Shown piece by piece: positions 1 to 64,000 of a DNA stretch of 64,000 nucleotides. The notes beneath the pieces were generated by a model, which worked only from the letters and a program-made list of their open reading frames with translations, did not search any database and was not told the origin of the DNA. The DNA comes from an uncultured Gammaproteobacteria bacterium (GTDB lineage: Bacteria > Patescibacteriota > Microgenomatia > UBA1406 > GWC2-37-13), in NCBI GenBank assembly GCA_964459595.1, contig CAYWLV010000001.1, positions 84,056 to 148,055 on the forward strand, read 5' to 3'. The first letter of the stretch is position 1; each line of letters starts with the position of its first letter. Position numbers and translations under genes: made by a program.

Positions 1-879
1 TTGATACCCACCAAATAGAGAACGAATATAGTCTGGCAAATAGCGAGACATATATTCTATACCAAACCATCCTCCTGTAGTTGGAGTTGGTACAGCTGAT
101 TTCGTTATTGGGAGAAACGTTCCAAATAATGCAAGAAGCGATGATGCGCCAGGAAATGATCCACTCAAAGCTATGATGATGAGCATACTCCCCACTCCTC
201 CCCCAAAGTAAAGGAGATTATACACATCAAGTCGCTTTCCTCTTCTCGATTCAATGAAAATTTTTATGAAATAAAGCAATAGAAAGCTGCCGGTGAGTGG
301 GATGTTTGCATATTTTGTGAGAAAAAAACAAAATGGAACTATCGCACCAAGAACGAGAGTAACTCTATTAATCGGAGTAATCATGAGGGAGAGATTCGCC
401 ATAAACAAAAAGAGAGTGAGATTTTCCGCCATTGCGAGGCTCGGATACCAATAAAAGAAATAGTTTGTGACGTAGAGGAAGAGGGAGAAAAATAGAATTA
501 AGTTGTTAGTCGAGAGTCGTTGGTCGCTAGCTCCGATAACTTTTCTAAGTATTTTGTAGAAGAAGAGAAATGAGACGAGGGCTAATATAACATTTGTGAA
601 ATAGAACATCCGCACATCCTTGTTTAGGATAAAAATAGGAATAAGCGAAAGAGAGTAAAGTGGTGGAACGCCCATTTTGAGAGATCTTCCTTCTCGAGTA
701 ATCTGCAAGCCTTTCCCCTCAATGAAGCTTCGCGCACTGTTGAGATAGTGGATTGTATCGGGGTAGGGCTCTAAGTTGGGAATAAGGGTGCGCATTGAAA
801 ATGGATCTCGCAACAACAAAGCAATAAAGATGAAGAGCGCAATGAGAAACGGCCAGTGCTTTTTTACCATTTTCATCAT
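1..879 (-). CDS. Polytopic membrane protein, candidate GT-C (ArnT/PMT-like) glycosyltransferase. Only the 5' part is present; the gene runs off the window start.
   Basis: Manual minus-strand translation from the ATG at 879-877 gives MMKMVKKHWPFLIALFIFIALLLRDPF.... I checked all 293 codons down to position 1 and found no stop. The sequence is strongly hydrophobic. It is absent from the ORF track because it is open-ended. Confidence 0.5.
   Translation of the reverse strand, partial: MMKMVKKHWPFLIALFIFIALLLRDPFSMRTLIPNLEPYPDTIHYLNSARSFIEGKGLQITREGRSLKMGVPPLYSLSLIPIFILNKDVRMFYFTNVILALVSFLFFYKILRKVIGASDQRLSTNNLILFFSLFLYVTNYFFYWYPSLAMAENLTLFLFMANLSLMITPINRVTLVLGAIVPFCFFLTKYANIPLTGSFLLLYFIKIFIESRRGKRLDVYNLLYFGGGVGSMLIIIALSGSFPGASSLLALFGTFLPITKSAVPTPTTGGWFGIEYMSRYLPDYIRSLFGGYQ
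506..531. repeat. In-frame heptamer tract (GTCG/GGTCG flavour) inside a CDS
   Basis: ttagtcgagagtcgttggtcgctagc encodes GASDQRLSTNN on the minus strand. The 21-mer at 506-526 is identical to 8168-8188. Confidence 0.7.
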
Positions 880-929
880 TGTATCATAGGCTTTTGGGAA
901 AAGAAAAAAATGATACAATTGTTCACATA

Positions 930-3311
930 ATGAAAACAGTTTCCATTATTATCCCGGTATTTAATGAAGAGAATAATATTGTGAGCGTTATTGAAAGTGT
1001 ACTTTCTTCTGACACGCTTGGGCTTAAGAAAGAAATAATTATTGTTGATGACGGGAGCACGGACAATACCAAACTAAAAGTCGAAAAAATACTACAGGCA
1101 AAAGTGCAACTCATTTCTTTCCCAGAAAACAAGGGCAAGGGTGCCGCGCTAAAGGCAGGATTTAAAAGAGCATCGGGAGATATCCTTTTAGTTCAAGATG
1201 CGGATCGCGAATATAATCCTTCAGACTATAAAACACTTCTTCGTCCATTTCTTAATTACGTTGCTCAGGTTGTGTACGGAAGTAGGAATAGCAACAGGAA
1301 GACTTTTCATACAAAATATTCCTATCTCCCCTTTTATTGGGGTGGAATAGCGCTCACCTGGATAATAAATATTCTCTTTGGTACTCGCCTCACAGATCAG
1401 GCAACAGGATATAAAGTATTTGATGCACGATATAAACAGCTGTTAACTAGTCCAAGAGAAAATAGATTTTCATATGAAGTTGCAGTTACTGGGCTTCTCG
1501 CAAGAAGCGGAATCCAGATACGTGAGGTACCCATTCACTACACTCCCCGTACATTTTATGAAGGAAAAAAAATAGGCGTTTGGGATTTTATTGAAAGTAT
1601 CTTTGTTGCCCTTCGGTATTCTTTGAATCCTCTAATCCTTCCTCTTATTCTTATCCTATATTTTTGGAAAGATTCAATCTTTCACCTCTCAACTCAAATT
1701 CACGATTGGATGGATGGCACTTTTATGATTTGGACTGTTCAAAACAACATTGAGCACTTCAAAGCATTTGCGATTAGTAAATTATATGAAACGAACGCAA
1801 TGTACTCATTTCCTCACTCTCTCTCAATGACTGATCATTTTTACTTTCCTTCATTTATTGCCACATTAATTTCATTGTTTTCTTCAAACTATTTTTTGCA
1901 GTTTAATGTCTTAACAGTTGGCAACCATATTCTTCTCTTATTTTCATTTTATCTTCTTGCGGGACGAATCACACGAAATAGTTGGATTAAAACAATTTCA
2001 TCATTTTATTTTGCATTTGGTCCATATTTCTTTTTGCAAATGGGCCATTTACAAATGGTATTTCTCTGGCCCCTTATCTTATCTGTCTATTATTTGTCCG
2101 ATTCAACTAAATCTCCAACAAGCGTAGTCAATTCCGGTGTGTGGATGGGACTACAGTTTCTCACAGGAACTTATTTAGGAGTAATGGGTTTTTTACTTGC
2201 AACTTTGCATTTTGTGTGCTCGTATTTTTTTGATAATCAAAGATTTGATGTGATCAAACGGTATGCGCTTTTCCTTTTCTTTTTCTTGCTGGTAGGGATG
2301 GTATCTATCTATGGTTATTTTCAGGTGAATGCACTGTACCATCCGGTGAGGGAGCAGGGACAGTATGTGAGCTATGCAGCTCATATCACAGATTACTTAT
2401 TTACCGTTAACCGCTCTTTTATATACTCGCTTTTTCCTTCATGGACTACTCTAAATAATCACAATTCATCAGAGCGTGCGGCATTTATTGGCTTTCTCCC
2501 TCTCATAATTTTTGGTGTCTGGATTTTGTTTCAGAAAAAAAGATTAGTGCTTTCAATGAGCTTAAATAAAAATACAATCTGGCTTATTGCACTGTTTTGT
2601 ATTGGGTTTATATTTTCACTTGGTCCAAGATTTAACTGGAATGGAATTTATAAGGTGACTCCACTTCCCTACCTTGTTCTTTTAAAGTTGTTTCCTCCGG
2701 TTGGCATCATTCGAGCAACAGCAAGGTGGTATGTTTATATTCATTTTGCAGTTTCTGTAGGCATGGTGTATTTTCTTTCTCAAATAGAACCGATTCTGCC
2801 TAAAAAATCGAAAGCAGGTATTATGACTCTACTTTTTGCATTTGCAGTATTGGAGTTTTATGTGTCGCCAGTTCAAACAGTTCAAAAGGGTTATATTCGC
2901 GCCTCAGATACTTTTCTTAAAAAACAGTGTGTACTACAACCTGGTGCTATACTTGAGTATCCGTTTGAGTATCGAGCACCAGATAGAACTGTGGAAAAAT
3001 TTCTTGCAGCAAAAACAAATACGCTTATGTACTCAACACTTCATACATGTCCCACATTGAGTGGATTTTCAAGTTTTGAACCCCCTCTTTTTTTGACACT
3101 TCAACGAATCTTTGATTCTCAGGGATTTTCAGATACAACAATAACGCAGCTTCAGCAACTATCTATAACCTATGTTCGAGTATCTAAAAATCATCTCAAT
3201 AGTAAAGAGAAACAAAATCCGCAAAGCTATATTACATCCAACAAACTACACCAAATCTATTCTGATGTAGAATCAACAATATATAGAATTGATAAAAAAA
3301 ATTATGATTAA
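930..3311 (+). CDS. Fusion protein: N-terminal GT2 polyprenyl-phosphate glycosyltransferase (DPM1/ArnC-like) plus a polytopic membrane domain of about 560 aa
   Basis: The ORF is 879-3311 with a TTG start. The first ATG at 930 gives MKTVSIIIPVFNEENNI..IIVDDGSTDNT..KGKGAALKAGF..QDADREYNP, which are GT2 signatures. The rest is many hydrophobic helices. Confidence 0.75.
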   Translation: MKTVSIIIPVFNEENNIVSVIESVLSSDTLGLKKEIIIVDDGSTDNTKLKVEKILQAKVQLISFPENKGKGAALKAGFKRASGDILLVQDADREYNPSDYKTLLRPFLNYVAQVVYGSRNSNRKTFHTKYSYLPFYWGGIALTWIINILFGTRLTDQATGYKVFDARYKQLLTSPRENRFSYEVAVTGLLARSGIQIREVPIHYTPRTFYEGKKIGVWDFIESIFVALRYSLNPLILPLILILYFWKDSIFHLSTQIHDWMDGTFMIWTVQNNIEHFKAFAISKLYETNAMYSFPHSLSMTDHFYFPSFIATLISLFSSNYFLQFNVLTVGNHILLLFSFYLLAGRITRNSWIKTISSFYFAFGPYFFLQMGHLQMVFLWPLILSVYYLSDSTKSPTSVVNSGVWMGLQFLTGTYLGVMGFLLATLHFVCSYFFDNQRFDVIKRYALFLFFFLLVGMVSIYGYFQVNALYHPVREQGQYVSYAAHITDYLFTVNRSFIYSLFPSWTTLNNHNSSERAAFIGFLPLIIFGVWILFQKKRLVLSMSLNKNTIWLIALFCIGFIFSLGPRFNWNGIYKVTPLPYLVLLKLFPPVGIIRATARWYVYIHFAVSVGMVYFLSQIEPILPKKSKAGIMTLLFAFAVLEFYVSPVQTVQKGYIRASDTFLKKQCVLQPGAILEYPFEYRAPDRTVEKFLAAKTNTLMYSTLHTCPTLSGFSSFEPPLFLTLQRIFDSQGFSDTTITQLQQLSITYVRVSKNHLNSKEKQNPQSYITSNKLHQIYSDVESTIYRIDKKNYD

Positions 3312-4128
3312 GTCACTTCTTTCAATTTTATCTCATCCTCTTAATAAAAATGATAAGTGGAATACAGTATTAAGAGTTCTTTGGTGGAAAATGAATCAAC
3401 TATTATTCCGTCTTCCAGCAGTAGTTGAGCTTGTGCCAGGAAGAAAAATAATTTGCTATCCCGATAGTTCAAGTGGAGGTCTCATTATCTATAAACGGCT
3501 TTTTGATTATGAAGAGATGATGTTTTTACAAAAGCATCTTAATTCTACAAGCACATTTATTGATGTGGGTGTAAATATAGGAGACTATTCTCTTATCGCA
3601 TCGAGCATCATTAGAAAAAATACTATTCATTCGTTTGAGCCATTCAAATCTGTATTGAAAAGATTTCAAGAGAATATTCAACTTAATTCCATCCGCAATA
3701 TTAAAACTCATGAAATGGTGGTGTCTAACACAGATGGATACGAGTATTTTGATTCAGAACCCGAGTCTGAAGTAAACCACATTGCATATGTCAACTCTGC
3801 AAAATCAATTAAGATTCAATCTATTACCCTAGACACTTTTGCAAAGAATAATAATATTTCTCAAATCGATATATTAAAAATAGACGTGGAAGGGGCTGAG
3901 ATGAAGGTGCTACTCGGAGCAAAGAAGCTGCTTGCTAAGGGGAAAATTAAAATAATTCTTCTTGAGTTAAACCGTAATAATCAATCTTTTGGGAGTACAA
4001 ATAAGGAGATAGCATCGTATTTGAAAAAACATAAATACTCCCTCTTCACCCTCGATTCAGGATTTCTTTGCCCCCTTACCGGCATTCACAATAATGATAT
4101 TATCAATATTATTTGTATGAAAAAGTGA
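3304..4128 (+). CDS. FkbM-family SAM-dependent methyltransferase
   Basis: FIDVGVNIGDYS...FEP...IDILKIDVEGAEMKVLLGA is the typical FkbM pattern. The ATG at 3304 overlaps the upstream stop. The ORF track starts at a TTG at 3289. Confidence 0.75.
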   Translation: MIKSLLSILSHPLNKNDKWNTVLRVLWWKMNQLLFRLPAVVELVPGRKIICYPDSSSGGLIIYKRLFDYEEMMFLQKHLNSTSTFIDVGVNIGDYSLIASSIIRKNTIHSFEPFKSVLKRFQENIQLNSIRNIKTHEMVVSNTDGYEYFDSEPESEVNHIAYVNSAKSIKIQSITLDTFAKNNNISQIDILKIDVEGAEMKVLLGAKKLLAKGKIKIILLELNRNNQSFGSTNKEIASYLKKHKYSLFTLDSGFLCPLTGIHNNDIINIICMKK

Positions 4129-4943
4129 AAACTCCTCTAGCTTCGATACTCGTATGTTCTCATAACGCAGAAGAGTTTATTAAAAGTACTGTGCTTTCGA
4201 TTTTGAATCAATCATTTCGGGACTTTGAGCTGCTTATTCTTGATGACGATTCATCTGATAACACTGTACCCATACTCAAAGAGCTTCAAAGGGCTGATTC
4301 TCGCATATCTATTTTTGAAAGTAAAAAGAATTATGGCCCTTATAAGGGGCTTAATTTTCTGATTAATAGGGCGCGAGGCTCATATATAGCAATAAACGAT
4401 CATGATGATATCTGGCACAGTAGTAAGCTAGAAAAGCAAATTATCTACCTAGAATCTCATCCAGAAAGCGTAGGGTGTGGGAGTAGTATTATAAACTGGT
4501 ATGAGCAGTATCAGAAAGGAATTTTGAGAAAGCAGCCGCCGAACCATACTGTGGCCTGGCATACCTCACTCGTATTTCGGAATAATGGATATAAATACGA
4601 CCTTACAATATCCGTTGGTACAGATTTTTATTTTATGCATAATATTCTTTGCAAAGATGGTAATCGAATTCACAATATTGACGAGCCTCTTGTATTTAGA
4701 CGAATTTGGAAAGAACAAAAAAATCTTTCAAGCAGTTGGATGAAAAAGATGAGGATAACAGATATAGTCAAACTATATGTTCCTCTGGTTGATAAGCTTG
4801 CATTATTAAACAGAAGACTAATCCCCTCCGCAATTACAGAGTGGCTCTTGATACATATACTACATGCGTATAATGTAGTTACTCCCAATCAGATTCGAGA
4901 GAAAGAATTATTGAGAGAGTTTCGTCAATTTATAGTAGCGTAG
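4113..4943 (+). CDS. Glycosyltransferase family 2
   Basis: ASILVCSHNAEEFIKSTVLSILNQSFRDFELLILDDDSSDNT. The start is either TTG 4113 or GTG 4125, the latter giving a GTGA overlap with the upstream stop. Confidence 0.75.
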   Translation: MYEKVKTPLASILVCSHNAEEFIKSTVLSILNQSFRDFELLILDDDSSDNTVPILKELQRADSRISIFESKKNYGPYKGLNFLINRARGSYIAINDHDDIWHSSKLEKQIIYLESHPESVGCGSSIINWYEQYQKGILRKQPPNHTVAWHTSLVFRNNGYKYDLTISVGTDFYFMHNILCKDGNRIHNIDEPLVFRRIWKEQKNLSSSWMKKMRITDIVKLYVPLVDKLALLNRRLIPSAITEWLLIHILHAYNVVTPNQIREKELLREFRQFIVA

Positions 4944-7388
4944 CCAGTAGCCATCAATATCTATTGTTTTTCCTTCTCCCACTTTATAGTATTTTTTTAC
5001 TTCATTTATACCTAGATCTACATTATTAGTAAGCCATGGAAGAAAAACATAATATATGTTTCCTTGGTATTTCTTATCTTTATGAATGGCTAAATTTTCT
5101 GTATAAAGAACAGAAGGTTTGTAGGTGTTTTTAATTTTGTAAGTTAATATATATGATTTTTCGATATTCATATACTCATAATATGCAAGCCATTTATTCC
5201 GATGATATTTTTCATTTAATACATTAAATATAAGCGTATCAGAAGCAGCAACTTGTATCCTCTTGTTAAATGCATTAAGTAATCTATTGATATAAACATA
5301 TTCAGTATTGTAGACCATAGAATCGCATCTACTCGAAAAATCATCGCTGATTTTAAAAATAGTATGTTTCCCAAATTTCATAGAGCCAAAGTATTTAATT
5401 GATAGGGGATCAATTGAATAAAATAATTGAAACATATTAAATATGATTCCAATCACTGCAAAGCTAATTCCAAAACCTATTTTTTTGTCAAAAGATAAAT
5501 AGTAAAGAATCATTGTTATAAGAAAAAAAGGCGCCATTACTACGTAGCGAGGATGAGTAACAGTTACATAAGTCAAATTAAAGCAGAGGTATACGAGCCA
5601 TGTAATAATCAAAGCAAAATAGTATTTATTATGAAAAATGCTGCAATTTATCTTTTTATTAAGTAAAATCAAATATATTAAAAGTAATACGTATATCCAA
5701 CTCCCATTAAGAATAAAGATTTGTCCAAAACGTTGATACATAACGCTTGTATTTATCAGAAGTGAGGTATTTATACTTCCTACAGACCCTCCCCACACCT
5801 TTCCACCATTTACTACAACGTAAATTATAAAAACAAATAGAGGAATGAATAAAATAAAATATTTATAAATCAACCTTAGTATTGATAAAGTTTTTTGATT
5901 TATGTTGAACTTCATATAGTAAGGAGATATTTCTATTAAAAATAGAGACCCTATATATGCAGAGTAAATTAAAACTCCAATTTCCTTAGAGAAAAGGGAT
6001 AGCGTGCCAGCAAATACAGCAAGAATATAGTAGCTATGGCTAAGGAGTGTAATAAAAATGATAAAAAATGCAAATGAAGGATAATCTAATGAAATATTAA
6101 GCGAAGTTGAAAATAGAAGTGGAGTTGTACATATGAGAATTGAATATATAGATGAAAGGCCTCTACTTATAATAAAAATATTTCTATATAAATAATATAA
6201 GGAAATATACGTAGCAACACACAACATCATAAAGCTAGCTTGAAGTAATACAGTATTTCCAATTTGTAAAAAACTTAGAATACTAATAATAAATGCAATT
6301 CCATGCGATGAATGGCCATACCATTGGAACCCTCTAAAAAACTGAAAAAATGAAAAATCAAAGTTACTCATTCCTTCGACTGCAGACATAAAATTATTCC
6401 CTCCATCGAATCGAGGCAAATCTTTGAGAAAAGGCAAATATAATACTATTATAAAAATTGATCCAACTCCAATATATTTATCAATTTTCAGTTTTGAAAA
6501 AAAATAATTACTAGTCTTACTTGTGGTTATTAAATAGATAAATAGAATATGAAGAAAACTAAATAATATAAGTAAATCTATTTTTAGTTTTTGAAATAAA
6601 TATAGATCTCCAAAAAGAGCTGAATCGATAAAGAGGAGTAAGAAGAACATAACCATCGCAATTTCAAATTTCACTTTAGGAATTGATATTCTAGATACTA
6701 ATGACTTAATAAGCCTAATGTGCGTCTGAGTATCAAAATAATTTAATAATGATGTTAGTAAACGTCGTTTAAAGAAAAAAATTAAAAAAAATCCAATATA
6801 AAGAAAACTAGAAGAAATAATAGTGATGGGCTCTATATATGACAAATATGATCTTATCTTTAATAGTAGAAAGCTTTCAAGTGAGTTTAGAACGGATTTT
6901 TTAGTATAAATATATTTCACTAAGAATTTCCCTGAGTTGGAGATGCCTATCGAATTTTCACTTCTGCCTCGCTGAGATATAATTGTAATTTCATATGCTT
7001 TTCCTTTAGATTCTGTTTGCTTTGGAAATCCAAAAGGATAATATTCTGAATCTGATATATTTTTTGTGTTATATGAATTCAGATATATCCAGTTTAATTT
7101 CCCCCTTTCTTTTAGTCCGAACACAAGCGTATCATCATTATTTCGATTATATGTATTTATATATAGACTAACAATTCCCAAATTGTTTGTTTCAGCTTTA
7201 AATGAATAGGTTAGTTTTTGAGCTTTTTTTAATTCTGGTCGTTTGATGCTCGTTTGCAATACATTAGTAATTGTAAGTGGCGTATCAGAATATTTAATAA
7301 GCGCAAAGAAAAAAGAGATTATAAGGATACTAATTTGTACAGCAAAGCAAACTAGAAGTATTTTTCTATATTTAAAAATATTTCTCAT
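4908..7388 (-). CDS. Large polytopic membrane protein (826 aa) of unknown function, possibly a glycan polymerase/transferase
   Basis: Long ORF with an N-terminal TM helix, a soluble domain of about 170 aa, more than 12 hydrophobic helices and a soluble C-terminal domain of about 200 aa. GC is very low. I recognise no catalytic motif. Confidence 0.55.
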   Translation of the reverse strand: MRNIFKYRKILLVCFAVQISILIISFFFALIKYSDTPLTITNVLQTSIKRPELKKAQKLTYSFKAETNNLGIVSLYINTYNRNNDDTLVFGLKERGKLNWIYLNSYNTKNISDSEYYPFGFPKQTESKGKAYEITIISQRGRSENSIGISNSGKFLVKYIYTKKSVLNSLESFLLLKIRSYLSYIEPITIISSSFLYIGFFLIFFFKRRLLTSLLNYFDTQTHIRLIKSLVSRISIPKVKFEIAMVMFFLLLFIDSALFGDLYLFQKLKIDLLILFSFLHILFIYLITTSKTSNYFFSKLKIDKYIGVGSIFIIVLYLPFLKDLPRFDGGNNFMSAVEGMSNFDFSFFQFFRGFQWYGHSSHGIAFIISILSFLQIGNTVLLQASFMMLCVATYISLYYLYRNIFIISRGLSSIYSILICTTPLLFSTSLNISLDYPSFAFFIIFITLLSHSYYILAVFAGTLSLFSKEIGVLIYSAYIGSLFLIEISPYYMKFNINQKTLSILRLIYKYFILFIPLFVFIIYVVVNGGKVWGGSVGSINTSLLINTSVMYQRFGQIFILNGSWIYVLLLIYLILLNKKINCSIFHNKYYFALIITWLVYLCFNLTYVTVTHPRYVVMAPFFLITMILYYLSFDKKIGFGISFAVIGIIFNMFQLFYSIDPLSIKYFGSMKFGKHTIFKISDDFSSRCDSMVYNTEYVYINRLLNAFNKRIQVAASDTLIFNVLNEKYHRNKWLAYYEYMNIEKSYILTYKIKNTYKPSVLYTENLAIHKDKKYQGNIYYVFLPWLTNNVDLGINEVKKYYKVGEGKTIDIDGYWLRYYKLTKLSQ

Positions 7389-8589
7389 GAATTATTGACA
7401 AAAATGACAGTTTGAAGTTTTCAGAATCAAAAAGATTTGAAACAGCAACGGATTGAATATTATTTGAAAGTAAATGTAGTAAAGTGTTTGAAACTAGATT
7501 ATCTTGATTTTTGAAGAGATATTTTCGAGTATCCGCTTTATAAAGTGTATTTACTATCTCTGGCAGTCCTCCCCCATTATAGAGCACTGGGATGCAGCCT
7601 GCTGATATCGCCTCAACAGCCGCAATTCCAAAGTGCTCCATATTAATAGGATTGGTTTCTCCATAGCCCCCTGCATGCCAATATATTTTAGATTTGAGGA
7701 GCACATCCTCAACTTCCTTTCGATCCACATTCAAGTGAAAGAAAATGGGATAGCCTTTTGCCATTTCCTTGAGCTGTTCAATATAGCGAATTGAGGAAGG
7801 CTCAGTGCCAACGCCGCCAACGAGATGTAATTGCAAGTCAGTCGTGAGTCGAGGGTCGTTGGTCGATAGCACGGAATACAGCTCTTTAAATGCCTCAATG
7901 AGGATTTCTTGCTTTTTTCCGTGGCCTAAAGTGAAGAATCGGCCAACTGAAGCAATCCAGTTGAGTTTAGTCGTAGGTCGTTGGCCGTTAGCCGTTAGCA
8001 GTTTTACTGGTGGATATATAACTATCGCGTTTTTATTCCACATCTTTTTTATCCATCCCTTTACAAACTCAGAATGACAGATAAAAGTATCATATGAGTT
8101 CAGCCGTTTGACCATGTCAGGGTATACTCCAGCACGAAGTCTATCATTAAGCTTTTCATATAGAAAATTAGTCGAGAGTCGTTGGTCGATGGCCGATGGA
8201 ATGAATTTTTTTATAAATCTAAAAAACTGGAGGACATAGTTGAAGAGGCCGCTGCGGATAGTCGAAGGAAAATGCACATAGTAGATATTCCACTTTCCGA
8301 TTGCATAGGAATAGTCCATGAAGGAGATATTTACAAACAAGTCTACAGACGATAGTCGTTGGTCGAGAGCAAAGGAGCGAAGCGATTCTTCACTTTCAAC
8401 CTGCTTGAAGGTGACGTCTGAGAGGTCGATGTCGAGCTTTTCCTTAATTTTAGTTAGAGAGACAGAATCTTGAGATACAAATATCACCTCAAAACCCTCA
8501 TCTGCAAGTGTTCGAGCAATTGTGCACGCCACTACTTCCCCGCCGCCCAAGCCCGAGAGCCATTTGTCATAAATAATTGCGGTTTTCAT
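7372..8589 (-). CDS. Glycosyltransferase family 4 (GT-B fold)
   Basis: N-terminal GLGGGEVVA and C-terminal EHFGIAAVEAISAGCIPV, an E-x7-E-like motif. The gene carries four in-frame heptamer tracts. Confidence 0.75.
   Translation of the reverse strand: MKTAIIYDKWLSGLGGGEVVACTIARTLADEGFEVIFVSQDSVSLTKIKEKLDIDLSDVTFKQVESEESLRSFALDQRLSSVDLFVNISFMDYSYAIGKWNIYYVHFPSTIRSGLFNYVLQFFRFIKKFIPSAIDQRLSTNFLYEKLNDRLRAGVYPDMVKRLNSYDTFICHSEFVKGWIKKMWNKNAIVIYPPVKLLTANGQRPTTKLNWIASVGRFFTLGHGKKQEILIEAFKELYSVLSTNDPRLTTDLQLHLVGGVGTEPSSIRYIEQLKEMAKGYPIFFHLNVDRKEVEDVLLKSKIYWHAGGYGETNPINMEHFGIAAVEAISAGCIPVLYNGGGLPEIVNTLYKADTRKYLFKNQDNLVSNTLLHLLSNNIQSVAVSNLFDSENFKLSFLSIIHEKYF
7838..7870. repeat. In-frame heptamer tract in the GT4 gene
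   Basis: gtcagtc|gtgagtc|gagggtc|gttggtc|gatagc has period 7 and encodes VLSTNDPRLTTDL. Confidence 0.65.
7966..8002. repeat. In-frame heptamer tract in the GT4 gene
   Basis: gtttagtcgtaggtcgttggccgttagccgttagcag encodes KLLTANGQRPTTKLN. Confidence 0.65.
8168..8199. repeat. In-frame heptamer tract in the GT4 gene
   Basis: ttagtcgagagtcgttggtcgatggccgatgg encodes PSAIDQRLSTN. The 21-mer is identical to 506-526. Confidence 0.7.
8348..8370. repeat. In-frame heptamer tract in the GT4 gene
   Basis: gacgatagtcgttggtcgagagc encodes ALDQRLSSV. Confidence 0.6.
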
Positions 8590-9602
8590 TCTCTTTTGTT
8601 GTTTTTTAAAATTGCGTAATTATGCTCTATTGCATCAAGATGAAGTCCATGCAATTTATCTGCCCGTTTGGCTGAGAGTTCAAAGAAGTGAGAGAAGAAG
8701 AAGAGCGACACTTTCAAATATTGGCTTTGCTGAGCGAGGCGATTATGCTTTATGCCAAATGGAATTCGAAGAAGAGATTTTGCAAAAAACTTTAAATACT
8801 CTCTCCAAAATATTCGTCTTGGAAACCAGAAGAAAGTATGTAAAAGCCTTCCCAGCTCGCTATGATAGATAAAAAAGTTTGAGAACTCTCCCGCGGACGC
8901 TGCATGGACATGATGAACAACGGCTTTCGGCGCATACATGATTTTATATCCATGCATTTTTGCTCTTTCGGAGATCTCCACATCTTCGTAGTACATGAAA
9001 AAAGTATCATCAAGCAGTCCAATTTTTGTCAGGGCAGACTTTCGATACAACGCAGCAACAGCACAGGCAGCATACGTTTCTTTCTCTCTTTCAAATTGGC
9101 CAACATCTTCCGCATAGTCTTGCGAATGCCCTTTTACCACAGCGCCCACATCTCTTCCATATCCATCGTTAAACATAACAATTCCTGCATTTTGGATTTT
9201 ATTGGTTTTCTGCAGATATACTTTAGATCCAACTGCAAACACTTTTTCATCTTTTTCTGCCACTTTCACGAGCTCCGTGAGCCAATTGGAATCAACAAGG
9301 CAGTCATTATTGAGCAGAATAACATACTCACCTTTTGCAATTTTGATCCCTTCATTGTTTCCTCCAGCAAAGCCGAGATTTCGGGGAAGAGAGAGTAGTT
9401 GGTAGTTTGTAGTTAGTAGTTTATTTGATGAAATCCAATTCGAAATTATACTAGAGCTTTTGTCGCGAGAGGCATTATCTACAATAATCACTTCATATCG
9501 GACTTTTGGATAGGAAAGATGAGAAAGTGACTCTAATGTATCTTTTATGAACTTTTCTCCTTGAAAATTAAGAACGATGACGCTGCAAAAGGGGTATGAC
9601 AT
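8586..9602 (-). CDS. Glycosyltransferase family 2
   Basis: CSVIVLNFQGEKFIKDTLESLSHLSYPKVRYEVIIVDNASRDKS...LLNNDC. There is a 4-nt overlap with the downstream GT4 gene. Confidence 0.8.
   Translation of the reverse strand: MSYPFCSVIVLNFQGEKFIKDTLESLSHLSYPKVRYEVIIVDNASRDKSSSIISNWISSNKLLTTNYQLLSLPRNLGFAGGNNEGIKIAKGEYVILLNNDCLVDSNWLTELVKVAEKDEKVFAVGSKVYLQKTNKIQNAGIVMFNDGYGRDVGAVVKGHSQDYAEDVGQFEREKETYAACAVAALYRKSALTKIGLLDDTFFMYYEDVEISERAKMHGYKIMYAPKAVVHHVHAASAGEFSNFFIYHSELGRLLHTFFWFPRRIFWREYLKFFAKSLLRIPFGIKHNRLAQQSQYLKVSLFFFSHFFELSAKRADKLHGLHLDAIEHNYAILKNNKRE
9391..9424. repeat. In-frame heptamer tract (GTTAGTA/GTTGGTA flavour) in the GT2 gene
   Basis: gagagtagttggtagtttgtagttagtagttta encodes NKLLTTNYQLLSL. 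It shares agtagttggtag and gtagttagtag with 59121-59150. Confidence 0.6.
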
Positions 9603-10623
9603 ATTGTTTTACTATTTTTTTTAGTTTGAAAATAATCAGCGAGATATAATCATTATACCGATAAACCCCTCCCCATACACGCGCAATGTATTCTCTTCTA
9701 TTCTCAATATTTTGAAATCTCTCAAATATCTTTTTATCTGCTATTTTTTGCTTATTGTGGCGAAAGATAAAGTATGAAAACAACTGCGGCACTACTCCCC
9801 TTCTCGTATATAATTCATCCAATTCAAGTATTTTCTTCACATGAGAGACTGCATTTTTTTTATGCAAGTTTGGATTATGCGTGAGAAGTAAATATGCTAT
9901 TCCTCCTCCAGTATTGTGTTGTTCCCATAATGTTAAGTATCGGTTGAGCGTTTGGAGTATTAGTTCAGAATGAATTGCCTCTGTAGGATCTTCTTCAAGC
10001 ATCACGGGAACGGATGGGTAGAGTAGCATTGGGTGCTGCTTTGAGGAGGGCAATTGATTATTAATGCGTTGTACTAATCGCCATTGAGCACTTGTATATT
10101 GATTTCTGTGAGGACCGATATAATCAAAATTTACAAAAATACCGTTATTCGAAAGTGAGTTGGCTAGGCAGTGAATGAAAGAATTTATATATTGGATATG
10201 ATGAAGTCCCGCGACATTTACAATTAAATCAAATGAGCCCTTTTTAAACGTAATTGTATTCGCATCAGCACAAATATACTTGATGTCTCGCTTTCTTTTT
10301 AATTTCTTTGCTTGTTTGATAAGGTCTGTAGAGTAGTCAAATGCAACTGCACTTTTTACGATTTTCTTGTCGATAAATTCTCGTTCAATTCTTCCATTTC
10401 CACAATTTATAAAGAGAGCTTTTTTAAATGGCTTATGAGCATATTTTCTTTTGAACTCGTCAATCCACCAGACATTTTTATCTCCTGTAAAGTTGGCACA
10501 CATGTATTCTCGAACGAGTGGAATATCGTTCCAATAGGTATTTTTGTAGTAGACAGAAAAGTTATTATTAACCACCGTACCGTTTCCCATTGTGCCTATT
10601 GTATCAAAACTATTTTGATACAA
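9568..10623 (-). CDS. Class I SAM-dependent methyltransferase
   Basis: ALFINCGNGRIEREF (motif I-like)...DLIVNVAGLHHI...NGIFVNFDY. Confidence 0.6.
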   Translation of the reverse strand: MYQNSFDTIGTMGNGTVVNNNFSVYYKNTYWNDIPLVREYMCANFTGDKNVWWIDEFKRKYAHKPFKKALFINCGNGRIEREFIDKKIVKSAVAFDYSTDLIKQAKKLKRKRDIKYICADANTITFKKGSFDLIVNVAGLHHIQYINSFIHCLANSLSNNGIFVNFDYIGPHRNQYTSAQWRLVQRINNQLPSSKQHPMLLYPSVPVMLEEDPTEAIHSELILQTLNRYLTLWEQHNTGGGIAYLLLTHNPNLHKKNAVSHVKKILELDELYTRRGVVPQLFSYFIFRHNKQKIADKKIFERFQNIENRREYIARVWGGVYRYNDYISLIIFKLKKIVKQYVIPLLQRHRS

Positions 10624-10632
10624 TGGCTTAAT

Positions 10633-12228
10633 ATGAGGAAATACATCATTCTGATATTACTTCTAGCTTTTGCTGCATCAATCCGTTTATATCAATCCGG
10701 TCTTCCCATCTCTGAAGTCGACTATCCTGGGCACATAGTTGCCTCTATGAGACTATTTTCTTCTTCCCTCATATCGCTACGGCCGTCATCCAACTTAATA
10801 ATTCAACTATTTTCATTTCGTCATGGATATACAACTCAACTATTTCCAGCGGTCTTTTATTCTATTTTTCATCTACTCCTTAAATTTCCCATCACAGAAA
10901 GTACGCTTGCTATCACTAATATTTCAATAGGAATAATTAGCTTACTGGTAATTTTCTTTTTCATTTATACGTTGTGGGACAAAAAGACAGCATTAATAGC
11001 TTTGACATTATTTTCAATTCTTCCCATACATGTAAGTTTGAGTAGAGTGCATGTGGGTACCCAGCTTATTCAAGGTATATTTTTCTTCTTATCAATAACG
11101 TTTATTTATCGTTATATTCAAAAACAAAATCAATTTGATAAGAACTTGTATTATGTCACTACATTCTTTCTCATTGGTTCGGATAATATATTTCCGGTGA
11201 GTTTAGCGCTTCATATTTTGCTTCTTTGGTATTTAAGCAATAATTCTCGTCAAATGATGGGGAATTACATAAAAGTTTTGTACCTAAACTTACAATCGTT
11301 CGTGTGTATTGCTGCTCCAATCCTTTTATATATTTGCTTTGATGTGATACGACTTGTTAAGTATGGAAGTGAAGCACCAGGAGGGTTTTTATTTCGCACA
11401 CTGGGAAAAACATCTCACCTCTATTTCGATTTAATTCGACCGCTTAACTGGAGCATGCAACTTATTGGCATTCCCCTTGTCGTAACTTTCATCTATTTTA
11501 TGTTCAAATCACTCATATCAAAAAAAGGAAATTGGGAAAGTTCGTATATGTATTTGATTATTGTTATCTATTATCTTCTCCTCACTTATGGAAAGGAGGT
11601 AGAGCGCAGCTACATCTATTTTATTGCTGTACCACTTGTAGCGATTGTTGCAAGAAAAATCAATACACAAGGTCTTATTTTTCCTGTAGTAGTAATTTCA
11701 ACTTTCATCTATATGGTAAGTGTCATTTTTAACGTGCCGATAATAAATCCAACCATAAAAGCGTATGGGAGCACTCAATGGAGGAGTGAAGCACCTGATA
11801 ATGGACTTAAAACTCTTGGATATATTGTGCGAAAGCATATAGTAGCAGCAAACTCTACTTCATATGGAAAGCTGGTAAAGCTCAACATAATTCTTGATGC
11901 ACCAGGAGGATGGTATTATTTGGGAGATTATTTTTTTGATATACCTTCACATGATTTAAACGGGTCAACAAAGCTAATAAATACTTTATATATTGTACGA
12001 CAAGATATGAATAGAGAAGAAAATACCATCCTTAAGAATTATGTTGTCGTAAATAAACTCCGTAAGATAGCAGTAATAACTAAAAATAAAACTGAAATCC
12101 TTACATTATATTCACATTTGGCAACTGACAAGATTAAGGAATTCCCAATAAGTCAATATAACTCACTGTATGACAATGAGTTTGGAAATCTTAAATCTCT
12201 CGGAAAACTCTATCTAGGAATCTACTGA
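10633..12228 (+). CDS. Polytopic membrane protein, candidate GT-C family glycosyltransferase
   Basis: The ORF is 10312-12228, but its first 107 codons are antisense to the neighbouring gene. The in-frame ATG at 10633 gives MRKYIILILLLAFAASIRLYQSG..., followed by many TM helices and a soluble C-terminus. Confidence 0.5.
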   Translation: MRKYIILILLLAFAASIRLYQSGLPISEVDYPGHIVASMRLFSSSLISLRPSSNLIIQLFSFRHGYTTQLFPAVFYSIFHLLLKFPITESTLAITNISIGIISLLVIFFFIYTLWDKKTALIALTLFSILPIHVSLSRVHVGTQLIQGIFFFLSITFIYRYIQKQNQFDKNLYYVTTFFLIGSDNIFPVSLALHILLLWYLSNNSRQMMGNYIKVLYLNLQSFVCIAAPILLYICFDVIRLVKYGSEAPGGFLFRTLGKTSHLYFDLIRPLNWSMQLIGIPLVVTFIYFMFKSLISKKGNWESSYMYLIIVIYYLLLTYGKEVERSYIYFIAVPLVAIVARKINTQGLIFPVVVISTFIYMVSVIFNVPIINPTIKAYGSTQWRSEAPDNGLKTLGYIVRKHIVAANSTSYGKLVKLNIILDAPGGWYYLGDYFFDIPSHDLNGSTKLINTLYIVRQDMNREENTILKNYVVVNKLRKIAVITKNKTEILTLYSHLATDKIKEFPISQYNSLYDNEFGNLKSLGKLYLGIY

Positions 12229-13202
12229 GATCTTATCAGATTAAACACAAACGCTTTTAAGCGCTCATATATCTTAAAGAAGATAAAAAAATGAGATTGA
12301 ACAATACGATTATATTGCTGCTCAATATAGCTTTGATTTTGAGCAACGGTTCTAAGCCGCACAATTTCATCTATTAGCAAACTTGAATTTATATCAATCT
12401 TTTTCCGATTGGCAAAATGCTCTGTATAGCGAGATTTATTTAGACGTAAGTATTTGGGTAACTCAGATAGGGCAACTGAATAAAATCGTATTGGTCGCTC
12501 AAAAATATCCAAATTATTATCAATATAGAGAGGCATCCTCTTGATAAGCTCTGGTGAGTTAAATTCTTGGTGAATATAAGCCTTTATCTTTTCAATAATT
12601 TTTTTTTGACCTCCTAAAAATGAAAAATGCCATCCCCCATTCTGAATCAAACTGACAGATGTAGTCTCCCTCAAATATTGCATATATTCTATATTCATAA
12701 ACTGAGCTGCTCGTGTTCCTATCCATTTCTCTTTCGACTTTAAGTCAAAGTAGTAGTAATGAAAGGTCTGTTCAAATCCAAAAAAGCGCGCTTTATGAAT
12801 CTGTTTTTTGAGTTGTCTTACAGCACTAGCTTTAGGGATTTCATCTACATCGCTGAGAAGTATTATATCTTTTGGCTTTGCATTTTTTAGCCCGTGGCAA
12901 ATTGAGTTGCGATGAATATGTTCATTAATCCCAGCTTGTATATCTTGGGTAGGATAGCCGTGAGGATAGGGCTTCAGAAGTGAAAGTTCACTATAATCAT
13001 TTATTACAATATGAATAATTTTATGTAGATAGCTACTAAATCGATGTTTATTATCATTAAAGTGGAGCGGCTTTTTTTTACCAGTATGAGTAAGTTTAGA
13101 TTCAACAAGAACAAATGTATCGACAATCTTTGACAGCTCTTTCAATCGAATTTCTAAAAGATCAAGTTCATTATAAAAAATGAAAGTGTCAAATATTTTC
13201 AT
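12222..13202 (-). CDS. Glycosyltransferase family 17-like (beta-1,4-mannosyl-glycoprotein GlcNAc-transferase family)
   Basis: The N-terminus MKIFDTFIFYNELDLLEIRLKEL..VDTFVLVES..TH.GKKKPL matches the GT17 N-terminal signature as I recall it. Confidence 0.6.
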   Translation of the reverse strand: MKIFDTFIFYNELDLLEIRLKELSKIVDTFVLVESKLTHTGKKKPLHFNDNKHRFSSYLHKIIHIVINDYSELSLLKPYPHGYPTQDIQAGINEHIHRNSICHGLKNAKPKDIILLSDVDEIPKASAVRQLKKQIHKARFFGFEQTFHYYYFDLKSKEKWIGTRAAQFMNIEYMQYLRETTSVSLIQNGGWHFSFLGGQKKIIEKIKAYIHQEFNSPELIKRMPLYIDNNLDIFERPIRFYSVALSELPKYLRLNKSRYTEHFANRKKIDINSSLLIDEIVRLRTVAQNQSYIEQQYNRIVQSHFFIFFKIYERLKAFVFNLIRSQ

Positions 13203-14032
13203 AATAATCTTAATATTTTTTTTCTAATATTACAATAAATTTGCCAGGCATTGTAAACTTTTGATGATTGAATTATTTCTAAATCTTGATTCTTTCTATC
13301 TAACAGTAAGTTAAGTTCGTTGATATATAAAATTAATGAATGTTTTTTTTGAACTTCTAGCCTTTTGTTAAAATTATATGTTTCCCTGTATTTGTTTTGT
13401 AGTTTAAGTTCTATTTTCTTTAATTTATTAAAAATAGATTTATTTCTGATAATAAGGCCTAAACCTTCTGAGTGATGAAAAGATATAGTATTTTGTTTTT
13501 CTTTAATCTCTTTCCATAGTTTATGTACGCCAAAACCTCTAGACAGCACATCTATATCATGAAGCATGATAACTCCATCGTCCTTTACTTTGGGTGACCA
13601 CTTTAGATAGTCGTTTTTAACAGCCTCGTAAGTGTGCATCCCATCGATATGAAGCAAATCTATCGAGTTATCTTTAAAACTTAGCACCGCATCGTCAAAA
13701 TACTTTTTTACTAAGGATATATTAATTTTTTTATATATATTATTTGATATATATCTTACGTTTTTTAGAATATCGCTACCATATCTTCCAGTATGGTCTT
13801 CGCCTTCCCAGCAATCAATTGCATAGATTTTAGATCGCAATTTACCGTCAAGAACAGCCTGACTAAATGAAAATAATGATGTACCTTTATATGTTCCTAA
13901 TTCAACTATCACTTTAGGTCGAATATTTCTAATTAGGTCATATCCAAAGAATATATGACCAGTCCATGGAAGGTGGTAGTCGTACATTACCGCATGATAG
14001 TCATACGTTGGTCTATATGATTTCCAATTCAT
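13199..14032 (-). CDS. Class I SAM-dependent methyltransferase (Methyltransf_24/CmcI-like)
   Basis: VIVELGTYKGTSLFSF...IDCWEGEDHTG...DLLHIDGMHTYEAV...IMLHDI. The ATG at 14032 forms an ATGA overlap with the upstream stop. The ORF track start at 14113 is less likely. Confidence 0.6.
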   Translation of the reverse strand: MNWKSYRPTYDYHAVMYDYHLPWTGHIFFGYDLIRNIRPKVIVELGTYKGTSLFSFSQAVLDGKLRSKIYAIDCWEGEDHTGRYGSDILKNVRYISNNIYKKINISLVKKYFDDAVLSFKDNSIDLLHIDGMHTYEAVKNDYLKWSPKVKDDGVIMLHDIDVLSRGFGVHKLWKEIKEKQNTISFHHSEGLGLIIRNKSIFNKLKKIELKLQNKYRETYNFNKRLEVQKKHSLILYINELNLLLDRKNQDLEIIQSSKVYNAWQIYCNIRKKILRLL

Positions 14033-14835
14033 TTTTGGGCTTGAAGCACAGTGATTTGTGCAGAATTTGTCAACATTAAATAGAACAAAATGAGTGGAAT
14101 TTTTATTTTCCAAGGAATGAATTTAAGAAGACTATTATTTATATGCATTAGAATTTCCCATGCCTCGTTAAACTGCGAGTCGACTTCGTATCTACTGTAA
14201 CCTTTAATATTTCTAAAACCATTTTTTGTTAACAACTTAATTCCAGGCTTTGGGGGGATAAAAGTTAAATGTTCAGCCAGTATCTGATACCATTGGTCTT
14301 TCATTAATCTATATAACAAGGATTCTGGGTTTGGTGTTTCGATATAGAAGTATGATTCATAAGCCATTACTCTTCTGACTTCTTTTAGTGTTAGATTGAT
14401 TTCTTTTAAGAATAAATGTTCTAGATGTTGAGAAGAAATAACTATATCTACACTATTATCTGGCAATGATATCTTAGTGCTACTAGAAATAATAAATCTT
14501 TGATATTTAGTGTCTTTAAAGTATTTTTTTAAATGAGGGTCAATATCAAGCCCGACATAGAATATTTTTGATTGAATCTTTTTATTTATATTTGCAATTG
14601 ACTTTACTAACAGCGCATCCCCACAGCCAATATCTAAAATATTTATATTTTTTCTTTTCAGTTTTTTGATAAGACTTATGAGTACTTTTTCAAAATGCCT
14701 GATTATATGATGTTGACGTTCGCCATAATGCAATATATTTTTTTTATTTCGAGTATCAATATAAGATCCGTAGTTGATTCGCCTATTATTAGTGTTTAAA
14801 TAGATACCTTCTTTATTTTGTCTAAAGCTCAGCAT
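14029..14835 (-). CDS. Class I SAM-dependent methyltransferase
   Basis: NILDIGCGDALL (motif I)...VDIVISSQHLEHL. Confidence 0.65.
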   Translation of the reverse strand: MLSFRQNKEGIYLNTNNRRINYGSYIDTRNKKNILHYGERQHHIIRHFEKVLISLIKKLKRKNINILDIGCGDALLVKSIANINKKIQSKIFYVGLDIDPHLKKYFKDTKYQRFIISSSTKISLPDNSVDIVISSQHLEHLFLKEINLTLKEVRRVMAYESYFYIETPNPESLLYRLMKDQWYQILAEHLTFIPPKPGIKLLTKNGFRNIKGYSRYEVDSQFNEAWEILMHINNSLLKFIPWKIKIPLILFYLMLTNSAQITVLQAQK

Positions 14836-14927
14836 AGTTAATTAGAAACAATGCTTTTAAAATTCGAGATTATTATATACTATTCTAGGATAATTTAATT
14901 AATTACTGCCTTAGGTGAAGATAATAT

Positions 14928-15923
14928 CTAGAGAATCCTTCTAACAATCTTATTATAAAAAGAAGTAATCCTGCTATAAGTTCTATCAACTAAAGTTATT
15001 GACTCAAAAAGATTACTATTCAAAAATATTGGCGGTTCCTTACGCAGTAAAATAGCCTCCTTACGAGAAGAATTAGTAACATCATTTTGAATATATGCAT
15101 CGATGAATGGAAATAATGAATATTTATCAAGAATAAGTTCCTTAGCCTTTCGAATATCTGGAAGAGATTGAGCATAATGGGAAGGATCATTTATTATTTT
15201 CAAAATTTGATTTGCTGTGTTCTGAGGGTGAGTGAGATCGATTTTTATATAGCTTCCCTTCGGAAAGTATGACTCGATATTTTTACATCCAAAATAAAAC
15301 GGGTATGTTTCTGTGAGATAGGCGTCTGCAAGTTTTTCTGTGAAGTAATCTTCATGTTGAGAGTTTTCAATGACGATAGAGTATTTATAGGGGCTGAGGG
15401 CTTCCCCCTTATCTGAAAAGTCTTGGATTCCTCTCCCAAATAAGTCTAGCCTATCCCCCAGTATCTTTTTAATCTCATGAGCAAAGGTTAATCGAGCCCT
15501 ATGGCCATCGGTGTAGAGCTTAGTAGAAGTGATGAGACAGATATCTTTTGTCTTTGCTGGGTGATTATCTTTAAGTTCTTCATATGGTTCTTTCACATAC
15601 CATGGGTTTGATTGTTGATTCCATATGATGTGAGGGTGATTTAAGTTTGTGTGACAAGTTACAAGTGTATAAAACTGGCGAATAAACCATTTTGAGTAGG
15701 TGCGAAACGTGGGAGGCTCCCAAGTAGTAAAAATAGTATGCTTTTTTGGACAAATTACTTCTTCATCAGTCTGGAGACCATCAAACACAAACCAGTAGTC
15801 GCATTCTTTTACAGAGTTATTTATTTCAAACTGATATTGTTCAAATCCAGATTTTGGTAGTTGATTGATAAGCGTCCATGTGGGACTTTCTGTAGTTATT
15901 TTGACAACCATCTTATTACTCAT
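14928..15923 (-). CDS. Glycosyltransferase family 10-like (alpha-1,3/4-fucosyltransferase family)
   Basis: YKYSIVIENSQHEDYFTEKLADAYLTETYPFYFG matches the GT10 signature FENS..DY.TEK...A.....P.Y.G. Confidence 0.6.
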   Translation of the reverse strand: MSNKMVVKITTESPTWTLINQLPKSGFEQYQFEINNSVKECDYWFVFDGLQTDEEVICPKKHTIFTTWEPPTFRTYSKWFIRQFYTLVTCHTNLNHPHIIWNQQSNPWYVKEPYEELKDNHPAKTKDICLITSTKLYTDGHRARLTFAHEIKKILGDRLDLFGRGIQDFSDKGEALSPYKYSIVIENSQHEDYFTEKLADAYLTETYPFYFGCKNIESYFPKGSYIKIDLTHPQNTANQILKIINDPSHYAQSLPDIRKAKELILDKYSLFPFIDAYIQNDVTNSSRKEAILLRKEPPIFLNSNLFESITLVDRTYSRITSFYNKIVRRIL

Positions 15924-17029
15924 CTAAATCGTTTCAACTTGTTTAATAGCGTCCACACTTTATAAAATTTACTTCGTACAATTTTTGCATGAAGGGGATA
16001 AATGGAGTTGTAGCCAAAAAAATTATTTGCTTCAATAGACTTTACCACGTACTCAACAAGTCCTGTATTTACCTTTTTTTCTTTAAAGTTCCATTTTGTA
16101 GATTCATATATATCAAGTAAATGTTTCACTACAACCTTTGATGAAAAGCAGTTCAGAGCTAGTGTTCTTAGTTGTAACCCGTATGATGCTTTGTACTTTT
16201 CCAATTCAAGAGCAATCGACGCAATACTAACTGGTTTGTTGAGCTCTTTACCGGTGAATCCCGCATCAAGTAGGACTTGAAAATTCGATGGAGTGATAAT
16301 TCCATCAAACCCAGTTTTGTCCAATATAATAGGCACTCTTCCACACAGCATAGCTTCCATTACTCCCCGCCCAAGAGAAAAAACAATGTCTGACTTGTTT
16401 ATGTATTCTGGTAAGTCACTATTCTTAACTTCTCCAAATTGCCCCCCCATAAATCTCACATCTATAGAATAGGATGCGCACGCATTCAGTATTTGTTTTC
16501 TAAGTAAATCGGGAAGTTTAGTAGACATTACAAGCGCTTTGTGTGGCGTATGATGAATGGGTGATTGCGGGTAAAAAAGATCCTCATTTATGATATTGTT
16601 TACTCGAAAAATGTGCTTTTTTGCAACTTTTTTGGAAATAAGATTCTTTTGAATCAACTCTGAAACAGCACCAAATCGTGAGATATTTATATCAATTAAT
16701 GGAGGTTGTTCGAGAAAGTGAATAGAACCATGAGATAGAAAGAATATAGGTAAATCGGGAAACTGGTGACGCACTTCAAGTGCAGTGATGTTGTGATGCA
16801 CATGGGCAATATCGAAATCTACTGCCGCATAGTCTGTGATATCTGTGGTAACTGGCACAAATATATCATCTAAGTCTTTCTCAAGTTTGCCCAGATATTT
16901 TGTATATACACACACGTCGTGTCCTTCCCGCTTGAGAGTGCGGGCGAGCTCAAAAGTGAATAGTTCTGTTCCACCATAATTTACTAAATGATGATTGGTA
17001 AGGAGTATTTTCATAGAGGTATAATTCAT
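15920..17029 (-). CDS. Glycosyltransferase family 4 (GT-B fold)
   Basis: MKILLTNHHLVNYGGTELFTFELARTLKREGHDV...GVMEAMLCGRVPI. Confidence 0.7.
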   Translation of the reverse strand: MNYTSMKILLTNHHLVNYGGTELFTFELARTLKREGHDVCVYTKYLGKLEKDLDDIFVPVTTDITDYAAVDFDIAHVHHNITALEVRHQFPDLPIFFLSHGSIHFLEQPPLIDINISRFGAVSELIQKNLISKKVAKKHIFRVNNIINEDLFYPQSPIHHTPHKALVMSTKLPDLLRKQILNACASYSIDVRFMGGQFGEVKNSDLPEYINKSDIVFSLGRGVMEAMLCGRVPIILDKTGFDGIITPSNFQVLLDAGFTGKELNKPVSIASIALELEKYKASYGLQLRTLALNCFSSKVVVKHLLDIYESTKWNFKEKKVNTGLVEYVVKSIEANNFFGYNSIYPLHAKIVRSKFYKVWTLLNKLKRFR

Positions 17030-17064
17030 TATACGGGTAACTTGTGATTTGATACAATAAGAAG

Positions 17065-17865
17065 ATGCAGAAGATTGGCAAGCTGTTTAAGAACTTGAAG
17101 CTCCTTTGGAACTATCGGGAGCTGTTGTGGAACTTGGCAAACCGCGAAATTACGCAGCGCTATAAGCAAAGTGTGCTCGGATATGCATGGGTGATACTCA
17201 ATCCCCTTTTTCAGCTTATCGTGATGAGTTTTGTTTTTGATGTGGTATTGAGAGTTTCTTCGCTTGGAGTACCGTTTATTTTGTTCCTTTCTGCAGCACT
17301 CCTGCCTTGGAACTTATTTACGCAAAGCCTCACATCATCATCAAATGTCCTCGTAAGCAATAGCCACTTAATCACAAAAATATATTTCCCCAGAGAAATA
17401 CTTGTATACAGCACCATCATTGCAAAAATGGTGGACTTTTTTTACTCCTGCCTTGTACTTATATTTTTCCTTATCATATTTAAAATCCCCGTCACCATTT
17501 ATTATCTCTGGCTCCCCCTCATTTTTGTTATTCAGCTTTTTCTGATGGCAGGCATTGCTCTTCTTGTTGCAGCACTCAATTTATTTTATCGTGATATTCA
17601 ATACCTCCTCACACTTATCCTCCTTTTGTGGATGTATGTGACACCCATCATGTACCCAATTGAGATGATTCCAGCACAGTATCGCTTTATTATGTCACTG
17701 AACCCCATGGCTGTAATTGTGAATGCATATAGACAGGTACTTCTTTCAGGGAATCCTCCCAATTTGTATAGCTTGACTGTGGCGGGATTAATTTCATTTG
17801 CTGTATTTGCATTTGGATTTACCGTGTTTAAAAAGTTAGAAGGAGAGTTTGCAGACTATGTCTAA
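17065..17865 (+). CDS. ABC-2 type polysaccharide/teichoic-acid export permease (Wzm/TagG-like)
   Basis: ELLWNLANREITQRYKQSVLGYAWVILNPL is followed by 6 TM helices. The partner ATPase gene lies directly downstream. Confidence 0.8.
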   Translation: MQKIGKLFKNLKLLWNYRELLWNLANREITQRYKQSVLGYAWVILNPLFQLIVMSFVFDVVLRVSSLGVPFILFLSAALLPWNLFTQSLTSSSNVLVSNSHLITKIYFPREILVYSTIIAKMVDFFYSCLVLIFFLIIFKIPVTIYYLWLPLIFVIQLFLMAGIALLVAALNLFYRDIQYLLTLILLLWMYVTPIMYPIEMIPAQYRFIMSLNPMAVIVNAYRQVLLSGNPPNLYSLTVAGLISFAVFAFGFTVFKKLEGEFADYV

Positions 17866-18595
17866 TATCGCAATCCATGCAGAAAATGTTTGTAAAAAAT
17901 ATCATCTGCAAAAGCAGAGGACGTTTAAAGAGTTTCTCCCTGCTCTTTTGGGTGGTGCGGATACGGTAATTAAATTTAACGCGCTCTCTCACCTGAATTT
18001 TGAACTGGAAAAAGGAGATTCACTGGGGATCTTGGGAAAAAATGGATCGGGAAAATCAACACTTCTTAAGGTGATTGCTGGAGTGACAAAGCCGAGTGAT
18101 GGGCGCATCACAGTGCGAGGGCGTGTTGCTCCATTAATTGAACTGGGAGCTGGATTTCACCCAGAGCTAACAGGCCGAGAAAATGTATATCTCAATGGTT
18201 CTATTTTGGGAATTAAACATCGCGATATGGAAAAACTATTTCCATCTATTGTGGCATTTGCAGAACTTGAAGAGTTTATGGACCAGCCAACGAAATATTA
18301 TTCATCGGGAATGTATATGCGCCTTGCATTTGCTGTGGCAGTTGCAGAAACGCCAGACATTCTTCTCGTGGATGAGATATTGGCGGTGGGAGACCAAAAA
18401 TTTCAAAAGAAATGCTTGAACAGAATGGAAGAGTTTAAAAAAAGTGGGAGCACCATGATGATGGTGAGCCACAGCCCTGAACAACTCAAAAAATATTGCA
18501 ACAAAGGGTTAGTCCTTCATGCAGGCAAGCAGCTTTTCTACGGAAATATGGAGCAGGCAGAGGCAATTTATGACGAGATAATGGAGCAAGCATAA
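17849..18595 (+). CDS. ABC transporter ATP-binding protein (Wzt/TagH-like, without a C-terminal glycan-binding domain)
   Basis: Walker A GKNGSGKSTLLK, signature SSGMYMRLAFA and Walker B LLVDEILAVGD. An alternative start exists at 17858. Confidence 0.85.
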   Translation: MQTMSNIAIHAENVCKKYHLQKQRTFKEFLPALLGGADTVIKFNALSHLNFELEKGDSLGILGKNGSGKSTLLKVIAGVTKPSDGRITVRGRVAPLIELGAGFHPELTGRENVYLNGSILGIKHRDMEKLFPSIVAFAELEEFMDQPTKYYSSGMYMRLAFAVAVAETPDILLVDEILAVGDQKFQKKCLNRMEEFKKSGSTMMMVSHSPEQLKKYCNKGLVLHAGKQLFYGNMEQAEAIYDEIMEQA

Positions 18596-18620
18596 ATAAA
18601 TATGCTACAATGATTTTCTC

Positions 18621-19721
18621 ATGACCAAAATATTTATTTCAGGATCAATGGCCTACGATGATATTATGGTCTTTCCACATCATTTTAAAGACTACTTTCA
18701 TCCGGAAAAACTACATCAAATAAATGTGTCATTTGCAGTCAGCGAATTGGCAAAACATTTGGGAGGAATTGCCACAAATGTGAGTTATGCGCTACGAAAT
18801 ACATGTGATTATTACGTGCAAAATCCTAAATCCCAAACACTAAATCCTAAACAAACCCCAAATTCTAAATCAAAAATAAATCAAGACGGGAACATTTCAA
18901 TTTATCCCGTGGGGGCGGTGGGGAGAGATGGCGATTTGCTTCTTGATTTTTTTAAAAAGAATTCAATAGACAGCTCATACGTACTCAAAGATGAAAAACT
19001 CTATACGGCAACGGGAAAAGTGATTACAGACATGAATGATAATCAAATATGGGGGTTTTACTACGGGGCCTGTTGCATAAATCCTAAACTCGAAACCCTA
19101 AAAACAAAACAAATGGATCAAAATTCCAAATCCCAAAAAGAGGATCAGTTTTGGATTGTGTCTGCGACGCATGAGAAGCCGTTCACCACTGTTCTCCGAC
19201 ATGTTATTCAAAATAAACTCCCCTACATGTTTGATCCCGGTATGGCCCTCACCTGGATCCGAGATGATTTGCTTAAAAAAGGAGTGCTGAACGCAACATA
19301 CGTTGTTGGTAATGATTACGAGATTGCAATGATAGAAAAACGATTGAAGATGAGTGTAGTGGAGATAGTGAAGGGCGGAGTGAATGTGATCACAACACTG
19401 GGAGAAAAAGGCGTGAAATACGATGAGGTACTAAATGAAGAAATGAAGAAATATCCAAATGAAAAAATAAATATATCTCACAAGACTCACGCTGTAGTGA
19501 AGGCGGTGAGAGTGAGGAAGGTAGTTGATCCTACCGGAGCAGGTGATGCATGGAGAGGTGGATTTGTGGGAGCGCTAGTTGCAGGTAAGTCTATTCGCGA
19601 GTGCTTAGTGATGGGAAATGTGATGTCGAGTTTTGCGGTGCAGGCGATGGGGACGGTGGAGTATAAGGCAGAGAGGAAAGAGATAGAAAAACGAATAAAA
19701 ACTCTAAACCCTAAACAATAA
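18621..19721 (+). CDS. PfkB-family carbohydrate/nucleoside kinase (adenosine-kinase candidate) with low-complexity inserts
   Basis: C-terminal DPTGAGDAWRGGF (PfkB signature 2). It lies next to ahcY. The last codons (KTLNPKQ*) read into a repeat arm. Confidence 0.7.
   Translation: MTKIFISGSMAYDDIMVFPHHFKDYFHPEKLHQINVSFAVSELAKHLGGIATNVSYALRNTCDYYVQNPKSQTLNPKQTPNSKSKINQDGNISIYPVGAVGRDGDLLLDFFKKNSIDSSYVLKDEKLYTATGKVITDMNDNQIWGFYYGACCINPKLETLKTKQMDQNSKSQKEDQFWIVSATHEKPFTTVLRHVIQNKLPYMFDPGMALTWIRDDLLKKGVLNATYVVGNDYEIAMIEKRLKMSVVEIVKGGVNVITTLGEKGVKYDEVLNEEMKKYPNEKINISHKTHAVVKAVRVRKVVDPTGAGDAWRGGFVGALVAGKSIRECLVMGNVMSSFAVQAMGTVEYKAERKEIEKRIKTLNPKQ
18818..18886. repeat. In-frame CTAAAYY-type heptamer tract in the PfkB kinase gene
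   Basis: aaatcct|aaatccc|aaacact|aaatcct|aaacaaa... encodes QNPKSQTLNPKQTPNSKSKINQ. Confidence 0.7.
19077..19140. repeat. In-frame CTAAAYY-type heptamer tract in the PfkB kinase gene
   Basis: ataaatcctaaactcgaaaccctaaaaacaaaacaaatggatcaaaattccaaatcccaaaaag encodes INPKLETLKTKQMDQNSKSQK. Confidence 0.65.
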
Positions 19722-19826
19722 ACTCTAAACAAATAAATACAAAATTCTAAATCTTAAATATAAAGATTTGAAATTTAGTATTTAATAATTTGATTAGGAT
19801 TGAGGGTTTAGTATTTAGAATTTATA
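19699..19826. repeat. Family-A heptamer hairpin element (CTAAAYY arm / RRTTTAG arm), copy A1
   Basis: Left arm aactctaaaccctaaac..ctctaaac, box aaataaatacaaaa at 19731-19744, inner palindrome aaatctt/aagattt at 19749-19769, right arm gattaggattgagggtttagtatttagaattt. Confidence 0.75.
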
Positions 19827-19835
19827 GTTAATCTT

Positions 19836-21116
19836 ATGACCTACGATGTGAAGGATATCAACTTGGCGGATTCTGGAAAACAGTTAATCGAGTGGGCGGA
19901 GAGAGAAATGCCGGTGCTTCGCCTTATTAAAAAACGATTTGCAAAAGAAAAGCCACTCAAGGGAGTGACTCTTGCAGCATGCCTTCATGTAACAAGTGAA
20001 ACAGCAAACCTCATGAGAACACTGAAAGCCGGAGGAGCAAATGTATGTTTAGCAGCAAGCAATCCCCTTTCCACAAATGATGCAGTGGCGGCAGCACTCG
20101 TGAAGGAATATGATATTCCCACATTTGCAATAAAAGGAGAAGATAACAAAACATACTTTAAGCACTTGAATGCCACACTCGATTTCAAACCAAATATGAC
20201 AATGGATGATGGTGCAGATTTGGTGAGCATTTTGCACACCACTCGAAAAGAACTTCTCAAAGGGGTGGTAGGTAGCAATGAAGAAACAACAACGGGGGTG
20301 ATTCGCTTGCGCGCAATGGAAAAAGATAAGGCGCTCAAAATCCCAGTTTTGGCAGTGAATGATAATCTCACAAAGCACATGTTTGATAATCAATATGGAA
20401 CGGGACAAAGCACACTGGACGGCGTGATTCGCGCCACCAACATGCTTCTTGCCGGCCGCAACTTTGTTGTGGTTGGGTATGGATGGTGTGGACGAGGACT
20501 CGCACGACGAGCACAAGGAATGGGAAGTCATGTGATTGTGTGTGAAGTGGATGCTGTAAAAGCGCTTGAGGCGAGAATGGATGGATACCGTGTGATGCCA
20601 CTTGTGGAAGCAATGGCGATTGCAGATGTGGTGGTCACTGTTACCGGAGACAAACATGTGATAGACACCCCTCACATTAAAGCAGCAAAAGATGGGCTTA
20701 TTCTTGCAAACTCAGGACATTTTGATGTGGAGATAAACAAAGTTGCCATGAAAAAGCTTTCAAAAAGCATTCGCACGGTGCGCCCATTTGTGGAAGAGTA
20801 TCTACTAGAAGACAGAAGTAAGAAGACAGAAATAAGAACCAAAAAAATATATCTGTTGGCAGACGGACGACTGGTGAACCTCGGCAGTGCTGAAGGACAC
20901 CCTGCGAGCGTAATGGATATGAGCTTTGCTGGGCAAGCATTGGGAAGTGAATATATGTGGAAGAATAAGGGGAAGTTTGAAAATAAAGTATATTCCCTAC
21001 CTGCTAATGTGGATCAAGAAATAGCTGCACTCAAACTGAAAAGTGAGGGTGTAGAAATTGACAAGCTTACCGCTGAGCAGAAAGAATATTTGAATAGCTG
21101 GAAGGAAGGAACGTAA
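19836..21116 (+). CDS. ahcY: Adenosylhomocysteinase
   Basis: [22 protein letters not shown]...[10 protein letters not shown]...[17 protein letters not shown]; full-length match to the family. Confidence 0.95.
20806..20840. repeat. In-frame AGAAGAY-type heptamer tract in ahcY
   Basis: tagaagacagaagtaagaagacagaaataagaacc encodes [12 protein letters not shown]. The 21-mer at 20806-20826 is identical to the intergenic 44146-44166. Confidence 0.75.
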
Positions 21117-21123
21117 GTTCCTT

Positions 21124-21191
21124 AACAAATCCTAAATTCTAAACTCTAAATCCTAAGCAAATAAAACAAAAATCTTAAATCTTAAAGATTT
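21124..21191. repeat. Family-A element A2: left arm, box and inner palindrome
   Basis: aaatcctaaattctaaactctaaatcctaagcaaataaaacaaaaatcttaaatcttaaagattt is colinear with A1. The palindrome aaatctt-a-aagattt lies at 21177-21191. Confidence 0.7.
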
Positions 21192-21570
21192 TCGGATTGC
21201 TCGCTTTTGAAGACTTGAGTATTCCTCCTAAGATGAGGGACAATTCGTGAGTTTCTTTCCACAGAGTACGAAGTGATTCCTTTCTATCTGGAAATTCAAC
21301 TGCCAATAATCGAATCCAATAGAGTGTTTCTTTACTTTCTTTTCTAGAAATAGATACTTTATTTATGAAATCTTTTTTGCTATCGCAGGCATTTGCCTCC
21401 ATGTAATTAGCTCCAATACTTGTTCCACTTCTGAGTAGTTGGTCAATGAGGGGGCGAGAAATTGTAGAGATTGTTAAGGACTTACAAAATAGAATTAATT
21501 TTTCACTAAAAATGGAAACACGCTCTTCTAGATTGTATGTTTTTGTAATTGTTTTAATATTTTGCCCCAT
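21175..21570 (-). CDS. Four-helix-bundle protein (23S rRNA intervening-sequence protein family)
   Basis: RSGTSIGANYMEANACDSKKDFINKVSISRKESKETLYWIRLL is the characteristic core of this family. The gene is nested between the two halves of repeat A2. Confidence 0.8.
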   Translation of the reverse strand: MGQNIKTITKTYNLEERVSIFSEKLILFCKSLTISTISRPLIDQLLRSGTSIGANYMEANACDSKKDFINKVSISRKESKETLYWIRLLAVEFPDRKESLRTLWKETHELSLILGGILKSSKASNPKIFKI

Positions 21571-21607
21571 TTGTTTAGAGTTTAGGATTTAATATTTAGA
21601 GTTTACC
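21571..21607. repeat. Family-A element A2: right arm
   Basis: ttgtttagagtttaggatttaatatttagagtttacc starts immediately after the ATG of the nested gene. Confidence 0.7.
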
Positions 21608-21626
21608 GCTATCCGATTTCCCTAGT

Positions 21627-21648
21627 CAACGGTTTATAAGCCGCAAAT
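21627..21648. repeat. Short palindromic motif, copy 1 (caacggtttataagccgcaaat)
   Basis: It is the reverse complement of 35872-35893 with one mismatch. The core is cggYttataagccg. Confidence 0.6.
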
Positions 21649-21714
21649 GAGATCGATTAGGTTGATGGAGCTGGATAAAAAAGAGGTTAGCGGTCTAGAG
21701 TCCAGGGTCTTTTT

Positions 21715-22557
21715 TTATTTCTCGCAGTCGCACTTGAAGTTGTCGGCCAAGCGAGCGAGCACCTGCTCTGTTTTGTAAAACGCGGAGTCTTTCATGTGTT
21801 CAATCTCTTCTTGAAGGAATAGGATCTGCTGATCTGCAGGAGTGGGAGCATCTATCTTTCTCACGCGCCACTGCCAACTTGCTTGGAGAATGGAATGCTG
21901 TCTATAGCGAAAGAGCACATGAGGACAGTGAATTGCTGTGTGACCAACATCAAATAACCTATACCAAAGAAAATGGCGTATATCATATTTTTCGTGTTCG
22001 ATAAATCCGCCAACTGCGCGTGCATGCTGTGTATTAAAAAGTGCCGCATTATTGATATAGTTTTGTTTTTTTAGTAGGTATTTTACTTGTTCGGAATAGG
22101 AAGGGACGTGAACTGTAAATGAGCTTCCCTCTTTACGTCTCCATTCTGTTGGATAGGTGAGCCAGGCCAATTTTTCCCGTGGTCCAAAAAGTAGAAAGTT
22201 TGAATAGATGATTGCAGGGTGTGGGTTTTTCATACCCAAGGTAAGCATTTTTGCAATATATGTATGGTCAAGTTCGTCGTCTGCATCCAAAAAGCATGTG
22301 TATTCTGTTTTTGATAGCTCTAAACCCTTATTAAATGCAGCAAGTTGACCTCTGTTATGAATGAATGAATGATATTCAATATATGGAAAATATAAGTTTA
22401 AATATTCTTTAGCAATCAGTTCTGTAAGATCTGAAGATCCATTATTTATAATAATAGTTTTATTTACATGATAAGTTTGATGAAGGACGCTTTCAATTGC
22501 CTGGCGAATATAGGGGCCATGATTATGAGCAACAATAATTACGGTAAGAGAGGACAT
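21715..22557 (-). CDS. Glycosyltransferase family 2
   Basis: LTVIIVAHNHGPYIRQAIESVLHQTY...IIINNGSSD...FLDADDEL. Confidence 0.75.
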   Translation of the reverse strand: MSSLTVIIVAHNHGPYIRQAIESVLHQTYHVNKTIIINNGSSDLTELIAKEYLNLYFPYIEYHSFIHNRGQLAAFNKGLELSKTEYTCFLDADDELDHTYIAKMLTLGMKNPHPAIIYSNFLLFGPREKLAWLTYPTEWRRKEGSSFTVHVPSYSEQVKYLLKKQNYINNAALFNTQHARAVGGFIEHEKYDIRHFLWYRLFDVGHTAIHCPHVLFRYRQHSILQASWQWRVRKIDAPTPADQQILFLQEEIEHMKDSAFYKTEQVLARLADNFKCDCEK

Positions 22558-22618
22558 AATTTTAGTATATCATCTACTGAAAACAAAAGCCGTTATCAAA
22601 AATATTTAATTTAGTAGA

Positions 22619-23215
22619 ATGGGTGCTATGTATGAGAGAATACGACATCTCTTTCAAGGAGAACGGCAAGAACCGTCAATAGAATCCTTTATGAGCAAGC
22701 TTAGTGATAAGCTAAACCGCACATTTCAAGATCATCTTACTCAGGGAAAAATTGACAAAGCAATTCCTCGGTATGGACTTCCTTCAAAACCACTCCTTCA
22801 ACCACACAGAATGTGGCTTGGTGACTTTACTGCTGAACGAGAGCTCCATTTTTCTGCTGCACTGGGATCGTTGAAAAAAGAAGGTAAAACAGATGTAGTA
22901 TTTTTGCAGACAAACGGCATGCGAGAGAGAGGAGAGTTCTATATTGTCTCAGCGGATATAATAAAACTCACCGCTTTCCCTTATGAGCCAATTGACGAAA
23001 TAGACAATCCTTTGCATGTGAAATCGCCAACCCGACATGAACTTAAACTGTGCAGAGAAATTATGGAGCAAATGACTCAAGACATATCAATACTAGACCC
23101 TCCTCCATATTTTGAAAGATATGGCATACCTATACATCTCGTGACATTAGCAGATCAAGCAACTCGGTGTATTCGTGAAAAAGGAGCTACAATTCCCTAT
23201 TCAGATTTTTTATAG
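22619..23215 (+). CDS. Hypothetical protein (198 aa)
   Basis: ORF only; I recognise no motif. Its end overlaps the converging gene by 19 nt. Confidence 0.4.
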   Translation: MGAMYERIRHLFQGERQEPSIESFMSKLSDKLNRTFQDHLTQGKIDKAIPRYGLPSKPLLQPHRMWLGDFTAERELHFSAALGSLKKEGKTDVVFLQTNGMRERGEFYIVSADIIKLTAFPYEPIDEIDNPLHVKSPTRHELKLCREIMEQMTQDISILDPPPYFERYGIPIHLVTLADQATRCIREKGATIPYSDFL

Positions 23216-24645
23216 ATTAATCTTCTTGGTAAAACCCACCCACTCTTTTTTGCAGTTTCCATCCGAAGCAATCTCTTTTTACTTCTCTTTTTTTCTTTTA
23301 ATGCATTTGCGATGGCGAGGGCCCAGTCGGTATGTGACTTTGGAGTATAGAGAAGCCCTTTGGCAACTGCAGCGGTTGCCGAAGGGGCAACAATTGGTTT
23401 TCCGGAAGCGAGATAAAGCGGAAGCTCGGGATGATTGAATACGGTGGATTTATCATATTTAAAAGGCGATATGAGAATATCAAAAGACTGCAAGAATAGG
23501 GGTAGTTTTTTATAGGGCTGCTTCCCTACAGGAAAAATATTGGGAGACTTCTCTGCAACTTCTATAACCGGGCGATAATCGGTATTTCCCACAAGCACAA
23601 TCGATGCGGTGGGAAATGAAGCGGCAAGTTTGAATAGCAAATCTTCATCTATTTTTTCATCAAGTGTGCCGATATAGCCCATTACTGGTTTTTTGATCCA
23701 ACATAAACCCACATCGCATGTTTGAATCATTTTAGAAGTATCTTTAAACGCATCCCAATCGACACCATTTTTTACGAGAATATCTCTTTTATCGCGAAAG
23801 AGCGCTATATGGGGAGCAGTCAGAAGTTCGGCATGTTTTATACATTTCTTTTCGGCCTTAACTATATGTTTTCCAGCTGCTCCTGTTTGAATAAATCCAT
23901 ACGCATTATCATATGTGTATGTGTATTTTTTCAGTGGGAAAATAAGAGACCAGAATGGGTGGTGGAGATAAGTGATTGATGGTCGATGGTCTTTGGTCGC
24001 AAGCTGGAGGGATTTTTTGAGGAATGCAACTTCTTTTCGTGAAGGATTTTGATAGTTGAGATGAAGAATCTTTTTTGCAGTGAGTCGAATGGCAGTAAAG
24101 TTTGGAAATGATTCGATAATCCGAAATCCGGGACGACTTCCCTCATCAAACACGCCCTCGATATAAGTGACGGGAACTTTTTCAGAAAGTTTCTGAGAAA
24201 TCTGAACTGATCGAGATTGAAAGTCCGAAGAATCAGTAGTGCCAAAGATAATATATGAGTTTATTTTGCGAGATTTTATTTGAGCATAAGATTTCTTGTC
24301 TAGTTTACCCTGAGCCTGCCGAAAAGATCGAAAAGACACCAATGTCCTTATATATTTGAAAAAATATAGTACATATGCATAAGGAGTCTTTCTTAAGATA
24401 TGGAGCCATTTCTTTTTGCGCAAAAGCGAGAGAATAGATTTTTGCTTGAGTAAAAGCATTGGAACTTCTTCATTTTTAGACCGAACAAATATCTTTTTTA
24501 TATCCTGCCCCGCAAAATAAAATGCGGAGAAAAACTCAAAGATGAGAGACGAATCATGCAGCGAGAGAGAAGATCGAAGTTGCTCCACTTCAAGGTATAA
24601 GAGCTTTTCTTGTTCTATAAGATTTTTCAGAATTGGCTTTTTCAT
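23197..24645 (-). CDS. Putative glycosyltransferase (GT-B, TuaH-like C-terminal half) with an N-terminal extension
   Basis: The C-terminal half GYIGTLDEKIDEDLL..IVLVGNTDY...PVGKQPYKKLPLFLQSFDILISPF resembles GT1/GT4-type enzymes. Confidence 0.45.
   Translation of the reverse strand: MKKPILKNLIEQEKLLYLEVEQLRSSLSLHDSSLIFEFFSAFYFAGQDIKKIFVRSKNEEVPMLLLKQKSILSLLRKKKWLHILRKTPYAYVLYFFKYIRTLVSFRSFRQAQGKLDKKSYAQIKSRKINSYIIFGTTDSSDFQSRSVQISQKLSEKVPVTYIEGVFDEGSRPGFRIIESFPNFTAIRLTAKKILHLNYQNPSRKEVAFLKKSLQLATKDHRPSITYLHHPFWSLIFPLKKYTYTYDNAYGFIQTGAAGKHIVKAEKKCIKHAELLTAPHIALFRDKRDILVKNGVDWDAFKDTSKMIQTCDVGLCWIKKPVMGYIGTLDEKIDEDLLFKLAASFPTASIVLVGNTDYRPVIEVAEKSPNIFPVGKQPYKKLPLFLQSFDILISPFKYDKSTVFNHPELPLYLASGKPIVAPSATAAVAKGLLYTPKSHTDWALAIANALKEKKRSKKRLLRMETAKKSGWVLPRRLIYKKSE
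23972..24004. repeat. In-frame heptamer tract (GGTCG flavour)
   Basis: gtgattgatggtcgatggtctttggtcgcaagc encodes LATKDHRPSITY. Confidence 0.5.
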
Positions 24646-24676
24646 GACTGTTGAGGAATACTATAGCATAGAACGG

Positions 24677-24802
24677 CTAAATCCTAAACTCTAAATTCTA
24701 AACCCTAAACTAAGATACGCAAAAATCAAAATTTCTAAAACAATTAAATTTTGGATTTAATCTTTTGAGAATTAGGTTTTAGGGTTTAGGATTTAGAATT
24801 TA
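24677..24802. repeat. Family-A heptamer hairpin element A3
   Basis: The left arm ctaaatc|ctaaact|ctaaatt|ctaaacc|ctaaact has perfect period 7. The right arm is attaggt|tttaggg|tttagga|tttagaa. Confidence 0.8.
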
Positions 24803-24833
24803 TCTCGCTTCGTTTCGTGTATAATATAAAGCT

Positions 24834-26267
24834 ATGGAAAAACTTACTAAAATCGTTGCAACAATTGGTCCTTCATGCGACTCTGAAGAGCAAATTGAGT
24901 CACTTATTCACGCAGGAGTGAATGTATTTCGCTTCAATTTTAAACATTCAACTATTACTTGGCATGCCGAACGAATTCACCGGGTAAAAAAAGTTGCCAA
25001 AAAAATAAAGAAACATGTGGGAACCCTTCTTGATTTGCAGGGACCAGAAATTCGCATATATATGCCAGGAGAAAGTATCGCTATTAAAGAGGGTGAACTT
25101 GTTACCCTTGGTGAACGTGTTTTTACCGACTCATCAGTGAAAGGTTTTTCATGTTCTCATCCAGATTTATTTAACGATTTAAAGGTTGGTCAGCATTTAT
25201 TAGCTGATGACGGAGCATTTACCTTTACTGTGAAAGAAGTGAAACCAGAAATTATCCTTCTCTGCAATCGTGCTGGGCTATTAAAGAATCGAAAATCACT
25301 CCGCATTCCTGGTGCAGATTTTTCATTTCCTGTATTGGTTGATCGCGATTTTGAAGGACTCAAAATGGCACAGCGAGCTGAAATCGACTTTATCGCCCTT
25401 TCCTATGCACGTAATGCAAAGGATGTTGAAATAACAAGAAAAGAGATGGATAAATATAAAGTAAAAGCTCGCATAATTACAAAAATTGAAGCACGTTCAG
25501 CAATAAATAATTTGGATGAAATTATTGAAGTGAGTGATGGAATTATGGTGGCACGAGGTGATCTCGGAATTGAACTTCCACTGGAAGAAGTTCCCTATTG
25601 GCAAAAGGTTATGATTGGGAAATGTATGGAAAAAGGAATCCCCGTGATTACAGCAACTCAGATGCTCCAAACCATGATCGAAAATCCATATCCAACACGC
25701 GCAGAGGTGTCTGATGTTGCCAATGCCACTTTTGATCTCACTGATGCAGTGATGCTTTCTGGAGAAAGTGCATCTGGAAAATATCCTCTTGAAACGGTGA
25801 CTATGATGCGTCACATTATCGAATCAAATGAAAGAAGATTTATAAAAGACACACGTACGGAATACAACTTTAAAGGAGGCGACAATGAACGAATGTTATG
25901 TGAAGCGGCATATAACATGTATAAAAACTTTGAATCAAGCAAGCAACATTTTGCTGGGTTTATGATATTTACAGAATCAGGGAGAACCGCACGTATGCTT
26001 TCTCGATATCGACCAAATGTACCTATTTATGCTCTTGTATCCTCAAACAAAGTTGGTGACATGCTGACCCTTGATTACGGTGTTCATCCCCTGTCTCATT
26101 TTACGCCATATACAAAAGAGTTAACAACAGCTAAAGGAATAAATAGCATTCTCGACCATTTAATTGAAGTAAAACGAATTAAAAAAGGACAATCTATGAT
26201 TATTTTATACGGCGACGAATGGATGAAAACGGGAAAGACAAGCACACTGAAGCTGGTACAAGTGTAA
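24834..26267 (+). CDS. pyk: Pyruvate kinase
   Basis: TKIVATIGPS...VFRFNFKH...MVARGDLGIE...; full-length match. Confidence 0.95.
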   Translation: MEKLTKIVATIGPSCDSEEQIESLIHAGVNVFRFNFKHSTITWHAERIHRVKKVAKKIKKHVGTLLDLQGPEIRIYMPGESIAIKEGELVTLGERVFTDSSVKGFSCSHPDLFNDLKVGQHLLADDGAFTFTVKEVKPEIILLCNRAGLLKNRKSLRIPGADFSFPVLVDRDFEGLKMAQRAEIDFIALSYARNAKDVEITRKEMDKYKVKARIITKIEARSAINNLDEIIEVSDGIMVARGDLGIELPLEEVPYWQKVMIGKCMEKGIPVITATQMLQTMIENPYPTRAEVSDVANATFDLTDAVMLSGESASGKYPLETVTMMRHIIESNERRFIKDTRTEYNFKGGDNERMLCEAAYNMYKNFESSKQHFAGFMIFTESGRTARMLSRYRPNVPIYALVSSNKVGDMLTLDYGVHPLSHFTPYTKELTTAKGINSILDHLIEVKRIKKGQSMIILYGDEWMKTGKTSTLKLVQV

Positions 26268-26269
26268 GA

Positions 26270-26384
26270 AACCTAAACCCTAAACAATAATCTCTAAACA
26301 AATAAATACAAAAATTTCAAATTTTTGACTTATTTTTCAGATTTGGGATTTGATTAGGTTTTAGAATTTAGAGTTTAGAATTTT
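26270..26384. repeat. Family-A heptamer hairpin element A4
   Basis: Left arm aacctaaaccctaaac...tctctaaac, box aaataaatacaaaa at 26300-26313, right arm gattaggttttagaatttagagtttagaatttt. Confidence 0.75.
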
Positions 26385-26390
26385 AACATT

Positions 26391-28202
26391 ATGTCCTCTA
26401 TTCGCAACTTCGCAATTATCGCGCATGTAGACCATGGCAAGAGCACTCTTGCTGATCGTTTATTGGAGTTAACCGGAGTTGTATCTGCTGGAAACCATGA
26501 AGAACAGATGCTCGATCGCAATCCTGTCTCGCGTGAACGTGGTATCACCATAAAACTTGCACCGGTAAAGATGATATATAGAAGACAGAAGATAGAAGAA
26601 AGAAGTATGAATGACTCAAATCTAGATTCTGACTTCACTATTCTGAATTTAATAGATACACCTGGACATGTGGACTTTTCCTATGAAGTAGACCGAACAC
26701 TAGCCTGTGTGGATGGGGTGATTTTACTTGTTGATGCGACACAGGGGATACAAGCACAAACAATCGCCAATGCCTATAAAGCTCTTGAGAAAAATCTTGT
26801 CATTATTCCAGTCATCAATAAAATTGATATGCCGGGAGCTGAGGTTGAGAAAACAAGAAAACAGATTATGGACTTTCTGGGTATCCGGGCAGATGAAATG
26901 TATGAAATATCAGCAAAAACCGGAGAAGGAGTGCAAAAGGTATTAGATGCAGTGATTGAAAAAATTCCAGCACCGACAATTTTAGAACACAACTTAAAAG
27001 ATACACAGAACGAAGAACGGAGAACGACGAACTTTAAGCTACAAGCTCTCATTTTTGACTCATATTACGATACTCACAAAGGCGTGATTGCATTTGTACG
27101 CGTGTTTGGCGGCTCGATAAAACGAGGAATGACAGTAAAAATGGCTCATGAAGGGGGCACGTTTATTGTGTCTGAAGTGGGGATTTTCAAACCAGATCTC
27201 ACCACAACCGAAGAAGTAAAAGATGGAGAAATAGGCTATGTTGCCACCAATTTAAAAGATATTCATGCAATTCAAATTGGAGACACAATGCAACTTCCCA
27301 AAGATGATACTCCTCCCCTTCCTGGGTATAAAAAAGTGAAGCCGATGGTGTATGCAAGTATCTTTCCTACAGATACAAACGATTATCTCAATTTTAAAAA
27401 AGCACTAGAAAAGTTATATCTCACAGATAGCGCCCTCGACTTTAGTGGTATATACAGTACGGCGCTTGGTGCAGGATTTCGCGTGGGATTCTTGGGATTA
27501 CTTCATGCAGATGTTGTACGAGAACGACTTGAACGCGAATATGAGCTGAGCCTTGTTCTTACCCCCCCACAAGTAGAGTTCAAAATAGAAGATGGACGTT
27601 TTTTTGAGCCGATTGTAAAAATATTTATTTATACTCCAGAAAACTACACGGGAGCCGTTATGAAAGTGTGTGAAGAACATCGGGCCAAATTTATCACCAT
27701 GGACAATACCAATCAAATTGCACTCACTTATGAGATGCCACTAGCTGAGCTTATCACCGACTTTTTTGATCAACTGAAAAGCAAAACAAGCGGTTATGCT
27801 TCACTCGATTGGGAAATTCTTCGTTATGAGATGGCAGATGCAAATAAAATGGAACTACTTATCAACAATGATCCCGTTGAAGAGTTCTCAGAAATTGTAG
27901 TAACGGAACGAGCACAAGAGAAAGCGCAGTTTCTCACCAAGCGTTTAAAAGACCTCATCCCTCGTCAACAGTATGAAGTAAAAATTCAAGCAAAATATAA
28001 AGGAAAGATTATTGCTAGTGAGCGGATATCGCCATTTAGAAAAAATGTATTAATTCATAATAGTAAGGTAGTGGGGGCGGGAGACGTGGGAAGAAAAAAT
28101 AAGTTATTGGAAAAGCAAAAAGAGGGTAAAAAACTCATGAAAGCTGTAGGGAAAGTGGAAATCCCGAAAGATGCGTTTATGAAACTCTTCAAAAAGGATT
28201 AA
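26391..28202 (+). CDS. lepA: Translation elongation factor 4
   Basis: IRNFAIIAHVDHGKSTLADRLL...LIDTPGHVDF...C-terminal KLLEKQKEGKKLMK. The G domain holds two low-complexity inserts. Confidence 0.95.
   Translation: MSSIRNFAIIAHVDHGKSTLADRLLELTGVVSAGNHEEQMLDRNPVSRERGITIKLAPVKMIYRRQKIEERSMNDSNLDSDFTILNLIDTPGHVDFSYEVDRTLACVDGVILLVDATQGIQAQTIANAYKALEKNLVIIPVINKIDMPGAEVEKTRKQIMDFLGIRADEMYEISAKTGEGVQKVLDAVIEKIPAPTILEHNLKDTQNEERRTTNFKLQALIFDSYYDTHKGVIAFVRVFGGSIKRGMTVKMAHEGGTFIVSEVGIFKPDLTTTEEVKDGEIGYVATNLKDIHAIQIGDTMQLPKDDTPPLPGYKKVKPMVYASIFPTDTNDYLNFKKALEKLYLTDSALDFSGIYSTALGAGFRVGFLGLLHADVVRERLEREYELSLVLTPPQVEFKIEDGRFFEPIVKIFIYTPENYTGAVMKVCEEHRAKFITMDNTNQIALTYEMPLAELITDFFDQLKSKTSGYASLDWEILRYEMADANKMELLINNDPVEEFSEIVVTERAQEKAQFLTKRLKDLIPRQQYEVKIQAKYKGKIIASERISPFRKNVLIHNSKVVGAGDVGRKNKLLEKQKEGKKLMKAVGKVEIPKDAFMKLFKKD
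26579..26610. repeat. In-frame AGAAGAY-type heptamer tract in lepA
   Basis: tagaagacagaagatagaagaaagaagtatg encodes RRQKIEERSM. It shares tagaagacagaag with 20806 and 44146. Confidence 0.65.
27005..27032. repeat. In-frame heptamer tract (AGAACGN) in lepA
   Basis: cagaacg|aagaacg|gagaacg|acgaact encodes TQNEERRTTN. Confidence 0.6.
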
Positions 28203-28230
28203 TGATCACTACAAGACTACTGCACTCCCT

Positions 28231-28354
28231 CAATTTTTAATTTTAAATTATTAATTTCTAATCAATAGTTAATGACTTAATTTTTAAAAAGTTTATAAAT
28301 TAAAATATAGTTAAAAATTAAAAATTAGATATTAAAAATTAAGATGAAAATTAG
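28231..28354. repeat. Family-B AT-only heptamer hairpin element B1
   Basis: T-rich left arm caatttttaattttaaattattaattt and A-rich right arm ttaaaaa|ttaaaaa|ttagata|ttaaaaa|ttaagat. Confidence 0.65.
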
Positions 28355-28357
28355 TTG

Positions 28358-29314
28358 TTAGCTTGCTATAAAGTACTTCTTAAAGTAAGTTCTTTGACGT
28401 TTTGCATACTGTACTTCTTTTGTCGCCCACTGACGTTTTGCCTCAGTCAGCGATAGCTCATTATTATGATATGCAATGAGCTGTCGATATCCCAAGGCGT
28501 TTAACCCTGGATCTGTTGCTCTATATCCCTCATCAAGAAGCTTGTGTACCTCCTCAAGTGCTCCCTGCTCTATTCGTTGCTCTACACGAAGGGTGATTTT
28601 TTCATGTGCAATTTCTTGATTTAGGTGAAAAAATGGAAGATATGAAATCGATACAGCCTCTTGCACACCTCGGAGGTGTGTAAGGCGGGAGGTGAGGGTT
28701 TCTTGCGTATTATGGGGTGGAAGAGAGGTTAATCCCGCTTGAGCAATCTCTATTCTGCGTATGAGTCTTTGTGAGTTGTTGCGATCACTGTTATTAAGTT
28801 CAACGAGAAGTTGTTTATTTTCCTTTTCAAGAATTGATTGCAGCTCTTCAATCGTTTTGCCCTGTAATGATTTGCGAAGATCCCAATTTTCCTGCACTCC
28901 AATATTTGGTGTACCAAAGAGCAGATGACGCAGATAGTAGCCTGTACCTCCAACTAGAATCGGAGTTTTACCTCGACCAATTATATCTTTAATTACCGAC
29001 TCTGCTATCGTGCAATAGTCAGAAGATGAAAAAGGGATTTTAGGATCAACAATATCATACAGCCAAACCTTTGCTGAATGCTGAAAGGCTGAGGAGGAAA
29101 GCTCATAATATCCAATTTCATATTTTTCTTTTGTTAAACTTTGAACTTTAAACCTTGAACTTTTAGCTATGTCTTTTCCAGTGATGATATCAAGTTTTTT
29201 ATAGATTTGTCGAGAATCAAAGTTTACAATTTCACCATTATGAGTGGCTGTAAGTTCGAGAGCTTTGGCAGATTTTCCGGTCGCCGTTTGACCGAAAAGG
29301 ACGAAGACATTCAT
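28358..29314 (-). CDS. miaA: tRNA dimethylallyltransferase
   Basis: VLFGQTATGKSAKALEL...LVGGTGYYLRHLL. It contains an in-frame REP copy. Confidence 0.9.
   Translation of the reverse strand: MNVFVLFGQTATGKSAKALELTATHNGEIVNFDSRQIYKKLDIITGKDIAKSSRFKVQSLTKEKYEIGYYELSSSAFQHSAKVWLYDIVDPKIPFSSSDYCTIAESVIKDIIGRGKTPILVGGTGYYLRHLLFGTPNIGVQENWDLRKSLQGKTIEELQSILEKENKQLLVELNNSDRNNSQRLIRRIEIAQAGLTSLPPHNTQETLTSRLTHLRGVQEAVSISYLPFFHLNQEIAHEKITLRVEQRIEQGALEEVHKLLDEGYRATDPGLNALGYRQLIAYHNNELSLTEAKRQWATKEVQYAKRQRTYFKKYFIAS
28664..28683. repeat. REP palindrome, copy 3, in frame inside miaA
   Basis: cacacctcggaggtgtgtaa is identical to the copies at 35804-35823 and 36584-36603. It encodes LTHLRGV on the minus strand. 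Confidence 0.8.
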
Positions 29315-29322
29315 AATAGGTT

Positions 29323-29450
29323 TAAATCCTAAATCCTAAAAACTAAATCCTAATCAAACCCTAAATAAAAAATATCAAACACTAAAAGAAATATTTTAGG
29401 ATTTGAGACTTTGTATTTATTTTTATAGAGTTTAGGGTTTAGGATTCAGA
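29323..29450. repeat. Family-A heptamer hairpin element A5
   Basis: Left arm aaatcct|aaatcct|aaaaact|aaatcct, reversed box near 29411-29424, right arm tagagtttagggtttaggattcaga. Confidence 0.75.
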
Positions 29451-29458
29451 GTCTGTAT

Positions 29459-30331
29459 TCACTTGTGTTTTTGCATTTTTGCTGCGTCTACCAAGTTTTT
29501 GAAGAGATAAAGTACATCAAGAGGTCCAACTCCTCCTGGAGTTGAGGTGTAATACGCTGCAATTGGGTCTACCTCTTTTTCGTCATAATCACCCTTTAAT
29601 TTATCATGTTCTTTACGAACTCCAACATTTACGAGAACAACTCCCTGTTTTAACATCGAAGAAGTAAGAATTTTTTTCCCAACAGCAGGAATGATGATAT
29701 CTGCTTCTTTATAGTACTCTTCAGGATTGGGTGTTTGGGAATTGATTCCCATAAAGTTAATCTTTATTTCGCTAAAAGTCTTTACAATAGGTCTTCCCCC
29801 AGTAATTCCCTTTCCGATTACTATTATTTGTTTATGTTTAAGGACACGGCGAAGAGCTTCGAAGTCCTTTTTTTTGTCGATAAACAATGCTCCATCCATT
29901 TTAGGATGAATATAAATGTGTTTTAAAATAGTGAGGATAGCAAGGCCAAGAGGTGAGAAAAACTCCGTTTTACGACGATGTCCTTCTATTTCTTTTTCTA
30001 ACGCTATAAAATCATACAAGCTCTCTGTGACGAGCTGGGGAGGGAGGGGTTGTTGAACAATAATTCCGGTCACTTCTGGATGTTGACTCATCTCTTTTAT
30101 TTTGCGCATAAAAGGCTCAAAAGAGGGTACAGTTTCGTATTGAATAAACTCAAAAAGAATTCCTAAACGCTTAGCAGTTTGTTGCTTGATATGTACAAAT
30201 GAAAGTTGTTCAGGGGAGTTTCCAACCAAAAAAACCACCACTTTAAGCTTTCTTTTTTTGCTTAATTTAGCCACTTCTTGCTTCAACTCGGCTTCAAGGG
30301 TTTCTACCAACTTTTTTACCGGTATTATCAT
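29459..30331 (-). CDS. folD: Bifunctional methylenetetrahydrofolate dehydrogenase/cyclohydrolase
   Basis: VGNSPEQLSFV...PAVGKK...STPGGVGPL. I prefer the ATG at 30331 over the TTG at 30355. Confidence 0.9.
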   Translation of the reverse strand: MIIPVKKLVETLEAELKQEVAKLSKKRKLKVVVFLVGNSPEQLSFVHIKQQTAKRLGILFEFIQYETVPSFEPFMRKIKEMSQHPEVTGIIVQQPLPPQLVTESLYDFIALEKEIEGHRRKTEFFSPLGLAILTILKHIYIHPKMDGALFIDKKKDFEALRRVLKHKQIIVIGKGITGGRPIVKTFSEIKINFMGINSQTPNPEEYYKEADIIIPAVGKKILTSSMLKQGVVLVNVGVRKEHDKLKGDYDEKEVDPIAAYYTSTPGGVGPLDVLYLFKNLVDAAKMQKHK

Positions 30332-30393
30332 TTGTGTACGTGAATTATACCACAAATACAGCTAAAAAGCGAGACTATAGGAGGGCTTTTAAA

Positions 30394-30516
30394 ACACTAA
30401 ATCCTAAAAACTAAACCCTAAACAAATCCTAAATAGGTACAAAATAGGCGCTAAATACCTGTCGATTAGATTTTGGCAAATTTGAATAAAATTTATGATT
30501 TAGGATTTAGTGTTTG
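30394..30516. repeat. Family-A heptamer hairpin element A6
   Basis: Left arm acactaaatcctaaaaactaaaccctaaacaaatcctaaat, right arm atgatttaggatttagtgtttg. Confidence 0.7.
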
Positions 30517-30527
30517 CTCATTTAGCC

Positions 30528-33098
30528 TTAGATCAGAGTTGCGCTTACCACTTTGTCTGCCTTATCGGAAAATCGCATAAGAATTACTCCTTTTGCAGTG
30601 CGTGAGCGTGCGGGAATGGATGCTAATGGAATCTTGACGATTTGACCAGAAGAACTTGTCATAATAATAGTAGTATCATCTGGATTGACGATTTGTACGA
30701 ATCCTATACTTCCCATTTTTTCATCAACCGATGCCACCTTTACTCCCTTGCCACCTCTGTGTTGTCCTTTAAAGAGGAGAAGGCTGGTTTTTTTCCCAAT
30801 TCCCTTTTCTCCAATAACAATTATATTTTTTTTGTATTCTTCTTGAGTAAACACATCAGCTGCTGCAACTAAATCTCCATCTGTAAGTTCAATTCCACGA
30901 ACGCCGATTGATGATCTCCCCGTGTGTCGAACCTCTTTTTCCTTAAAGACAATTGCCTTACCATGTTTGGTAGTGATGATTGCATTCATGTCTCCATCGG
31001 TCATCTTGACCCAAAGCAATTCGTCATTTTCTTCAAGCTTTATTGCAATGATTCCATTTGATCGAATATTTTCAAACTCTTCAAACGTTGTCTTCTTAAC
31101 GGTTCCTTGTTTGGTGAACATCATGACATACTTTTTTTGGAATGCCGCCATTTGTTCTTGTTTTGAAGTGACGGCTCCTGATGGGCCATATGTGAGCACA
31201 GAAGTTACTGTTTCCTCTGGTCTGAGAGCCAATAAATTCACAATAGCCTTCCCTTTGGAAATACGTGAACCAACAGGAATATCCCATACACGAGTTTGGA
31301 ACATTCTTCCCTGATTGGTAAAGAAGAGTGTATAGTCATGTGTCATTGCGGTTGTTATGTAGTACACGTTGTCAGTGTCCTTTGTTTCAATTCCAGACAC
31401 ACCTTTACCACCTCTATTTTGCACACGGAAAGTTTCTCGAGGAACTTGTTTAATATATCCTTCTTTGGTGAGTACAACAATTACTTCTTTGTTTTCGATT
31501 AACTCTTCATCGGTGATTTCTCCTGGGCGAGATTTTACCACTTTGGTTCTTCGTTCATCTCCATATCGTTTTGAAAGATCTAAGAGTTCATCCTTTATAA
31601 CTCCTAAGATTTTAAATACATCGCGCAAAAGTGACTCAAGATAGGCGATGAGTTTTTTGAGCTCTTTTAACTCTTCCTCAATTTTTGATCGTTCCAAACC
31701 TGTAAGTCGTTTTAGTTGCATATCTAGAATAGCCTGAGATTGCAAATCTGAAAGACCAAACTTTTTCATGAGTTTTGATTTTGCATCTGGTTCATCTTTG
31801 GCTTTCTTGATGATTTCTACAACCTCATCAATGTTATCTAGAGCAATGATATACCCCTCCAGGATATGAGCTCTATATTTTGCTTGACGAAGCTGATGTT
31901 CGGTTCGTCGTGTGATAACTGCAACACGATGTCTTAAGTATTGTTCAAGAATGGAGTGGAGACCAAGCGTTTGTGGAACACCATCTACCAATGCAACAAT
32001 ATTGATTGGAAAAGATGTTTGCATTTCTGTGAATTTGAAGAGATTGTTCAATACTTTTTTGTATTGTGCATCGCGTTTCAGTTCTATCACCACACGAATT
32101 CCATCTCGATCCGACTCATCTCGAAGGTCTGATATGCCCACAATTTTTTTGTCAATCACCAAATGAGCAATTTTTTCAACAAGATTTGCCTTATTTACTT
32201 GATAAGGGAGTTGTCGAATAACAATTGAAAGTCGTCCTTTGTCTAGTTCTTCTTCTTCAACTTTTGCACGAATAAGTACTTTACCTTTTCCCGTTATATA
32301 AGCTTGTTTTATTTCGTTCCACCCATAAATAATTCCGTGGGTAGGAAAGTCGGGTCCTTTTATATGTTCTAGAAGTTCATCTATTGTTACATCATAGGCA
32401 AGTGGTACGTCGGTGGGTTTGAGGAGCTTTTCTTCTTTTGGAGTTACTGTCTTTTTAGCTTTATCAATCATGAGACATATAGCTCCAACCAGTTCATTTA
32501 AATTATGTGGTGGTATTTTTGTTGCCATACCGACAGCAATTCCTTCTGCACCCATGAGAAGCAAATTGGGAAGCTTAGCTGGCACATAGAGCGGCTCTTT
32601 AAGTGTGGCATCAAAGTTGTCTGTCCAGTCGACTGTCTCGCGATCAATATCATCCATCAACTCATCAGCTATTTTGCTCAATTTTACTTCAGTATAACGC
32701 ATCGCAGCTGGAGGGTCTCCATCGATAGACCCGAAATTTCCCTGCCCCTTTACGAGTGGATAACGCATCGAAAAATCTTGAGCAAGACGAGCAAGTGCGT
32801 CGTATACGGAAGCGTCTCCATGGGGATGATACTTACCTAACACCTCTCCGACAACCTTTGCACTTTTTGAAAATCGCGCACCAGAGGTGAGTCCAAGCTT
32901 ATACATTGCATACAAAATACGTCTATGAACAGGTTTTAGTCCATCTCGGATATCTGGAAGTGCTCTTGACACGATGACAGACATCGAGTAGTTTAGATAA
33001 GCTCGTTTCATGATAGAAACTATTTCTTGATTCACTAATCCCGAATTTGCAGGGAGTATTGGTGACTCTGTTAGTTCTTCTGGTTTTTTTTCATCCAT
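30528..33098 (-). CDS. gyrA: DNA gyrase subunit A
   Basis: [32 protein letters not shown]...GKYHPHGD; 856 aa, full length. Confidence 0.97.
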
Positions 33099-33107
33099 AA
33101 TAAAAAT

Positions 33108-33220
33108 AAAATCCTAAACTCTAAAAACTAAACTCTAAACAAATTCTAAATCATAAATCCTAAATATTTTAGGATTTTGACATAATTGATTAGGATTTAG
33201 GGTTTAGTATTTAGTGTTTG
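33108..33220. repeat. Family-A heptamer hairpin element A7
   Basis: The left arm is aaatcctaaactctaaaaactaaactctaaac. A perfect 10-bp inner stem aaatcctaaa-tat-tttaggattt lies at 33155-33177. The right arm is gattaggatttagggtttagtatttagtgtttg. Confidence 0.8.
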
Positions 33221-33225
33221 CTAAT

Positions 33226-33738
33226 TTACTTCATCCCTGCTTTGATAGAATCATACGCCTTATCTTTACCCAAAAAGCTTTTTGTTTTTACCCATTTTCC
33301 TTTTTCAAGTTCTTTATAGTGATTAAAAAAGTGTTGAATTTTTTTCTTTTCGATTTCATTTAAATCACCAATATCACTTATATGAGCAAAGAAAGGATCT
33401 ACTTTCTCAACGGGGACTGCGAGTATTTTTGTGTCAATTCCTGCTTCATCTTCCATTTCCAACATACCAATGGGTCGCACTGAAATATATACACCTGGCA
33501 TTACCGGGTAGGTTGAAATAACGAGAACATCTACTGGATCTCCATCCTCTGCATGGGTATTGGGAATAAATCCATAGTTGAAAGGATAGACCATGGTGGT
33601 AAACGCAAATCGGTCTACCTTCATAAATCCACTTTCCTTGTCGAGTTCATATTTAATTGGTGAACCTTGAGGGATTTCAATAACGACATTAACTTCATGA
33701 GGAGGGTTTTTTCCGACAGATAATTTAGAGGTGTCCAT
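33226..33738 (-). CDS. ppa: Inorganic pyrophosphatase (family I)
   Basis: [16 protein letters not shown]...[21 protein letters not shown]. Confidence 0.95.
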
Positions 33739-33801
33739 AATTTAATTTTTAATTTCTAATTTTTATTTAATTTATAAATTAATAATTTAAAATTATAAAT
33801 T
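33739..33801. repeat. Family-B AT-only heptamer hairpin element B2
   Basis: Left arm aatttaatttttaatttctaatttttattt, right arm ataaattaataatttaaaattataaatt. Confidence 0.65.
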
Positions 33802-33810
33802 GCGAGCAAA

Positions 33811-35829
<2,019 letters not shown>

Positions 35830-35871
35830 CTAATCAAAAAATAAAGTTGATATGACAGTCTAAAACACCTT

Positions 35872-35893
35872 ATTTGCGGCTTATAAGCCGTTG
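35872..35893. repeat. Short palindromic motif, copy 2 (atttgcggcttataagccgttg)
   Basis: The core cggcttataagccg at 35877-35890 is a perfect palindrome. The motif is the reverse complement of 21627-21648 apart from one base. Confidence 0.6.
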
Positions 35894-35929
35894 CTTAGGT
35901 TTCAAAAGTTATGATAATAATGTGCAAGC

Positions 35930-36571
35930 ATGAAACGATATACATCATTTGCTTTAGGTGAAATTTATCATATTTGTAATAAAAGTATTTCAAACTATAA
36001 AATTTTTAGAAAAGAAGAATACTCACGACGGTTTTTGGATATTTGTAGTTTTTATAATCTGGAGGAAAAATATAAATATTCAGACTATTTGAGAAAAGAA
36101 AAAACATCTTTATTTCCAAATTTACTCCAATTATCAAGCCCAAAATATACAGTTCTATCATATTGTCTTATGCCTGATCATTATCACATCCTTATTCAAG
36201 CATCCAAAGATACGAATATTTCTAAGTATATTGGCACAATAGAAAACTCATATACAAGATTTTACAACTTGAGAAATAACAGAAAAGGCCCACTTTGGCA
36301 ATCGTCCTTTAGATGTGTACGAATTCAATCTAATGAACAATTACTTCATGTAATTCGATATATTCATCTAAATCCTGTAACGGCTAATTTAGCAACAAAT
36401 CCTCGCGATTGGGAGTTTTCATCTCATGCACTCTATTTACAACATACAATCTTGAATTCTATACCGTATATTTCAATAAAGTCAGTAGAAAACTTTGAGG
36501 CTTTTGTATTAAATAATGCAGATTATCAAAAAAGACTTAGAGTAATTAAAAGTGCCCTTAGGGACTATTAG
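35930..36571 (+). mobile_element. REP-associated tyrosine transposase (RAYT; IS200/IS605-type Y1 HUH transposase family)
   Basis: HUH motif CLMPDHYHILIQ and catalytic Tyr motif IRYIHLNPV. The gene is flanked by identical REP palindromes. Confidence 0.8.
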
Positions 36572-36582
36572 GAGGGCCCGCA

Positions 36583-36603
36583 ACACACCTCGGAGGTGTG
36601 TAA
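36583..36603. repeat. REP palindrome, copy 2 (12 nt downstream of the RAYT stop)
   Basis: acacacctcggaggtgtgtaa is in the same orientation as copy 1. Confidence 0.8.
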
Positions 36604-36620
36604 ATGGCCCATTTTTAATT

Positions 36621-37538
36621 CTATAGCAGAATGATTATGGGGATGAGGATGATGCCAATTGCCATGGTGAATGCAACGAGAGCGCTTGCAAACGGGAGGT
36701 CAAGATCATGCTCCACGGAGAATGCCACAGCTAGCGCAGCTGCAGGTGACGCTGCTGCTATAAGAATTACTTTTTGCCCAATACCTGAAACTGCAAAAAT
36801 AGAAGTAAATATATATGCCAAAAGCAATGAAAAACCCATAATGATTCCAGCGGACAATGCCAATTGAACGAGATTTTTTTTATTTAAGAAGTAACTAAAA
36901 TTAAGCAAAATCCCAATACTTACAAAAAGGAGTGGGTTTACAAATTGTGAAAGTGTAGTTTTAACGTTTGTTATTGGGGCGGGAAGTTGATATCCAGAAA
37001 TTCCTATTATTACTCCGAGAACAAGAGCAAATATCATTGGATTTTTCATAAAAGAGAGTATCCCCTTCTTAATTCCCATTTCTTTTTTATTTCCAAGAGA
37101 TCCTGTTATCAAGTAAACAATCGTCCAGGCCATGAACCCATTTCCCAAATCATACATAAAAAGATATTTCAGGTTTTCAACTCCATAAAATGCTTGGATA
37201 AAAGGAAGTGCAAAAACGAGTGTTGCCGAAATCCCCGAAGCAGCGATGAGCGTTCCGATTGTTTTATTACTAAACTGAAGAGTTTTCCCGGTGAAGTAGC
37301 TGAGCGCAATGAGAATAAGTGAAATAACAATAGAAATTACGGGATAAACAGCAAGCGAATAATCAAACTGTGTACTTGCGAAGGAGAGAAAAACAAGAAG
37401 AGGTAGAGGGAGATAAAAAAGAAACTTAATTGCCTTTCGTGCAAAATCTTCATCGACTATTTTCTTAACTTTCGAAAAATAACCAATAAAAATGAGTGAG
37501 AAAACAGAAATAATGATCTGAAGATTTTTGATTTCCAT
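36621..37538 (-). CDS. AEC-family (auxin efflux carrier-like) membrane transporter
   Basis: About 10 TM helices. The N-terminus IFIGYFSKVKKIVDEDFARKAIKFLFYLPLPLLVF is typical of the AEC/membrane transport family. Confidence 0.65.
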   Translation of the reverse strand: MEIKNLQIIISVFSLIFIGYFSKVKKIVDEDFARKAIKFLFYLPLPLLVFLSFASTQFDYSLAVYPVISIVISLILIALSYFTGKTLQFSNKTIGTLIAASGISATLVFALPFIQAFYGVENLKYLFMYDLGNGFMAWTIVYLITGSLGNKKEMGIKKGILSFMKNPMIFALVLGVIIGISGYQLPAPITNVKTTLSQFVNPLLFVSIGILLNFSYFLNKKNLVQLALSAGIIMGFSLLLAYIFTSIFAVSGIGQKVILIAAASPAAALAVAFSVEHDLDLPFASALVAFTMAIGIILIPIIILL

Positions 37539-37573
37539 AGTATGAATTATACAATAAAAAAATCCCCCTGATT

Positions 37574-37611
37574 GCTCAGAGGGACTTTTTTGATGTGTCT
37601 AGTGTAAACGA
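37574..37611 (-). terminator. Intrinsic terminator downstream of rplL
   Basis: On the minus strand ccctctga-gcaa-tcaggggg forms 8 bp (one G.U) and is followed by aTTTTTTTa. An A-tract precedes it, so it may be bidirectional. Confidence 0.65.
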
Positions 37612-37612
37612 A

Positions 37613-37999
37613 TTACTTCATTTCTACTTTTGCACCGGCAGCTTCTAACTTTTTCTTAGCATCTTCTGCGACATCTTTCTTCGCATCTTTTACTAATTCA
37701 TAAGGTAGAGTTTCTACTGCTTTTTTTGCGTCCATTAATCCAAGTGCTGGATTAACTTCTCGAACTGCTTTAATAACAGCGAGTTTATTGCTCCCGGCTT
37801 CGGTAAGCACAACGGTGAATGAAGTTTTTTCTTCAACTGGTCCCGCTGCTGCTCCTCCTGCTGCTGGTGCTGCTACTGCTGCCATTGCTGTTACGCCGAA
37901 TTTTTCTTCGAGGTATTTTGCAAGTTCAGCCATTTCAAGCACTGTTAATGTTTCAAGTTCTGTTGCGATTTTCTGCATTTTTTCATTGAGTTCAGCCAT
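37613..37999 (-). CDS. rplL: 50S ribosomal protein L7/L12
   Basis: Ala-rich hinge [15 protein letters not shown] and C-terminal domain [22 protein letters not shown]. Confidence 0.95.
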
Positions 38000-38006
38000 T
38001 GTGTAT

Positions 38007-38015
38007 CACCTCCTT
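38007..38015 (-). promoter_or_regulatory. Shine-Dalgarno sequence of rplL
   Basis: AAGGAGGTG on the minus strand, 7 nt upstream of the ATG. Confidence 0.65.
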
Positions 38016-38039
38016 TAAATATGGTTAATAGATATAATT

Positions 38040-38112
38040 GTTTCTTGTAACTCGAAACTTGCAACTTGCAACTTTATAAAAAAAGTGTAAGTTAAAAGCT
38101 TCAAGCTACAAA
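38040..38112. repeat. Heptamer hairpin element (AACTTGC flavour) in the rplJ-rplL spacer
   Basis: The left arm is gtaactc|gaaactt|gcaactt|gcaactt. The right arm agtgtaagttaaaagcttcaagctac is imperfectly complementary. Confidence 0.6.
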
Positions 38113-38119
38113 AAAGCAT

Positions 38120-38662
38120 TTAGCCTTTCTTAACTTTAGCGTTCAACACCATAACAAATTTTTGTGTTGGAAATTTGATGTTGTTGACAAAATGTGAAAT
38201 TGGACTCTTCATGCTTCCGATAATTTTTGCCATGAGCTCGCTCTTGCTTGGGAGCTTAGATAATTTATCCATTGACACAGCATCATAGGGAGTCTTATCA
38301 AGGAAACCAAATTTAAATGCAATAGACTTATCTGTTTTGGCTACTTTTGCAAAAGCATTCATGCCCATGCTCCAGTCTTTTCCTAAGCTCACGACTGCTG
38401 TATTTTCTTTAAGATCTTTTGCCATTTTTTGGAATGGGCGAAGATCGCCATGTTCTTTAGAAGCAGCAAGCTTATTGATAGATTTCGTGAAAATGGTGTT
38501 TTTTACCATTTTAACTGTGGCTCCCCCTTTGCGAAGTTCCCGTCTTAATGCTTCAAGAGCTATATGCTTTGTTTTATCAAACTTAAAGAGAGCAAAATTA
38601 TCTGACTTTTTGAGAAAGTCTGTAACAACCGAAAGTTGAGAAAGTTTTTTTTGGTTTTTCAT
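38120..38662 (-). CDS. rplJ: 50S ribosomal protein L10
   Basis: Its position directly upstream of rplL, its size (180 aa) and L10-like ALRRELRKGGATVKMVKNT. Confidence 0.85.
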   Translation of the reverse strand: MKNQKKLSQLSVVTDFLKKSDNFALFKFDKTKHIALEALRRELRKGGATVKMVKNTIFTKSINKLAASKEHGDLRPFQKMAKDLKENTAVVSLGKDWSMGMNAFAKVAKTDKSIAFKFGFLDKTPYDAVSMDKLSKLPSKSELMAKIIGSMKSPISHFVNNIKFPTQKFVMVLNAKVKKG

Positions 38663-38784
38663 GATCGTATCACTTTTTCGCTCGCAAGCGAAATATTCTA
38701 GGAATTAATAATTAAATTTAATGACAAATTGTCAGCCTAGAGTTATAATGACTCTACAAGTATAGCACAGCACACTAAGAATAA

Positions 38785-38860
38785 CAAATCCTAAACTCTA
38801 AACAAAACCTAAATTTGAAATTTAGTATTTTATTGAATCCATTTGTTTAGGATTTAGAGC
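38785..38860. repeat. Family-A heptamer hairpin element A8 (short)
   Basis: Left arm caaatcctaaactctaaacaaaacctaaat, right arm atttgtttaggatttagagc. Confidence 0.75.
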
Positions 38861-38865
38861 TTAAC

Positions 38866-39165
38866 TTATTCTCCAAGAAGTTCTCGGAGGGTCTTTACTT
38901 TTCTTTCACCCTTTTCATCCGATTTTTTCTGGGCAGAAGCTTTCTTAGCCTTCATTTCTGCGGCCACCTGTACTTTCTTTTGGAATCTCTCTACTGCACC
39001 CTTTGTGTCAAGGAATCTATGTTCACCTGTGTAAAATGGATGACACTTACTACAAACTTCGACATGAATAGACTGTTTTGTTGATCCAGTTGTGTAGTTT
39101 AATCCGCAAGATGAGCAGATTACTTTTGCGTCGCTGAAGTATGTGGGATGAATTTGTGCTTTCAT
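38866..39165 (-). CDS. rpmE: 50S ribosomal protein L31 (Zn-binding type) with a Lys-rich C-terminal tail
   Basis: MKAQIHPTY...CSSCG...CSKCHPFYTG. The ATG at 39165 is preferred to the extended ORF. Confidence 0.9.
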   Translation of the reverse strand: MKAQIHPTYFSDAKVICSSCGLNYTTGSTKQSIHVEVCSKCHPFYTGEHRFLDTKGAVERFQKKVQVAAEMKAKKASAQKKSDEKGERKVKTLRELLGE

Positions 39166-39227
39166 ATGAGTTGGAACAATTGAACAATGAATTAAGATTA
39201 TACAAGTAAAGTGCGAGAAATTCAAAC

Positions 39228-40427
39228 TCAATTTTTGTATTCAAGGAGTTCTGGTATGCGGAGCGTAAAGAACACCGTTGCAATAATCGTTGCAACACCG
39301 CCTACTACCACAGTAAATGGCGTACCTATGAGGCTTGCGAGAATACCACTTTCTACTTCACCTAATTGCGGACCACCCATATAAAACATCATATTAATCG
39401 ATACCATTCGTCCTCGCAAATGATCAGGGGTCACCATTTGACGCAGCGTACTTCGAATAATACTACTCACCATATCTGCTCCTCCCACTATCACCATCAT
39501 CAGCAGCGAAGCAGCAAAATGGACAGAGAGACCAAATACCACGGTAGCTAAACCATAAAAGAACACAGCGGTAATTAAAAGATATCCTTGTTTACCAATA
39601 TGTTTTTGAGATGAAAAGATAAGCCCAACTATCATACCGCCAATCGAAGGAGCTGCATAGAGTAACCCCAACCCTTCAGGACCAACTTTTAAAATATCTC
39701 GGGCAAAAACAGGCATAAGTGTCATTCCAGATCCAAAAAACGAAGCAAAAAAATCAAGAAGCATGGAACTCCAAATAAGTCGCGAATTGCGCACAAAATG
39801 AATTCCCTCTTTTATAGAATGGATGTTGCCGTTTTCATTTTCGCATAGTTGTTGTTCAAAGTTGCCAACTTGCAGAATTGTATAGAGATAGTAACCAATA
39901 CAAACTATATTGAGTGCAAGAACTGGCGCAAATCCAGCCCGCGCAATGAGAAACCCTGCAATGGAAGGTCCAAGCACCATTGCAGTGCGGTAACCCATTG
40001 AGGTGATACTAATTGCATTTTGATAGTCGTAACGAGGCAAGAGTGCTGGAATAAGTGCTTGACTGGCGGGTGATGAAAATGTGAGAGCAATTGAGTTTAC
40101 TACAATAACTCCATAAATCACTGCTGGGCTCACTAAATGCATATATGCAAGCCCGGTAAGCAGGAGCGAAAAGAGAAATAAAAACCCCTGAGCGTATGCA
40201 AGTGTTTTTCGCCTTGGATGAGTATCTGAGATGTGGCCAGCAAACAAGGCAAATACAAATACCGGAAGCACACGTGCAAGCCCCATGAGTCCAAGTGCTA
40301 AGGGAGAACCAGTAAGCTGATACAGTACCCAAGAAAGGGCCACATTCTGCATTTCATAGCCCATTTGGAATATAAATGCGCCAGATGCAAGGAGTCGAAA
40401 TGATTTGTGTTTCAAAGAAGCAAACAT
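39228..40427 (-). CDS. MFS transporter
   Basis: 12 predicted TM helices and a GHISDTHPRRK loop (MFS motif A-like). The ATG at 40427 avoids overlap with the RF gene. Confidence 0.75.
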   Translation of the reverse strand: MFASLKHKSFRLLASGAFIFQMGYEMQNVALSWVLYQLTGSPLALGLMGLARVLPVFVFALFAGHISDTHPRRKTLAYAQGFLFLFSLLLTGLAYMHLVSPAVIYGVIVVNSIALTFSSPASQALIPALLPRYDYQNAISITSMGYRTAMVLGPSIAGFLIARAGFAPVLALNIVCIGYYLYTILQVGNFEQQLCENENGNIHSIKEGIHFVRNSRLIWSSMLLDFFASFFGSGMTLMPVFARDILKVGPEGLGLLYAAPSIGGMIVGLIFSSQKHIGKQGYLLITAVFFYGLATVVFGLSVHFAASLLMMVIVGGADMVSSIIRSTLRQMVTPDHLRGRMVSINMMFYMGGPQLGEVESGILASLIGTPFTVVVGGVATIIATVFFTLRIPELLEYKN

Positions 40428-40458
40428 ATGTATTGAGTAAGTATGAATTATACCAGTT

Positions 40459-41169
40459 TTAGGCGAGTTTTGCAACCTGTATTGCCTCAAAAACCTTTTC
40501 CCACTTCCCCTCTCCGATTATGTCCTCAAGGTTATGAAAGCTCTTCCCAATGCGATGATCTGTGAGTCTGTTTTGCGCAAAGTGATAGGTTCGAATTTTG
40601 TCTGAACGTTCTCCCGAGCCTACATTACGTACAAACGATTGCGTTGCACCCTTTTTTTTCTCTTCCTCCAGTTGATAGAGCTTGGCTGAGAGCAAATCAA
40701 GCGCGATTTGACGGTTGGCAAGCTGTTGGCGCTCACGACTGGCAGTAGTTACGATGCCTGTTGGCTTATGTATTAGTCGTACAGCAGTTGACACCTTGTT
40801 CACGTTTTGTCCGCCATGTCCTCCCGCTCGAAAAAACTGCCACTCGATGTCACCAGGGTTTATCTTAATTTCTGACTGAATGATGTGGGGGAGAACCACA
40901 ATTACACAGGTTGAGGTATGTATTCTTCCTTTTCTCTCTGTTTCGGGGATTCTTTGTACACGGTGGACGCCTGTTTCGTATTTAAAGAGGGCGAATGCGT
41001 TTTCTCCCTGTATTTTGGCAATATTATCTTCGAGATAACTCACCTTAAATTTATGCTTTTCAGCATATTTAAAGTATGACATGAGGAGTTCCTGCATCCA
41101 GAGCTTACTTTCATCTCCCCCAACCCCGGGGAGGGATTCAATTATAGCAATATTTGGGTTTATAAGCAT
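40459..41169 (-). CDS. prfA: Class I peptide chain release factor, RF1-type, lacking N-terminal domain 1
   Basis: GGQ motif ([11 protein letters not shown]) and a PxT-type anticodon motif ([14 protein letters not shown]). At 236 aa it begins at the equivalent of the RF1 domain 2 start. Confidence 0.85.
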
Positions 41170-41180
41170 AATAATTAGGT

Positions 41181-41304
41181 CCTAAACACTAAATACTAAA
41201 CACTAAACTCTAAACAAATTCTAAATTAAAAATCTTTAAACTCTAAATATTTAAAAATTTTGTATTTATTTGTGTAATATTTATTATTTAGAGTTTAGGA
41301 TTTA
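41181..41304. repeat. Family-A heptamer hairpin element A9
   Basis: Left arm cctaaac|actaaat|actaaac|actaaac|tctaaac, reversed exact box ttttgtatttattt at 41258-41271, right arm tttagagtttaggattta. Confidence 0.75.
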
Positions 41305-42582
41305 CAAACATACAACTGTTTGCTCTCCCGTTTTCATATTCTTTACTTTAATCTGTTTCTTTTGCACTTCTTCTGGTCCGATAATATAGACGGTTTCTAT
41401 TCCTTTTTTATTTGCATATTTTAATTGCTTTTCTAGCTTTGCCATTTCATCGGGATAGAGCATCACTGTTTTTCCTTGTTTTCGAAGAGTAGTAACCGCC
41501 TTAAGCGACTCAGACACGAGCTCTGGCGAGAAGATGGTGACTAATTCGAGCTTATTTCCTTCTTCTTTAAGCATCCCTCTTTCTTTGATCACCTCAAAAA
41601 GTCTCTCAATACCAAAAGATCCTCCAGTGGCAGGGATATCTTTCCCTAAATACAGCCCAACAAGTTTGTCATAGCGGCCACAGCCTGCAACTGATCCCAC
41701 TCCCCCATCTCGTACAGTAAACTCCCATACTGGGCCGGTGTAGTAGGAAAGTCCTCTGATAATGGAAAGATCGAACACATACAACTCATCGGCAATTGCA
41801 GCTAATTTTAAATAGGAAAAGATTGTAGAAAGTTCGTTTAACCCTTCTTGAGCAATGGGAATATCCTTCATCATTTCTTTTAATTTGGCAATGAGCTCGG
41901 TATTTGATCCCTTGAGATTTACTACCTCCATTATTTTATTTATTACATCCGATGAAACTCTTTTTCGTTCCATCTCAGCAACCACTCCTTCTGGACCAAT
42001 TTTTTCAATTTTATCGATTGCAATACAAATTGTGTAAAACTGGTCAGGAGTGGCGCCTGCATACTGCACCAGACCATCAATAAACTTTCGATTGTTTATA
42101 CGTGCAAAATAGTTTGAAAACCCCAGTTTTTTCATGATCTCCAAACCCATTTGAATAAATTCTGCATCTGCAATCATAGAGGAAGAACCTATGGTGTCTG
42201 CATCACATTGAAAGAACTCACGAAAACGCCCTTTTTGTGTATTGTCTGCTCGCCAAACTGGCTGTATTTGGTAGCGTTTAAAGGGAAGTGGAATTTTGTC
42301 GCCGTATTGGGCAACAACACGACAGGTAGGCACCGTTAAATCATACTTCATTGCCACTTTTCTCCCTCCTCTATCTTCAAATTGGTAGATGAGCTGTTCG
42401 GCTTCTGAGCCATATTTCCCCAGAAGTATATCTGCGTGTTCAAGGGTGGGAGTTTCAAGTGGTTCATAGCCAAACGACTCAAACACCTCTTTAAAAAGAG
42501 CAATTACTCGTTGCCGAATCTTCATGTCCTCTGGAAGAAAGTCGCGAAAGCCTTTGAGTGTGCGAGGTTGGATGGTGGTCAT
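41302..42582 (-). CDS. hisS: Histidine--tRNA ligase
   Basis: PRTLKGFRDFLPEDM...QPVWRADNTQKGRFREFFQCD...GGGRYD-like CGRYDKL. The ATG is at 42582. Confidence 0.93.
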   Translation of the reverse strand: MTTIQPRTLKGFRDFLPEDMKIRQRVIALFKEVFESFGYEPLETPTLEHADILLGKYGSEAEQLIYQFEDRGGRKVAMKYDLTVPTCRVVAQYGDKIPLPFKRYQIQPVWRADNTQKGRFREFFQCDADTIGSSSMIADAEFIQMGLEIMKKLGFSNYFARINNRKFIDGLVQYAGATPDQFYTICIAIDKIEKIGPEGVVAEMERKRVSSDVINKIMEVVNLKGSNTELIAKLKEMMKDIPIAQEGLNELSTIFSYLKLAAIADELYVFDLSIIRGLSYYTGPVWEFTVRDGGVGSVAGCGRYDKLVGLYLGKDIPATGGSFGIERLFEVIKERGMLKEEGNKLELVTIFSPELVSESLKAVTTLRKQGKTVMLYPDEMAKLEKQLKYANKKGIETVYIIGPEEVQKKQIKVKNMKTGEQTVVCL

Positions 42583-42602
42583 GAAAGATATTATACAAGA
42601 AA

Positions 42603-42715
42603 ACACTAAACTCTAAATCACAAATTTCAAATAATAGTTTACAAAATTCTGAAATCTAAATTTTTTTCTGATTATTATTTCAACTTTATTTTGATCTTGA
42701 GATTTAGAGTTTAAG
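42603..42715. repeat. Family-A heptamer hairpin element A10
   Basis: Left arm acactaaactctaaatcacaaat, right arm tcttgagatttagagtttaag. Confidence 0.65.
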
Positions 42716-44126
42716 ATTTTATGATCTTATACTCACCCTTTGTATCTTCTACCTTATATCCTTTAGCTTCGATTTGTCTTCGAATCTCATCTGCTTTTGC
42801 ATATTCTTTATTATCTTTAGCTTTTTTTCTTTCTGCTGCAAGTCTTTGTATTTCCTCTGGAATTTCAACTATTATATCTTCTTTAAGAAGTTCAAGTCCG
42901 AGAATAGAATCAAACTCTGTGACGAGTTGTAATTTTTCTGCTGCTGAAACACCAGACTTTAATAGGGTAAAAAGTACCGCTATAGCTTGAGGAGTCTGAA
43001 GGTCGTTTTGAATATATTTCAAAAACTTGGTCCTATAATCTGGGGATCCTTCGACTTCATCTTTTGTTTGTGTGCTTCGCTCGTCGTTTTTTATTTTTGA
43101 TTTTAGATTGTTGATTTCCGACTTAAGCCGGTTATATGCCTCTTCAGCCCCTTCCAGTGCTTTCCAAGTGAAGTTCATGGGCTGGCGATAGTGCGACTGC
43201 AAGAGAAGAAGTCGATATGCAAGCGGATCAATTCCTCGTCTTGTGATATCTTCAATCGTAAAGAAATTGCCAAGACTCTTACTCATCTTCTCCCCTTCTA
43301 CCTGAAGAAAGTGGTAGTGCATCCACACATGCACAAAGGGAACCCCATTTGCTGCTTCAGACTGAGCAATTTCATTTTCATGATGTACTGGGATATGATC
43401 AATCCCTCCGGTGTGAATATCGAGCGTTTTTCCTAAATATTTCATGGCCATTGCAGAGCACTCAATGTGCCATCCCGGGAATCCATCTCCCCAAGGAGAG
43501 TCCCAGTGCATAGTATGGTCCTTAAATTTTCCCACTCGCTTAAACCACAATGAAAAATCTGCAGGGTGGCGCTTATCTTTGTCTGTATATACATCATCCC
43601 GCACCGCTTCTTTTTTATCTTCTTTTTTCTGACCAGAAAGTTTGCCATAATCAGCTAATGTTGATGTATCAAAATATACTGCTTCTTGAGTTTCATATGC
43701 ATGACCACCCTTAATAAGTGTTTGTACTAGTTCAATCATCTCGGGAATATGATCGGTTGCTTTACAGGTGATAGTTGGACGAGAGATATTCATTGCATCC
43801 ATCGACAAAAAGAAGAAGTCGGTATAATACTTTGCAAGGTCCCACACTGTTTTTCCATATTTCCGTGCACCCTTTTCCATTTTATCTTCTCCTGAGTCTG
43901 CATCGTCTGATAAATGTCCAACATCGGTGATATTCATAACATGCTTCACATCATATCCTAGATATTTGAAGACTCGTTTAAGTGTGTCGTTGAACACGTA
44001 TGCGCGTATATGGCCAATATGCGCAAAATCGTATACGGTGGGGCCGCAAGAATAGAGTGAGAGTTTATGAGGAATGAGTGGTTTAAATTCCTCAACAGTT
44101 CGTGTAAGCGTGTTGTAAAGTTTCAT
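42711..44126 (-). CDS. cysS: Cysteine--tRNA ligase
   Basis: MKLYNTLTR..YSCGPTVYDFAHIGHIR (HIGH)...KMSKSLGN. Confidence 0.95.
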   Translation of the reverse strand: MKLYNTLTRTVEEFKPLIPHKLSLYSCGPTVYDFAHIGHIRAYVFNDTLKRVFKYLGYDVKHVMNITDVGHLSDDADSGEDKMEKGARKYGKTVWDLAKYYTDFFFLSMDAMNISRPTITCKATDHIPEMIELVQTLIKGGHAYETQEAVYFDTSTLADYGKLSGQKKEDKKEAVRDDVYTDKDKRHPADFSLWFKRVGKFKDHTMHWDSPWGDGFPGWHIECSAMAMKYLGKTLDIHTGGIDHIPVHHENEIAQSEAANGVPFVHVWMHYHFLQVEGEKMSKSLGNFFTIEDITRRGIDPLAYRLLLLQSHYRQPMNFTWKALEGAEEAYNRLKSEINNLKSKIKNDERSTQTKDEVEGSPDYRTKFLKYIQNDLQTPQAIAVLFTLLKSGVSAAEKLQLVTEFDSILGLELLKEDIIVEIPEEIQRLAAERKKAKDNKEYAKADEIRRQIEAKGYKVEDTKGEYKIIKS

Positions 44127-44138
44127 TCGAATATTATA

Positions 44139-44198
44139 CAGAAGATAGAAGACAGAAGTAAGAAGATAGAATCACATTCTTAATTCTTGCTTCTAACT
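44139..44198. repeat. Family-D heptamer hairpin element (AGAAGAY arm / RTCTTCT arm)
   Basis: Left arm agaagat|agaagac|agaagta|agaagat|agaat, right arm attcttaattcttgcttctaacttcattcttct. Confidence 0.75.
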
Positions 44199-44211
44199 TC
44201 ATTCTTCTAAA

Positions 44212-44982
44212 TTATATCTCAAATTTCGCTAGGAGTGGAAAATGATCCGAGTAGGGAGCATTTATGCGGATAATTGAAACAGCCTTACAATTTTTGTAAA
44301 AACAGTAATCGAGTTTGCTTTCCTTTCCGATAAAAAATTGAAGAATTTTCATAAGATATTTTTCAATTACAGTGTAGTACAGGAGTTTTCCATCGGTCGT
44401 GTAGGAAATGGTGTTTGTCGCTTCCGAAAAACCATGAGACTCCATAAGCATTTCTAGTTTTTTTCTCCCGAATGGATAGTTGAAGTCGCCTACAAGGATT
44501 GTAGCATGAGAAGAAGATTTTTGAATATCGTCTAGCGTTCTCTCAAGCTGTTTTATTCGAATTCCGTTTGTACCGTGGGGGGATAGATGAATATTGTAAA
44601 CATCCACCTTTTTATTTGTACCTTCCACTTCAAATTCTGCTTTTAATACTGTTCTATCTTTTTTCTTGCTTTTAAAAATACGGAGTATAAACGTGATTGC
44701 TTCAGCGAGACCCCGCGGGAGTGTAATCGATTTTGTTTCTGTACACACAACTTGTTCTGGATTATAAAATGTAGCCACTCCATATACTTTTCCAAATTTT
44801 ATAAATCCATTTGAATAATCTGCTAGTGAATAGCCCAACTTTTCAATTCTCTCCAAACTTTTCTCATGAGTATCAACCTCTTGAAGACAGACGATATCTG
44901 GTGAGTATTTTTTGAAAAAAGAAGGGAGCCCCTTTTGACCATCATTAAATAGCGTATTGTAGGTAAGAATGGAAAGCTGCAT
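44212..44982 (-). CDS. Endonuclease/exonuclease/phosphatase (EEP) family protein
   Basis: N-terminal LTYNTLF...DIVCLQEV and C-terminal SDHFPL, which are EEP signatures. Confidence 0.7.
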   Translation of the reverse strand: MQLSILTYNTLFNDGQKGLPSFFKKYSPDIVCLQEVDTHEKSLERIEKLGYSLADYSNGFIKFGKVYGVATFYNPEQVVCTETKSITLPRGLAEAITFILRIFKSKKKDRTVLKAEFEVEGTNKKVDVYNIHLSPHGTNGIRIKQLERTLDDIQKSSSHATILVGDFNYPFGRKKLEMLMESHGFSEATNTISYTTDGKLLYYTVIEKYLMKILQFFIGKESKLDYCFYKNCKAVSIIRINAPYSDHFPLLAKFEI

Positions 44983-44995
44983 AAAAATGAGTATA

Positions 44996-45016
44996 CACTA
45001 AACTCTAAACTCTATA
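44996..45016. repeat. Family-A heptamer tract, single arm only
   Basis: cactaaactctaaactctata. I saw no complementary arm in this 70-nt divergent spacer. Confidence 0.45.
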
Positions 45017-45052
45017 CTGAGACCATAGGATTCATGGTATACTAGTTGAGAA

Positions 45053-45712
45053 ATGATAAAACTAGTGCTTTTAGATTTTGATGACACTCTTTGTCTATCA
45101 GAAGAGTCCTGCTTTTATTTTGAGAATGAAGTGGCACAATCGATGGGATTTCCACCCATGAGCCGGGAAATTCATAAACAAACATGGGGTCAACATCTTC
45201 AGGAAGCTATAACAGATAGGATTCCTGGCATTAACAGCATTGAGTTTATGAAGCGTTTTGAGTCTCAAGTACCAAAAGCTATTCAAGAAGGTCGATTTGA
45301 TAACGTGCCCCCACATAATTTAGCCGTTCTTGAAACGATAAAAGATGAAGGTAAAAAAATTGCTCTCATCACTTCCCGTTCATTAATTGAGGTGCAGTCA
45401 ATAATGGATGTTTCCCACCCATTAAGCAAACGAATCGATGCGTTTTATCATAGAGACAATGTGAGTCATATTAAGCCTGACCCACGCGTATTTAATAAAG
45501 CTCTTTTTGAGTTTGATGTAATGCCAATTGAGTGTGTGTATGTGGGTGACACACTTAAAGATGGATTTGCAGCAAAAAATGCTGGGATGGATTTTATTGC
45601 AGTGCTTGAAAGTGGGTTGGTGAGCAGAGATACATTTAAAAATGCTAATATTGCAGTAGATTACTTCGCAGAAAAATTCACCGATATTCTTCCCTATATA
45701 CAGCAAAATTAA
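45053..45712 (+). CDS. HAD-superfamily hydrolase (phosphatase)
   Basis: Motif I LLDFDDTL, motif II ALITSRS, motif IV YVGDTLKD. Confidence 0.75.
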   Translation: MIKLVLLDFDDTLCLSEESCFYFENEVAQSMGFPPMSREIHKQTWGQHLQEAITDRIPGINSIEFMKRFESQVPKAIQEGRFDNVPPHNLAVLETIKDEGKKIALITSRSLIEVQSIMDVSHPLSKRIDAFYHRDNVSHIKPDPRVFNKALFEFDVMPIECVYVGDTLKDGFAAKNAGMDFIAVLESGLVSRDTFKNANIAVDYFAEKFTDILPYIQQN

Positions 45713-45713
45713 A

Positions 45714-45766
45714 AAAGTCTGAAAGTCTTAAAGTCTAAAGTCAGAAAGTTGGAAAGTTAGAAAGAC
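45714..45766. repeat. Family-C heptamer tract (AAGTCTR flavour), single arm, upstream of the tRNA
   Basis: aagtctg|aaagtct|taaagtc|taaagtc|agaaagt|tggaaag|ttagaaag. Confidence 0.6.
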
Positions 45767-45790
45767 GATTGTATTATATAATCGGAGGTA

Positions 45791-45863
45791 CGGGACATAG
45801 TTCAGATGGTAGAACATGCGGTTCGGGACCGCAAGGTCGTGAGTTCAAGTCTCACTGTCCCGA
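45791..45863 (+). tRNA. tRNA-Pro (anticodon CGG)
   Basis: Hand-folded cloverleaf: acceptor CGGGACA/TGTCCCG, D stem GTTC/GAAC, anticodon stem TGCGG/CCGCA with loop TTCGGGA, T arm GTGAG-TTCAAGT-CTCAC, discriminator A. No CCA is encoded. Confidence 0.9.
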
Positions 45864-45893
45864 CTTTCATTTTTTGTTATACTCAAAACACCT

Positions 45894-48878
45894 ATGTCTT
45901 CTCAACAACCAGGACCAGAAGGTGGCGTAATCAATAGAGTTGAAAGCACCATTTCTCCCTCATCAGTCGTTCCACCGATCTCGCCTTATATGGAGATTCA
46001 GAAAAAAGCAAAAGCACAGTTTAACGAGTTTACAGCGATGTATAGAAGCGAAGAAAGAAGTATAGATCCAGAGTTTGACCACACGGTAGAACGGAGTATC
46101 GCAACTATCATCGATCCCGTGGTACAGACTGAGATAAAGCGTATAACTGATTTTTCAGGAGTAAAACAATCAACTTCATTAGAGAGTTTTATTGATAACA
46201 CAGCGAGCGAAATGAGCAGCGCATCACTTATTTCGGCTGTCAAATCACTTTCTCCGTCACAACCAGAGGAAAAAGCGGAACTATTAAATGATGTGATGAG
46301 AGTACGCGCAACTCGTGTGTTTTCCAAGGCGAAAAACGCATCTATTCCTCCTCTTTATCCTCTTTCAAAGGATACAGTTGAACCTCAGTTTGAAGCCCTA
46401 CTTTCAGTAAATGATGAGGCGACAATTCGAAAATACTGTGGAGAAATGGAACGGTTTGGGATAGATGGCATCGACACCTATTACAGTGCACTTTCAGATA
46501 TCCATCTCTCACAAAAAACATTTAAAGCCACCCATAAAAGAGCACAGTCGTGCAGTGATATCGACTCAACCGCACACTATGCAATTCAATCAATTAGAAA
46601 TATGGAGCTTCCCGACGAGGAAAAGATCATTCTTGAAAGAGGAATTTTAGCCCACGCAAAAACAAAAAGAGACTCAATACGCCAATATTCAACCGAAGGC
46701 TTAGGAATGAATAAAGACGTGATCCAAAAAAAAATAAAAGATATTCAAGAGGCGCCTGATTTTGGCAAGCTCGTTGATGAAGCATGGGAAACACTTCAAT
46801 ATAATACGCCGAAAAAAGACAAAACATTTCTGCTCAATCACGCACCAAAGCCTATAATGGATTTGCTTATTTTGCTCAAAGAAATGCGTGCTGGCATGTC
46901 AAAACACGGAGTAACACCAGAACTAGTAGCTCGCTATGGGTGGCAGCTGCGACTCAGGCCAGATCAGCTCGCAATTATTTTAGAAAAGTTTGGGAAATAT
47001 GCCGATGCACCGGATTTTAGGCGGTTTGCGAGTCGAGTCCAAGATGAATATTTACGTACCGAAGCATCGGGATTTGAGATTAGAGAAAATGTGAAGATGA
47101 AGGATGGTGTGAGCAATGAGGCGCTGCTTCGAGAAAGTATGAATGCACTACTCAAGGTGCATCGCCCCCGCGGTCAACAAAAAGTATACTTCACTTTATT
47201 TTATGGTGAAAATTCGATGCAAAAGGTTGCAGTAGATACCTACGAAGATATTACAAGTGTAGAGCTTGATAGAAATATTGCAGAAGCACTTAAATTAGCC
47301 AAAACAGAGGCAATTTCACTCACTCTTACAGAGCGAGCAGCCCTCGGATTTACTCGATATTCACTAAATCGAGAGAAGGATGAAACGTATAAAAAAATCT
47401 ATCATCATGGAGAACAAAATGATATTAAGGGAGATTATGTTATTCAAATAAAAGATCATACAACGGCGAGCTCGTATAGTGAAGACACAGTAGATGAACA
47501 TAGCCCCACCACTCTTTTTGCAGCAGCAGATGGACAACTCGCACTACTACTTGATCGGCGCCAGATGCTTAAGCGAAATGTGGAGTCGATGAGAACAGTG
47601 ATTCGCTACACTCATTCAAAAAAAGATGGGGGACCAGCCTATATCCATTCTCAAAAAATATTCAAGGCACTTCGCGATTTAAAAGGGAACAGATATACAA
47701 CCCTTGATACGGGTCTGAGTACGTATATTGATCATGAAGTTGAAACTGGAATTGAAGCAGACACCATAGGAGTACCCCAATTGGAAGGAAGGTCATTTTA
47801 TAAAGAAATAGATGAATCCTACCCTTCACTTCACTTTACAGTACGGAGTAAAACGGGAGAAGAAAAACAGGTGAAGCTGTCGCCTGCATTTACCCGCTCA
47901 CTCATATATGCGTTAGCAAACAATGTTGACGTATTTCATTACCTGCATGCAGCAAGCAAAGATGGTGATATTTATTTCGATGAAAAAGGTGATCAATTTG
48001 ATTCCTTGCAACCACTCTATACCTCATTTAATCATCTTAAGGATGAGTTTAATACGTATTTAAGAGCATCAAACAAACAACCAAATCCTGAAGTGGTTAT
48101 AGAGTGGCTGAGAAGTTACGAAGGCCAAAAGCAACGCGCAGAACGGGGGTTTTGTGATTTATTCACTCTTGCATCAGCACCACCTGGAAAAGTGGAGTTG
48201 CCATTTGCCAATGCATCAAAAAAGGTACACGGCGGCGCAGCACTTCTCACCTCTCCAAGCGGAGGGATGTACTCAGGGCTTTCTCTCCAACCGGAAAGTG
48301 AGGCGAGGACTGAGGTAGATGTCGACAAAAAACATATATTTGACACGTATTTTAGTTCAGCCGAGGCAACAATTTACAATAGAATTCCGATCGATTTGCA
48401 GAACGCACGGCCATGCATGGGAATAATTGGTTATCTACAACGAGGGGATGTGGCTGTATCAACCTGCCGCAAACTTCCATGTCAAGCGCAAGAAACTTTC
48501 AAAACAGAATTCTTAAAGCTTACCACAGAAGAACTTACCGGTAAAAAACAAGCATCCTTTTTGAAACAATTCCATCCGCTCTTAGAAAAGTGGGATGAGC
48601 TCGTGAAGGGTAGTGCAACTCTTTCTGAATATATAGATGCTCGCACCTCCCTCTTTGAAAAGCTGACAGATGAAGATGCTCCAACAAGAGAAATTCTTAT
48701 TAGTTTAGGATGTACAAATCAGGTGGAGTTTCAAGCTTATTTGAATAGGATATTGCAGAAGTCTGCAGACGAAACGTTAGATAGAAATAAAATTATTCAC
48801 ACAAAGGAAGCGTTTATCGGGTTTATGCATGCGTCAGGTGTAAAAACAGCAATGAAAGAAAAGAAATCAAGCCACTAG
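45894..48878 (+). CDS. Large hypothetical protein (994 aa), soluble, with no recognisable domain
   Basis: Uninterrupted ORF with an ATG start 31 nt after the tRNA. It has no TM helix, signal peptide or catalytic motif that I can recognise. The N-terminus is disordered and Ser/Pro-rich. Confidence 0.6.
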   Translation: MSSQQPGPEGGVINRVESTISPSSVVPPISPYMEIQKKAKAQFNEFTAMYRSEERSIDPEFDHTVERSIATIIDPVVQTEIKRITDFSGVKQSTSLESFIDNTASEMSSASLISAVKSLSPSQPEEKAELLNDVMRVRATRVFSKAKNASIPPLYPLSKDTVEPQFEALLSVNDEATIRKYCGEMERFGIDGIDTYYSALSDIHLSQKTFKATHKRAQSCSDIDSTAHYAIQSIRNMELPDEEKIILERGILAHAKTKRDSIRQYSTEGLGMNKDVIQKKIKDIQEAPDFGKLVDEAWETLQYNTPKKDKTFLLNHAPKPIMDLLILLKEMRAGMSKHGVTPELVARYGWQLRLRPDQLAIILEKFGKYADAPDFRRFASRVQDEYLRTEASGFEIRENVKMKDGVSNEALLRESMNALLKVHRPRGQQKVYFTLFYGENSMQKVAVDTYEDITSVELDRNIAEALKLAKTEAISLTLTERAALGFTRYSLNREKDETYKKIYHHGEQNDIKGDYVIQIKDHTTASSYSEDTVDEHSPTTLFAAADGQLALLLDRRQMLKRNVESMRTVIRYTHSKKDGGPAYIHSQKIFKALRDLKGNRYTTLDTGLSTYIDHEVETGIEADTIGVPQLEGRSFYKEIDESYPSLHFTVRSKTGEEKQVKLSPAFTRSLIYALANNVDVFHYLHAASKDGDIYFDEKGDQFDSLQPLYTSFNHLKDEFNTYLRASNKQPNPEVVIEWLRSYEGQKQRAERGFCDLFTLASAPPGKVELPFANASKKVHGGAALLTSPSGGMYSGLSLQPESEARTEVDVDKKHIFDTYFSSAEATIYNRIPIDLQNARPCMGIIGYLQRGDVAVSTCRKLPCQAQETFKTEFLKLTTEELTGKKQASFLKQFHPLLEKWDELVKGSATLSEYIDARTSLFEKLTDEDAPTREILISLGCTNQVEFQAYLNRILQKSADETLDRNKIIHTKEAFIGFMHASGVKTAMKEKKSSH

Positions 48879-48880
48879 AT

Positions 48881-49420
48881 CTACTGCTTACTTCCTCCTG
48901 GCTTAGTTTCAATTGGCTGTGGATCTGTGGGTTTTTTTCTCTTTTTTCCGGAAAGTGCGGTGCCTCTTCCACTTTTTCCCTCGGGTGCATTTGACATGCT
49001 ATTTCTTTGTCGCATTTCAGCCTCTTTTCTTTGCTGTTCTATAATTTCTTGAGTTTCGAGTTGTTTTTTTTCAGCGGCTTTTTGATCTTTTCTCTGTGCT
49101 GTTTTTGTATCTTCGTTTTTTACCAATTGGAAAAGTCGTTGCTTCATACTTTCAATTTTCATTTTATCTTGATCTGCATATGATTTTTGAAGCTTATCAA
49201 AGTCAAGAGGCGTTCCCTTTCCTCCATTTCCCTGCATTTCCTTGAATTTAGATTTCGCGCTTGAATTTTCTGGAGTTTTGGCATTTTCACTAAAACTATT
49301 TCGAATCATATCCCACGGCGATAGCGTTTCACCAATCTGTTTTATCGACGATTTGCCAATGTCTTTCCCAGTTTCAATAACTTGTTCAAAAGCATCTTGA
49401 ATAATTTTTTTTATGGCCAT
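48881..49420 (-). CDS. Hypothetical highly charged protein (Lys/Glu/Gln-rich, basic tail)
   Basis: MAIKKIIQDAFEQVIETGKD... starts at the ATG at 49420. The coding region is low-complexity and coiled-coil-like. It converges on the 994-aa gene with only 2 nt between the stops. Confidence 0.45.
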   Translation of the reverse strand: MAIKKIIQDAFEQVIETGKDIGKSSIKQIGETLSPWDMIRNSFSENAKTPENSSAKSKFKEMQGNGGKGTPLDFDKLQKSYADQDKMKIESMKQRLFQLVKNEDTKTAQRKDQKAAEKKQLETQEIIEQQRKEAEMRQRNSMSNAPEGKSGRGTALSGKKRKKPTDPQPIETKPGGSKQ

Positions 49421-49449
49421 ACTTAAATATACACTAATCATTAAGTACA

Positions 49450-49562
49450 AAATCCTAAATTACAAATTCCAAATAAACATATATAAAAACCTAAAATCTA
49501 AACAATTTTTGTATTTAGAATTTTGATTATATTTCGATCTTGTCATTTAGGATTTGGGATTT
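49450..49562. repeat. Family-A heptamer hairpin element A12
   Basis: Left arm aaatcctaaattacaaattccaaat...cctaaaatctaaac, right arm tcatttaggatttgggattt. Confidence 0.65.
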
Positions 49563-49566
49563 ATCT

Positions 49567-49884
49567 TTATATTCCCAGAAGTGCTTTTCCTCTTTTTGTC
49601 ATCCGCGTCATGTCCCAAGGTGGGTCAAATGTCATCTCAATATCAACATGCTTTCGATCGATACCCACCTCAAATAGCTTTAAGTAAATATCTTCCTCTA
49701 TAACACCAAATAGTGGGCATCCCATGGTCGTGAGAGTCATCACTATATGCACAGATTTATTTTTTAAAACACTCACCTTATAAATGAGGCCCAAATCTAC
49801 AAGAGAAACGTGCATTTCTGGATCCATCACTAAATCTAGTTGATCCATAACTATTTGTTTAGTAACTCGCACTAGAGAAGTCAT
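49567..49884 (-). CDS. DUF59/MIP18-family Fe-S cluster assembly protein (SufT-like)
   Basis: VMDPEMHVSLVDLGLIYKV...MTLTTMGCPL...DPPW. Confidence 0.8.
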   Translation of the reverse strand: MTSLVRVTKQIVMDQLDLVMDPEMHVSLVDLGLIYKVSVLKNKSVHIVMTLTTMGCPLFGVIEEDIYLKLFEVGIDRKHVDIEMTFDPPWDMTRMTKRGKALLGI

Positions 49885-49908
49885 AGATGTAGTATACCAA
49901 AAGATACA

Positions 49909-50016
49909 TTAAACTCTAAACACTAAACTCTAAACTTTAAAATCTAAACTTTAAACAAATCCTACATTATAAATTCAAATTTTAAACGAAAACGGATAGG
50001 GTTTAGAATTTAGGAT
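49909..50016. repeat. Family-A heptamer hairpin element A13
   Basis: Left arm ttaaact|ctaaaca|ctaaact|ctaaact|ttaaaat|ctaaact|ttaaaca, right arm gatagggtttagaatttaggatg. Confidence 0.7.
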
Positions 50017-50077
50017 GAAATACTTCACTTCTGATGCTGTATACTGATGGTATCTAAAAATTTTAATAGACTATCTT

Positions 50078-51742
50078 ATGTATACTCTCCGATTTGTTCC
50101 CCTCGGTGGTGTCGTCGGTGTTACGAAAAATATGTATGTATATGAGTTGTATAAAGACTCAGTTTTACAAGATATTCTTATCGTAGACTGTGGGATTGGC
50201 TTTCCCCATGAAAAAGAACTGGGAGTGGATTTTGTGATTCCCGATATCACATACCTCAAAGATAAACTTGACAAAATTCGAGCTATACTTCTCACTCATG
50301 GTCATGAAGATCATATCAGCGCGCTTCCCTTCCATTATGAAGACTTAGGACGCCCCCCCATTTTTACTGCAAAGCTCACTGCCGCGTTTGTGGCAAATAA
50401 ATGCAAGGAGTTTAATCTCCCCATTGATATTAAAGTGGTGGAATATGGAAAGCAGTATCGGTTTGGAGAGTTCACCGCAGAGTTTCTTCCGGTCACCCAC
50501 TCAATTCCTGACACAACACACATATTAATTGGATCTCCTGTTGGCACTATGTATCATGGTTCTGACTTTAAACTGGACACAACACCCGTCTATGGAGTGC
50601 CACCAGATTTTTATCGCATCACAAAAGCAGGTCATGATGGGATTATTGCTTTAATGTCAGACTGTTTGGGAGTTATGCGCGATGGACTCACACAAAGTGA
50701 GGCTATTGTTGGGCAAACTTTTGAGGATGAGATGAGAAAAACAAAGGGAAAATTTGTGATGACTACCTTTTCATCTAACATTTCTCGTATTCGACAGTGC
50801 GTAGAATCTGCAATTAAGTTTAATCGAAAAATTATTTTTCTTGGGCGTTCTATGCGAGAAAATACACGTATAGCTAAAGAAATTAATTATCTCCCCATTC
50901 CTGCACAGTTTTTAGGAAAAGAAGAAGAAGTGATGCAATTACCCCCAAATAAGGTATGTTTAATTGTTGCGGGTAGTCAAGGTCAGTATGGTTCTGCACT
51001 TTCAAAGCTTGCAAATAAGCAAAATGAAAATGTAAAGATGAAACCCGGAGACAAGGTATTTATTTCATCTGACCCAATTCCAGGGAACGAAAACGAAGTA
51101 TATGCCCTTGTTGAAGAAATGTCCCTTCAAGGAGTGCATGTTGTGTATTCAGATGTAGCAGACCAACTTCATGCTTCAGGTCATGGCAATCGAGAAGACT
51201 TGAAGTTTCTTATGCGATTTACAAACCCCGCTTACTTTATTCCAATTGGAGGAACCATTCGTCATCAACAGGAGTATCGCTCCCTTGCTGGTACGATGGG
51301 GTTTGACGAAAAAAAAGTAATACTGCTTAACGAAGGAGAGACAATGGTTTTTCAGAAAGGAAAAGCAGAGCGAGGAGTGGATGTTGACACAAAAAGTATA
51401 TACGTGGATGCATATGGAGTTGGAGATGTTGGAAACCTTGTCCTGAGGGACAGAAAAACACTTTCTTCAGACGGAATGGTGATTTGCTTTTTAGCAATTA
51501 CAAAAGCGTCACAGTTGGTGACGCGACCAAAATTTGTGTCCAATGGATTTGTATTCCAACAAAATGAAAAGGAGTTGTTTGAAAAAGCAACCCAAATAGT
51601 GGAAGCTGCTATGAAACCAGCCGGCGCACCAGTGAGCGACTTTAATGGAGTAAAACGAAGTATTATTTCAAAACTTGAAAACTTCTTCTTTAAACAAAGA
51701 GGAAGAAAACCGTTGATTGTTGTTGAGACACTGGAAATTTGA
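50078..51742 (+). CDS. rnj: Ribonuclease J
   Basis: VPLGGVVGVTKNMYVYE...LLTHGHEDHISALP (HxHxDH); beta-CASP length, 554 aa. Confidence 0.92.
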   Translation: MYTLRFVPLGGVVGVTKNMYVYELYKDSVLQDILIVDCGIGFPHEKELGVDFVIPDITYLKDKLDKIRAILLTHGHEDHISALPFHYEDLGRPPIFTAKLTAAFVANKCKEFNLPIDIKVVEYGKQYRFGEFTAEFLPVTHSIPDTTHILIGSPVGTMYHGSDFKLDTTPVYGVPPDFYRITKAGHDGIIALMSDCLGVMRDGLTQSEAIVGQTFEDEMRKTKGKFVMTTFSSNISRIRQCVESAIKFNRKIIFLGRSMRENTRIAKEINYLPIPAQFLGKEEEVMQLPPNKVCLIVAGSQGQYGSALSKLANKQNENVKMKPGDKVFISSDPIPGNENEVYALVEEMSLQGVHVVYSDVADQLHASGHGNREDLKFLMRFTNPAYFIPIGGTIRHQQEYRSLAGTMGFDEKKVILLNEGETMVFQKGKAERGVDVDTKSIYVDAYGVGDVGNLVLRDRKTLSSDGMVICFLAITKASQLVTRPKFVSNGFVFQQNEKELFEKATQIVEAAMKPAGAPVSDFNGVKRSIISKLENFFFKQRGRKPLIVVETLEI

Positions 51743-51873
51743 AAATTAGTTTTAGATTCTGTCACTCGTAATTTCCCCCACCAGTACTCAAAAAGCTTCG
51801 AAGCCTGCTGGCCGAACTTTTTTCCGTGCTGATGGGCACCCTTTACTCGTGCCACCTAAAACTTTTTATCATT

Positions 51874-51925
51874 CAATAATTTAAAATTATTTAATAATTT
51901 AAAATTTAATATTAAAAATTAATTT
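51874..51925. repeat. Family-B AT-only heptamer tract B3
   Basis: caataatttaaaattatttaataatttaaaatttaatattaaaaattaattt lies directly upstream of recR. Confidence 0.5.
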
Positions 51926-51928
51926 CAC

Positions 51929-52561
51929 ATGCTTCCCGATCATCTTAAACAAGTCGCTTTATTTTTTGAACGGTTACCCGGGATTGGGGGGAAAACTGCC
52001 AACAGACTTGCTTTATATCTCCTGAGAATGCCCACATCCGACCTACAGGAGTTTGCCAAACAACTTTCCGAACTCAAGGAAAAAACAAAGCGCTGCAAAA
52101 CATGTATGAACCTTTCAGAAACAGAAATCTGTGGTATTTGTAGTGATGTGCGAAGAAATCATCAGATAATAACAGTTGTAGAGTCACCTCTTGACCTTCT
52201 TTCATTTGAAAAGGGACACATTTATTCAGGAGTATACCACGTTCTTCACGGAAGAATTGATCCGCTCAACAATATTGGTCCCGATGATATTTTTATCGAT
52301 GCGCTCATAAACCGTGTAACCGATTTAATAACTTCTCGTAATACCGAGTCGAAAAATGAAAAAGAACTTGAAGTTGTCCTCGCAACGAATCCAGACATGG
52401 AGGGTGAAGCAACAGCAATGTATATTCAAAAAAAATTAAAAATTATTAATTTAAAATTAAAAATTACTCGGCTAGGTTACGGCATGCCGATGGGGGCAAG
52501 TGTGGAATATGCAGATTATGGAACGCTGGGGAAAGCATTGGAGAACAGAAGAAGTTTTTAA
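51929..52561 (+). CDS. recR: Recombination protein RecR
   Basis: LPGIGGKTANRLALYLL (HhH), Cys4 zinc finger CKTC..C.IC, Toprim NPDMEGEATAMYI. Confidence 0.93.
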   Translation: MLPDHLKQVALFFERLPGIGGKTANRLALYLLRMPTSDLQEFAKQLSELKEKTKRCKTCMNLSETEICGICSDVRRNHQIITVVESPLDLLSFEKGHIYSGVYHVLHGRIDPLNNIGPDDIFIDALINRVTDLITSRNTESKNEKELEVVLATNPDMEGEATAMYIQKKLKIINLKLKITRLGYGMPMGASVEYADYGTLGKALENRRSF

Positions 52562-52569
52562 TAATAAAT

Positions 52570-52690
52570 ACTAAACCCCAAATCTTAAACTCTAAACAAA
52601 TCCCAAATTATAAATCCTAAAAAATAATAATTTAGAGTTTGCTATTTTGCATTAATTTGATTAGGATTTAGTGTTTAAGATTTAGGGTTT
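52570..52690. repeat. Family-A heptamer hairpin element A14
   Basis: Left arm actaaaccccaaatcttaaactctaaacaaatcccaaat, right arm gattaggatttagtgtttaagatttagggttt. Confidence 0.75.
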
Positions 52691-52700
52691 CATTAGACAC

Positions 52701-53621
52701 TTACTTATTAATTGCTTCAACGATTACGTTTGCAACAGAAACCTCAACGAGCTTATCAAATTTTTGGTCATCCTTCAATAAAATAGTATCTGTAGTAAAT
52801 ACTTTCTCAATCACAGAATCTTGCATTTGGGAGGGTGCTTTAGGCCCAAAGTCATGATGTACCACAGCTGTAAGCACTCTGATTGCACCGCGCTGTAAAC
52901 AAAGCTCTGCAGCATGTCGAAGTGTTCCTCCTGAGGTGATCATATCATCCACGAGTATCGCTGTTTTACCATTTACATCTCCATATAAATCAAGTGCCAC
53001 ACTCTTATGAATTGCCGCAAGGTTTCTTCTTTTTTCAACAACGGTGATGGAGTGTTCTGTGTGACCAAATAATTCATCTCCAAATTTGCGAGCTCGCTCA
53101 ACTCCTCCATGATCTGGAGATACAACTGCAACTGTATCAACTGATACGTTGCCAATATATTTTTTAATTTCATTTGCAAGAATGGGAAATGCATTGATAT
53201 TCTTGAATGGAATGGAAAATACTCCCTCAGTGGCCTCATCATGCAAATTGATTACGTAAACCTTATAAAACCCAATTGACTCAAGGAACTTGATGACTAC
53301 ATTTGCAGAAACACATTCTCCTGGTCTATGCTGTACGTCCTGTCGTGCATATCCAAAATAAGGAATAATCGCATATACTTTTTTAGCTTCTTGACGGCGA
53401 AGCGCATCACAAAAGAAAAATAATTCCATGAGATGGGTATCGGATGGATTTGCTGTTGGCTGAATAACATAGCAATTTTCGTTTTTTACTTCTTCTTCGA
53501 TATGAATTCGAATCTCTGAGTTTTCAAAGCGGACTATTTCTGCTTTTGCGAGTGGGACTTTAAGAATATCGGACACTTTTTGTGAGAGAGCGGGGTTTGC
53601 ACTTCCTGAAAATAGTTTCAT
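52701..53621 (-). CDS. prs: Ribose-phosphate pyrophosphokinase
   Basis: MKLFSGSANPALSQKV...GYARQD...ILVDDMITSGGT. The ATG is at 53621. Confidence 0.93.
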   Translation of the reverse strand: MKLFSGSANPALSQKVSDILKVPLAKAEIVRFENSEIRIHIEEEVKNENCYVIQPTANPSDTHLMELFFFCDALRRQEAKKVYAIIPYFGYARQDVQHRPGECVSANVVIKFLESIGFYKVYVINLHDEATEGVFSIPFKNINAFPILANEIKKYIGNVSVDTVAVVSPDHGGVERARKFGDELFGHTEHSITVVEKRRNLAAIHKSVALDLYGDVNGKTAILVDDMITSGGTLRHAAELCLQRGAIRVLTAVVHHDFGPKAPSQMQDSVIEKVFTTDTILLKDDQKFDKLVEVSVANVIVEAINK

Positions 53622-53640
53622 AAAAATATTATACATGGTA

Positions 53641-53682
53641 TATTAAGTTCGTTAGTCGCTAGTTGTAGATTGCTGGTTGGAA
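53641..53682. repeat. G/T-rich heptamer tract, single arm
   Basis: gttagtc|gctagtt|gtagatt|gctggtt|ggaatat. Confidence 0.45.
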
Positions 53683-53684
53683 TA

Positions 53685-54266
53685 TCACTTAAAGTAGGTA
53701 CTTAGCGGGATAAAAGCTTTGTTTTCAACATTAAACCAGAACGATCTCTTGTTCTGCGTAGCTTCATCGATGACATTTACCACAAGGAGCGTGGGATCTG
53801 CCCAGCCAGTGATTTCTTCAAGTGTATATCCATCAACTTTTTTCTGAAACTCATCTGTTATTGAGATGAACGCTTTTTCATCTGCAAATGGGCCACCAGA
53901 ACTTTTAAAAAGTAAGTAGGTTACTGCCCTACTATTTTTTTCACGAATAAACAGATATTTTGTGTCAGGAGACCAAGTATTAAACGGAATCTCAAGATAG
54001 GTATTTGTATCTGCTGTCTTTTTGTACAACACCTGCTTTTCGGAGATTTCTTTGGATGACACAGATAACGTGTCTCCTTCAAGTGTCAGTGTTTTACTTC
54101 CTTCGGGAGAGTCCATGACGGACACAGTGTTTGTGGATGCTAACACAGTTGTTGAGGGAGGTGGAGTGCTCACTCGTGCTCTCGAAGTTGATTTCCCCAC
54201 CATTAAAAAGAGCAATCCAGCAACAGTAAGAGTTACAAATAATGAGATATAAACAAATTTATTCAT
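53685..54266 (-). CDS. Hypothetical membrane-anchored or secreted protein
   Basis: N-terminal TM/signal anchor FVYISLFVTLTVAGLLFLMV. I recognise no other motif. Confidence 0.5.
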   Translation of the reverse strand: MNKFVYISLFVTLTVAGLLFLMVGKSTSRARVSTPPPSTTVLASTNTVSVMDSPEGSKTLTLEGDTLSVSSKEISEKQVLYKKTADTNTYLEIPFNTWSPDTKYLFIREKNSRAVTYLLFKSSGGPFADEKAFISITDEFQKKVDGYTLEEITGWADPTLLVVNVIDEATQNKRSFWFNVENKAFIPLSTYFK

Positions 54267-54975
54267 AGATTGTTATAAGTGTTCCCTTTTCTTGATCCAA
54301 GGGTCCATCTGCCCATTCATATAATGTTGCAACATCTGTTTGTTTCATATTAATACAACCATGACTCATTGCATGACCAAAATTATTGTGCCAATAAGCT
54401 CCATGAATACTATATCCCGCACTCCCTGGAACTTCGCTATTTGAATAAAACATTACGTGAGGAACATTAGGTAGATCATAGTAGTCTGCTCCACTCCCCC
54501 CTGTCATCCGAGTTGATCTAAATTTGCTCCATATGGTGGAGTCTCCCGTAGGTGTTCGTCCCCAGAGCCCGGAAGAAATAGGGGTTTGCATAAATAGTTC
54601 CTCTCCTTCATATGCCGAAAGCGTTTGAGTAGTGAGATTTACATATATATGTTTTTCACCATGTGGAACATGAACTCCAAGAACTGACGAACTTCCTTCA
54701 TTTTCAGAGAACGTAATATTCGGTGCATGAACTGCTTTGCCTGCGAATGTGCCGATGGCGTTTTTTTCAACTTCGAGTTTCGGTGGCTGTTTACAACTTA
54801 TCGTATTTGCACAGGGAACCTTTTTTTTCTGAGAATATGTGGTGAGGGTGAGAGCAACTATAAATAAAACTACCGCAGCCATTGTGGGGCGAAGGAGTGA
54901 AAAATACATGCTAAAACTGTCTTTTTTTGGGGAAGAGTTGGACTGTTTATGTTTTGTTCGTTTTTTTGTCTTCAC
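54259..54975 (-). CDS. L,D-transpeptidase (YkuD domain)
   Basis: IHGAYWHNNFGHAMSHGCINM is the catalytic H...SHGC motif. There is an N-terminal TM anchor. Confidence 0.85.
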   Translation of the reverse strand: MKTKKRTKHKQSNSSPKKDSFSMYFSLLRPTMAAVVLFIVALTLTTYSQKKKVPCANTISCKQPPKLEVEKNAIGTFAGKAVHAPNITFSENEGSSSVLGVHVPHGEKHIYVNLTTQTLSAYEGEELFMQTPISSGLWGRTPTGDSTIWSKFRSTRMTGGSGADYYDLPNVPHVMFYSNSEVPGSAGYSIHGAYWHNNFGHAMSHGCINMKQTDVATLYEWADGPLDQEKGTLITIYE

Positions 54976-54982
54976 TTAATTA

Positions 54983-55606
54983 TCATATCACTTCTTCAAT
55001 ACGAATAGTAAGGTCGTTATTTGTATGGACGAATACAAATGAAATTGACACCTGTTTTGTATTGGTTATATAGAGATTCTGAAGGGTGTTTTCAGAATAT
55101 ATTGACACACCATCCTTTTTTTCTATATTGGGAATCACAGCAAAGTCATGTGAAGTAGGCGCTTCTACATCGAGACCTGCCCTTTGGGCAGCAACATACA
55201 TAAATGAGGCTAAGTGGCACACGCCATCTCCCACGAGCCAACCATCAGACTTGAAGCCTTCTGAAGCATTAAAATGGGCATTGGTGGTGAGAGCTATTTT
55301 TCCTTTGTACTTGTCTAGTACAGCCTCATGGAACGCAAAAGTTTCTCCAGGCTTAAGTACAAAAGACGTTTCCTTTTGGTCCTTAACACTCTTCCAGTCA
55401 ACAGGATTGCCATTCTTAACAGTTCTTCCTAAATAGGCTAGAGTAAGAAGAATATTATCTGAAAATACACCATTTACAAAGCTATTTGAATACCGATTTG
55501 AGAGTGAGTACGTCACCTCAGCAAGCGCCTTAGGCACACTTTGTGGCTGAAATGCGCTCAACATGAGTGAGGTCGCGGTAATGAGTGAAAATAGGGTTGA
55601 ATTCAT
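54983..55606 (-). CDS. VanW-like domain protein (secreted)
   Basis: Signal peptide; GETFAFHEAV...GDGVCHLASFMYVAAQRAGL resembles the VanW GGG(V/I)CQ.S.T.Y.A motif. Confidence 0.5.
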   Translation of the reverse strand: MNSTLFSLITATSLMLSAFQPQSVPKALAEVTYSLSNRYSNSFVNGVFSDNILLTLAYLGRTVKNGNPVDWKSVKDQKETSFVLKPGETFAFHEAVLDKYKGKIALTTNAHFNASEGFKSDGWLVGDGVCHLASFMYVAAQRAGLDVEAPTSHDFAVIPNIEKKDGVSIYSENTLQNLYITNTKQVSISFVFVHTNNDLTIRIEEVI

Positions 55607-55650
55607 AGCCCATAGTATACACTACTATAGGCTTAAAGTCAATCAGGGAT

Positions 55651-55902
55651 TTAGCCTTGTTGGGAAATCTCAATAAGCTTTTTTGCGGCTAATTCTTGTG
55701 TTTTTTTCACTGCTTCGTTCACTGACTCTGCAATTCTATTTTCAATAATACCATCTATTTCCACTTCAAGGATTTGTTGATCGCCACGCATGGTAATTTT
55801 TACCCCATTATTATCAACCACAACAGTTTCCTGTTGCAGTGCTGCTTGCATTTTTTGCGCTTGTTGTTGTAATTTTTGTAAGTCTCCGAGTCCGCCTAAC
55901 AT
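55651..55902 (-). CDS. ybaB: YbaB/EbfC-family nucleoid-associated protein
   Basis: LQKLQQQAQKMQAALQQETVVVDNNGVKITMRGDQQILEVEID. It lies downstream of dnaX, as is typical. Confidence 0.85.
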   Translation of the reverse strand: MLGGLGDLQKLQQQAQKMQAALQQETVVVDNNGVKITMRGDQQILEVEIDGIIENRIAESVNEAVKKTQELAAKKLIEISQQG

Positions 55903-55934
55903 AAGTAAAGAAATAAATTATTAATAAAACGTTA

Positions 55935-56037
55935 AAATCTAGACGCTAAATTCTAAACAAGTCCTAATTTAAAAACTCTAAATTCTTACATAAAAATTTT
56001 ATTTATTTAGGATTTATAGTTTATTGTTTAGGGTTTT
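55935..56037. repeat. Family-A heptamer hairpin element A15 (right arm overlaps the dnaX 3' end)
   Basis: Left arm aaaatctagacgctaaattctaaacaagtcctaat, right arm tttaggatttatagtttattgtttagggttttg. The dnaX C-terminus KTLNNKL* is encoded by the arm. Confidence 0.65.
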
Positions 56038-57084
56038 GTTTTCTCCTGATCTTATTCTATCACAATACTCCAGTAAAGACACATGGAGCGGGATACTGGG
56101 AAATGGACTCATCTTGATGAGTCCATAGGCTTCATTAATGAGCTTCATTAAAATAATTGTTTCTTTGAGTGAGAATGAGAGAGTTGAGACATTTCCCTGC
56201 ACCTTATGAAGAAATAACAGATGGTTTTGAAGATCAATCAGGAGTTCTTCGATGAGAAGTGGGATGTTTCCTCCCCCCAAATCAAATTCTTTCAACCAGG
56301 TAAGAATGAGTGCGCTATTTTTTTTCTGCAAGTTGTCGTAAAGCGCTTGCTTTGAGCGAATACCAAGTGAATGAATGAGAGATGTTTCATCTGTATGACC
56401 GGATAAGACCATCTCCTCAAGAATTTTTGCGCCATCACGAAAAGAGCGATCACAATGTGTTGCGATGATTGATAAGGATTTATCTGAAAGAGTGAGCTTT
56501 TCGTGTTTTGCAATGCGCGAGAGCATATGCACAATCTCGTTTACTTGGGCATGTCCAAACTGAACAAGAACACAGCGACTCTGAATTGTTTTAGGAACTT
56601 TTTCAAGATTGGTGGTTGCGAGGATAAATATCACTGTTTCAGGCGGCTCTTCCAACGTTTTGAGAAGTGCATTAAACCCATCGTTTGTGATCATATGAGC
56701 TTCATCGATGATATAAACTCGGTATTTTCCGGCCATTGGCATGAGAGACGTTTCACGAATAAGTTCTTTTACTTCGTTGATTCCTCGATTTGATGCTGCA
56801 TCCATTTCTGTAACATCCGAAAAGGAAGATTTGTCTATAGCATTACAATGTGCACATGCATTACAAGGTTCCACTGAGCTCCCTTTTCCTCCATATGCAT
56901 TTTGTAGGCAGTTTACTGCCTTTGCAAATATGCGGGCAGCTGACGTTTTTCCTGTTCCTTTATGGCCAACAAATAGAAAAGCGTGGGGAAGTGATTTGCT
57001 TTGGAGAATTGAGAGAAGTGACTGTCGTGGAGTTGTGTTGTCAAGTTCTTCGATAGTATGGGGGCGATACTTTAGGTAATACAT
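56014..57084 (-). CDS. dnaX: DNA polymerase III subunit gamma/tau, short form (domains I-III only)
   Basis: YLKYRPHTIEELDN...FLFVGHKGTGKTSAARIFAKAVNC...Zn module C..C..C...YIIDEAHM; 356 aa. Confidence 0.92.
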   Translation of the reverse strand: MYYLKYRPHTIEELDNTTPRQSLLSILQSKSLPHAFLFVGHKGTGKTSAARIFAKAVNCLQNAYGGKGSSVEPCNACAHCNAIDKSSFSDVTEMDAASNRGINEVKELIRETSLMPMAGKYRVYIIDEAHMITNDGFNALLKTLEEPPETVIFILATTNLEKVPKTIQSRCVLVQFGHAQVNEIVHMLSRIAKHEKLTLSDKSLSIIATHCDRSFRDGAKILEEMVLSGHTDETSLIHSLGIRSKQALYDNLQKKNSALILTWLKEFDLGGGNIPLLIEELLIDLQNHLLFLHKVQGNVSTLSFSLKETIILMKLINEAYGLIKMSPFPSIPLHVSLLEYCDRIRSGENKTLNNKL

Positions 57085-57097
57085 GGAAACATTATAA

Positions 57098-57217
57098 CAA
57101 ACTCTAGACTCTAGACAGTAAGCACTAAATTCTAATTTACAAAACCCAAATAAAATAATACAAAATTCGAAAATCTAATAATCATATTTAGTACTTGTAG
57201 TTTAGGATTTAGAGTTT
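57098..57217. repeat. Family-A heptamer hairpin element A16
   Basis: Left arm caaactctagactctagac..cactaaattctaat, right arm tagtttaggatttagagttta. It abuts the ybeY-like stop. Confidence 0.7.
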
Positions 57218-57566
57218 ATTTGAGTAGGTTTTTCATCCCATGGATGATGAGTTCATCAATTAAAGAATCCAGTCGTTTATTCCGTTCTGCAGCAAGAAGG
57301 ACTATTTGTGGATAGCACAAAAAAATCTCGCCCAGAAGTGGTTCTTCCATATCTGTATCTGTACGATACGGAAAAGCCAAAACGGGAAGAGCTACATCTT
57401 CATGCTTATATACGGATGCAATTCGTCTCATCTTGGTTTTACCCACAAAAATGAGAGTGATAGAAAGAGTAGGATCAATATGGAGTTCTGTAGTAGTTTT
57501 CTCCACACAACTCTTAATACGTTTTCTGTCGATAAGATATCGAGACGAGGTGATGATATGTATCAT
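57216..57566 (-). CDS. YbeY-like protein lacking the C-terminal metal-binding His triad
   Basis: The YbeY-like core is IFVGKTKMRRIASVYKHEDVALPVLAFPY...LGEIFLCYP. The protein ends IHGMKNLLK*, whereas YbeY has HG.LHL.GYDH. Confidence 0.6.
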   Translation of the reverse strand: MIHIITSSRYLIDRKRIKSCVEKTTTELHIDPTLSITLIFVGKTKMRRIASVYKHEDVALPVLAFPYRTDTDMEEPLLGEIFLCYPQIVLLAAERNKRLDSLIDELIIHGMKNLLK

Positions 57567-57574
57567 AAAGCTTT

Positions 57575-57805
57575 TTATCTGAGATGCATTGCTGTTCTTT
57601 CTTTCTTAGTAGACAATGCAAATCTTCGTCTGCGAGCACGAAGACGAATACGCTCTTTTGCTTCATCCTTCAATCGTAGAGATGGCTTTTTGTAATATTG
57701 CTTTTTTCGAAGCTCATCAACAATATTCTCATCCATAAACATACGAGAGAATTTTCTGAAAATCGCGTCTTTTGTTTCTCCTTTTTTCTTGAATATAACA
57801 ACCAT
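57575..57805 (-). CDS. rpsU: 30S ribosomal protein S21
   Basis: 76 aa, basic; ..AIFRKFSRMF..ENIVDELRKKQYYKKPS..RLK fits the S21 pattern (R.F.R......G......R...YEKP). Confidence 0.75.
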   Translation of the reverse strand: MVVIFKKKGETKDAIFRKFSRMFMDENIVDELRKKQYYKKPSLRLKDEAKERIRLRARRRRFALSTKKERTAMHLR

Positions 57806-57833
57806 TATATATACACCTCCTCAAAATATATGT

Positions 57834-57946
57834 AAACTCTAAATCCTAAACTCTAAACAAATTAAAAATCTTAAATCTAAAACCTCAAACAACTAATTTT
57901 AGAATTTTACATCTAATTGTTTAGAATTTAGGGTTTAAGATTTAGT
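57834..57946. repeat. Family-A heptamer hairpin element A17
   Basis: Left arm aaactct|aaatcct|aaactct|aaacaaa, right arm gtttagaatttagggtttaagatttag. Confidence 0.75.
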
Positions 57947-57968
57947 TTTTTTTGTTATCCCTATTGTA

Positions 57969-58802
57969 TTACACTTCCCGTATTATTTCAATCAGTTTTT
58001 GGAGTGAAAGTGGAGTGGGGATAGAATCCGGCGTGCGTGAAGATCCGTTTAACAACATATTTTTCAAAATATGAAGAAACCATGTCCCTTTTTTGTCTTC
58101 GCTTTTGATTTTATCATATACCGGAGTTAAATCGAGTTCTGGGCGGGGGAGTGTTTTGATCCGAGCCGTGAGCTTTTGAGGATCTTTCATAACAACGAGC
58201 GCAAATCCTCTTTTTTGTGCCAATCGCATTGCTTCATCGTAGGACGAATTCATAGCAATCGACTTGCCATATTTTGACGTAAATATAAATCCTTTTTCTA
58301 TCTCCTTTTCAGCTTTCAGTTTGTAAATAAAGAGTTGAAGGACTCCATCTAGAAGGGTAAAAACAGCTTGAGTGAGTATGGTGTCGGACATGCCCTTTTT
58401 TTTGAGACCGGTAATTAATTGATGGAGACAAAATTCGTATTTATCTGAGGAGGGATCGGGATAATTTACTTCTCCAAAGTTGTCTATATCTGTGACATAC
58501 TCTACAATTCGCTTCACTGGCTCCTTATCTTTGCCTGATAGATGATCTTGAATGATCAAATAATCAAAGACTCGTTTACTAGCTGAGGTCCGTTCATTGA
58601 TTTGATGATGATCGAACTTACCATACCCTGTGTCACAATAGAGAATTTCTGGATTGGTGTCTGGCACCTCATTGTTCCAGTTCTTTTGTTGGGGAGTAAA
58701 TGCAATTTCTGCCTCATCCCATCCGGGAATAAAACGCGTGATAAGCCAGGCGCTCGTAATAGCGTCTAGATCGGGAAAAATATGAGTGACTATAGTCTTC
58801 AT
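57969..58802 (-). CDS. DHH-family phosphoesterase-like protein
   Basis: THIFPDLDAITSA (DxD motif) and GKFDHHQ (DHH motif). Confidence 0.5.
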   Translation of the reverse strand: MKTIVTHIFPDLDAITSAWLITRFIPGWDEAEIAFTPQQKNWNNEVPDTNPEILYCDTGYGKFDHHQINERTSASKRVFDYLIIQDHLSGKDKEPVKRIVEYVTDIDNFGEVNYPDPSSDKYEFCLHQLITGLKKKGMSDTILTQAVFTLLDGVLQLFIYKLKAEKEIEKGFIFTSKYGKSIAMNSSYDEAMRLAQKRGFALVVMKDPQKLTARIKTLPRPELDLTPVYDKIKSEDKKGTWFLHILKNMLLNGSSRTPDSIPTPLSLQKLIEIIREV

Positions 58803-58807
58803 AGGAT

Positions 58808-58931
58808 AAAACTCTAAACTCTAAACGCTAAACCCTAAACAAATCATAAATCCTAAATCTGAATACCTAAATATTTCTAATTAAGAATTTTGACCTTTTT
58901 GACTGAGATTTAGTGTTTAGTATTTAGGATT
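58808..58931. repeat. Family-A heptamer hairpin element A18
   Basis: Left arm aaaactc|taaactc|taaacgc|taaaccc|taaacaa, right arm gagatttagtgtttagtatttaggattt. It overlaps the proS stop. Confidence 0.75.
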
Positions 58932-60624
58932 TTTTAAATTCAAGCATTAACTTATCAACAGTAACAAGCTTCACTTCCTTTTCCCCTCTTTTTTTCATCT
59001 CGATCATCTCCCCTGTTTTTGGGGAAATGACAAGTCGATAGGGGCACCCGACAAGATCTGCATCTGCAAATTTGGCACCGGGTGATACATCGGTGCGATC
59101 GTCAAAGAGTATCTCAAGATGGTAGTTAGTAGAAAGTAGTTGGTAGAGGGTATGAGCTTTTTCGAAGGGAGCTGAATCTTTACCGATTGCGATTAAATGG
59201 ATTTTGTACGGTGCAATATTTTCAGGCCATTTTATACCTCGTTCATCATGATGCTGCTCCACAATTGTGGCCAGAGTTCGTCCGATTCCTATTCCGTAGC
59301 AACCCATATAATATGGCTTATCTGTGCCATCGGCATCTTTAAACACGGCATTATTCATGAGTTTTGTGTAGTGATATCCGAGCTGAAAAATGTTTCCCAC
59401 TTCAATCCCCTTTTTCATGATAAGTTTTTTACCATCTGGCGTAATATCTCCTTCTTTTGCAAGTGCGATATCAGCAAGTTTTTCACAGGTAAAGTCACGT
59501 CCATAGTTTACGTTAATGGTGTCTGTTGTTTCTTCTTTTTGACCCCCAATAAAATTTTTGACTGTGGTGAGTGAGATATCTCCAATATAGCGAGCACCGG
59601 TATGACCCCATGAGTGTACATACCCTCGTTTTGTACCAATTGCACTAAGGTCTTCCTCTGTTGCTGGTTCGAGCTGTCCCACTGCATTGAGTGCGTGCTC
59701 TAGTTTGATTTTATTAACTTCCAAGTCTCCCCTCATTACGGCTATAATTATTTCTTTGTTTACTCTATTTTTAAACACAACATTTTTAAGAAAGTGAGCA
59801 GAATTTTTTTTATAATGCTTTTCATTATCTTCCATGGTTTGAACCCATGCAGGCTGCTGTATAGTTTCAACTGGCTTTTCTTCCTCTTGTGAATTAATCT
59901 CTGTTCTTTGAAAGATGGCAACATCTTCGTGTGCATTATATACTCCGTCTGTAGTTGAGAGATAATTTGTTTCTCCAATGGGTGAGTCTACGACATATTC
60001 ATGACAATATTCTCCTCCGATATACCCACCATCAGACTCAACGATTACTGTATCAAGTCCGAGCCTTTTAAAAATACGGGTGTAGGTATCCCCCATTTTT
60101 TTATATTCTTTCTTAAACTCTTCAGAATTAATATCAAAAGAATATGCATCTTTCATGATAAACTCACGTACTCGCAGTAACCCACCTCGCGCTCTCATTT
60201 CGTCTCTAAACTTTGAGGAGAATTGGTAGATATTAATTGGCAATTCTTTGTAACTAATTTGAAACTTTCTGATAACATCTACAAACATTTCTTCAGCAGT
60301 ACCACCGAGGGCAAACTCAGCTCCTCGTCTATCTTTTATCTGCATAAGTTCAAATCCTGCTGTATTTGTGCGATTAGTTTCTTTCCATAGTTCAAGCGGA
60401 TGAAGTACGGGTGACACCATTTCTTGTGCACCGGCTGCGTCCATTTCTTCCTTAACAATTTTCATAATATTTTGTTGCAGCTTCATGCCAAGGGGGAGAA
60501 AGAAGAATCTTCCTGCTGTTGATTCACGAATATAGCCGGCTTGATAGAGAAGCTTATAGGAGTCCATTGTTGCGTCGGAAGGTGCTTCACGGACTGTTTT
60601 TCCAAAGAGTTTAGAATATAACAT
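58924..60624 (-). CDS. proS: Proline--tRNA ligase (bacterial type)
   Basis: MLYSKLFGKTVREAPSDA...AGYIRESTAGRFFFLPLG...FRDEMRARGGLLRVREF. Confidence 0.95.
   Translation of the reverse strand: MLYSKLFGKTVREAPSDATMDSYKLLYQAGYIRESTAGRFFFLPLGMKLQQNIMKIVKEEMDAAGAQEMVSPVLHPLELWKETNRTNTAGFELMQIKDRRGAEFALGGTAEEMFVDVIRKFQISYKELPINIYQFSSKFRDEMRARGGLLRVREFIMKDAYSFDINSEEFKKEYKKMGDTYTRIFKRLGLDTVIVESDGGYIGGEYCHEYVVDSPIGETNYLSTTDGVYNAHEDVAIFQRTEINSQEEEKPVETIQQPAWVQTMEDNEKHYKKNSAHFLKNVVFKNRVNKEIIIAVMRGDLEVNKIKLEHALNAVGQLEPATEEDLSAIGTKRGYVHSWGHTGARYIGDISLTTVKNFIGGQKEETTDTINVNYGRDFTCEKLADIALAKEGDITPDGKKLIMKKGIEVGNIFQLGYHYTKLMNNAVFKDADGTDKPYYMGCYGIGIGRTLATIVEQHHDERGIKWPENIAPYKIHLIAIGKDSAPFEKAHTLYQLLSTNYHLEILFDDRTDVSPGAKFADADLVGCPYRLVISPKTGEMIEMKKRGEKEVKLVTVDKLMLEFKKS
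59121..59150. repeat. Heptamer-type tract (GTTAGTA/GTTGGTA) in frame in proS
   Basis: ggtagttagtagaaagtagttggtagaggg encodes LYQLLSTNYH. It shares 11- and 12-mers with 9391-9424 and resembles the intergenic 60661-60683. Confidence 0.5.
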
Positions 60625-60640
60625 AAATATATTATATCAG

Positions 60641-60683
60641 GGTATAGGGCGTAGGGGGAAGTTAGTAGTTAGTAGTTAGGGGG
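60641..60683. repeat. G/T-rich heptamer tract (TAGGGCG + GTTAGTA units), intergenic
   Basis: ggtatagggcgtagggggaa gttagta|gttagta|gttaggg|gg. Confidence 0.55.
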
Positions 60684-61200
60684 AGACGTTAGTAAGAATG
60701 AGGGAAACAATCTCATTGACATTTTTGTTTGATGTATCAATGATGAGTGTGTAGTTCTTGGGATCAAAGAAATCGGAGCGATTGTGAATTACTTTTACTT
60801 TTTCAAACCAGCCACTATCACGAGAAACAACTTCTTTTTTTGCTTCTTCAAGAGACATATGTTCGCGCTCAGCAAATCGATTAAATCGTATGCCATCATC
60901 TGCGATTAACAATATCTTGAGAACACCAGATGCTTCTCCAGCCATAATGCCAGCTAGCCATGAATCAAGCAATAAATTTCCAGGCTTGTGGAGCATATCT
61001 TTCACCATGCCATCTACTTTCTTTGTGAGTATATCTGTTTGCTCTTCAGCACTATTTAGGTCTAGATTATGGGAGCGAGCATAGTCTCGAAAATACGCGC
61101 CAGTAGAAAATGTTGGCCAGTTGAGTTTTTTTTGTAGTTCACGAAAAACAGAAGATTTTCCTGTACATATTTTGCCAGAGATGGTGATTTTCGTATACAC
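60676..61200 (-). CDS. Cytidylate-kinase-like P-loop NMP kinase (archaeal-type CMK family)
   Basis: Canonical Walker A ITISGKICTGKSSV. It is paralogous to the next gene. Confidence 0.55.
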   Translation of the reverse strand: MYTKITISGKICTGKSSVFRELQKKLNWPTFSTGAYFRDYARSHNLDLNSAEEQTDILTKKVDGMVKDMLHKPGNLLLDSWLAGIMAGEASGVLKILLIADDGIRFNRFAEREHMSLEEAKKEVVSRDSGWFEKVKVIHNRSDFFDPKNYTLIIDTSNKNVNEIVSLILTNVSP

Positions 61201-61297
61201 GTTTAATTTTAAATTTTTAAGTTTTAATTTTTAATTAATTTTTTAATTTAAAAATTAATTAATTAATAATTAATTAAAAATTTAAAATAGTACTTAA
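61201..61297. repeat. Family-B AT-only heptamer hairpin element B4
   Basis: T-rich left arm gtttaattttaaatttttaagttttaatttttaatt, A-rich right arm aaaaattaattaattaataattaattaaaaatttaaaat. Confidence 0.65.
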
Positions 61298-61300
61298 AAA

Positions 61301-61861
61301 TTATTTACCAAAGGCTCCCTTATATTTTAATTTATCCAATACTTTCCCTACTGTCTCCATTGGTCCACATCCATATGTGTCTACTACGAGGTCATAATAT
61401 TTAGGTGCCCAAAAATCATAGTCTCCATAAAGTTTTTTCCATTTATCAATATTTTCAGTTTCTCTTTGGCGAATCCATTTCTTTGCATCATCAACCGATA
61501 CATTTTCACGATTCATTACCCGGTCTACACGCACTTCATCGTGCGAACAAAAAACAAGCACTTTGAGAACTCCAGGAATATCTCGGGCAACAAATCCAGA
61601 AAGCCAAGCTTCATAAATAAGTTGGTTTTCTTCTGTAAGCATTTTTTTCGTCATTGCTTCAATACTCTTTTCATGATCGTCACTTCTAGATGCAGCTCCT
61701 TGCATATTTTCATGAATTCCATGCATTCTGTCATATTCTCGTTGAATAAACCCGGCATTAATATGCTTCCAGCCAAGAATGGTTTGAAGATTGCGAGAGA
61801 GAGTAGTGGTACCAACTGCGACTTTTCCAGAGACGGTTATGTTTTTGTAGGTGTTTTCCAT
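61301..61861 (-). CDS. Cytidylate-kinase-like paralog with a degenerate P-loop
   Basis: ITVSGKVAVGTTTLS has Thr where the Walker A Lys should be. The rest is colinear with 60676-61200 (AWLSGF..GVLKVL..). Confidence 0.5.
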   Translation of the reverse strand: MENTYKNITVSGKVAVGTTTLSRNLQTILGWKHINAGFIQREYDRMHGIHENMQGAASRSDDHEKSIEAMTKKMLTEENQLIYEAWLSGFVARDIPGVLKVLVFCSHDEVRVDRVMNRENVSVDDAKKWIRQRETENIDKWKKLYGDYDFWAPKYYDLVVDTYGCGPMETVGKVLDKLKYKGAFGK

Positions 61862-61878
61862 GATTTAGTATACAGGAA

Positions 61879-61961
61879 AAATTTAATTTTTAAATTTTAA
61901 TTTTTTAATAACTATTAATTTTTAAATTAAATCATTAAAAATTGAATAGAAATTAAAAATT
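61879..61961. repeat. Family-B AT-only heptamer hairpin element B5
   Basis: Left arm aaatttaatttttaaattttaattttttaat, right arm ttaaattaaatcattaaaaattgaatagaaattaaaaatta. Confidence 0.6.
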
Positions 61962-63156
61962 ACTTGAACAGTCTGAGGATGTCGTTAATCGATACCAAAA
62001 CCGCAAGTCCCATAAGGAACACAAATCCAGCAATATTGGTGATATTTTCTATCCTCTGATGAACTTGTTTTCTAGTAATCCACTCATACACTACAAATAC
62101 CATCCGTCCCCCATCAAGCGCCGGGAAAGGAAGTATATTCATAACGCCCAGAGAGAGAGAAAGGAGCGCCATTAAATTCAAAATGTTTTTAATGAGCTGT
62201 GTTCCTGATGTTTGTACCATATCATTTACCACTCCATATATTCCCACAGGACCGGCAACTGCTCCAGAAACAGCAGATGCATTTTTTTCTTTGATTGATA
62301 CACCTATGAGTTTTCCAATTGCGCTGAAGTTGTATTCCAACACATTATAAGAATGCATAAAACCAGAAAACACTCTATCAAGCGGTTGCTGATATGAAAT
62401 AACCACCCCATCTATAAGGCTGACTCCAATTATAGCCCGCTTGAGTTTTGAATTGTACTGAGGAACTACAGGAATTGTTTTTGTTGCACCATCTTTGAGA
62501 TTTACTGTTTCCAAGTAGATAGTTTTCCCCGGAGATTTTTTAATTAAATCGATAAGTTGCTGTGCAGATGTTAGATGAGTAATGGAGTTATCTGACTCGA
62601 TTGAATAGGAGGAAATAATATCCTCCGACTTTATACCTGCCGTTTCTGCAGGGGATCCTTTTGACAAATTAACCGCAATTACTCTTCCCTCTTGTACACC
62701 AAACGTAAAGTGATGGGGAAAAAGCATGGGGAGTGGATCTGACTTGAAATTGTTACTAGCAAGAAGTCCATAAAGTACCAACACTCCAAAGAGCAGATTC
62801 ATCACGACGCCCGCAGCCACAATAAGAGCTTTTTGATAGGGTTTTTTAAAGGCAAAAGCATCCGTTAAGGACGTAGGGTGTAGGGTGTAGGGTGTCGTTG
62901 TTGAGCTTTCAGCTTTCAGCTTTGAGCTATCTACTTCTTGGTATTCTTCACCAAATAATTTTACGTAGCCACCAAGGGGGAAAATATTTATTGAATAATT
63001 GGTTTCTCCATATTTAATTGTGAAAAGGCGGGGGGGAAATCCAATAGCAAACTCTTCTACCCGCACACCATTGAGTTTTGCCATAATGAAATGGCCAAAT
63101 TCGTGAATAAGAACTAGAAAGCTAAGTATTAATAAAAAGATAATGAGAGAAATCAT
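61960..63156 (-). CDS. rseP: RIP zinc metalloprotease RseP (site-2 protease)
   Basis: HEFGHFIMAK (HExxH), PDZ-like middle region, NILPFPALDGG. It contains an in-frame heptamer insert. Confidence 0.9.
   Translation of the reverse strand: MISLIIFLLILSFLVLIHEFGHFIMAKLNGVRVEEFAIGFPPRLFTIKYGETNYSINIFPLGGYVKLFGEEYQEVDSSKLKAESSTTTPYTLHPTSLTDAFAFKKPYQKALIVAAGVVMNLLFGVLVLYGLLASNNFKSDPLPMLFPHHFTFGVQEGRVIAVNLSKGSPAETAGIKSEDIISSYSIESDNSITHLTSAQQLIDLIKKSPGKTIYLETVNLKDGATKTIPVVPQYNSKLKRAIIGVSLIDGVVISYQQPLDRVFSGFMHSYNVLEYNFSAIGKLIGVSIKEKNASAVSGAVAGPVGIYGVVNDMVQTSGTQLIKNILNLMALLSLSLGVMNILPFPALDGGRMVFVVYEWITRKQVHQRIENITNIAGFVFLMGLAVLVSINDILRLFK
62873..62927. repeat. Two in-frame triple heptamers in rseP: (GTAGGGT)x3 and (AGCTTTC/G)x3
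   Basis: gtagggtgtagggtgtagggt at 62873-62893 and agctttcagctttcagctttg at 62904-62924. Each is 21 nt = 7 codons. Together they encode KLKAESSTTTPYTLHPT. Confidence 0.8.
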
Positions 63157-63158
63157 AT

Positions 63159-63286
63159 AAGTCTGAAAGTCTAAAAGTTGTAAAGTCTAAGATCAAAAAG
63201 CACGCGACTTAGATAATACATTATACACATGGAGAATTGATTATTGACTGACTTTATGACCTTAAGACTTTCAGACTTTTGACTTG
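63159..63286. repeat. Family-C heptamer hairpin element (AAGTCTR arm / YAGACTT arm)
   Basis: Left arm aagtctgaaagtctaaaagttgtaaagtctaaga, right arm ccttaagactttcagacttttgactt. Confidence 0.7.
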
Positions 63287-63291
63287 AACAG

Positions 63292-63846
63292 TTACACTTC
63301 CTGTATCTCTGCTTCTTTTGCTGATTTTATTGAGGCTATGTCTTCGTTTGCCTTTTGTGTGAGAGTATCGATTTCCTTTTCCATTCGGTATTTGTCGTCT
63401 TCTGTAATTTCTTTTTTATCAAATTGATCCTTAATTTTCTTTCGAATATCATCGCGATGATTGCGAATAATATTGCGTTTTTCCTCTATCATTTGACCTA
63501 CAAGCTTACCAAATTTATCTCTTTGTTCTTGGGACATAGGAGGAATTCGAATTGTGATTCTGGTGCCTTGTGTTTGTGGTGAAATTCCCAGAGGACTCTT
63601 CAAAATACCCTTTTCTATATCGATTATCGTTGAAGGGTCAAATGGCGCAATAAGAAGTGCGCTTGCACCATCTGTAGTGATTGTTGACAACTCTTTTAAT
63701 CGAAGTTTTGTTGAGCCTCCATATGTGTCAATAATAATATCTTCAATCATTGCTGGATTTGCTCGACCTGTACGAATAGCTTTTAGCTCCTCTTTGAGAG
63801 CATTAATTGTTTGTTGGAGGTTTAATTTGAATGAAGCGAGATCCAT
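63292..63846 (-). CDS. frr: Ribosome recycling factor
   Basis: LKEELKAIRTGRANPAMIEDI...ISPQTQGTRITIRIPPMSQEQR... Confidence 0.95.
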   Translation of the reverse strand: MDLASFKLNLQQTINALKEELKAIRTGRANPAMIEDIIIDTYGGSTKLRLKELSTITTDGASALLIAPFDPSTIIDIEKGILKSPLGISPQTQGTRITIRIPPMSQEQRDKFGKLVGQMIEEKRNIIRNHRDDIRKKIKDQFDKKEITEDDKYRMEKEIDTLTQKANEDIASIKSAKEAEIQEV

Positions 63847-63859
63847 AGTTTCTCAATTA

Positions 63860-63930
63860 CAAATTTTTAATTTATAATTTTTAATTAATTATTAAATTAT
63901 TTAAAAATTTAAAATTTAAAATTAAAAATT
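63860..63930. repeat. Family-B AT-only heptamer hairpin element B6
   Basis: Left arm caaatttttaatttataatttttaatt, right arm aaaaatttaaaatttaaaattaaaaattaa. Confidence 0.6.
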
Positions 63931-64000
63931 AACCTTTCAGTCCGAGTTCCCAACGGAGAAATCTGTTTACCTTGATATTTTCACCAAATTTCAAAACTGC
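63929..64000 (-). CDS. tsf: 3' end of a gene, probably elongation factor Ts (runs off the window end)
   Basis: Manual translation gives AVLKFGENIKVNRFLRWELGLKG*. The GENI.V.RF.R.E.G pattern and the position upstream of frr fit EF-Ts. Confidence 0.45.
   Translation of the reverse strand, partial: AVLKFGENIKVNRFLRWELGLKG

Follow-up and report, generated by a model that had tools for sequence, protein, structure and literature searches.

Among the described systems, the ORF-bearing intervening sequences (IVSs) of 23S rRNA genes, known from Leptospira and Coxiella burnetii, come closest to the locus analyzed here. In these IVSs, terminal inverted repeats pair into a long stem whose loop holds an ORF for a PF05635 protein (S23p in Coxiella), and ORF-less and ORF-bearing versions occur side by side. 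In Coxiella, the terminal stem of the IVS measures 28 bp; the IVS is excised by RNase III and contains tandem GACAGAT heptamers just upstream of the S23p ORF, in a copy number that varies among strains, and the ORF itself is reported to be decaying and probably untranslated (PMC4990558). In CPR bacteria, 23S_rRNA_IVP ORFs are found in rRNA insertions (PMC11270868). The element described here, which lies in a 64-kb window (the whole stretch of DNA that was analyzed), shares with these IVSs the PF05635 protein, the predicted placement of the ORF in the loop of a long stem, the tandem heptamers upstream of the ORF, and the coexistence of ORF-bearing and ORF-less versions. It differs in that it is located outside rRNA genes and has its own promoter, in that its protein is under purifying selection whereas the Coxiella ORF is reported to decay, and in that its excision is putative whereas the Coxiella IVS is excised by RNase III.

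PF05635 is also the Pfam model that detects Avd-like proteins adjoining the reverse transcriptases of diversity-generating retroelements (DGRs) (PMC10053308). Avd and the window protein share the four-helix-bundle (4HB) fold at ~15% sequence identity, but no reverse transcriptase or template/variable repeat pair adjoins the window gene; the genes within ~9 kb (locus L001) encode GT2, AdoHcyase, PfkB, an ABC transporter, and glycosyl- and methyltransferases. The 4HB/S23p family comprises thousands of members, with structures available since 2006–2007, and we know of no function for any of them except the distant relative Avd.

Heptameric repeats are reported to be the most abundant long simple repeats in most bacterial genomes, an abundance that is unexplained (PMC4679880, PMC4692102). 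The published units include GGGAATC in Xanthomonas, GGGGAYT and other heptanucleotide repeats in Nostoc and Calothrix, and TAACTGA in Beggiatoaceae, Cyanobacteria, and Bacteroidetes; the window heptamer, CTAAAYY, differs from these. The published arrays resemble those in the window in being intergenic and composed of 7-nt units, mostly about four, near start or stop codons, and each Xanthomonas genome contains 70–75 convergent (inverted) array pairs (PMC4692102, PMC4679880). Both studies discuss G-quadruplexes or translational regulators and draw no link between the repeats and the 4HB family; the terms ‘S23’ and ‘four helix’ are absent from both texts (PMC4692102, PMC4679880).

Abundant intergenic palindromes adjoining genes, as in the window, are also typical of the Correia elements (nemis) of Neisseria, the enterobacterial ERIC sequences, and the REPIN/RAYT systems. 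Unlike the tandem heptamers of the window, these families have defined termini, and Correia elements show a TA target duplication. Transcripts of nemis are RNase III substrates. The autonomous partners of MITE-like elements and REPINs encode transposases (RAYT in the case of REPINs) rather than a 4HB protein, and no general target-site duplication is found for the cassettes described here. Nemis and ERIC have been named as comparable short palindromic repeats (PMC3116915).

Anatomy of the cassette

The cassette spans positions 21125–21629 of the window, with an AdoHcyase gene on one side and a GT2 gene on the other. It contains a minus-strand gene for a 131-aa protein (21175–21570; stop codon 21175–21177, ATG 21568–21570), an ORF that matches PF05635 and TIGR02436. 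The arm located 5' of the gene in its own sense (the right arm on the plus strand; 21571–21605, minus strand) reads directly as five heptamers, TAAACTC, TAAATAT, TAAATCC, TAAACTC, and TAAACAA, the last of which abuts the ATG with zero gap; TRF reports a period of 7 and 4.7 copies, and the arm is complementary to 21125–21157. The latter segment, the gene-sense 3' arm (the left arm on the plus strand), reads AAATCCT, AAATTCT, AAACTCT, AAATCCT, AAGC (period 7, 4.3 copies by TRF) and forms with 21573–21605 the inverted repeats I4, I5, and I12, which are 83–94% complementary. It begins 17 nt past the stop codon of the 4HB gene, with box sequence in between: the box GCAAATAAAACAAAAATC and the inner palindrome aaatctt-a-aagattt (21177–21191), delineated by direct reading and by colinearity with the ORF-less hairpin A1 (see below), jointly occupy 21158–21191, that is, the gene-sense 3' UTR directly past the stop codon, and overlap the stop codon itself.

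A consensus scan yields a promoter-like site (TTGACT, an 18-nt spacer, TAAACT; 21600–21629, minus strand), in which the −10 hexamer coincides with the first heptamer of the 5' arm and upstream of which there is a conserved block, GCGGCTTATAAACCG; such a consensus-scan match by itself is not above chance. Just beyond the cassette edge, a small 7-bp hairpin (AAGGAAC-GTAA-GTTCCTT by direct reading; 21106–21123) covers the AdoHcyase stop codon at the convergent junction; it is devoid of a T-run, and terminator calling at this hairpin was negative. With its own promoter, at a convergent junction and outside any operon, the window copy is atypical.

An initial sequence-only reading had described one minus-strand gene nested between the arms of a hairpin element, A2. 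This nesting is exact to the base, and all the coordinates given in that reading hold; the colinearity of A2 with A1 that it proposed is borne out by 76% identity between 21127–21189 and 19699–19761 and 81% identity between 21569–21605 and 19788–19824. That the arms are arrays of degenerate 7-nt repeats is a point absent from that reading, as is the recurrence of the arrangement around 4HB genes in many other genomes. We propose a class of heptamer-flanked 4HB cassettes, in which inverted arrays of ~4–5 × 7 nt lie no more than ~20 nt from the start and stop codons, an arrangement that is present in the window.

The four-helix-bundle protein

The assignment of the encoded protein to the 4HB (rRNA-IVS-protein) family, made in the sequence-only reading, is secured by matches above the curated cutoffs to both PF05635 (E = 1.8e-14, 54.3 bits; cutoff 33.8) and TIGR02436 (E = 1.5e-21, 76.6 bits; cutoff 24). 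Among NCBIfam models, TIGR02436 and, below threshold, NF008912 are the sole matches, and the Avd model is not matched. The protein has 6611 matches at E ≤ 1e-5, and searches of defence-system and phage libraries gave zero. A profile built from 40 homologues retrieves 2RLD from PDB at E = 1e-21. The AF2 model (pLDDT 90.1) contains helices at residues 14–30, 38–60, 65–92, and 94–123 with disordered tails, and forms an up-down four-helix bundle that is superposable on solved family members: Foldseek matches it to 2RLD (TM 0.90, rmsd 2.0), 2GSC (TM 0.82), and the Avd structures 4DWL and 8UBE (TM 0.7–0.8). The 2RLD structure contains five chains, and 2GSC is described as a homopentamer (PMC4990558).

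The core domain extends over residues ~14–123, and repeat-like sequence encodes the ~13 N-terminal and ~8 C-terminal residues; relatives lack the C-terminal tail ASNPKIFKI. Compared with relatives, dN/dS is 0.03–0.11, indicative of purifying selection on the protein; dS is saturated, and the arms are still recognizable. The 64-kb window contains only one 4HB copy.

ORF-less hairpins and arm pairing

The repeat motif that makes up the arms has 100 matches in the 64-kb window, against 0.72 expected, and the arms alternate strictly, left and right, along the plus strand. Sixteen left-right pairs are spaced by 60–110 nt, and only the pair around the 4HB gene is ~440 nt apart. The arms of the 4HB gene belong to the same sequence family as the ORF-less hairpins and have the same internal order. 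The intact reference for the latter, A1 (19697–19832; dG −29.8), has heptamer arms on the outside, a CAAAT box, an inner stem, and a loop; it fills the PfkB/AdoHcyase spacer and reaches into PfkB, whose C-terminus is encoded by the first 25 nt of A1. Other hairpins lie between divergent genes (24677–24803, dG −36.1; 49909–50020), between minus-strand genes (29322–29449, dG −36.2), between convergent genes (52564–52692), or 5 nt from each of two flanking plus-strand genes (26273–26385). The remaining ones are located at 30390–30517, 33107–33214, 38784–38864 (a short one), 41182–41305, 42599–42721, 49448–49564, 55939–56038, 57125–57219, 57832–57945, and 58807–58934. The ORF-less hairpins adjoin genes as the cassettes do, with gaps of 8 and 5 nt.

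The arms of the 4HB cassette were expected, under the sequence-only reading, to pair better than shuffled controls, and none of 500 dinucleotide shuffles was as good as the real duplex: its energy was −32.0 kcal/mol when computed for the mRNA sense and −30.3 for the plus strand, versus shuffled means of −17.7 and −14.5, respectively. In the 501-nt RNA, the arm stem closes both the MFE and the centroid folds, such that terminal inverted repeats enclose the whole element as they do in IVSs; the z-score for the fold of the whole sequence is weak (−0.88). When the gain in pairing between flanks was computed for 56 window genes, the 4HB gene ranked only 5th because genes located between two hairpins inherit complementary arms, and we dropped this measure as a discriminator in favor of arm order and cross-genome data. 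What is peculiar to the 4HB locus is the order of its arms and the lack of a nearer partner arm for either.

Selection at the RNA level would leave an excess of G:U-compatible mismatches on the sense strand, but the counts for the arms do not differ significantly (99 vs 89, p = 0.51). For window hairpins between minus-strand genes, the counts deviate in the expected direction (34 vs 18), and for those flanked by plus-strand genes on both sides, the deviation, in small numbers, is opposite to expectation. Given this lack of strand asymmetry, pairing could matter equally at the DNA level.

The cassette in close relatives and across Patescibacteria

Among relatives that are 68–80% identical (Roizman-type loci), all 7 independent loci have the same arms in unrelated contexts. 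In L002, L005, L008, L012, L013, and L014, as in the window, the upstream arm is (CTAAAYY)5 ending in CAA directly before the ATG, with CTAAACAA as the end of the five-heptamer arm in these relatives, and the downstream arm is (RRTTTAG)n. The orientation of the arms is constant, and the outer flanks are unrelated. The promoter-like arrangement GCGGCTTATAAnCCCTTGnnn-N17-TAAACT is kept in 7/7 aligned Roizman-type loci, with unrelated sequence further upstream. In L012, gatttttgCAtttATTTGTTTAG, which resembles the window box, is found directly past the stop codon. These alignments show that the promoter, the arms, and the ORF are conserved as one unit among related genomes, although the sites that they occupy are unrelated. 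The L014 genome contains two cassette types, with different heptamers, side by side.

For a broader survey, we collected 83 4HB genes from 79 other Patescibacteria genomes, with 440 neighboring genes as controls, and called a flanking inverted repeat at an inverted-repeat score of at least 15. Such repeats flank 69 of the 83 4HB genes (83%) but only 31 of the 440 controls (7%; Mann-Whitney p = 5e-32), and the direct-repeat control gives 5%; three ‘control’ genes proved to be additional 4HB genes. Thus, other copies of the gene family, which the sequence-only reading had required to be bracketed by arms for its claim to survive, are flanked in all seven close-relative loci and in most of the surveyed genes. 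The same scan recovered, in other loci, RAYT-like transposases with REP-like palindromes.

The arms have a median length of 35 nt, end 12 nt before the ATG and begin again 13 nt past the stop codon; they usually hold 4–5 units, and 7 is the best period in 50 of 69 upstream arms. Arms pair better with their own partners than with the arms of other loci (p = 4e-11), and the cross-locus scores themselves (median 14.8) exceed those of shuffles (8.7). Between near-identical loci, array length differs by 7 or 35 nt. The cassettes are tightly wedged between genes of the same direction: the upstream gene is co-directional in 57 of 63 cases (median gap 2 nt) and the downstream gene in 56 of 65 (median gap 8.5 nt). 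Most other genomes contain few hairpins of this kind (0.5 per 10 kb), and arms still flank their 4HB genes. Several divergent 4HB copies are present per genome, and the nearest-neighbor protein shares the heptamer type in 31 of 42 cases, against 12.5 expected.

Other phyla and published heptamers

Outside Patescibacteria, the arrangement recurs in a small sample of 16 loci and two literature cases. Among plasmid loci from Cyanobacteria, Bacteroidota, Spirochaetota, and Chloroflexota, 8 of 12 score at least 15 versus 2 of 84 controls, with lineage-specific heptamers (AATTCAA, AATTCGT, AATTCGC, AATCCCC, GATTAGT, GAAAGTG, GAAGGAT, and TGGTCAC), and three of four IMG/VR contigs have the same arrangement. 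In Xanthomonas, a 4-unit GGGAATC array lies over the start codon of XCC0516 (supplement of PMC4692102), which is the 4HB protein of PDB 2GSC; the other literature case is the Coxiella IVS. The plan of a 4HB gene between inverted heptamer arrays, in most cases with co-directional genes on both sides, recurs across Patescibacteria and four other phyla. A full-text search, of limited coverage, found no paper linking the 4HB family to heptamer, tandem or inverted repeats.

Searches for rRNA genes, transposition, and promoters

IVSs reside in helices of 23S or 16S rRNA; the window element is flanked by AdoHcyase and GT2 genes instead. The 64-kb window contains no rRNA genes (the only Rfam match is one tRNA), and rRNA probes did not match any of 170 fetched loci. 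Exact (longest common substring) and gapped searches for target-site duplications beyond the arms, run on 69 cassettes, did not depart from the cross-locus null. Scars resembling insertions are isolated: in L086, a direct repeat of 12 nt lies tight against both arms, and in L067/L088 the 5' fragment of a gene is duplicated. We rejected the within-genome duplicates L028 and L067/L088 as cases of transposition: the duplicated segments take in neighboring gene sequence, which identifies them as segmental duplications. In JGI metagenomes, the 80 loci whose AdoHcyase is closest to that of the window (at most 84% identical) included none that was syntenic downstream, none with a 4HB gene, and no empty site. 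In REPIN/RAYT systems, a Y1 HUH transposase lies between the repeats, a position held here by the 4HB gene; where true RAYT-like genes occur in other loci, their palindromes differ from the 4HB arms.

We also considered the arms as sigma-70 promoters. Arrays of AATTTAC yield TTTACA-N17-TACAAT, but no such match arises from other heptamer variants, and transcription from the inverted partner would run antisense, so this was dropped as a general explanation; the coincidence of the Roizman-type −10 with the first heptamer is the sole promoter reading retained.

Origin and possible function of the cassette

We put at about even the chance that the element is a stem-loop cassette of the IVS type that is carried in transcripts and from which the ORF-less hairpins derive. 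Under this model, the element at 21125–21629 is a self-contained unit that combines the TIGR02436 gene with a promoter of host type and with a pair of inverted arrays of ~5 × 7 nt hugging the start and stop codons. In the transcript, the arms would pair into a ~35-bp stem, or up to ~60 bp with the inner box, with the ORF as the loop and the host sequences on either side reunited; such a passenger would most likely be tolerated thanks to the stem, which would insulate or excise it. The cassette is most likely such a passenger because its architecture is that of ORF-bearing 23S rRNA intervening sequences, which are excised by RNase III. This likeness, suggested in the sequence-only reading, gains from the tight co-directional wedging of the cassettes and from the Coxiella heptamers upstream of S23p. 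The 16 ORF-less hairpins would then most likely be ORF-deleted, amplified derivatives, as MITEs are of full elements. The pattern in most other genomes, where arms flank 4HB genes and occur only rarely away from them, points to this; whether cassettes gave rise to hairpins or hairpins to cassettes is judged from distribution alone. Several points count against the IVS-like model: RNase III does not account for the 7-nt periodicity; the hairpins at 24677 and 49909 lie between divergent genes, where co-transcription with one flanking gene is not obvious; sense-strand enrichment of G:U-compatible mismatches, empty sites, and general target-site duplications were looked for and not found; the within-genome duplicates take in neighboring genes; the window copy is atypical; and the sample outside Patescibacteria is small.

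A tentative, less likely alternative, compatible with the IVS-like model, is a cognate protein-repeat system in which a putatively pentameric 4HB protein binds arrays of 4–5 heptamers in RNA or DNA, such that arrays around its own gene would serve autoregulation and the ORF-less hairpins would be regulatory or structural targets. The arms are constrained in sequence beyond pairing, as the cross-locus scores indicate; the number of units typical of arms, 4–5, is close to that in Xanthomonas, where most arrays have four (PMC4692102); two cassette types with different heptamers coexist in the L014 genome; and the protein is under strong purifying selection. Solved relatives consist of five chains (2RLD) or a homopentamer (2GSC), and the homologue Avd is a nucleic-acid-binding pentamer in the DGR ribonucleoprotein, but for non-Avd members array binding is putative only, and recognition of heptamer arrays by the Avd-like-fold window protein is a speculation. 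That heptamer type follows protein clades also fits, although this correlation is confounded with host phylogeny; the need for inverted, ORF-hugging arrays is left unexplained, and the Coxiella S23p is reported to be probably untranslated (PMC4990558). It seems improbable that the element is mobile at the DNA level, which would mean that a transposase or recombinase from another locus recognizes the arms as terminal inverted repeats or single-stranded DNA hairpins, that the 4HB gene is carried as cargo or supplies an accessory factor, and that the ORF-less hairpins are MITEs. The numerous dispersed copies with conserved ends, the unrelated contexts of the cassettes, the lack of strand bias in G:U-compatible mismatches, the isolated insertion-like scars (L086, L067/L088), and the existence of RAYT-like transposases with REP-like palindromes in these genomes are all in line with mobility; however, there is no general target-site duplication among the 69 cassettes and no cassette-linked transposase, the arms are tandem arrays of variable length (differences of 7 or 35 nt) rather than defined termini, and the positions of the elements keep to gene boundaries within a few nucleotides. 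Least probable, and by our estimate very unlikely, is that this is an ordinary host gene, neither selfish nor IVS-like, with UTRs that pair by chance for mRNA stability or translational control amid unrelated generic hairpins. Such a gene would have the conserved host-type promoter and the purifying selection seen here, and any window gene between two hairpins has complementary arms on either side; yet the arms match the ORF-less hairpins in sequence family and internal order and flank 4HB genes even in genomes where hairpins are rare, homologues reside inside rRNA intervening sequences and mid-operon in unrelated operons, and there are several divergent copies per genome.

Implications

The arrangement around most of the sampled family members may tie 4HB genes to the excess of 7-base repeats in bacterial genomes. 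A more ambitious proposition, which we consider possible but doubtful, is that the PF05635/TIGR02436 proteins and tandem heptanucleotide repeats form one widespread bacterial system, in which each 4HB gene would travel inside an inverted pair of 4–5 heptamers recognized by its pentameric product; the excess intergenic heptamers (GGGAATC in Xanthomonas, the cyanobacterial repeats, and the window hairpins) would largely be the footprint of ORF-less derivatives, and rRNA IVSs would be copies that landed in rRNA. If the link holds in a wider survey, the function of the 4HB family and the heptamer excess would share one testable handle, a protein and its cognate 7-nt array. On the same condition, the rRNA intervening sequences would be one landing site of a general transcript-borne cassette, and the link could also account for spurious ‘associations’ of the domain with CRISPR, restriction-modification, and other operons. 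In practical terms, it would provide a ready marker with which the small intergenic hairpins of uncultivated Patescibacteria can be annotated.

A 4HB gene enclosed by heptamer arrays

The window, of low GC content (~37%), comes from a genome of the Patescibacteria (CPR) and contains a single gene of the four-helix-bundle (4HB) family (21175-21570, minus strand, by reading of the sequence), whose named closest homologues are labelled Candidatus Roizmanbacteria. The sequence-only reading had assigned the product to the family first described from intervening sequences (IVSs) of 23S rRNA, and the matches to PF05635 and TIGR02436 are indeed clear. Structure prediction confidently gives a four-helix bundle (pLDDT 90) whose ends are floppy; it superposes on BT_0352 (2RLD, TM 0.90) and Xcc0516 (2GSC) and, more distantly, on Avd, the accessory protein of diversity-generating retroelements (DGRs).

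That the gene is nested in a hairpin element is a real observation: the coordinates initially proposed for the ORF, the palindrome and the arms are exact to the base on direct reading. The plus-strand arm ttgtttagagtttaggatttaatatttagagttt lies directly beyond the ATG (21568-21570, minus strand) and pairs with a complementary arm at 21125-21157; the stop codon (21175-21177, minus strand) touches and overlaps a small palindrome (aaatctt-a-aagattt, 21177-21191). Rather than being arbitrary inverted repeats, the arms are built of a degenerate heptamer in tandem, which reads CTAAAYY on one strand and RRTTTAG on the complementary one. In gene sense, the 5' arm consists of exactly five heptamers (TAAACTC, TAAATAT, TAAATCC, TAAACTC and TAAACAA) followed immediately by the ATG; the start codon takes its first bases from the CAAAT box, which closes the outer arm in the ORF-less hairpins here. 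A promoter-like block, TTGACT-18-TAAACT, is located at 21629-21600; possession of its own promoter and a convergent neighbour make this cassette atypical.

The heptamer repeats of the window

Matches to the heptamer motif number 100 in the window (0.72 expected), and the repeats have a TRF period of 7. From 18.6 kb onward, left and right arms strictly alternate on the plus strand, forming 16 compact hairpins of 81-136 nt (predicted energies -14 to -36 kcal/mol) that, together with the ORF-bearing element, fill 17 of the 30 intergenic spacers that measure 60 nt or more, whereas the first 18.6 kb contain no CTAAAYY hairpins. Median distances from the hairpin ends to the genes on either side are 8 and 5 nt, regardless of gene orientation; an L-R pair ~440 nt apart is unique to the 4HB gene. 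The hairpin-free region (1-18600), a glycosyl-/methyltransferase and ABC-transporter gene cluster, partly of lower GC content, may be a recently acquired island.

Some repeats are found in other settings. A PfkB-family gene (18621-19721, plus strand) contains in-frame CTAAAYY arrays at 18819-18876 and 19077-19137, in a single orientation and with no partner arm, which encode NPK/SK-rich inserts in the carbohydrate kinase (..QNPKSQTLNPKQTPNSKSKINQ.. and ..NPKLETLKTKQMDQNSKSQKE..); the C-terminus of this protein (..IKTLNPKQ*) is encoded by the first 25 nt of the intact ORF-less hairpin A1 (19697-19832). A second ORF-less hairpin family, (AATTTTT AATTTTA AATTATT AATTTCT AATCAAT ... AAAAATT)n, occurs at 28232-28345, ~61202-61303 and 63862-63932; this is the general CPR arm type found around 4HB genes in most other Patescibacteria, and the window contains no 4HB gene with such arms. 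A third family, with an 8-nt period (AAGTCTGA; 63159-63290 and 45714-45764), comprises one inverted pair in the spacer 63157-63291 and one direct array of ~5.6 units that ends 27 nt upstream of a tRNA gene (45791-45863).

The arms of the 4HB element pair better than shuffled controls, with a duplex energy of -32 kcal/mol that none of 500 dinucleotide shuffles equaled. In the predicted folds of the whole 501-nt RNA, the arm stem closes both the minimum-energy and the centroid structure, and the whole-sequence z-score is unremarkable (-0.88). A flank-pairing test over 56 window genes ranked the 4HB gene fifth without singling it out, because any gene between two hairpins has complementary arms on both sides; therefore, within the window the case depends on the order of the arms and the absence of closer partners. 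Wobble-compatible mismatches showed no strand bias, and no rRNA gene was detected in the window or in the fetched loci. The decisive evidence for the cassette arrangement has to come from other genomes.

Conservation in close relatives and across Patescibacteria

Proteins 68-80% identical to the window protein were traced to contigs from other samples, yielding seven independent loci (the window and fetched loci L002, L005, L008, L012, L013 and L014). In all seven, the same five-heptamer arm, ending ..CTAAACAA|ATG, precedes the gene and RRTTTAG arrays follow it, always in the same orientation. The aligned conserved unit extends from a promoter-like block, GCGGCTTATAAnCCCTTGnnn-N17-TAAACT, in which the -10 hexamer is the first heptamer of the arm, through the downstream arm, and the flanks outside it are unrelated between loci. 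Among close copies, synonymous sites are saturated and dN/dS is 0.03-0.11; the protein is therefore maintained, as are the non-coding arms. Downstream arms differ between copies with the same protein and context, by a 35-nt indel (five heptamers) between L008 (2804-2890) and L010 (817-870) and by exactly one CTCATTA unit between L185 and L186, so arm length is polymorphic between strains, as reported for the heptamers of the Coxiella IVS.

A scan of one genome per GTDB species gave 79 loci from many CPR classes, and the 4HB genes with complete flanks (n=83) were examined for inverted repeats linking the 150-nt stretches on their upstream and downstream sides. The expectation that 4HB genes are bracketed by arms is borne out for 69 of the 83 but not for every copy: 83% have flanking inverted repeats compared to 7% of 440 same-locus genes (p=5e-32), with 5% in the direct-repeat comparison. 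Median arm length is 35 nt, and gaps of 12 nt and 13 nt separate the arms from the ATG and the stop codon, respectively; the arm sequence, typically (AATTTYN)4-5 AATCAA, is unlike that in the window, and period 7 is the best in 50 of 69. ORF-less hairpins are rare in most CPR loci (~0.5 per 10 kb), so the arms are part of the cassette and not of the genomic background. Upstream neighbours are co-directional in 57 of 63 cases, with a median of 2 nt from their stop codon to the arm, and downstream ones in 56 of 65, with a median of 8.5 nt from the arm to their start, whereas adjacent ORFs in these loci are 78% co-directional and their spacers have a median of 58 nt. Heptamer type is co-inherited with protein clade (31 of 42 nearest neighbours vs 12.5 expected).

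Several inverted-repeat-positive control genes are further 4HB genes; others belong to the small GxxExxY family or encode RAYT-like transposases with REP-like palindromes. The inverted repeats around GxxExxY genes (TIGR04256, E about 1e-27; L031 660-1049 and L036 2625-3011) look repeat-built, for example, tctttacgaattactaattgtgtacgaatatacta, which suggests that hairpin cassettes also carry genes outside the 4HB family. Four mutually similar genes (L024 5767-6342, L037 1955-2668, L063 3175-3879 and L082 4543-5217), have GC-containing palindromes of 25-29 nt on their flanks and resemble the classic REP/RAYT layout, here within CPR genomes; the L037 copy, the only one scanned, matched the REP-associated tyrosine transposase model below the cutoff (E=2.5e-12). 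In L046 (4512-4829), palindrome tcgtcattcccgcgaaggcgggaatcc flanks a gene for a small protein with a GIY-YIG-like N-terminus and no NCBIfam match.

Cassettes in other phyla and published repeats

A tblastn search against plasmids identified 4HB genes in Nostoc, Planktothrix, Pseudanabaena, Gloeocapsa, Euhalothece, Anabaena, Bernardetia, Chondrinema, Treponema and Chlorohelix. In this small non-CPR sample, 8 of the 12 loci examined have strong flanking inverted repeats, compared to 2 of 84 annotated neighbours, as do 3 of 4 IMG/VR contigs. Most of the 12 contain 7-nt arrays with a lineage-specific unit (AATTCAA, AATTCGT, AATTCGC, AATCCCC/AATCGTA, GATTAGT, GAAAGTG/CTCTCCG, GAAGGAT, TTTTAGA or TGGTCAC). 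On plasmids, 4HB genes (L178 9998-10345, L179 9998-10366, L176, L180 and L181) split operons of all sorts: cas2-cas1, csx2-cas1, helicase-N6-methylase, DUF1156-Swt1-HEPN protein and RND adaptor-pump. Such intruder behaviour may explain why guilt-by-association surveys list '23S rRNA IVP' among CRISPR-associated domains (PMC3936711, PMC10910872).

Published data fit the heptamer-flanked arrangement. RNase III cuts the Coxiella 23S IVS, which combines a terminal stem of 28 bp with tandem GACAGAT heptamers just upstream of the S23p ORF (PMC4990558), and XCC0516, the protein crystallised as 2GSC, has a four-unit GGGAATC array over its start in the Xanthomonas repeat catalogue (PMC4692102 supplement). 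Xanthomonas carries 186 GGGAATC arrays, mostly of four units, with 70 convergent pairs (PMC4692102), much like the repeat situation in the window. A full-text search of a limited literature found no publication linking the 4HB family to heptamer, tandem or inverted repeats.

Possible mechanism and alternatives

The conserved block consists of (promoter), arm, 4HB ORF and arm; the arms are complementary and comprise about five heptamers, the insertion is tight between genes, and the protein is under purifying selection. The view that this is an 'ordinary gene' is highly improbable, leaving the cross-phylum pattern unexplained. A DNA-level transposon is also unlikely, as target duplications and a transposase are lacking. 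Neighbouring-gene loci, target-duplication searches and within-genome duplicates gave no evidence of cassette movement. In L067 (62-236) and L088 (107-251), the start of the downstream ABC-ATPase gene is duplicated as a 5' fragment of ~90 nt that precedes the cassette and ends at the same codon (..SLRGAV) in both, and in L086 (around 4745 and 5140), the 12-nt direct repeat ATTATGGGCATA, which includes the start codon of the downstream gene, directly adjoins both arms; such features are possible scars of insertion and are not general.

A possible, if doubtful, alternative is that the heptamer arrays (4-5 units in each arm) serve as recognition sequence for a pentameric 4HB protein. Unlike an RNase III model, such recognition would account for the sequence constraint on the arms and for the 7-nt period, and it is compatible with an IVS-like stem-loop.

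To an IVS-like RNase III stem-loop cassette, with the ORF-less hairpins as derivatives, we give about an even chance. If the parallel with rRNA IVSs bearing this ORF holds, the arms would pair in the transcript, placing the ORF in the loop of a long double-stranded stem that would be an RNase III substrate; the insertion would then be shielded from the host transcript or excised from it. In this model, the ORF-less hairpins of the window genome would derive from the cassette by deletion and amplification. The IVS analogy is apt for the architecture and tentative for the mechanism, and by this comparison, the window element is an IVS-like ORF-bearing stem-loop outside rRNA.
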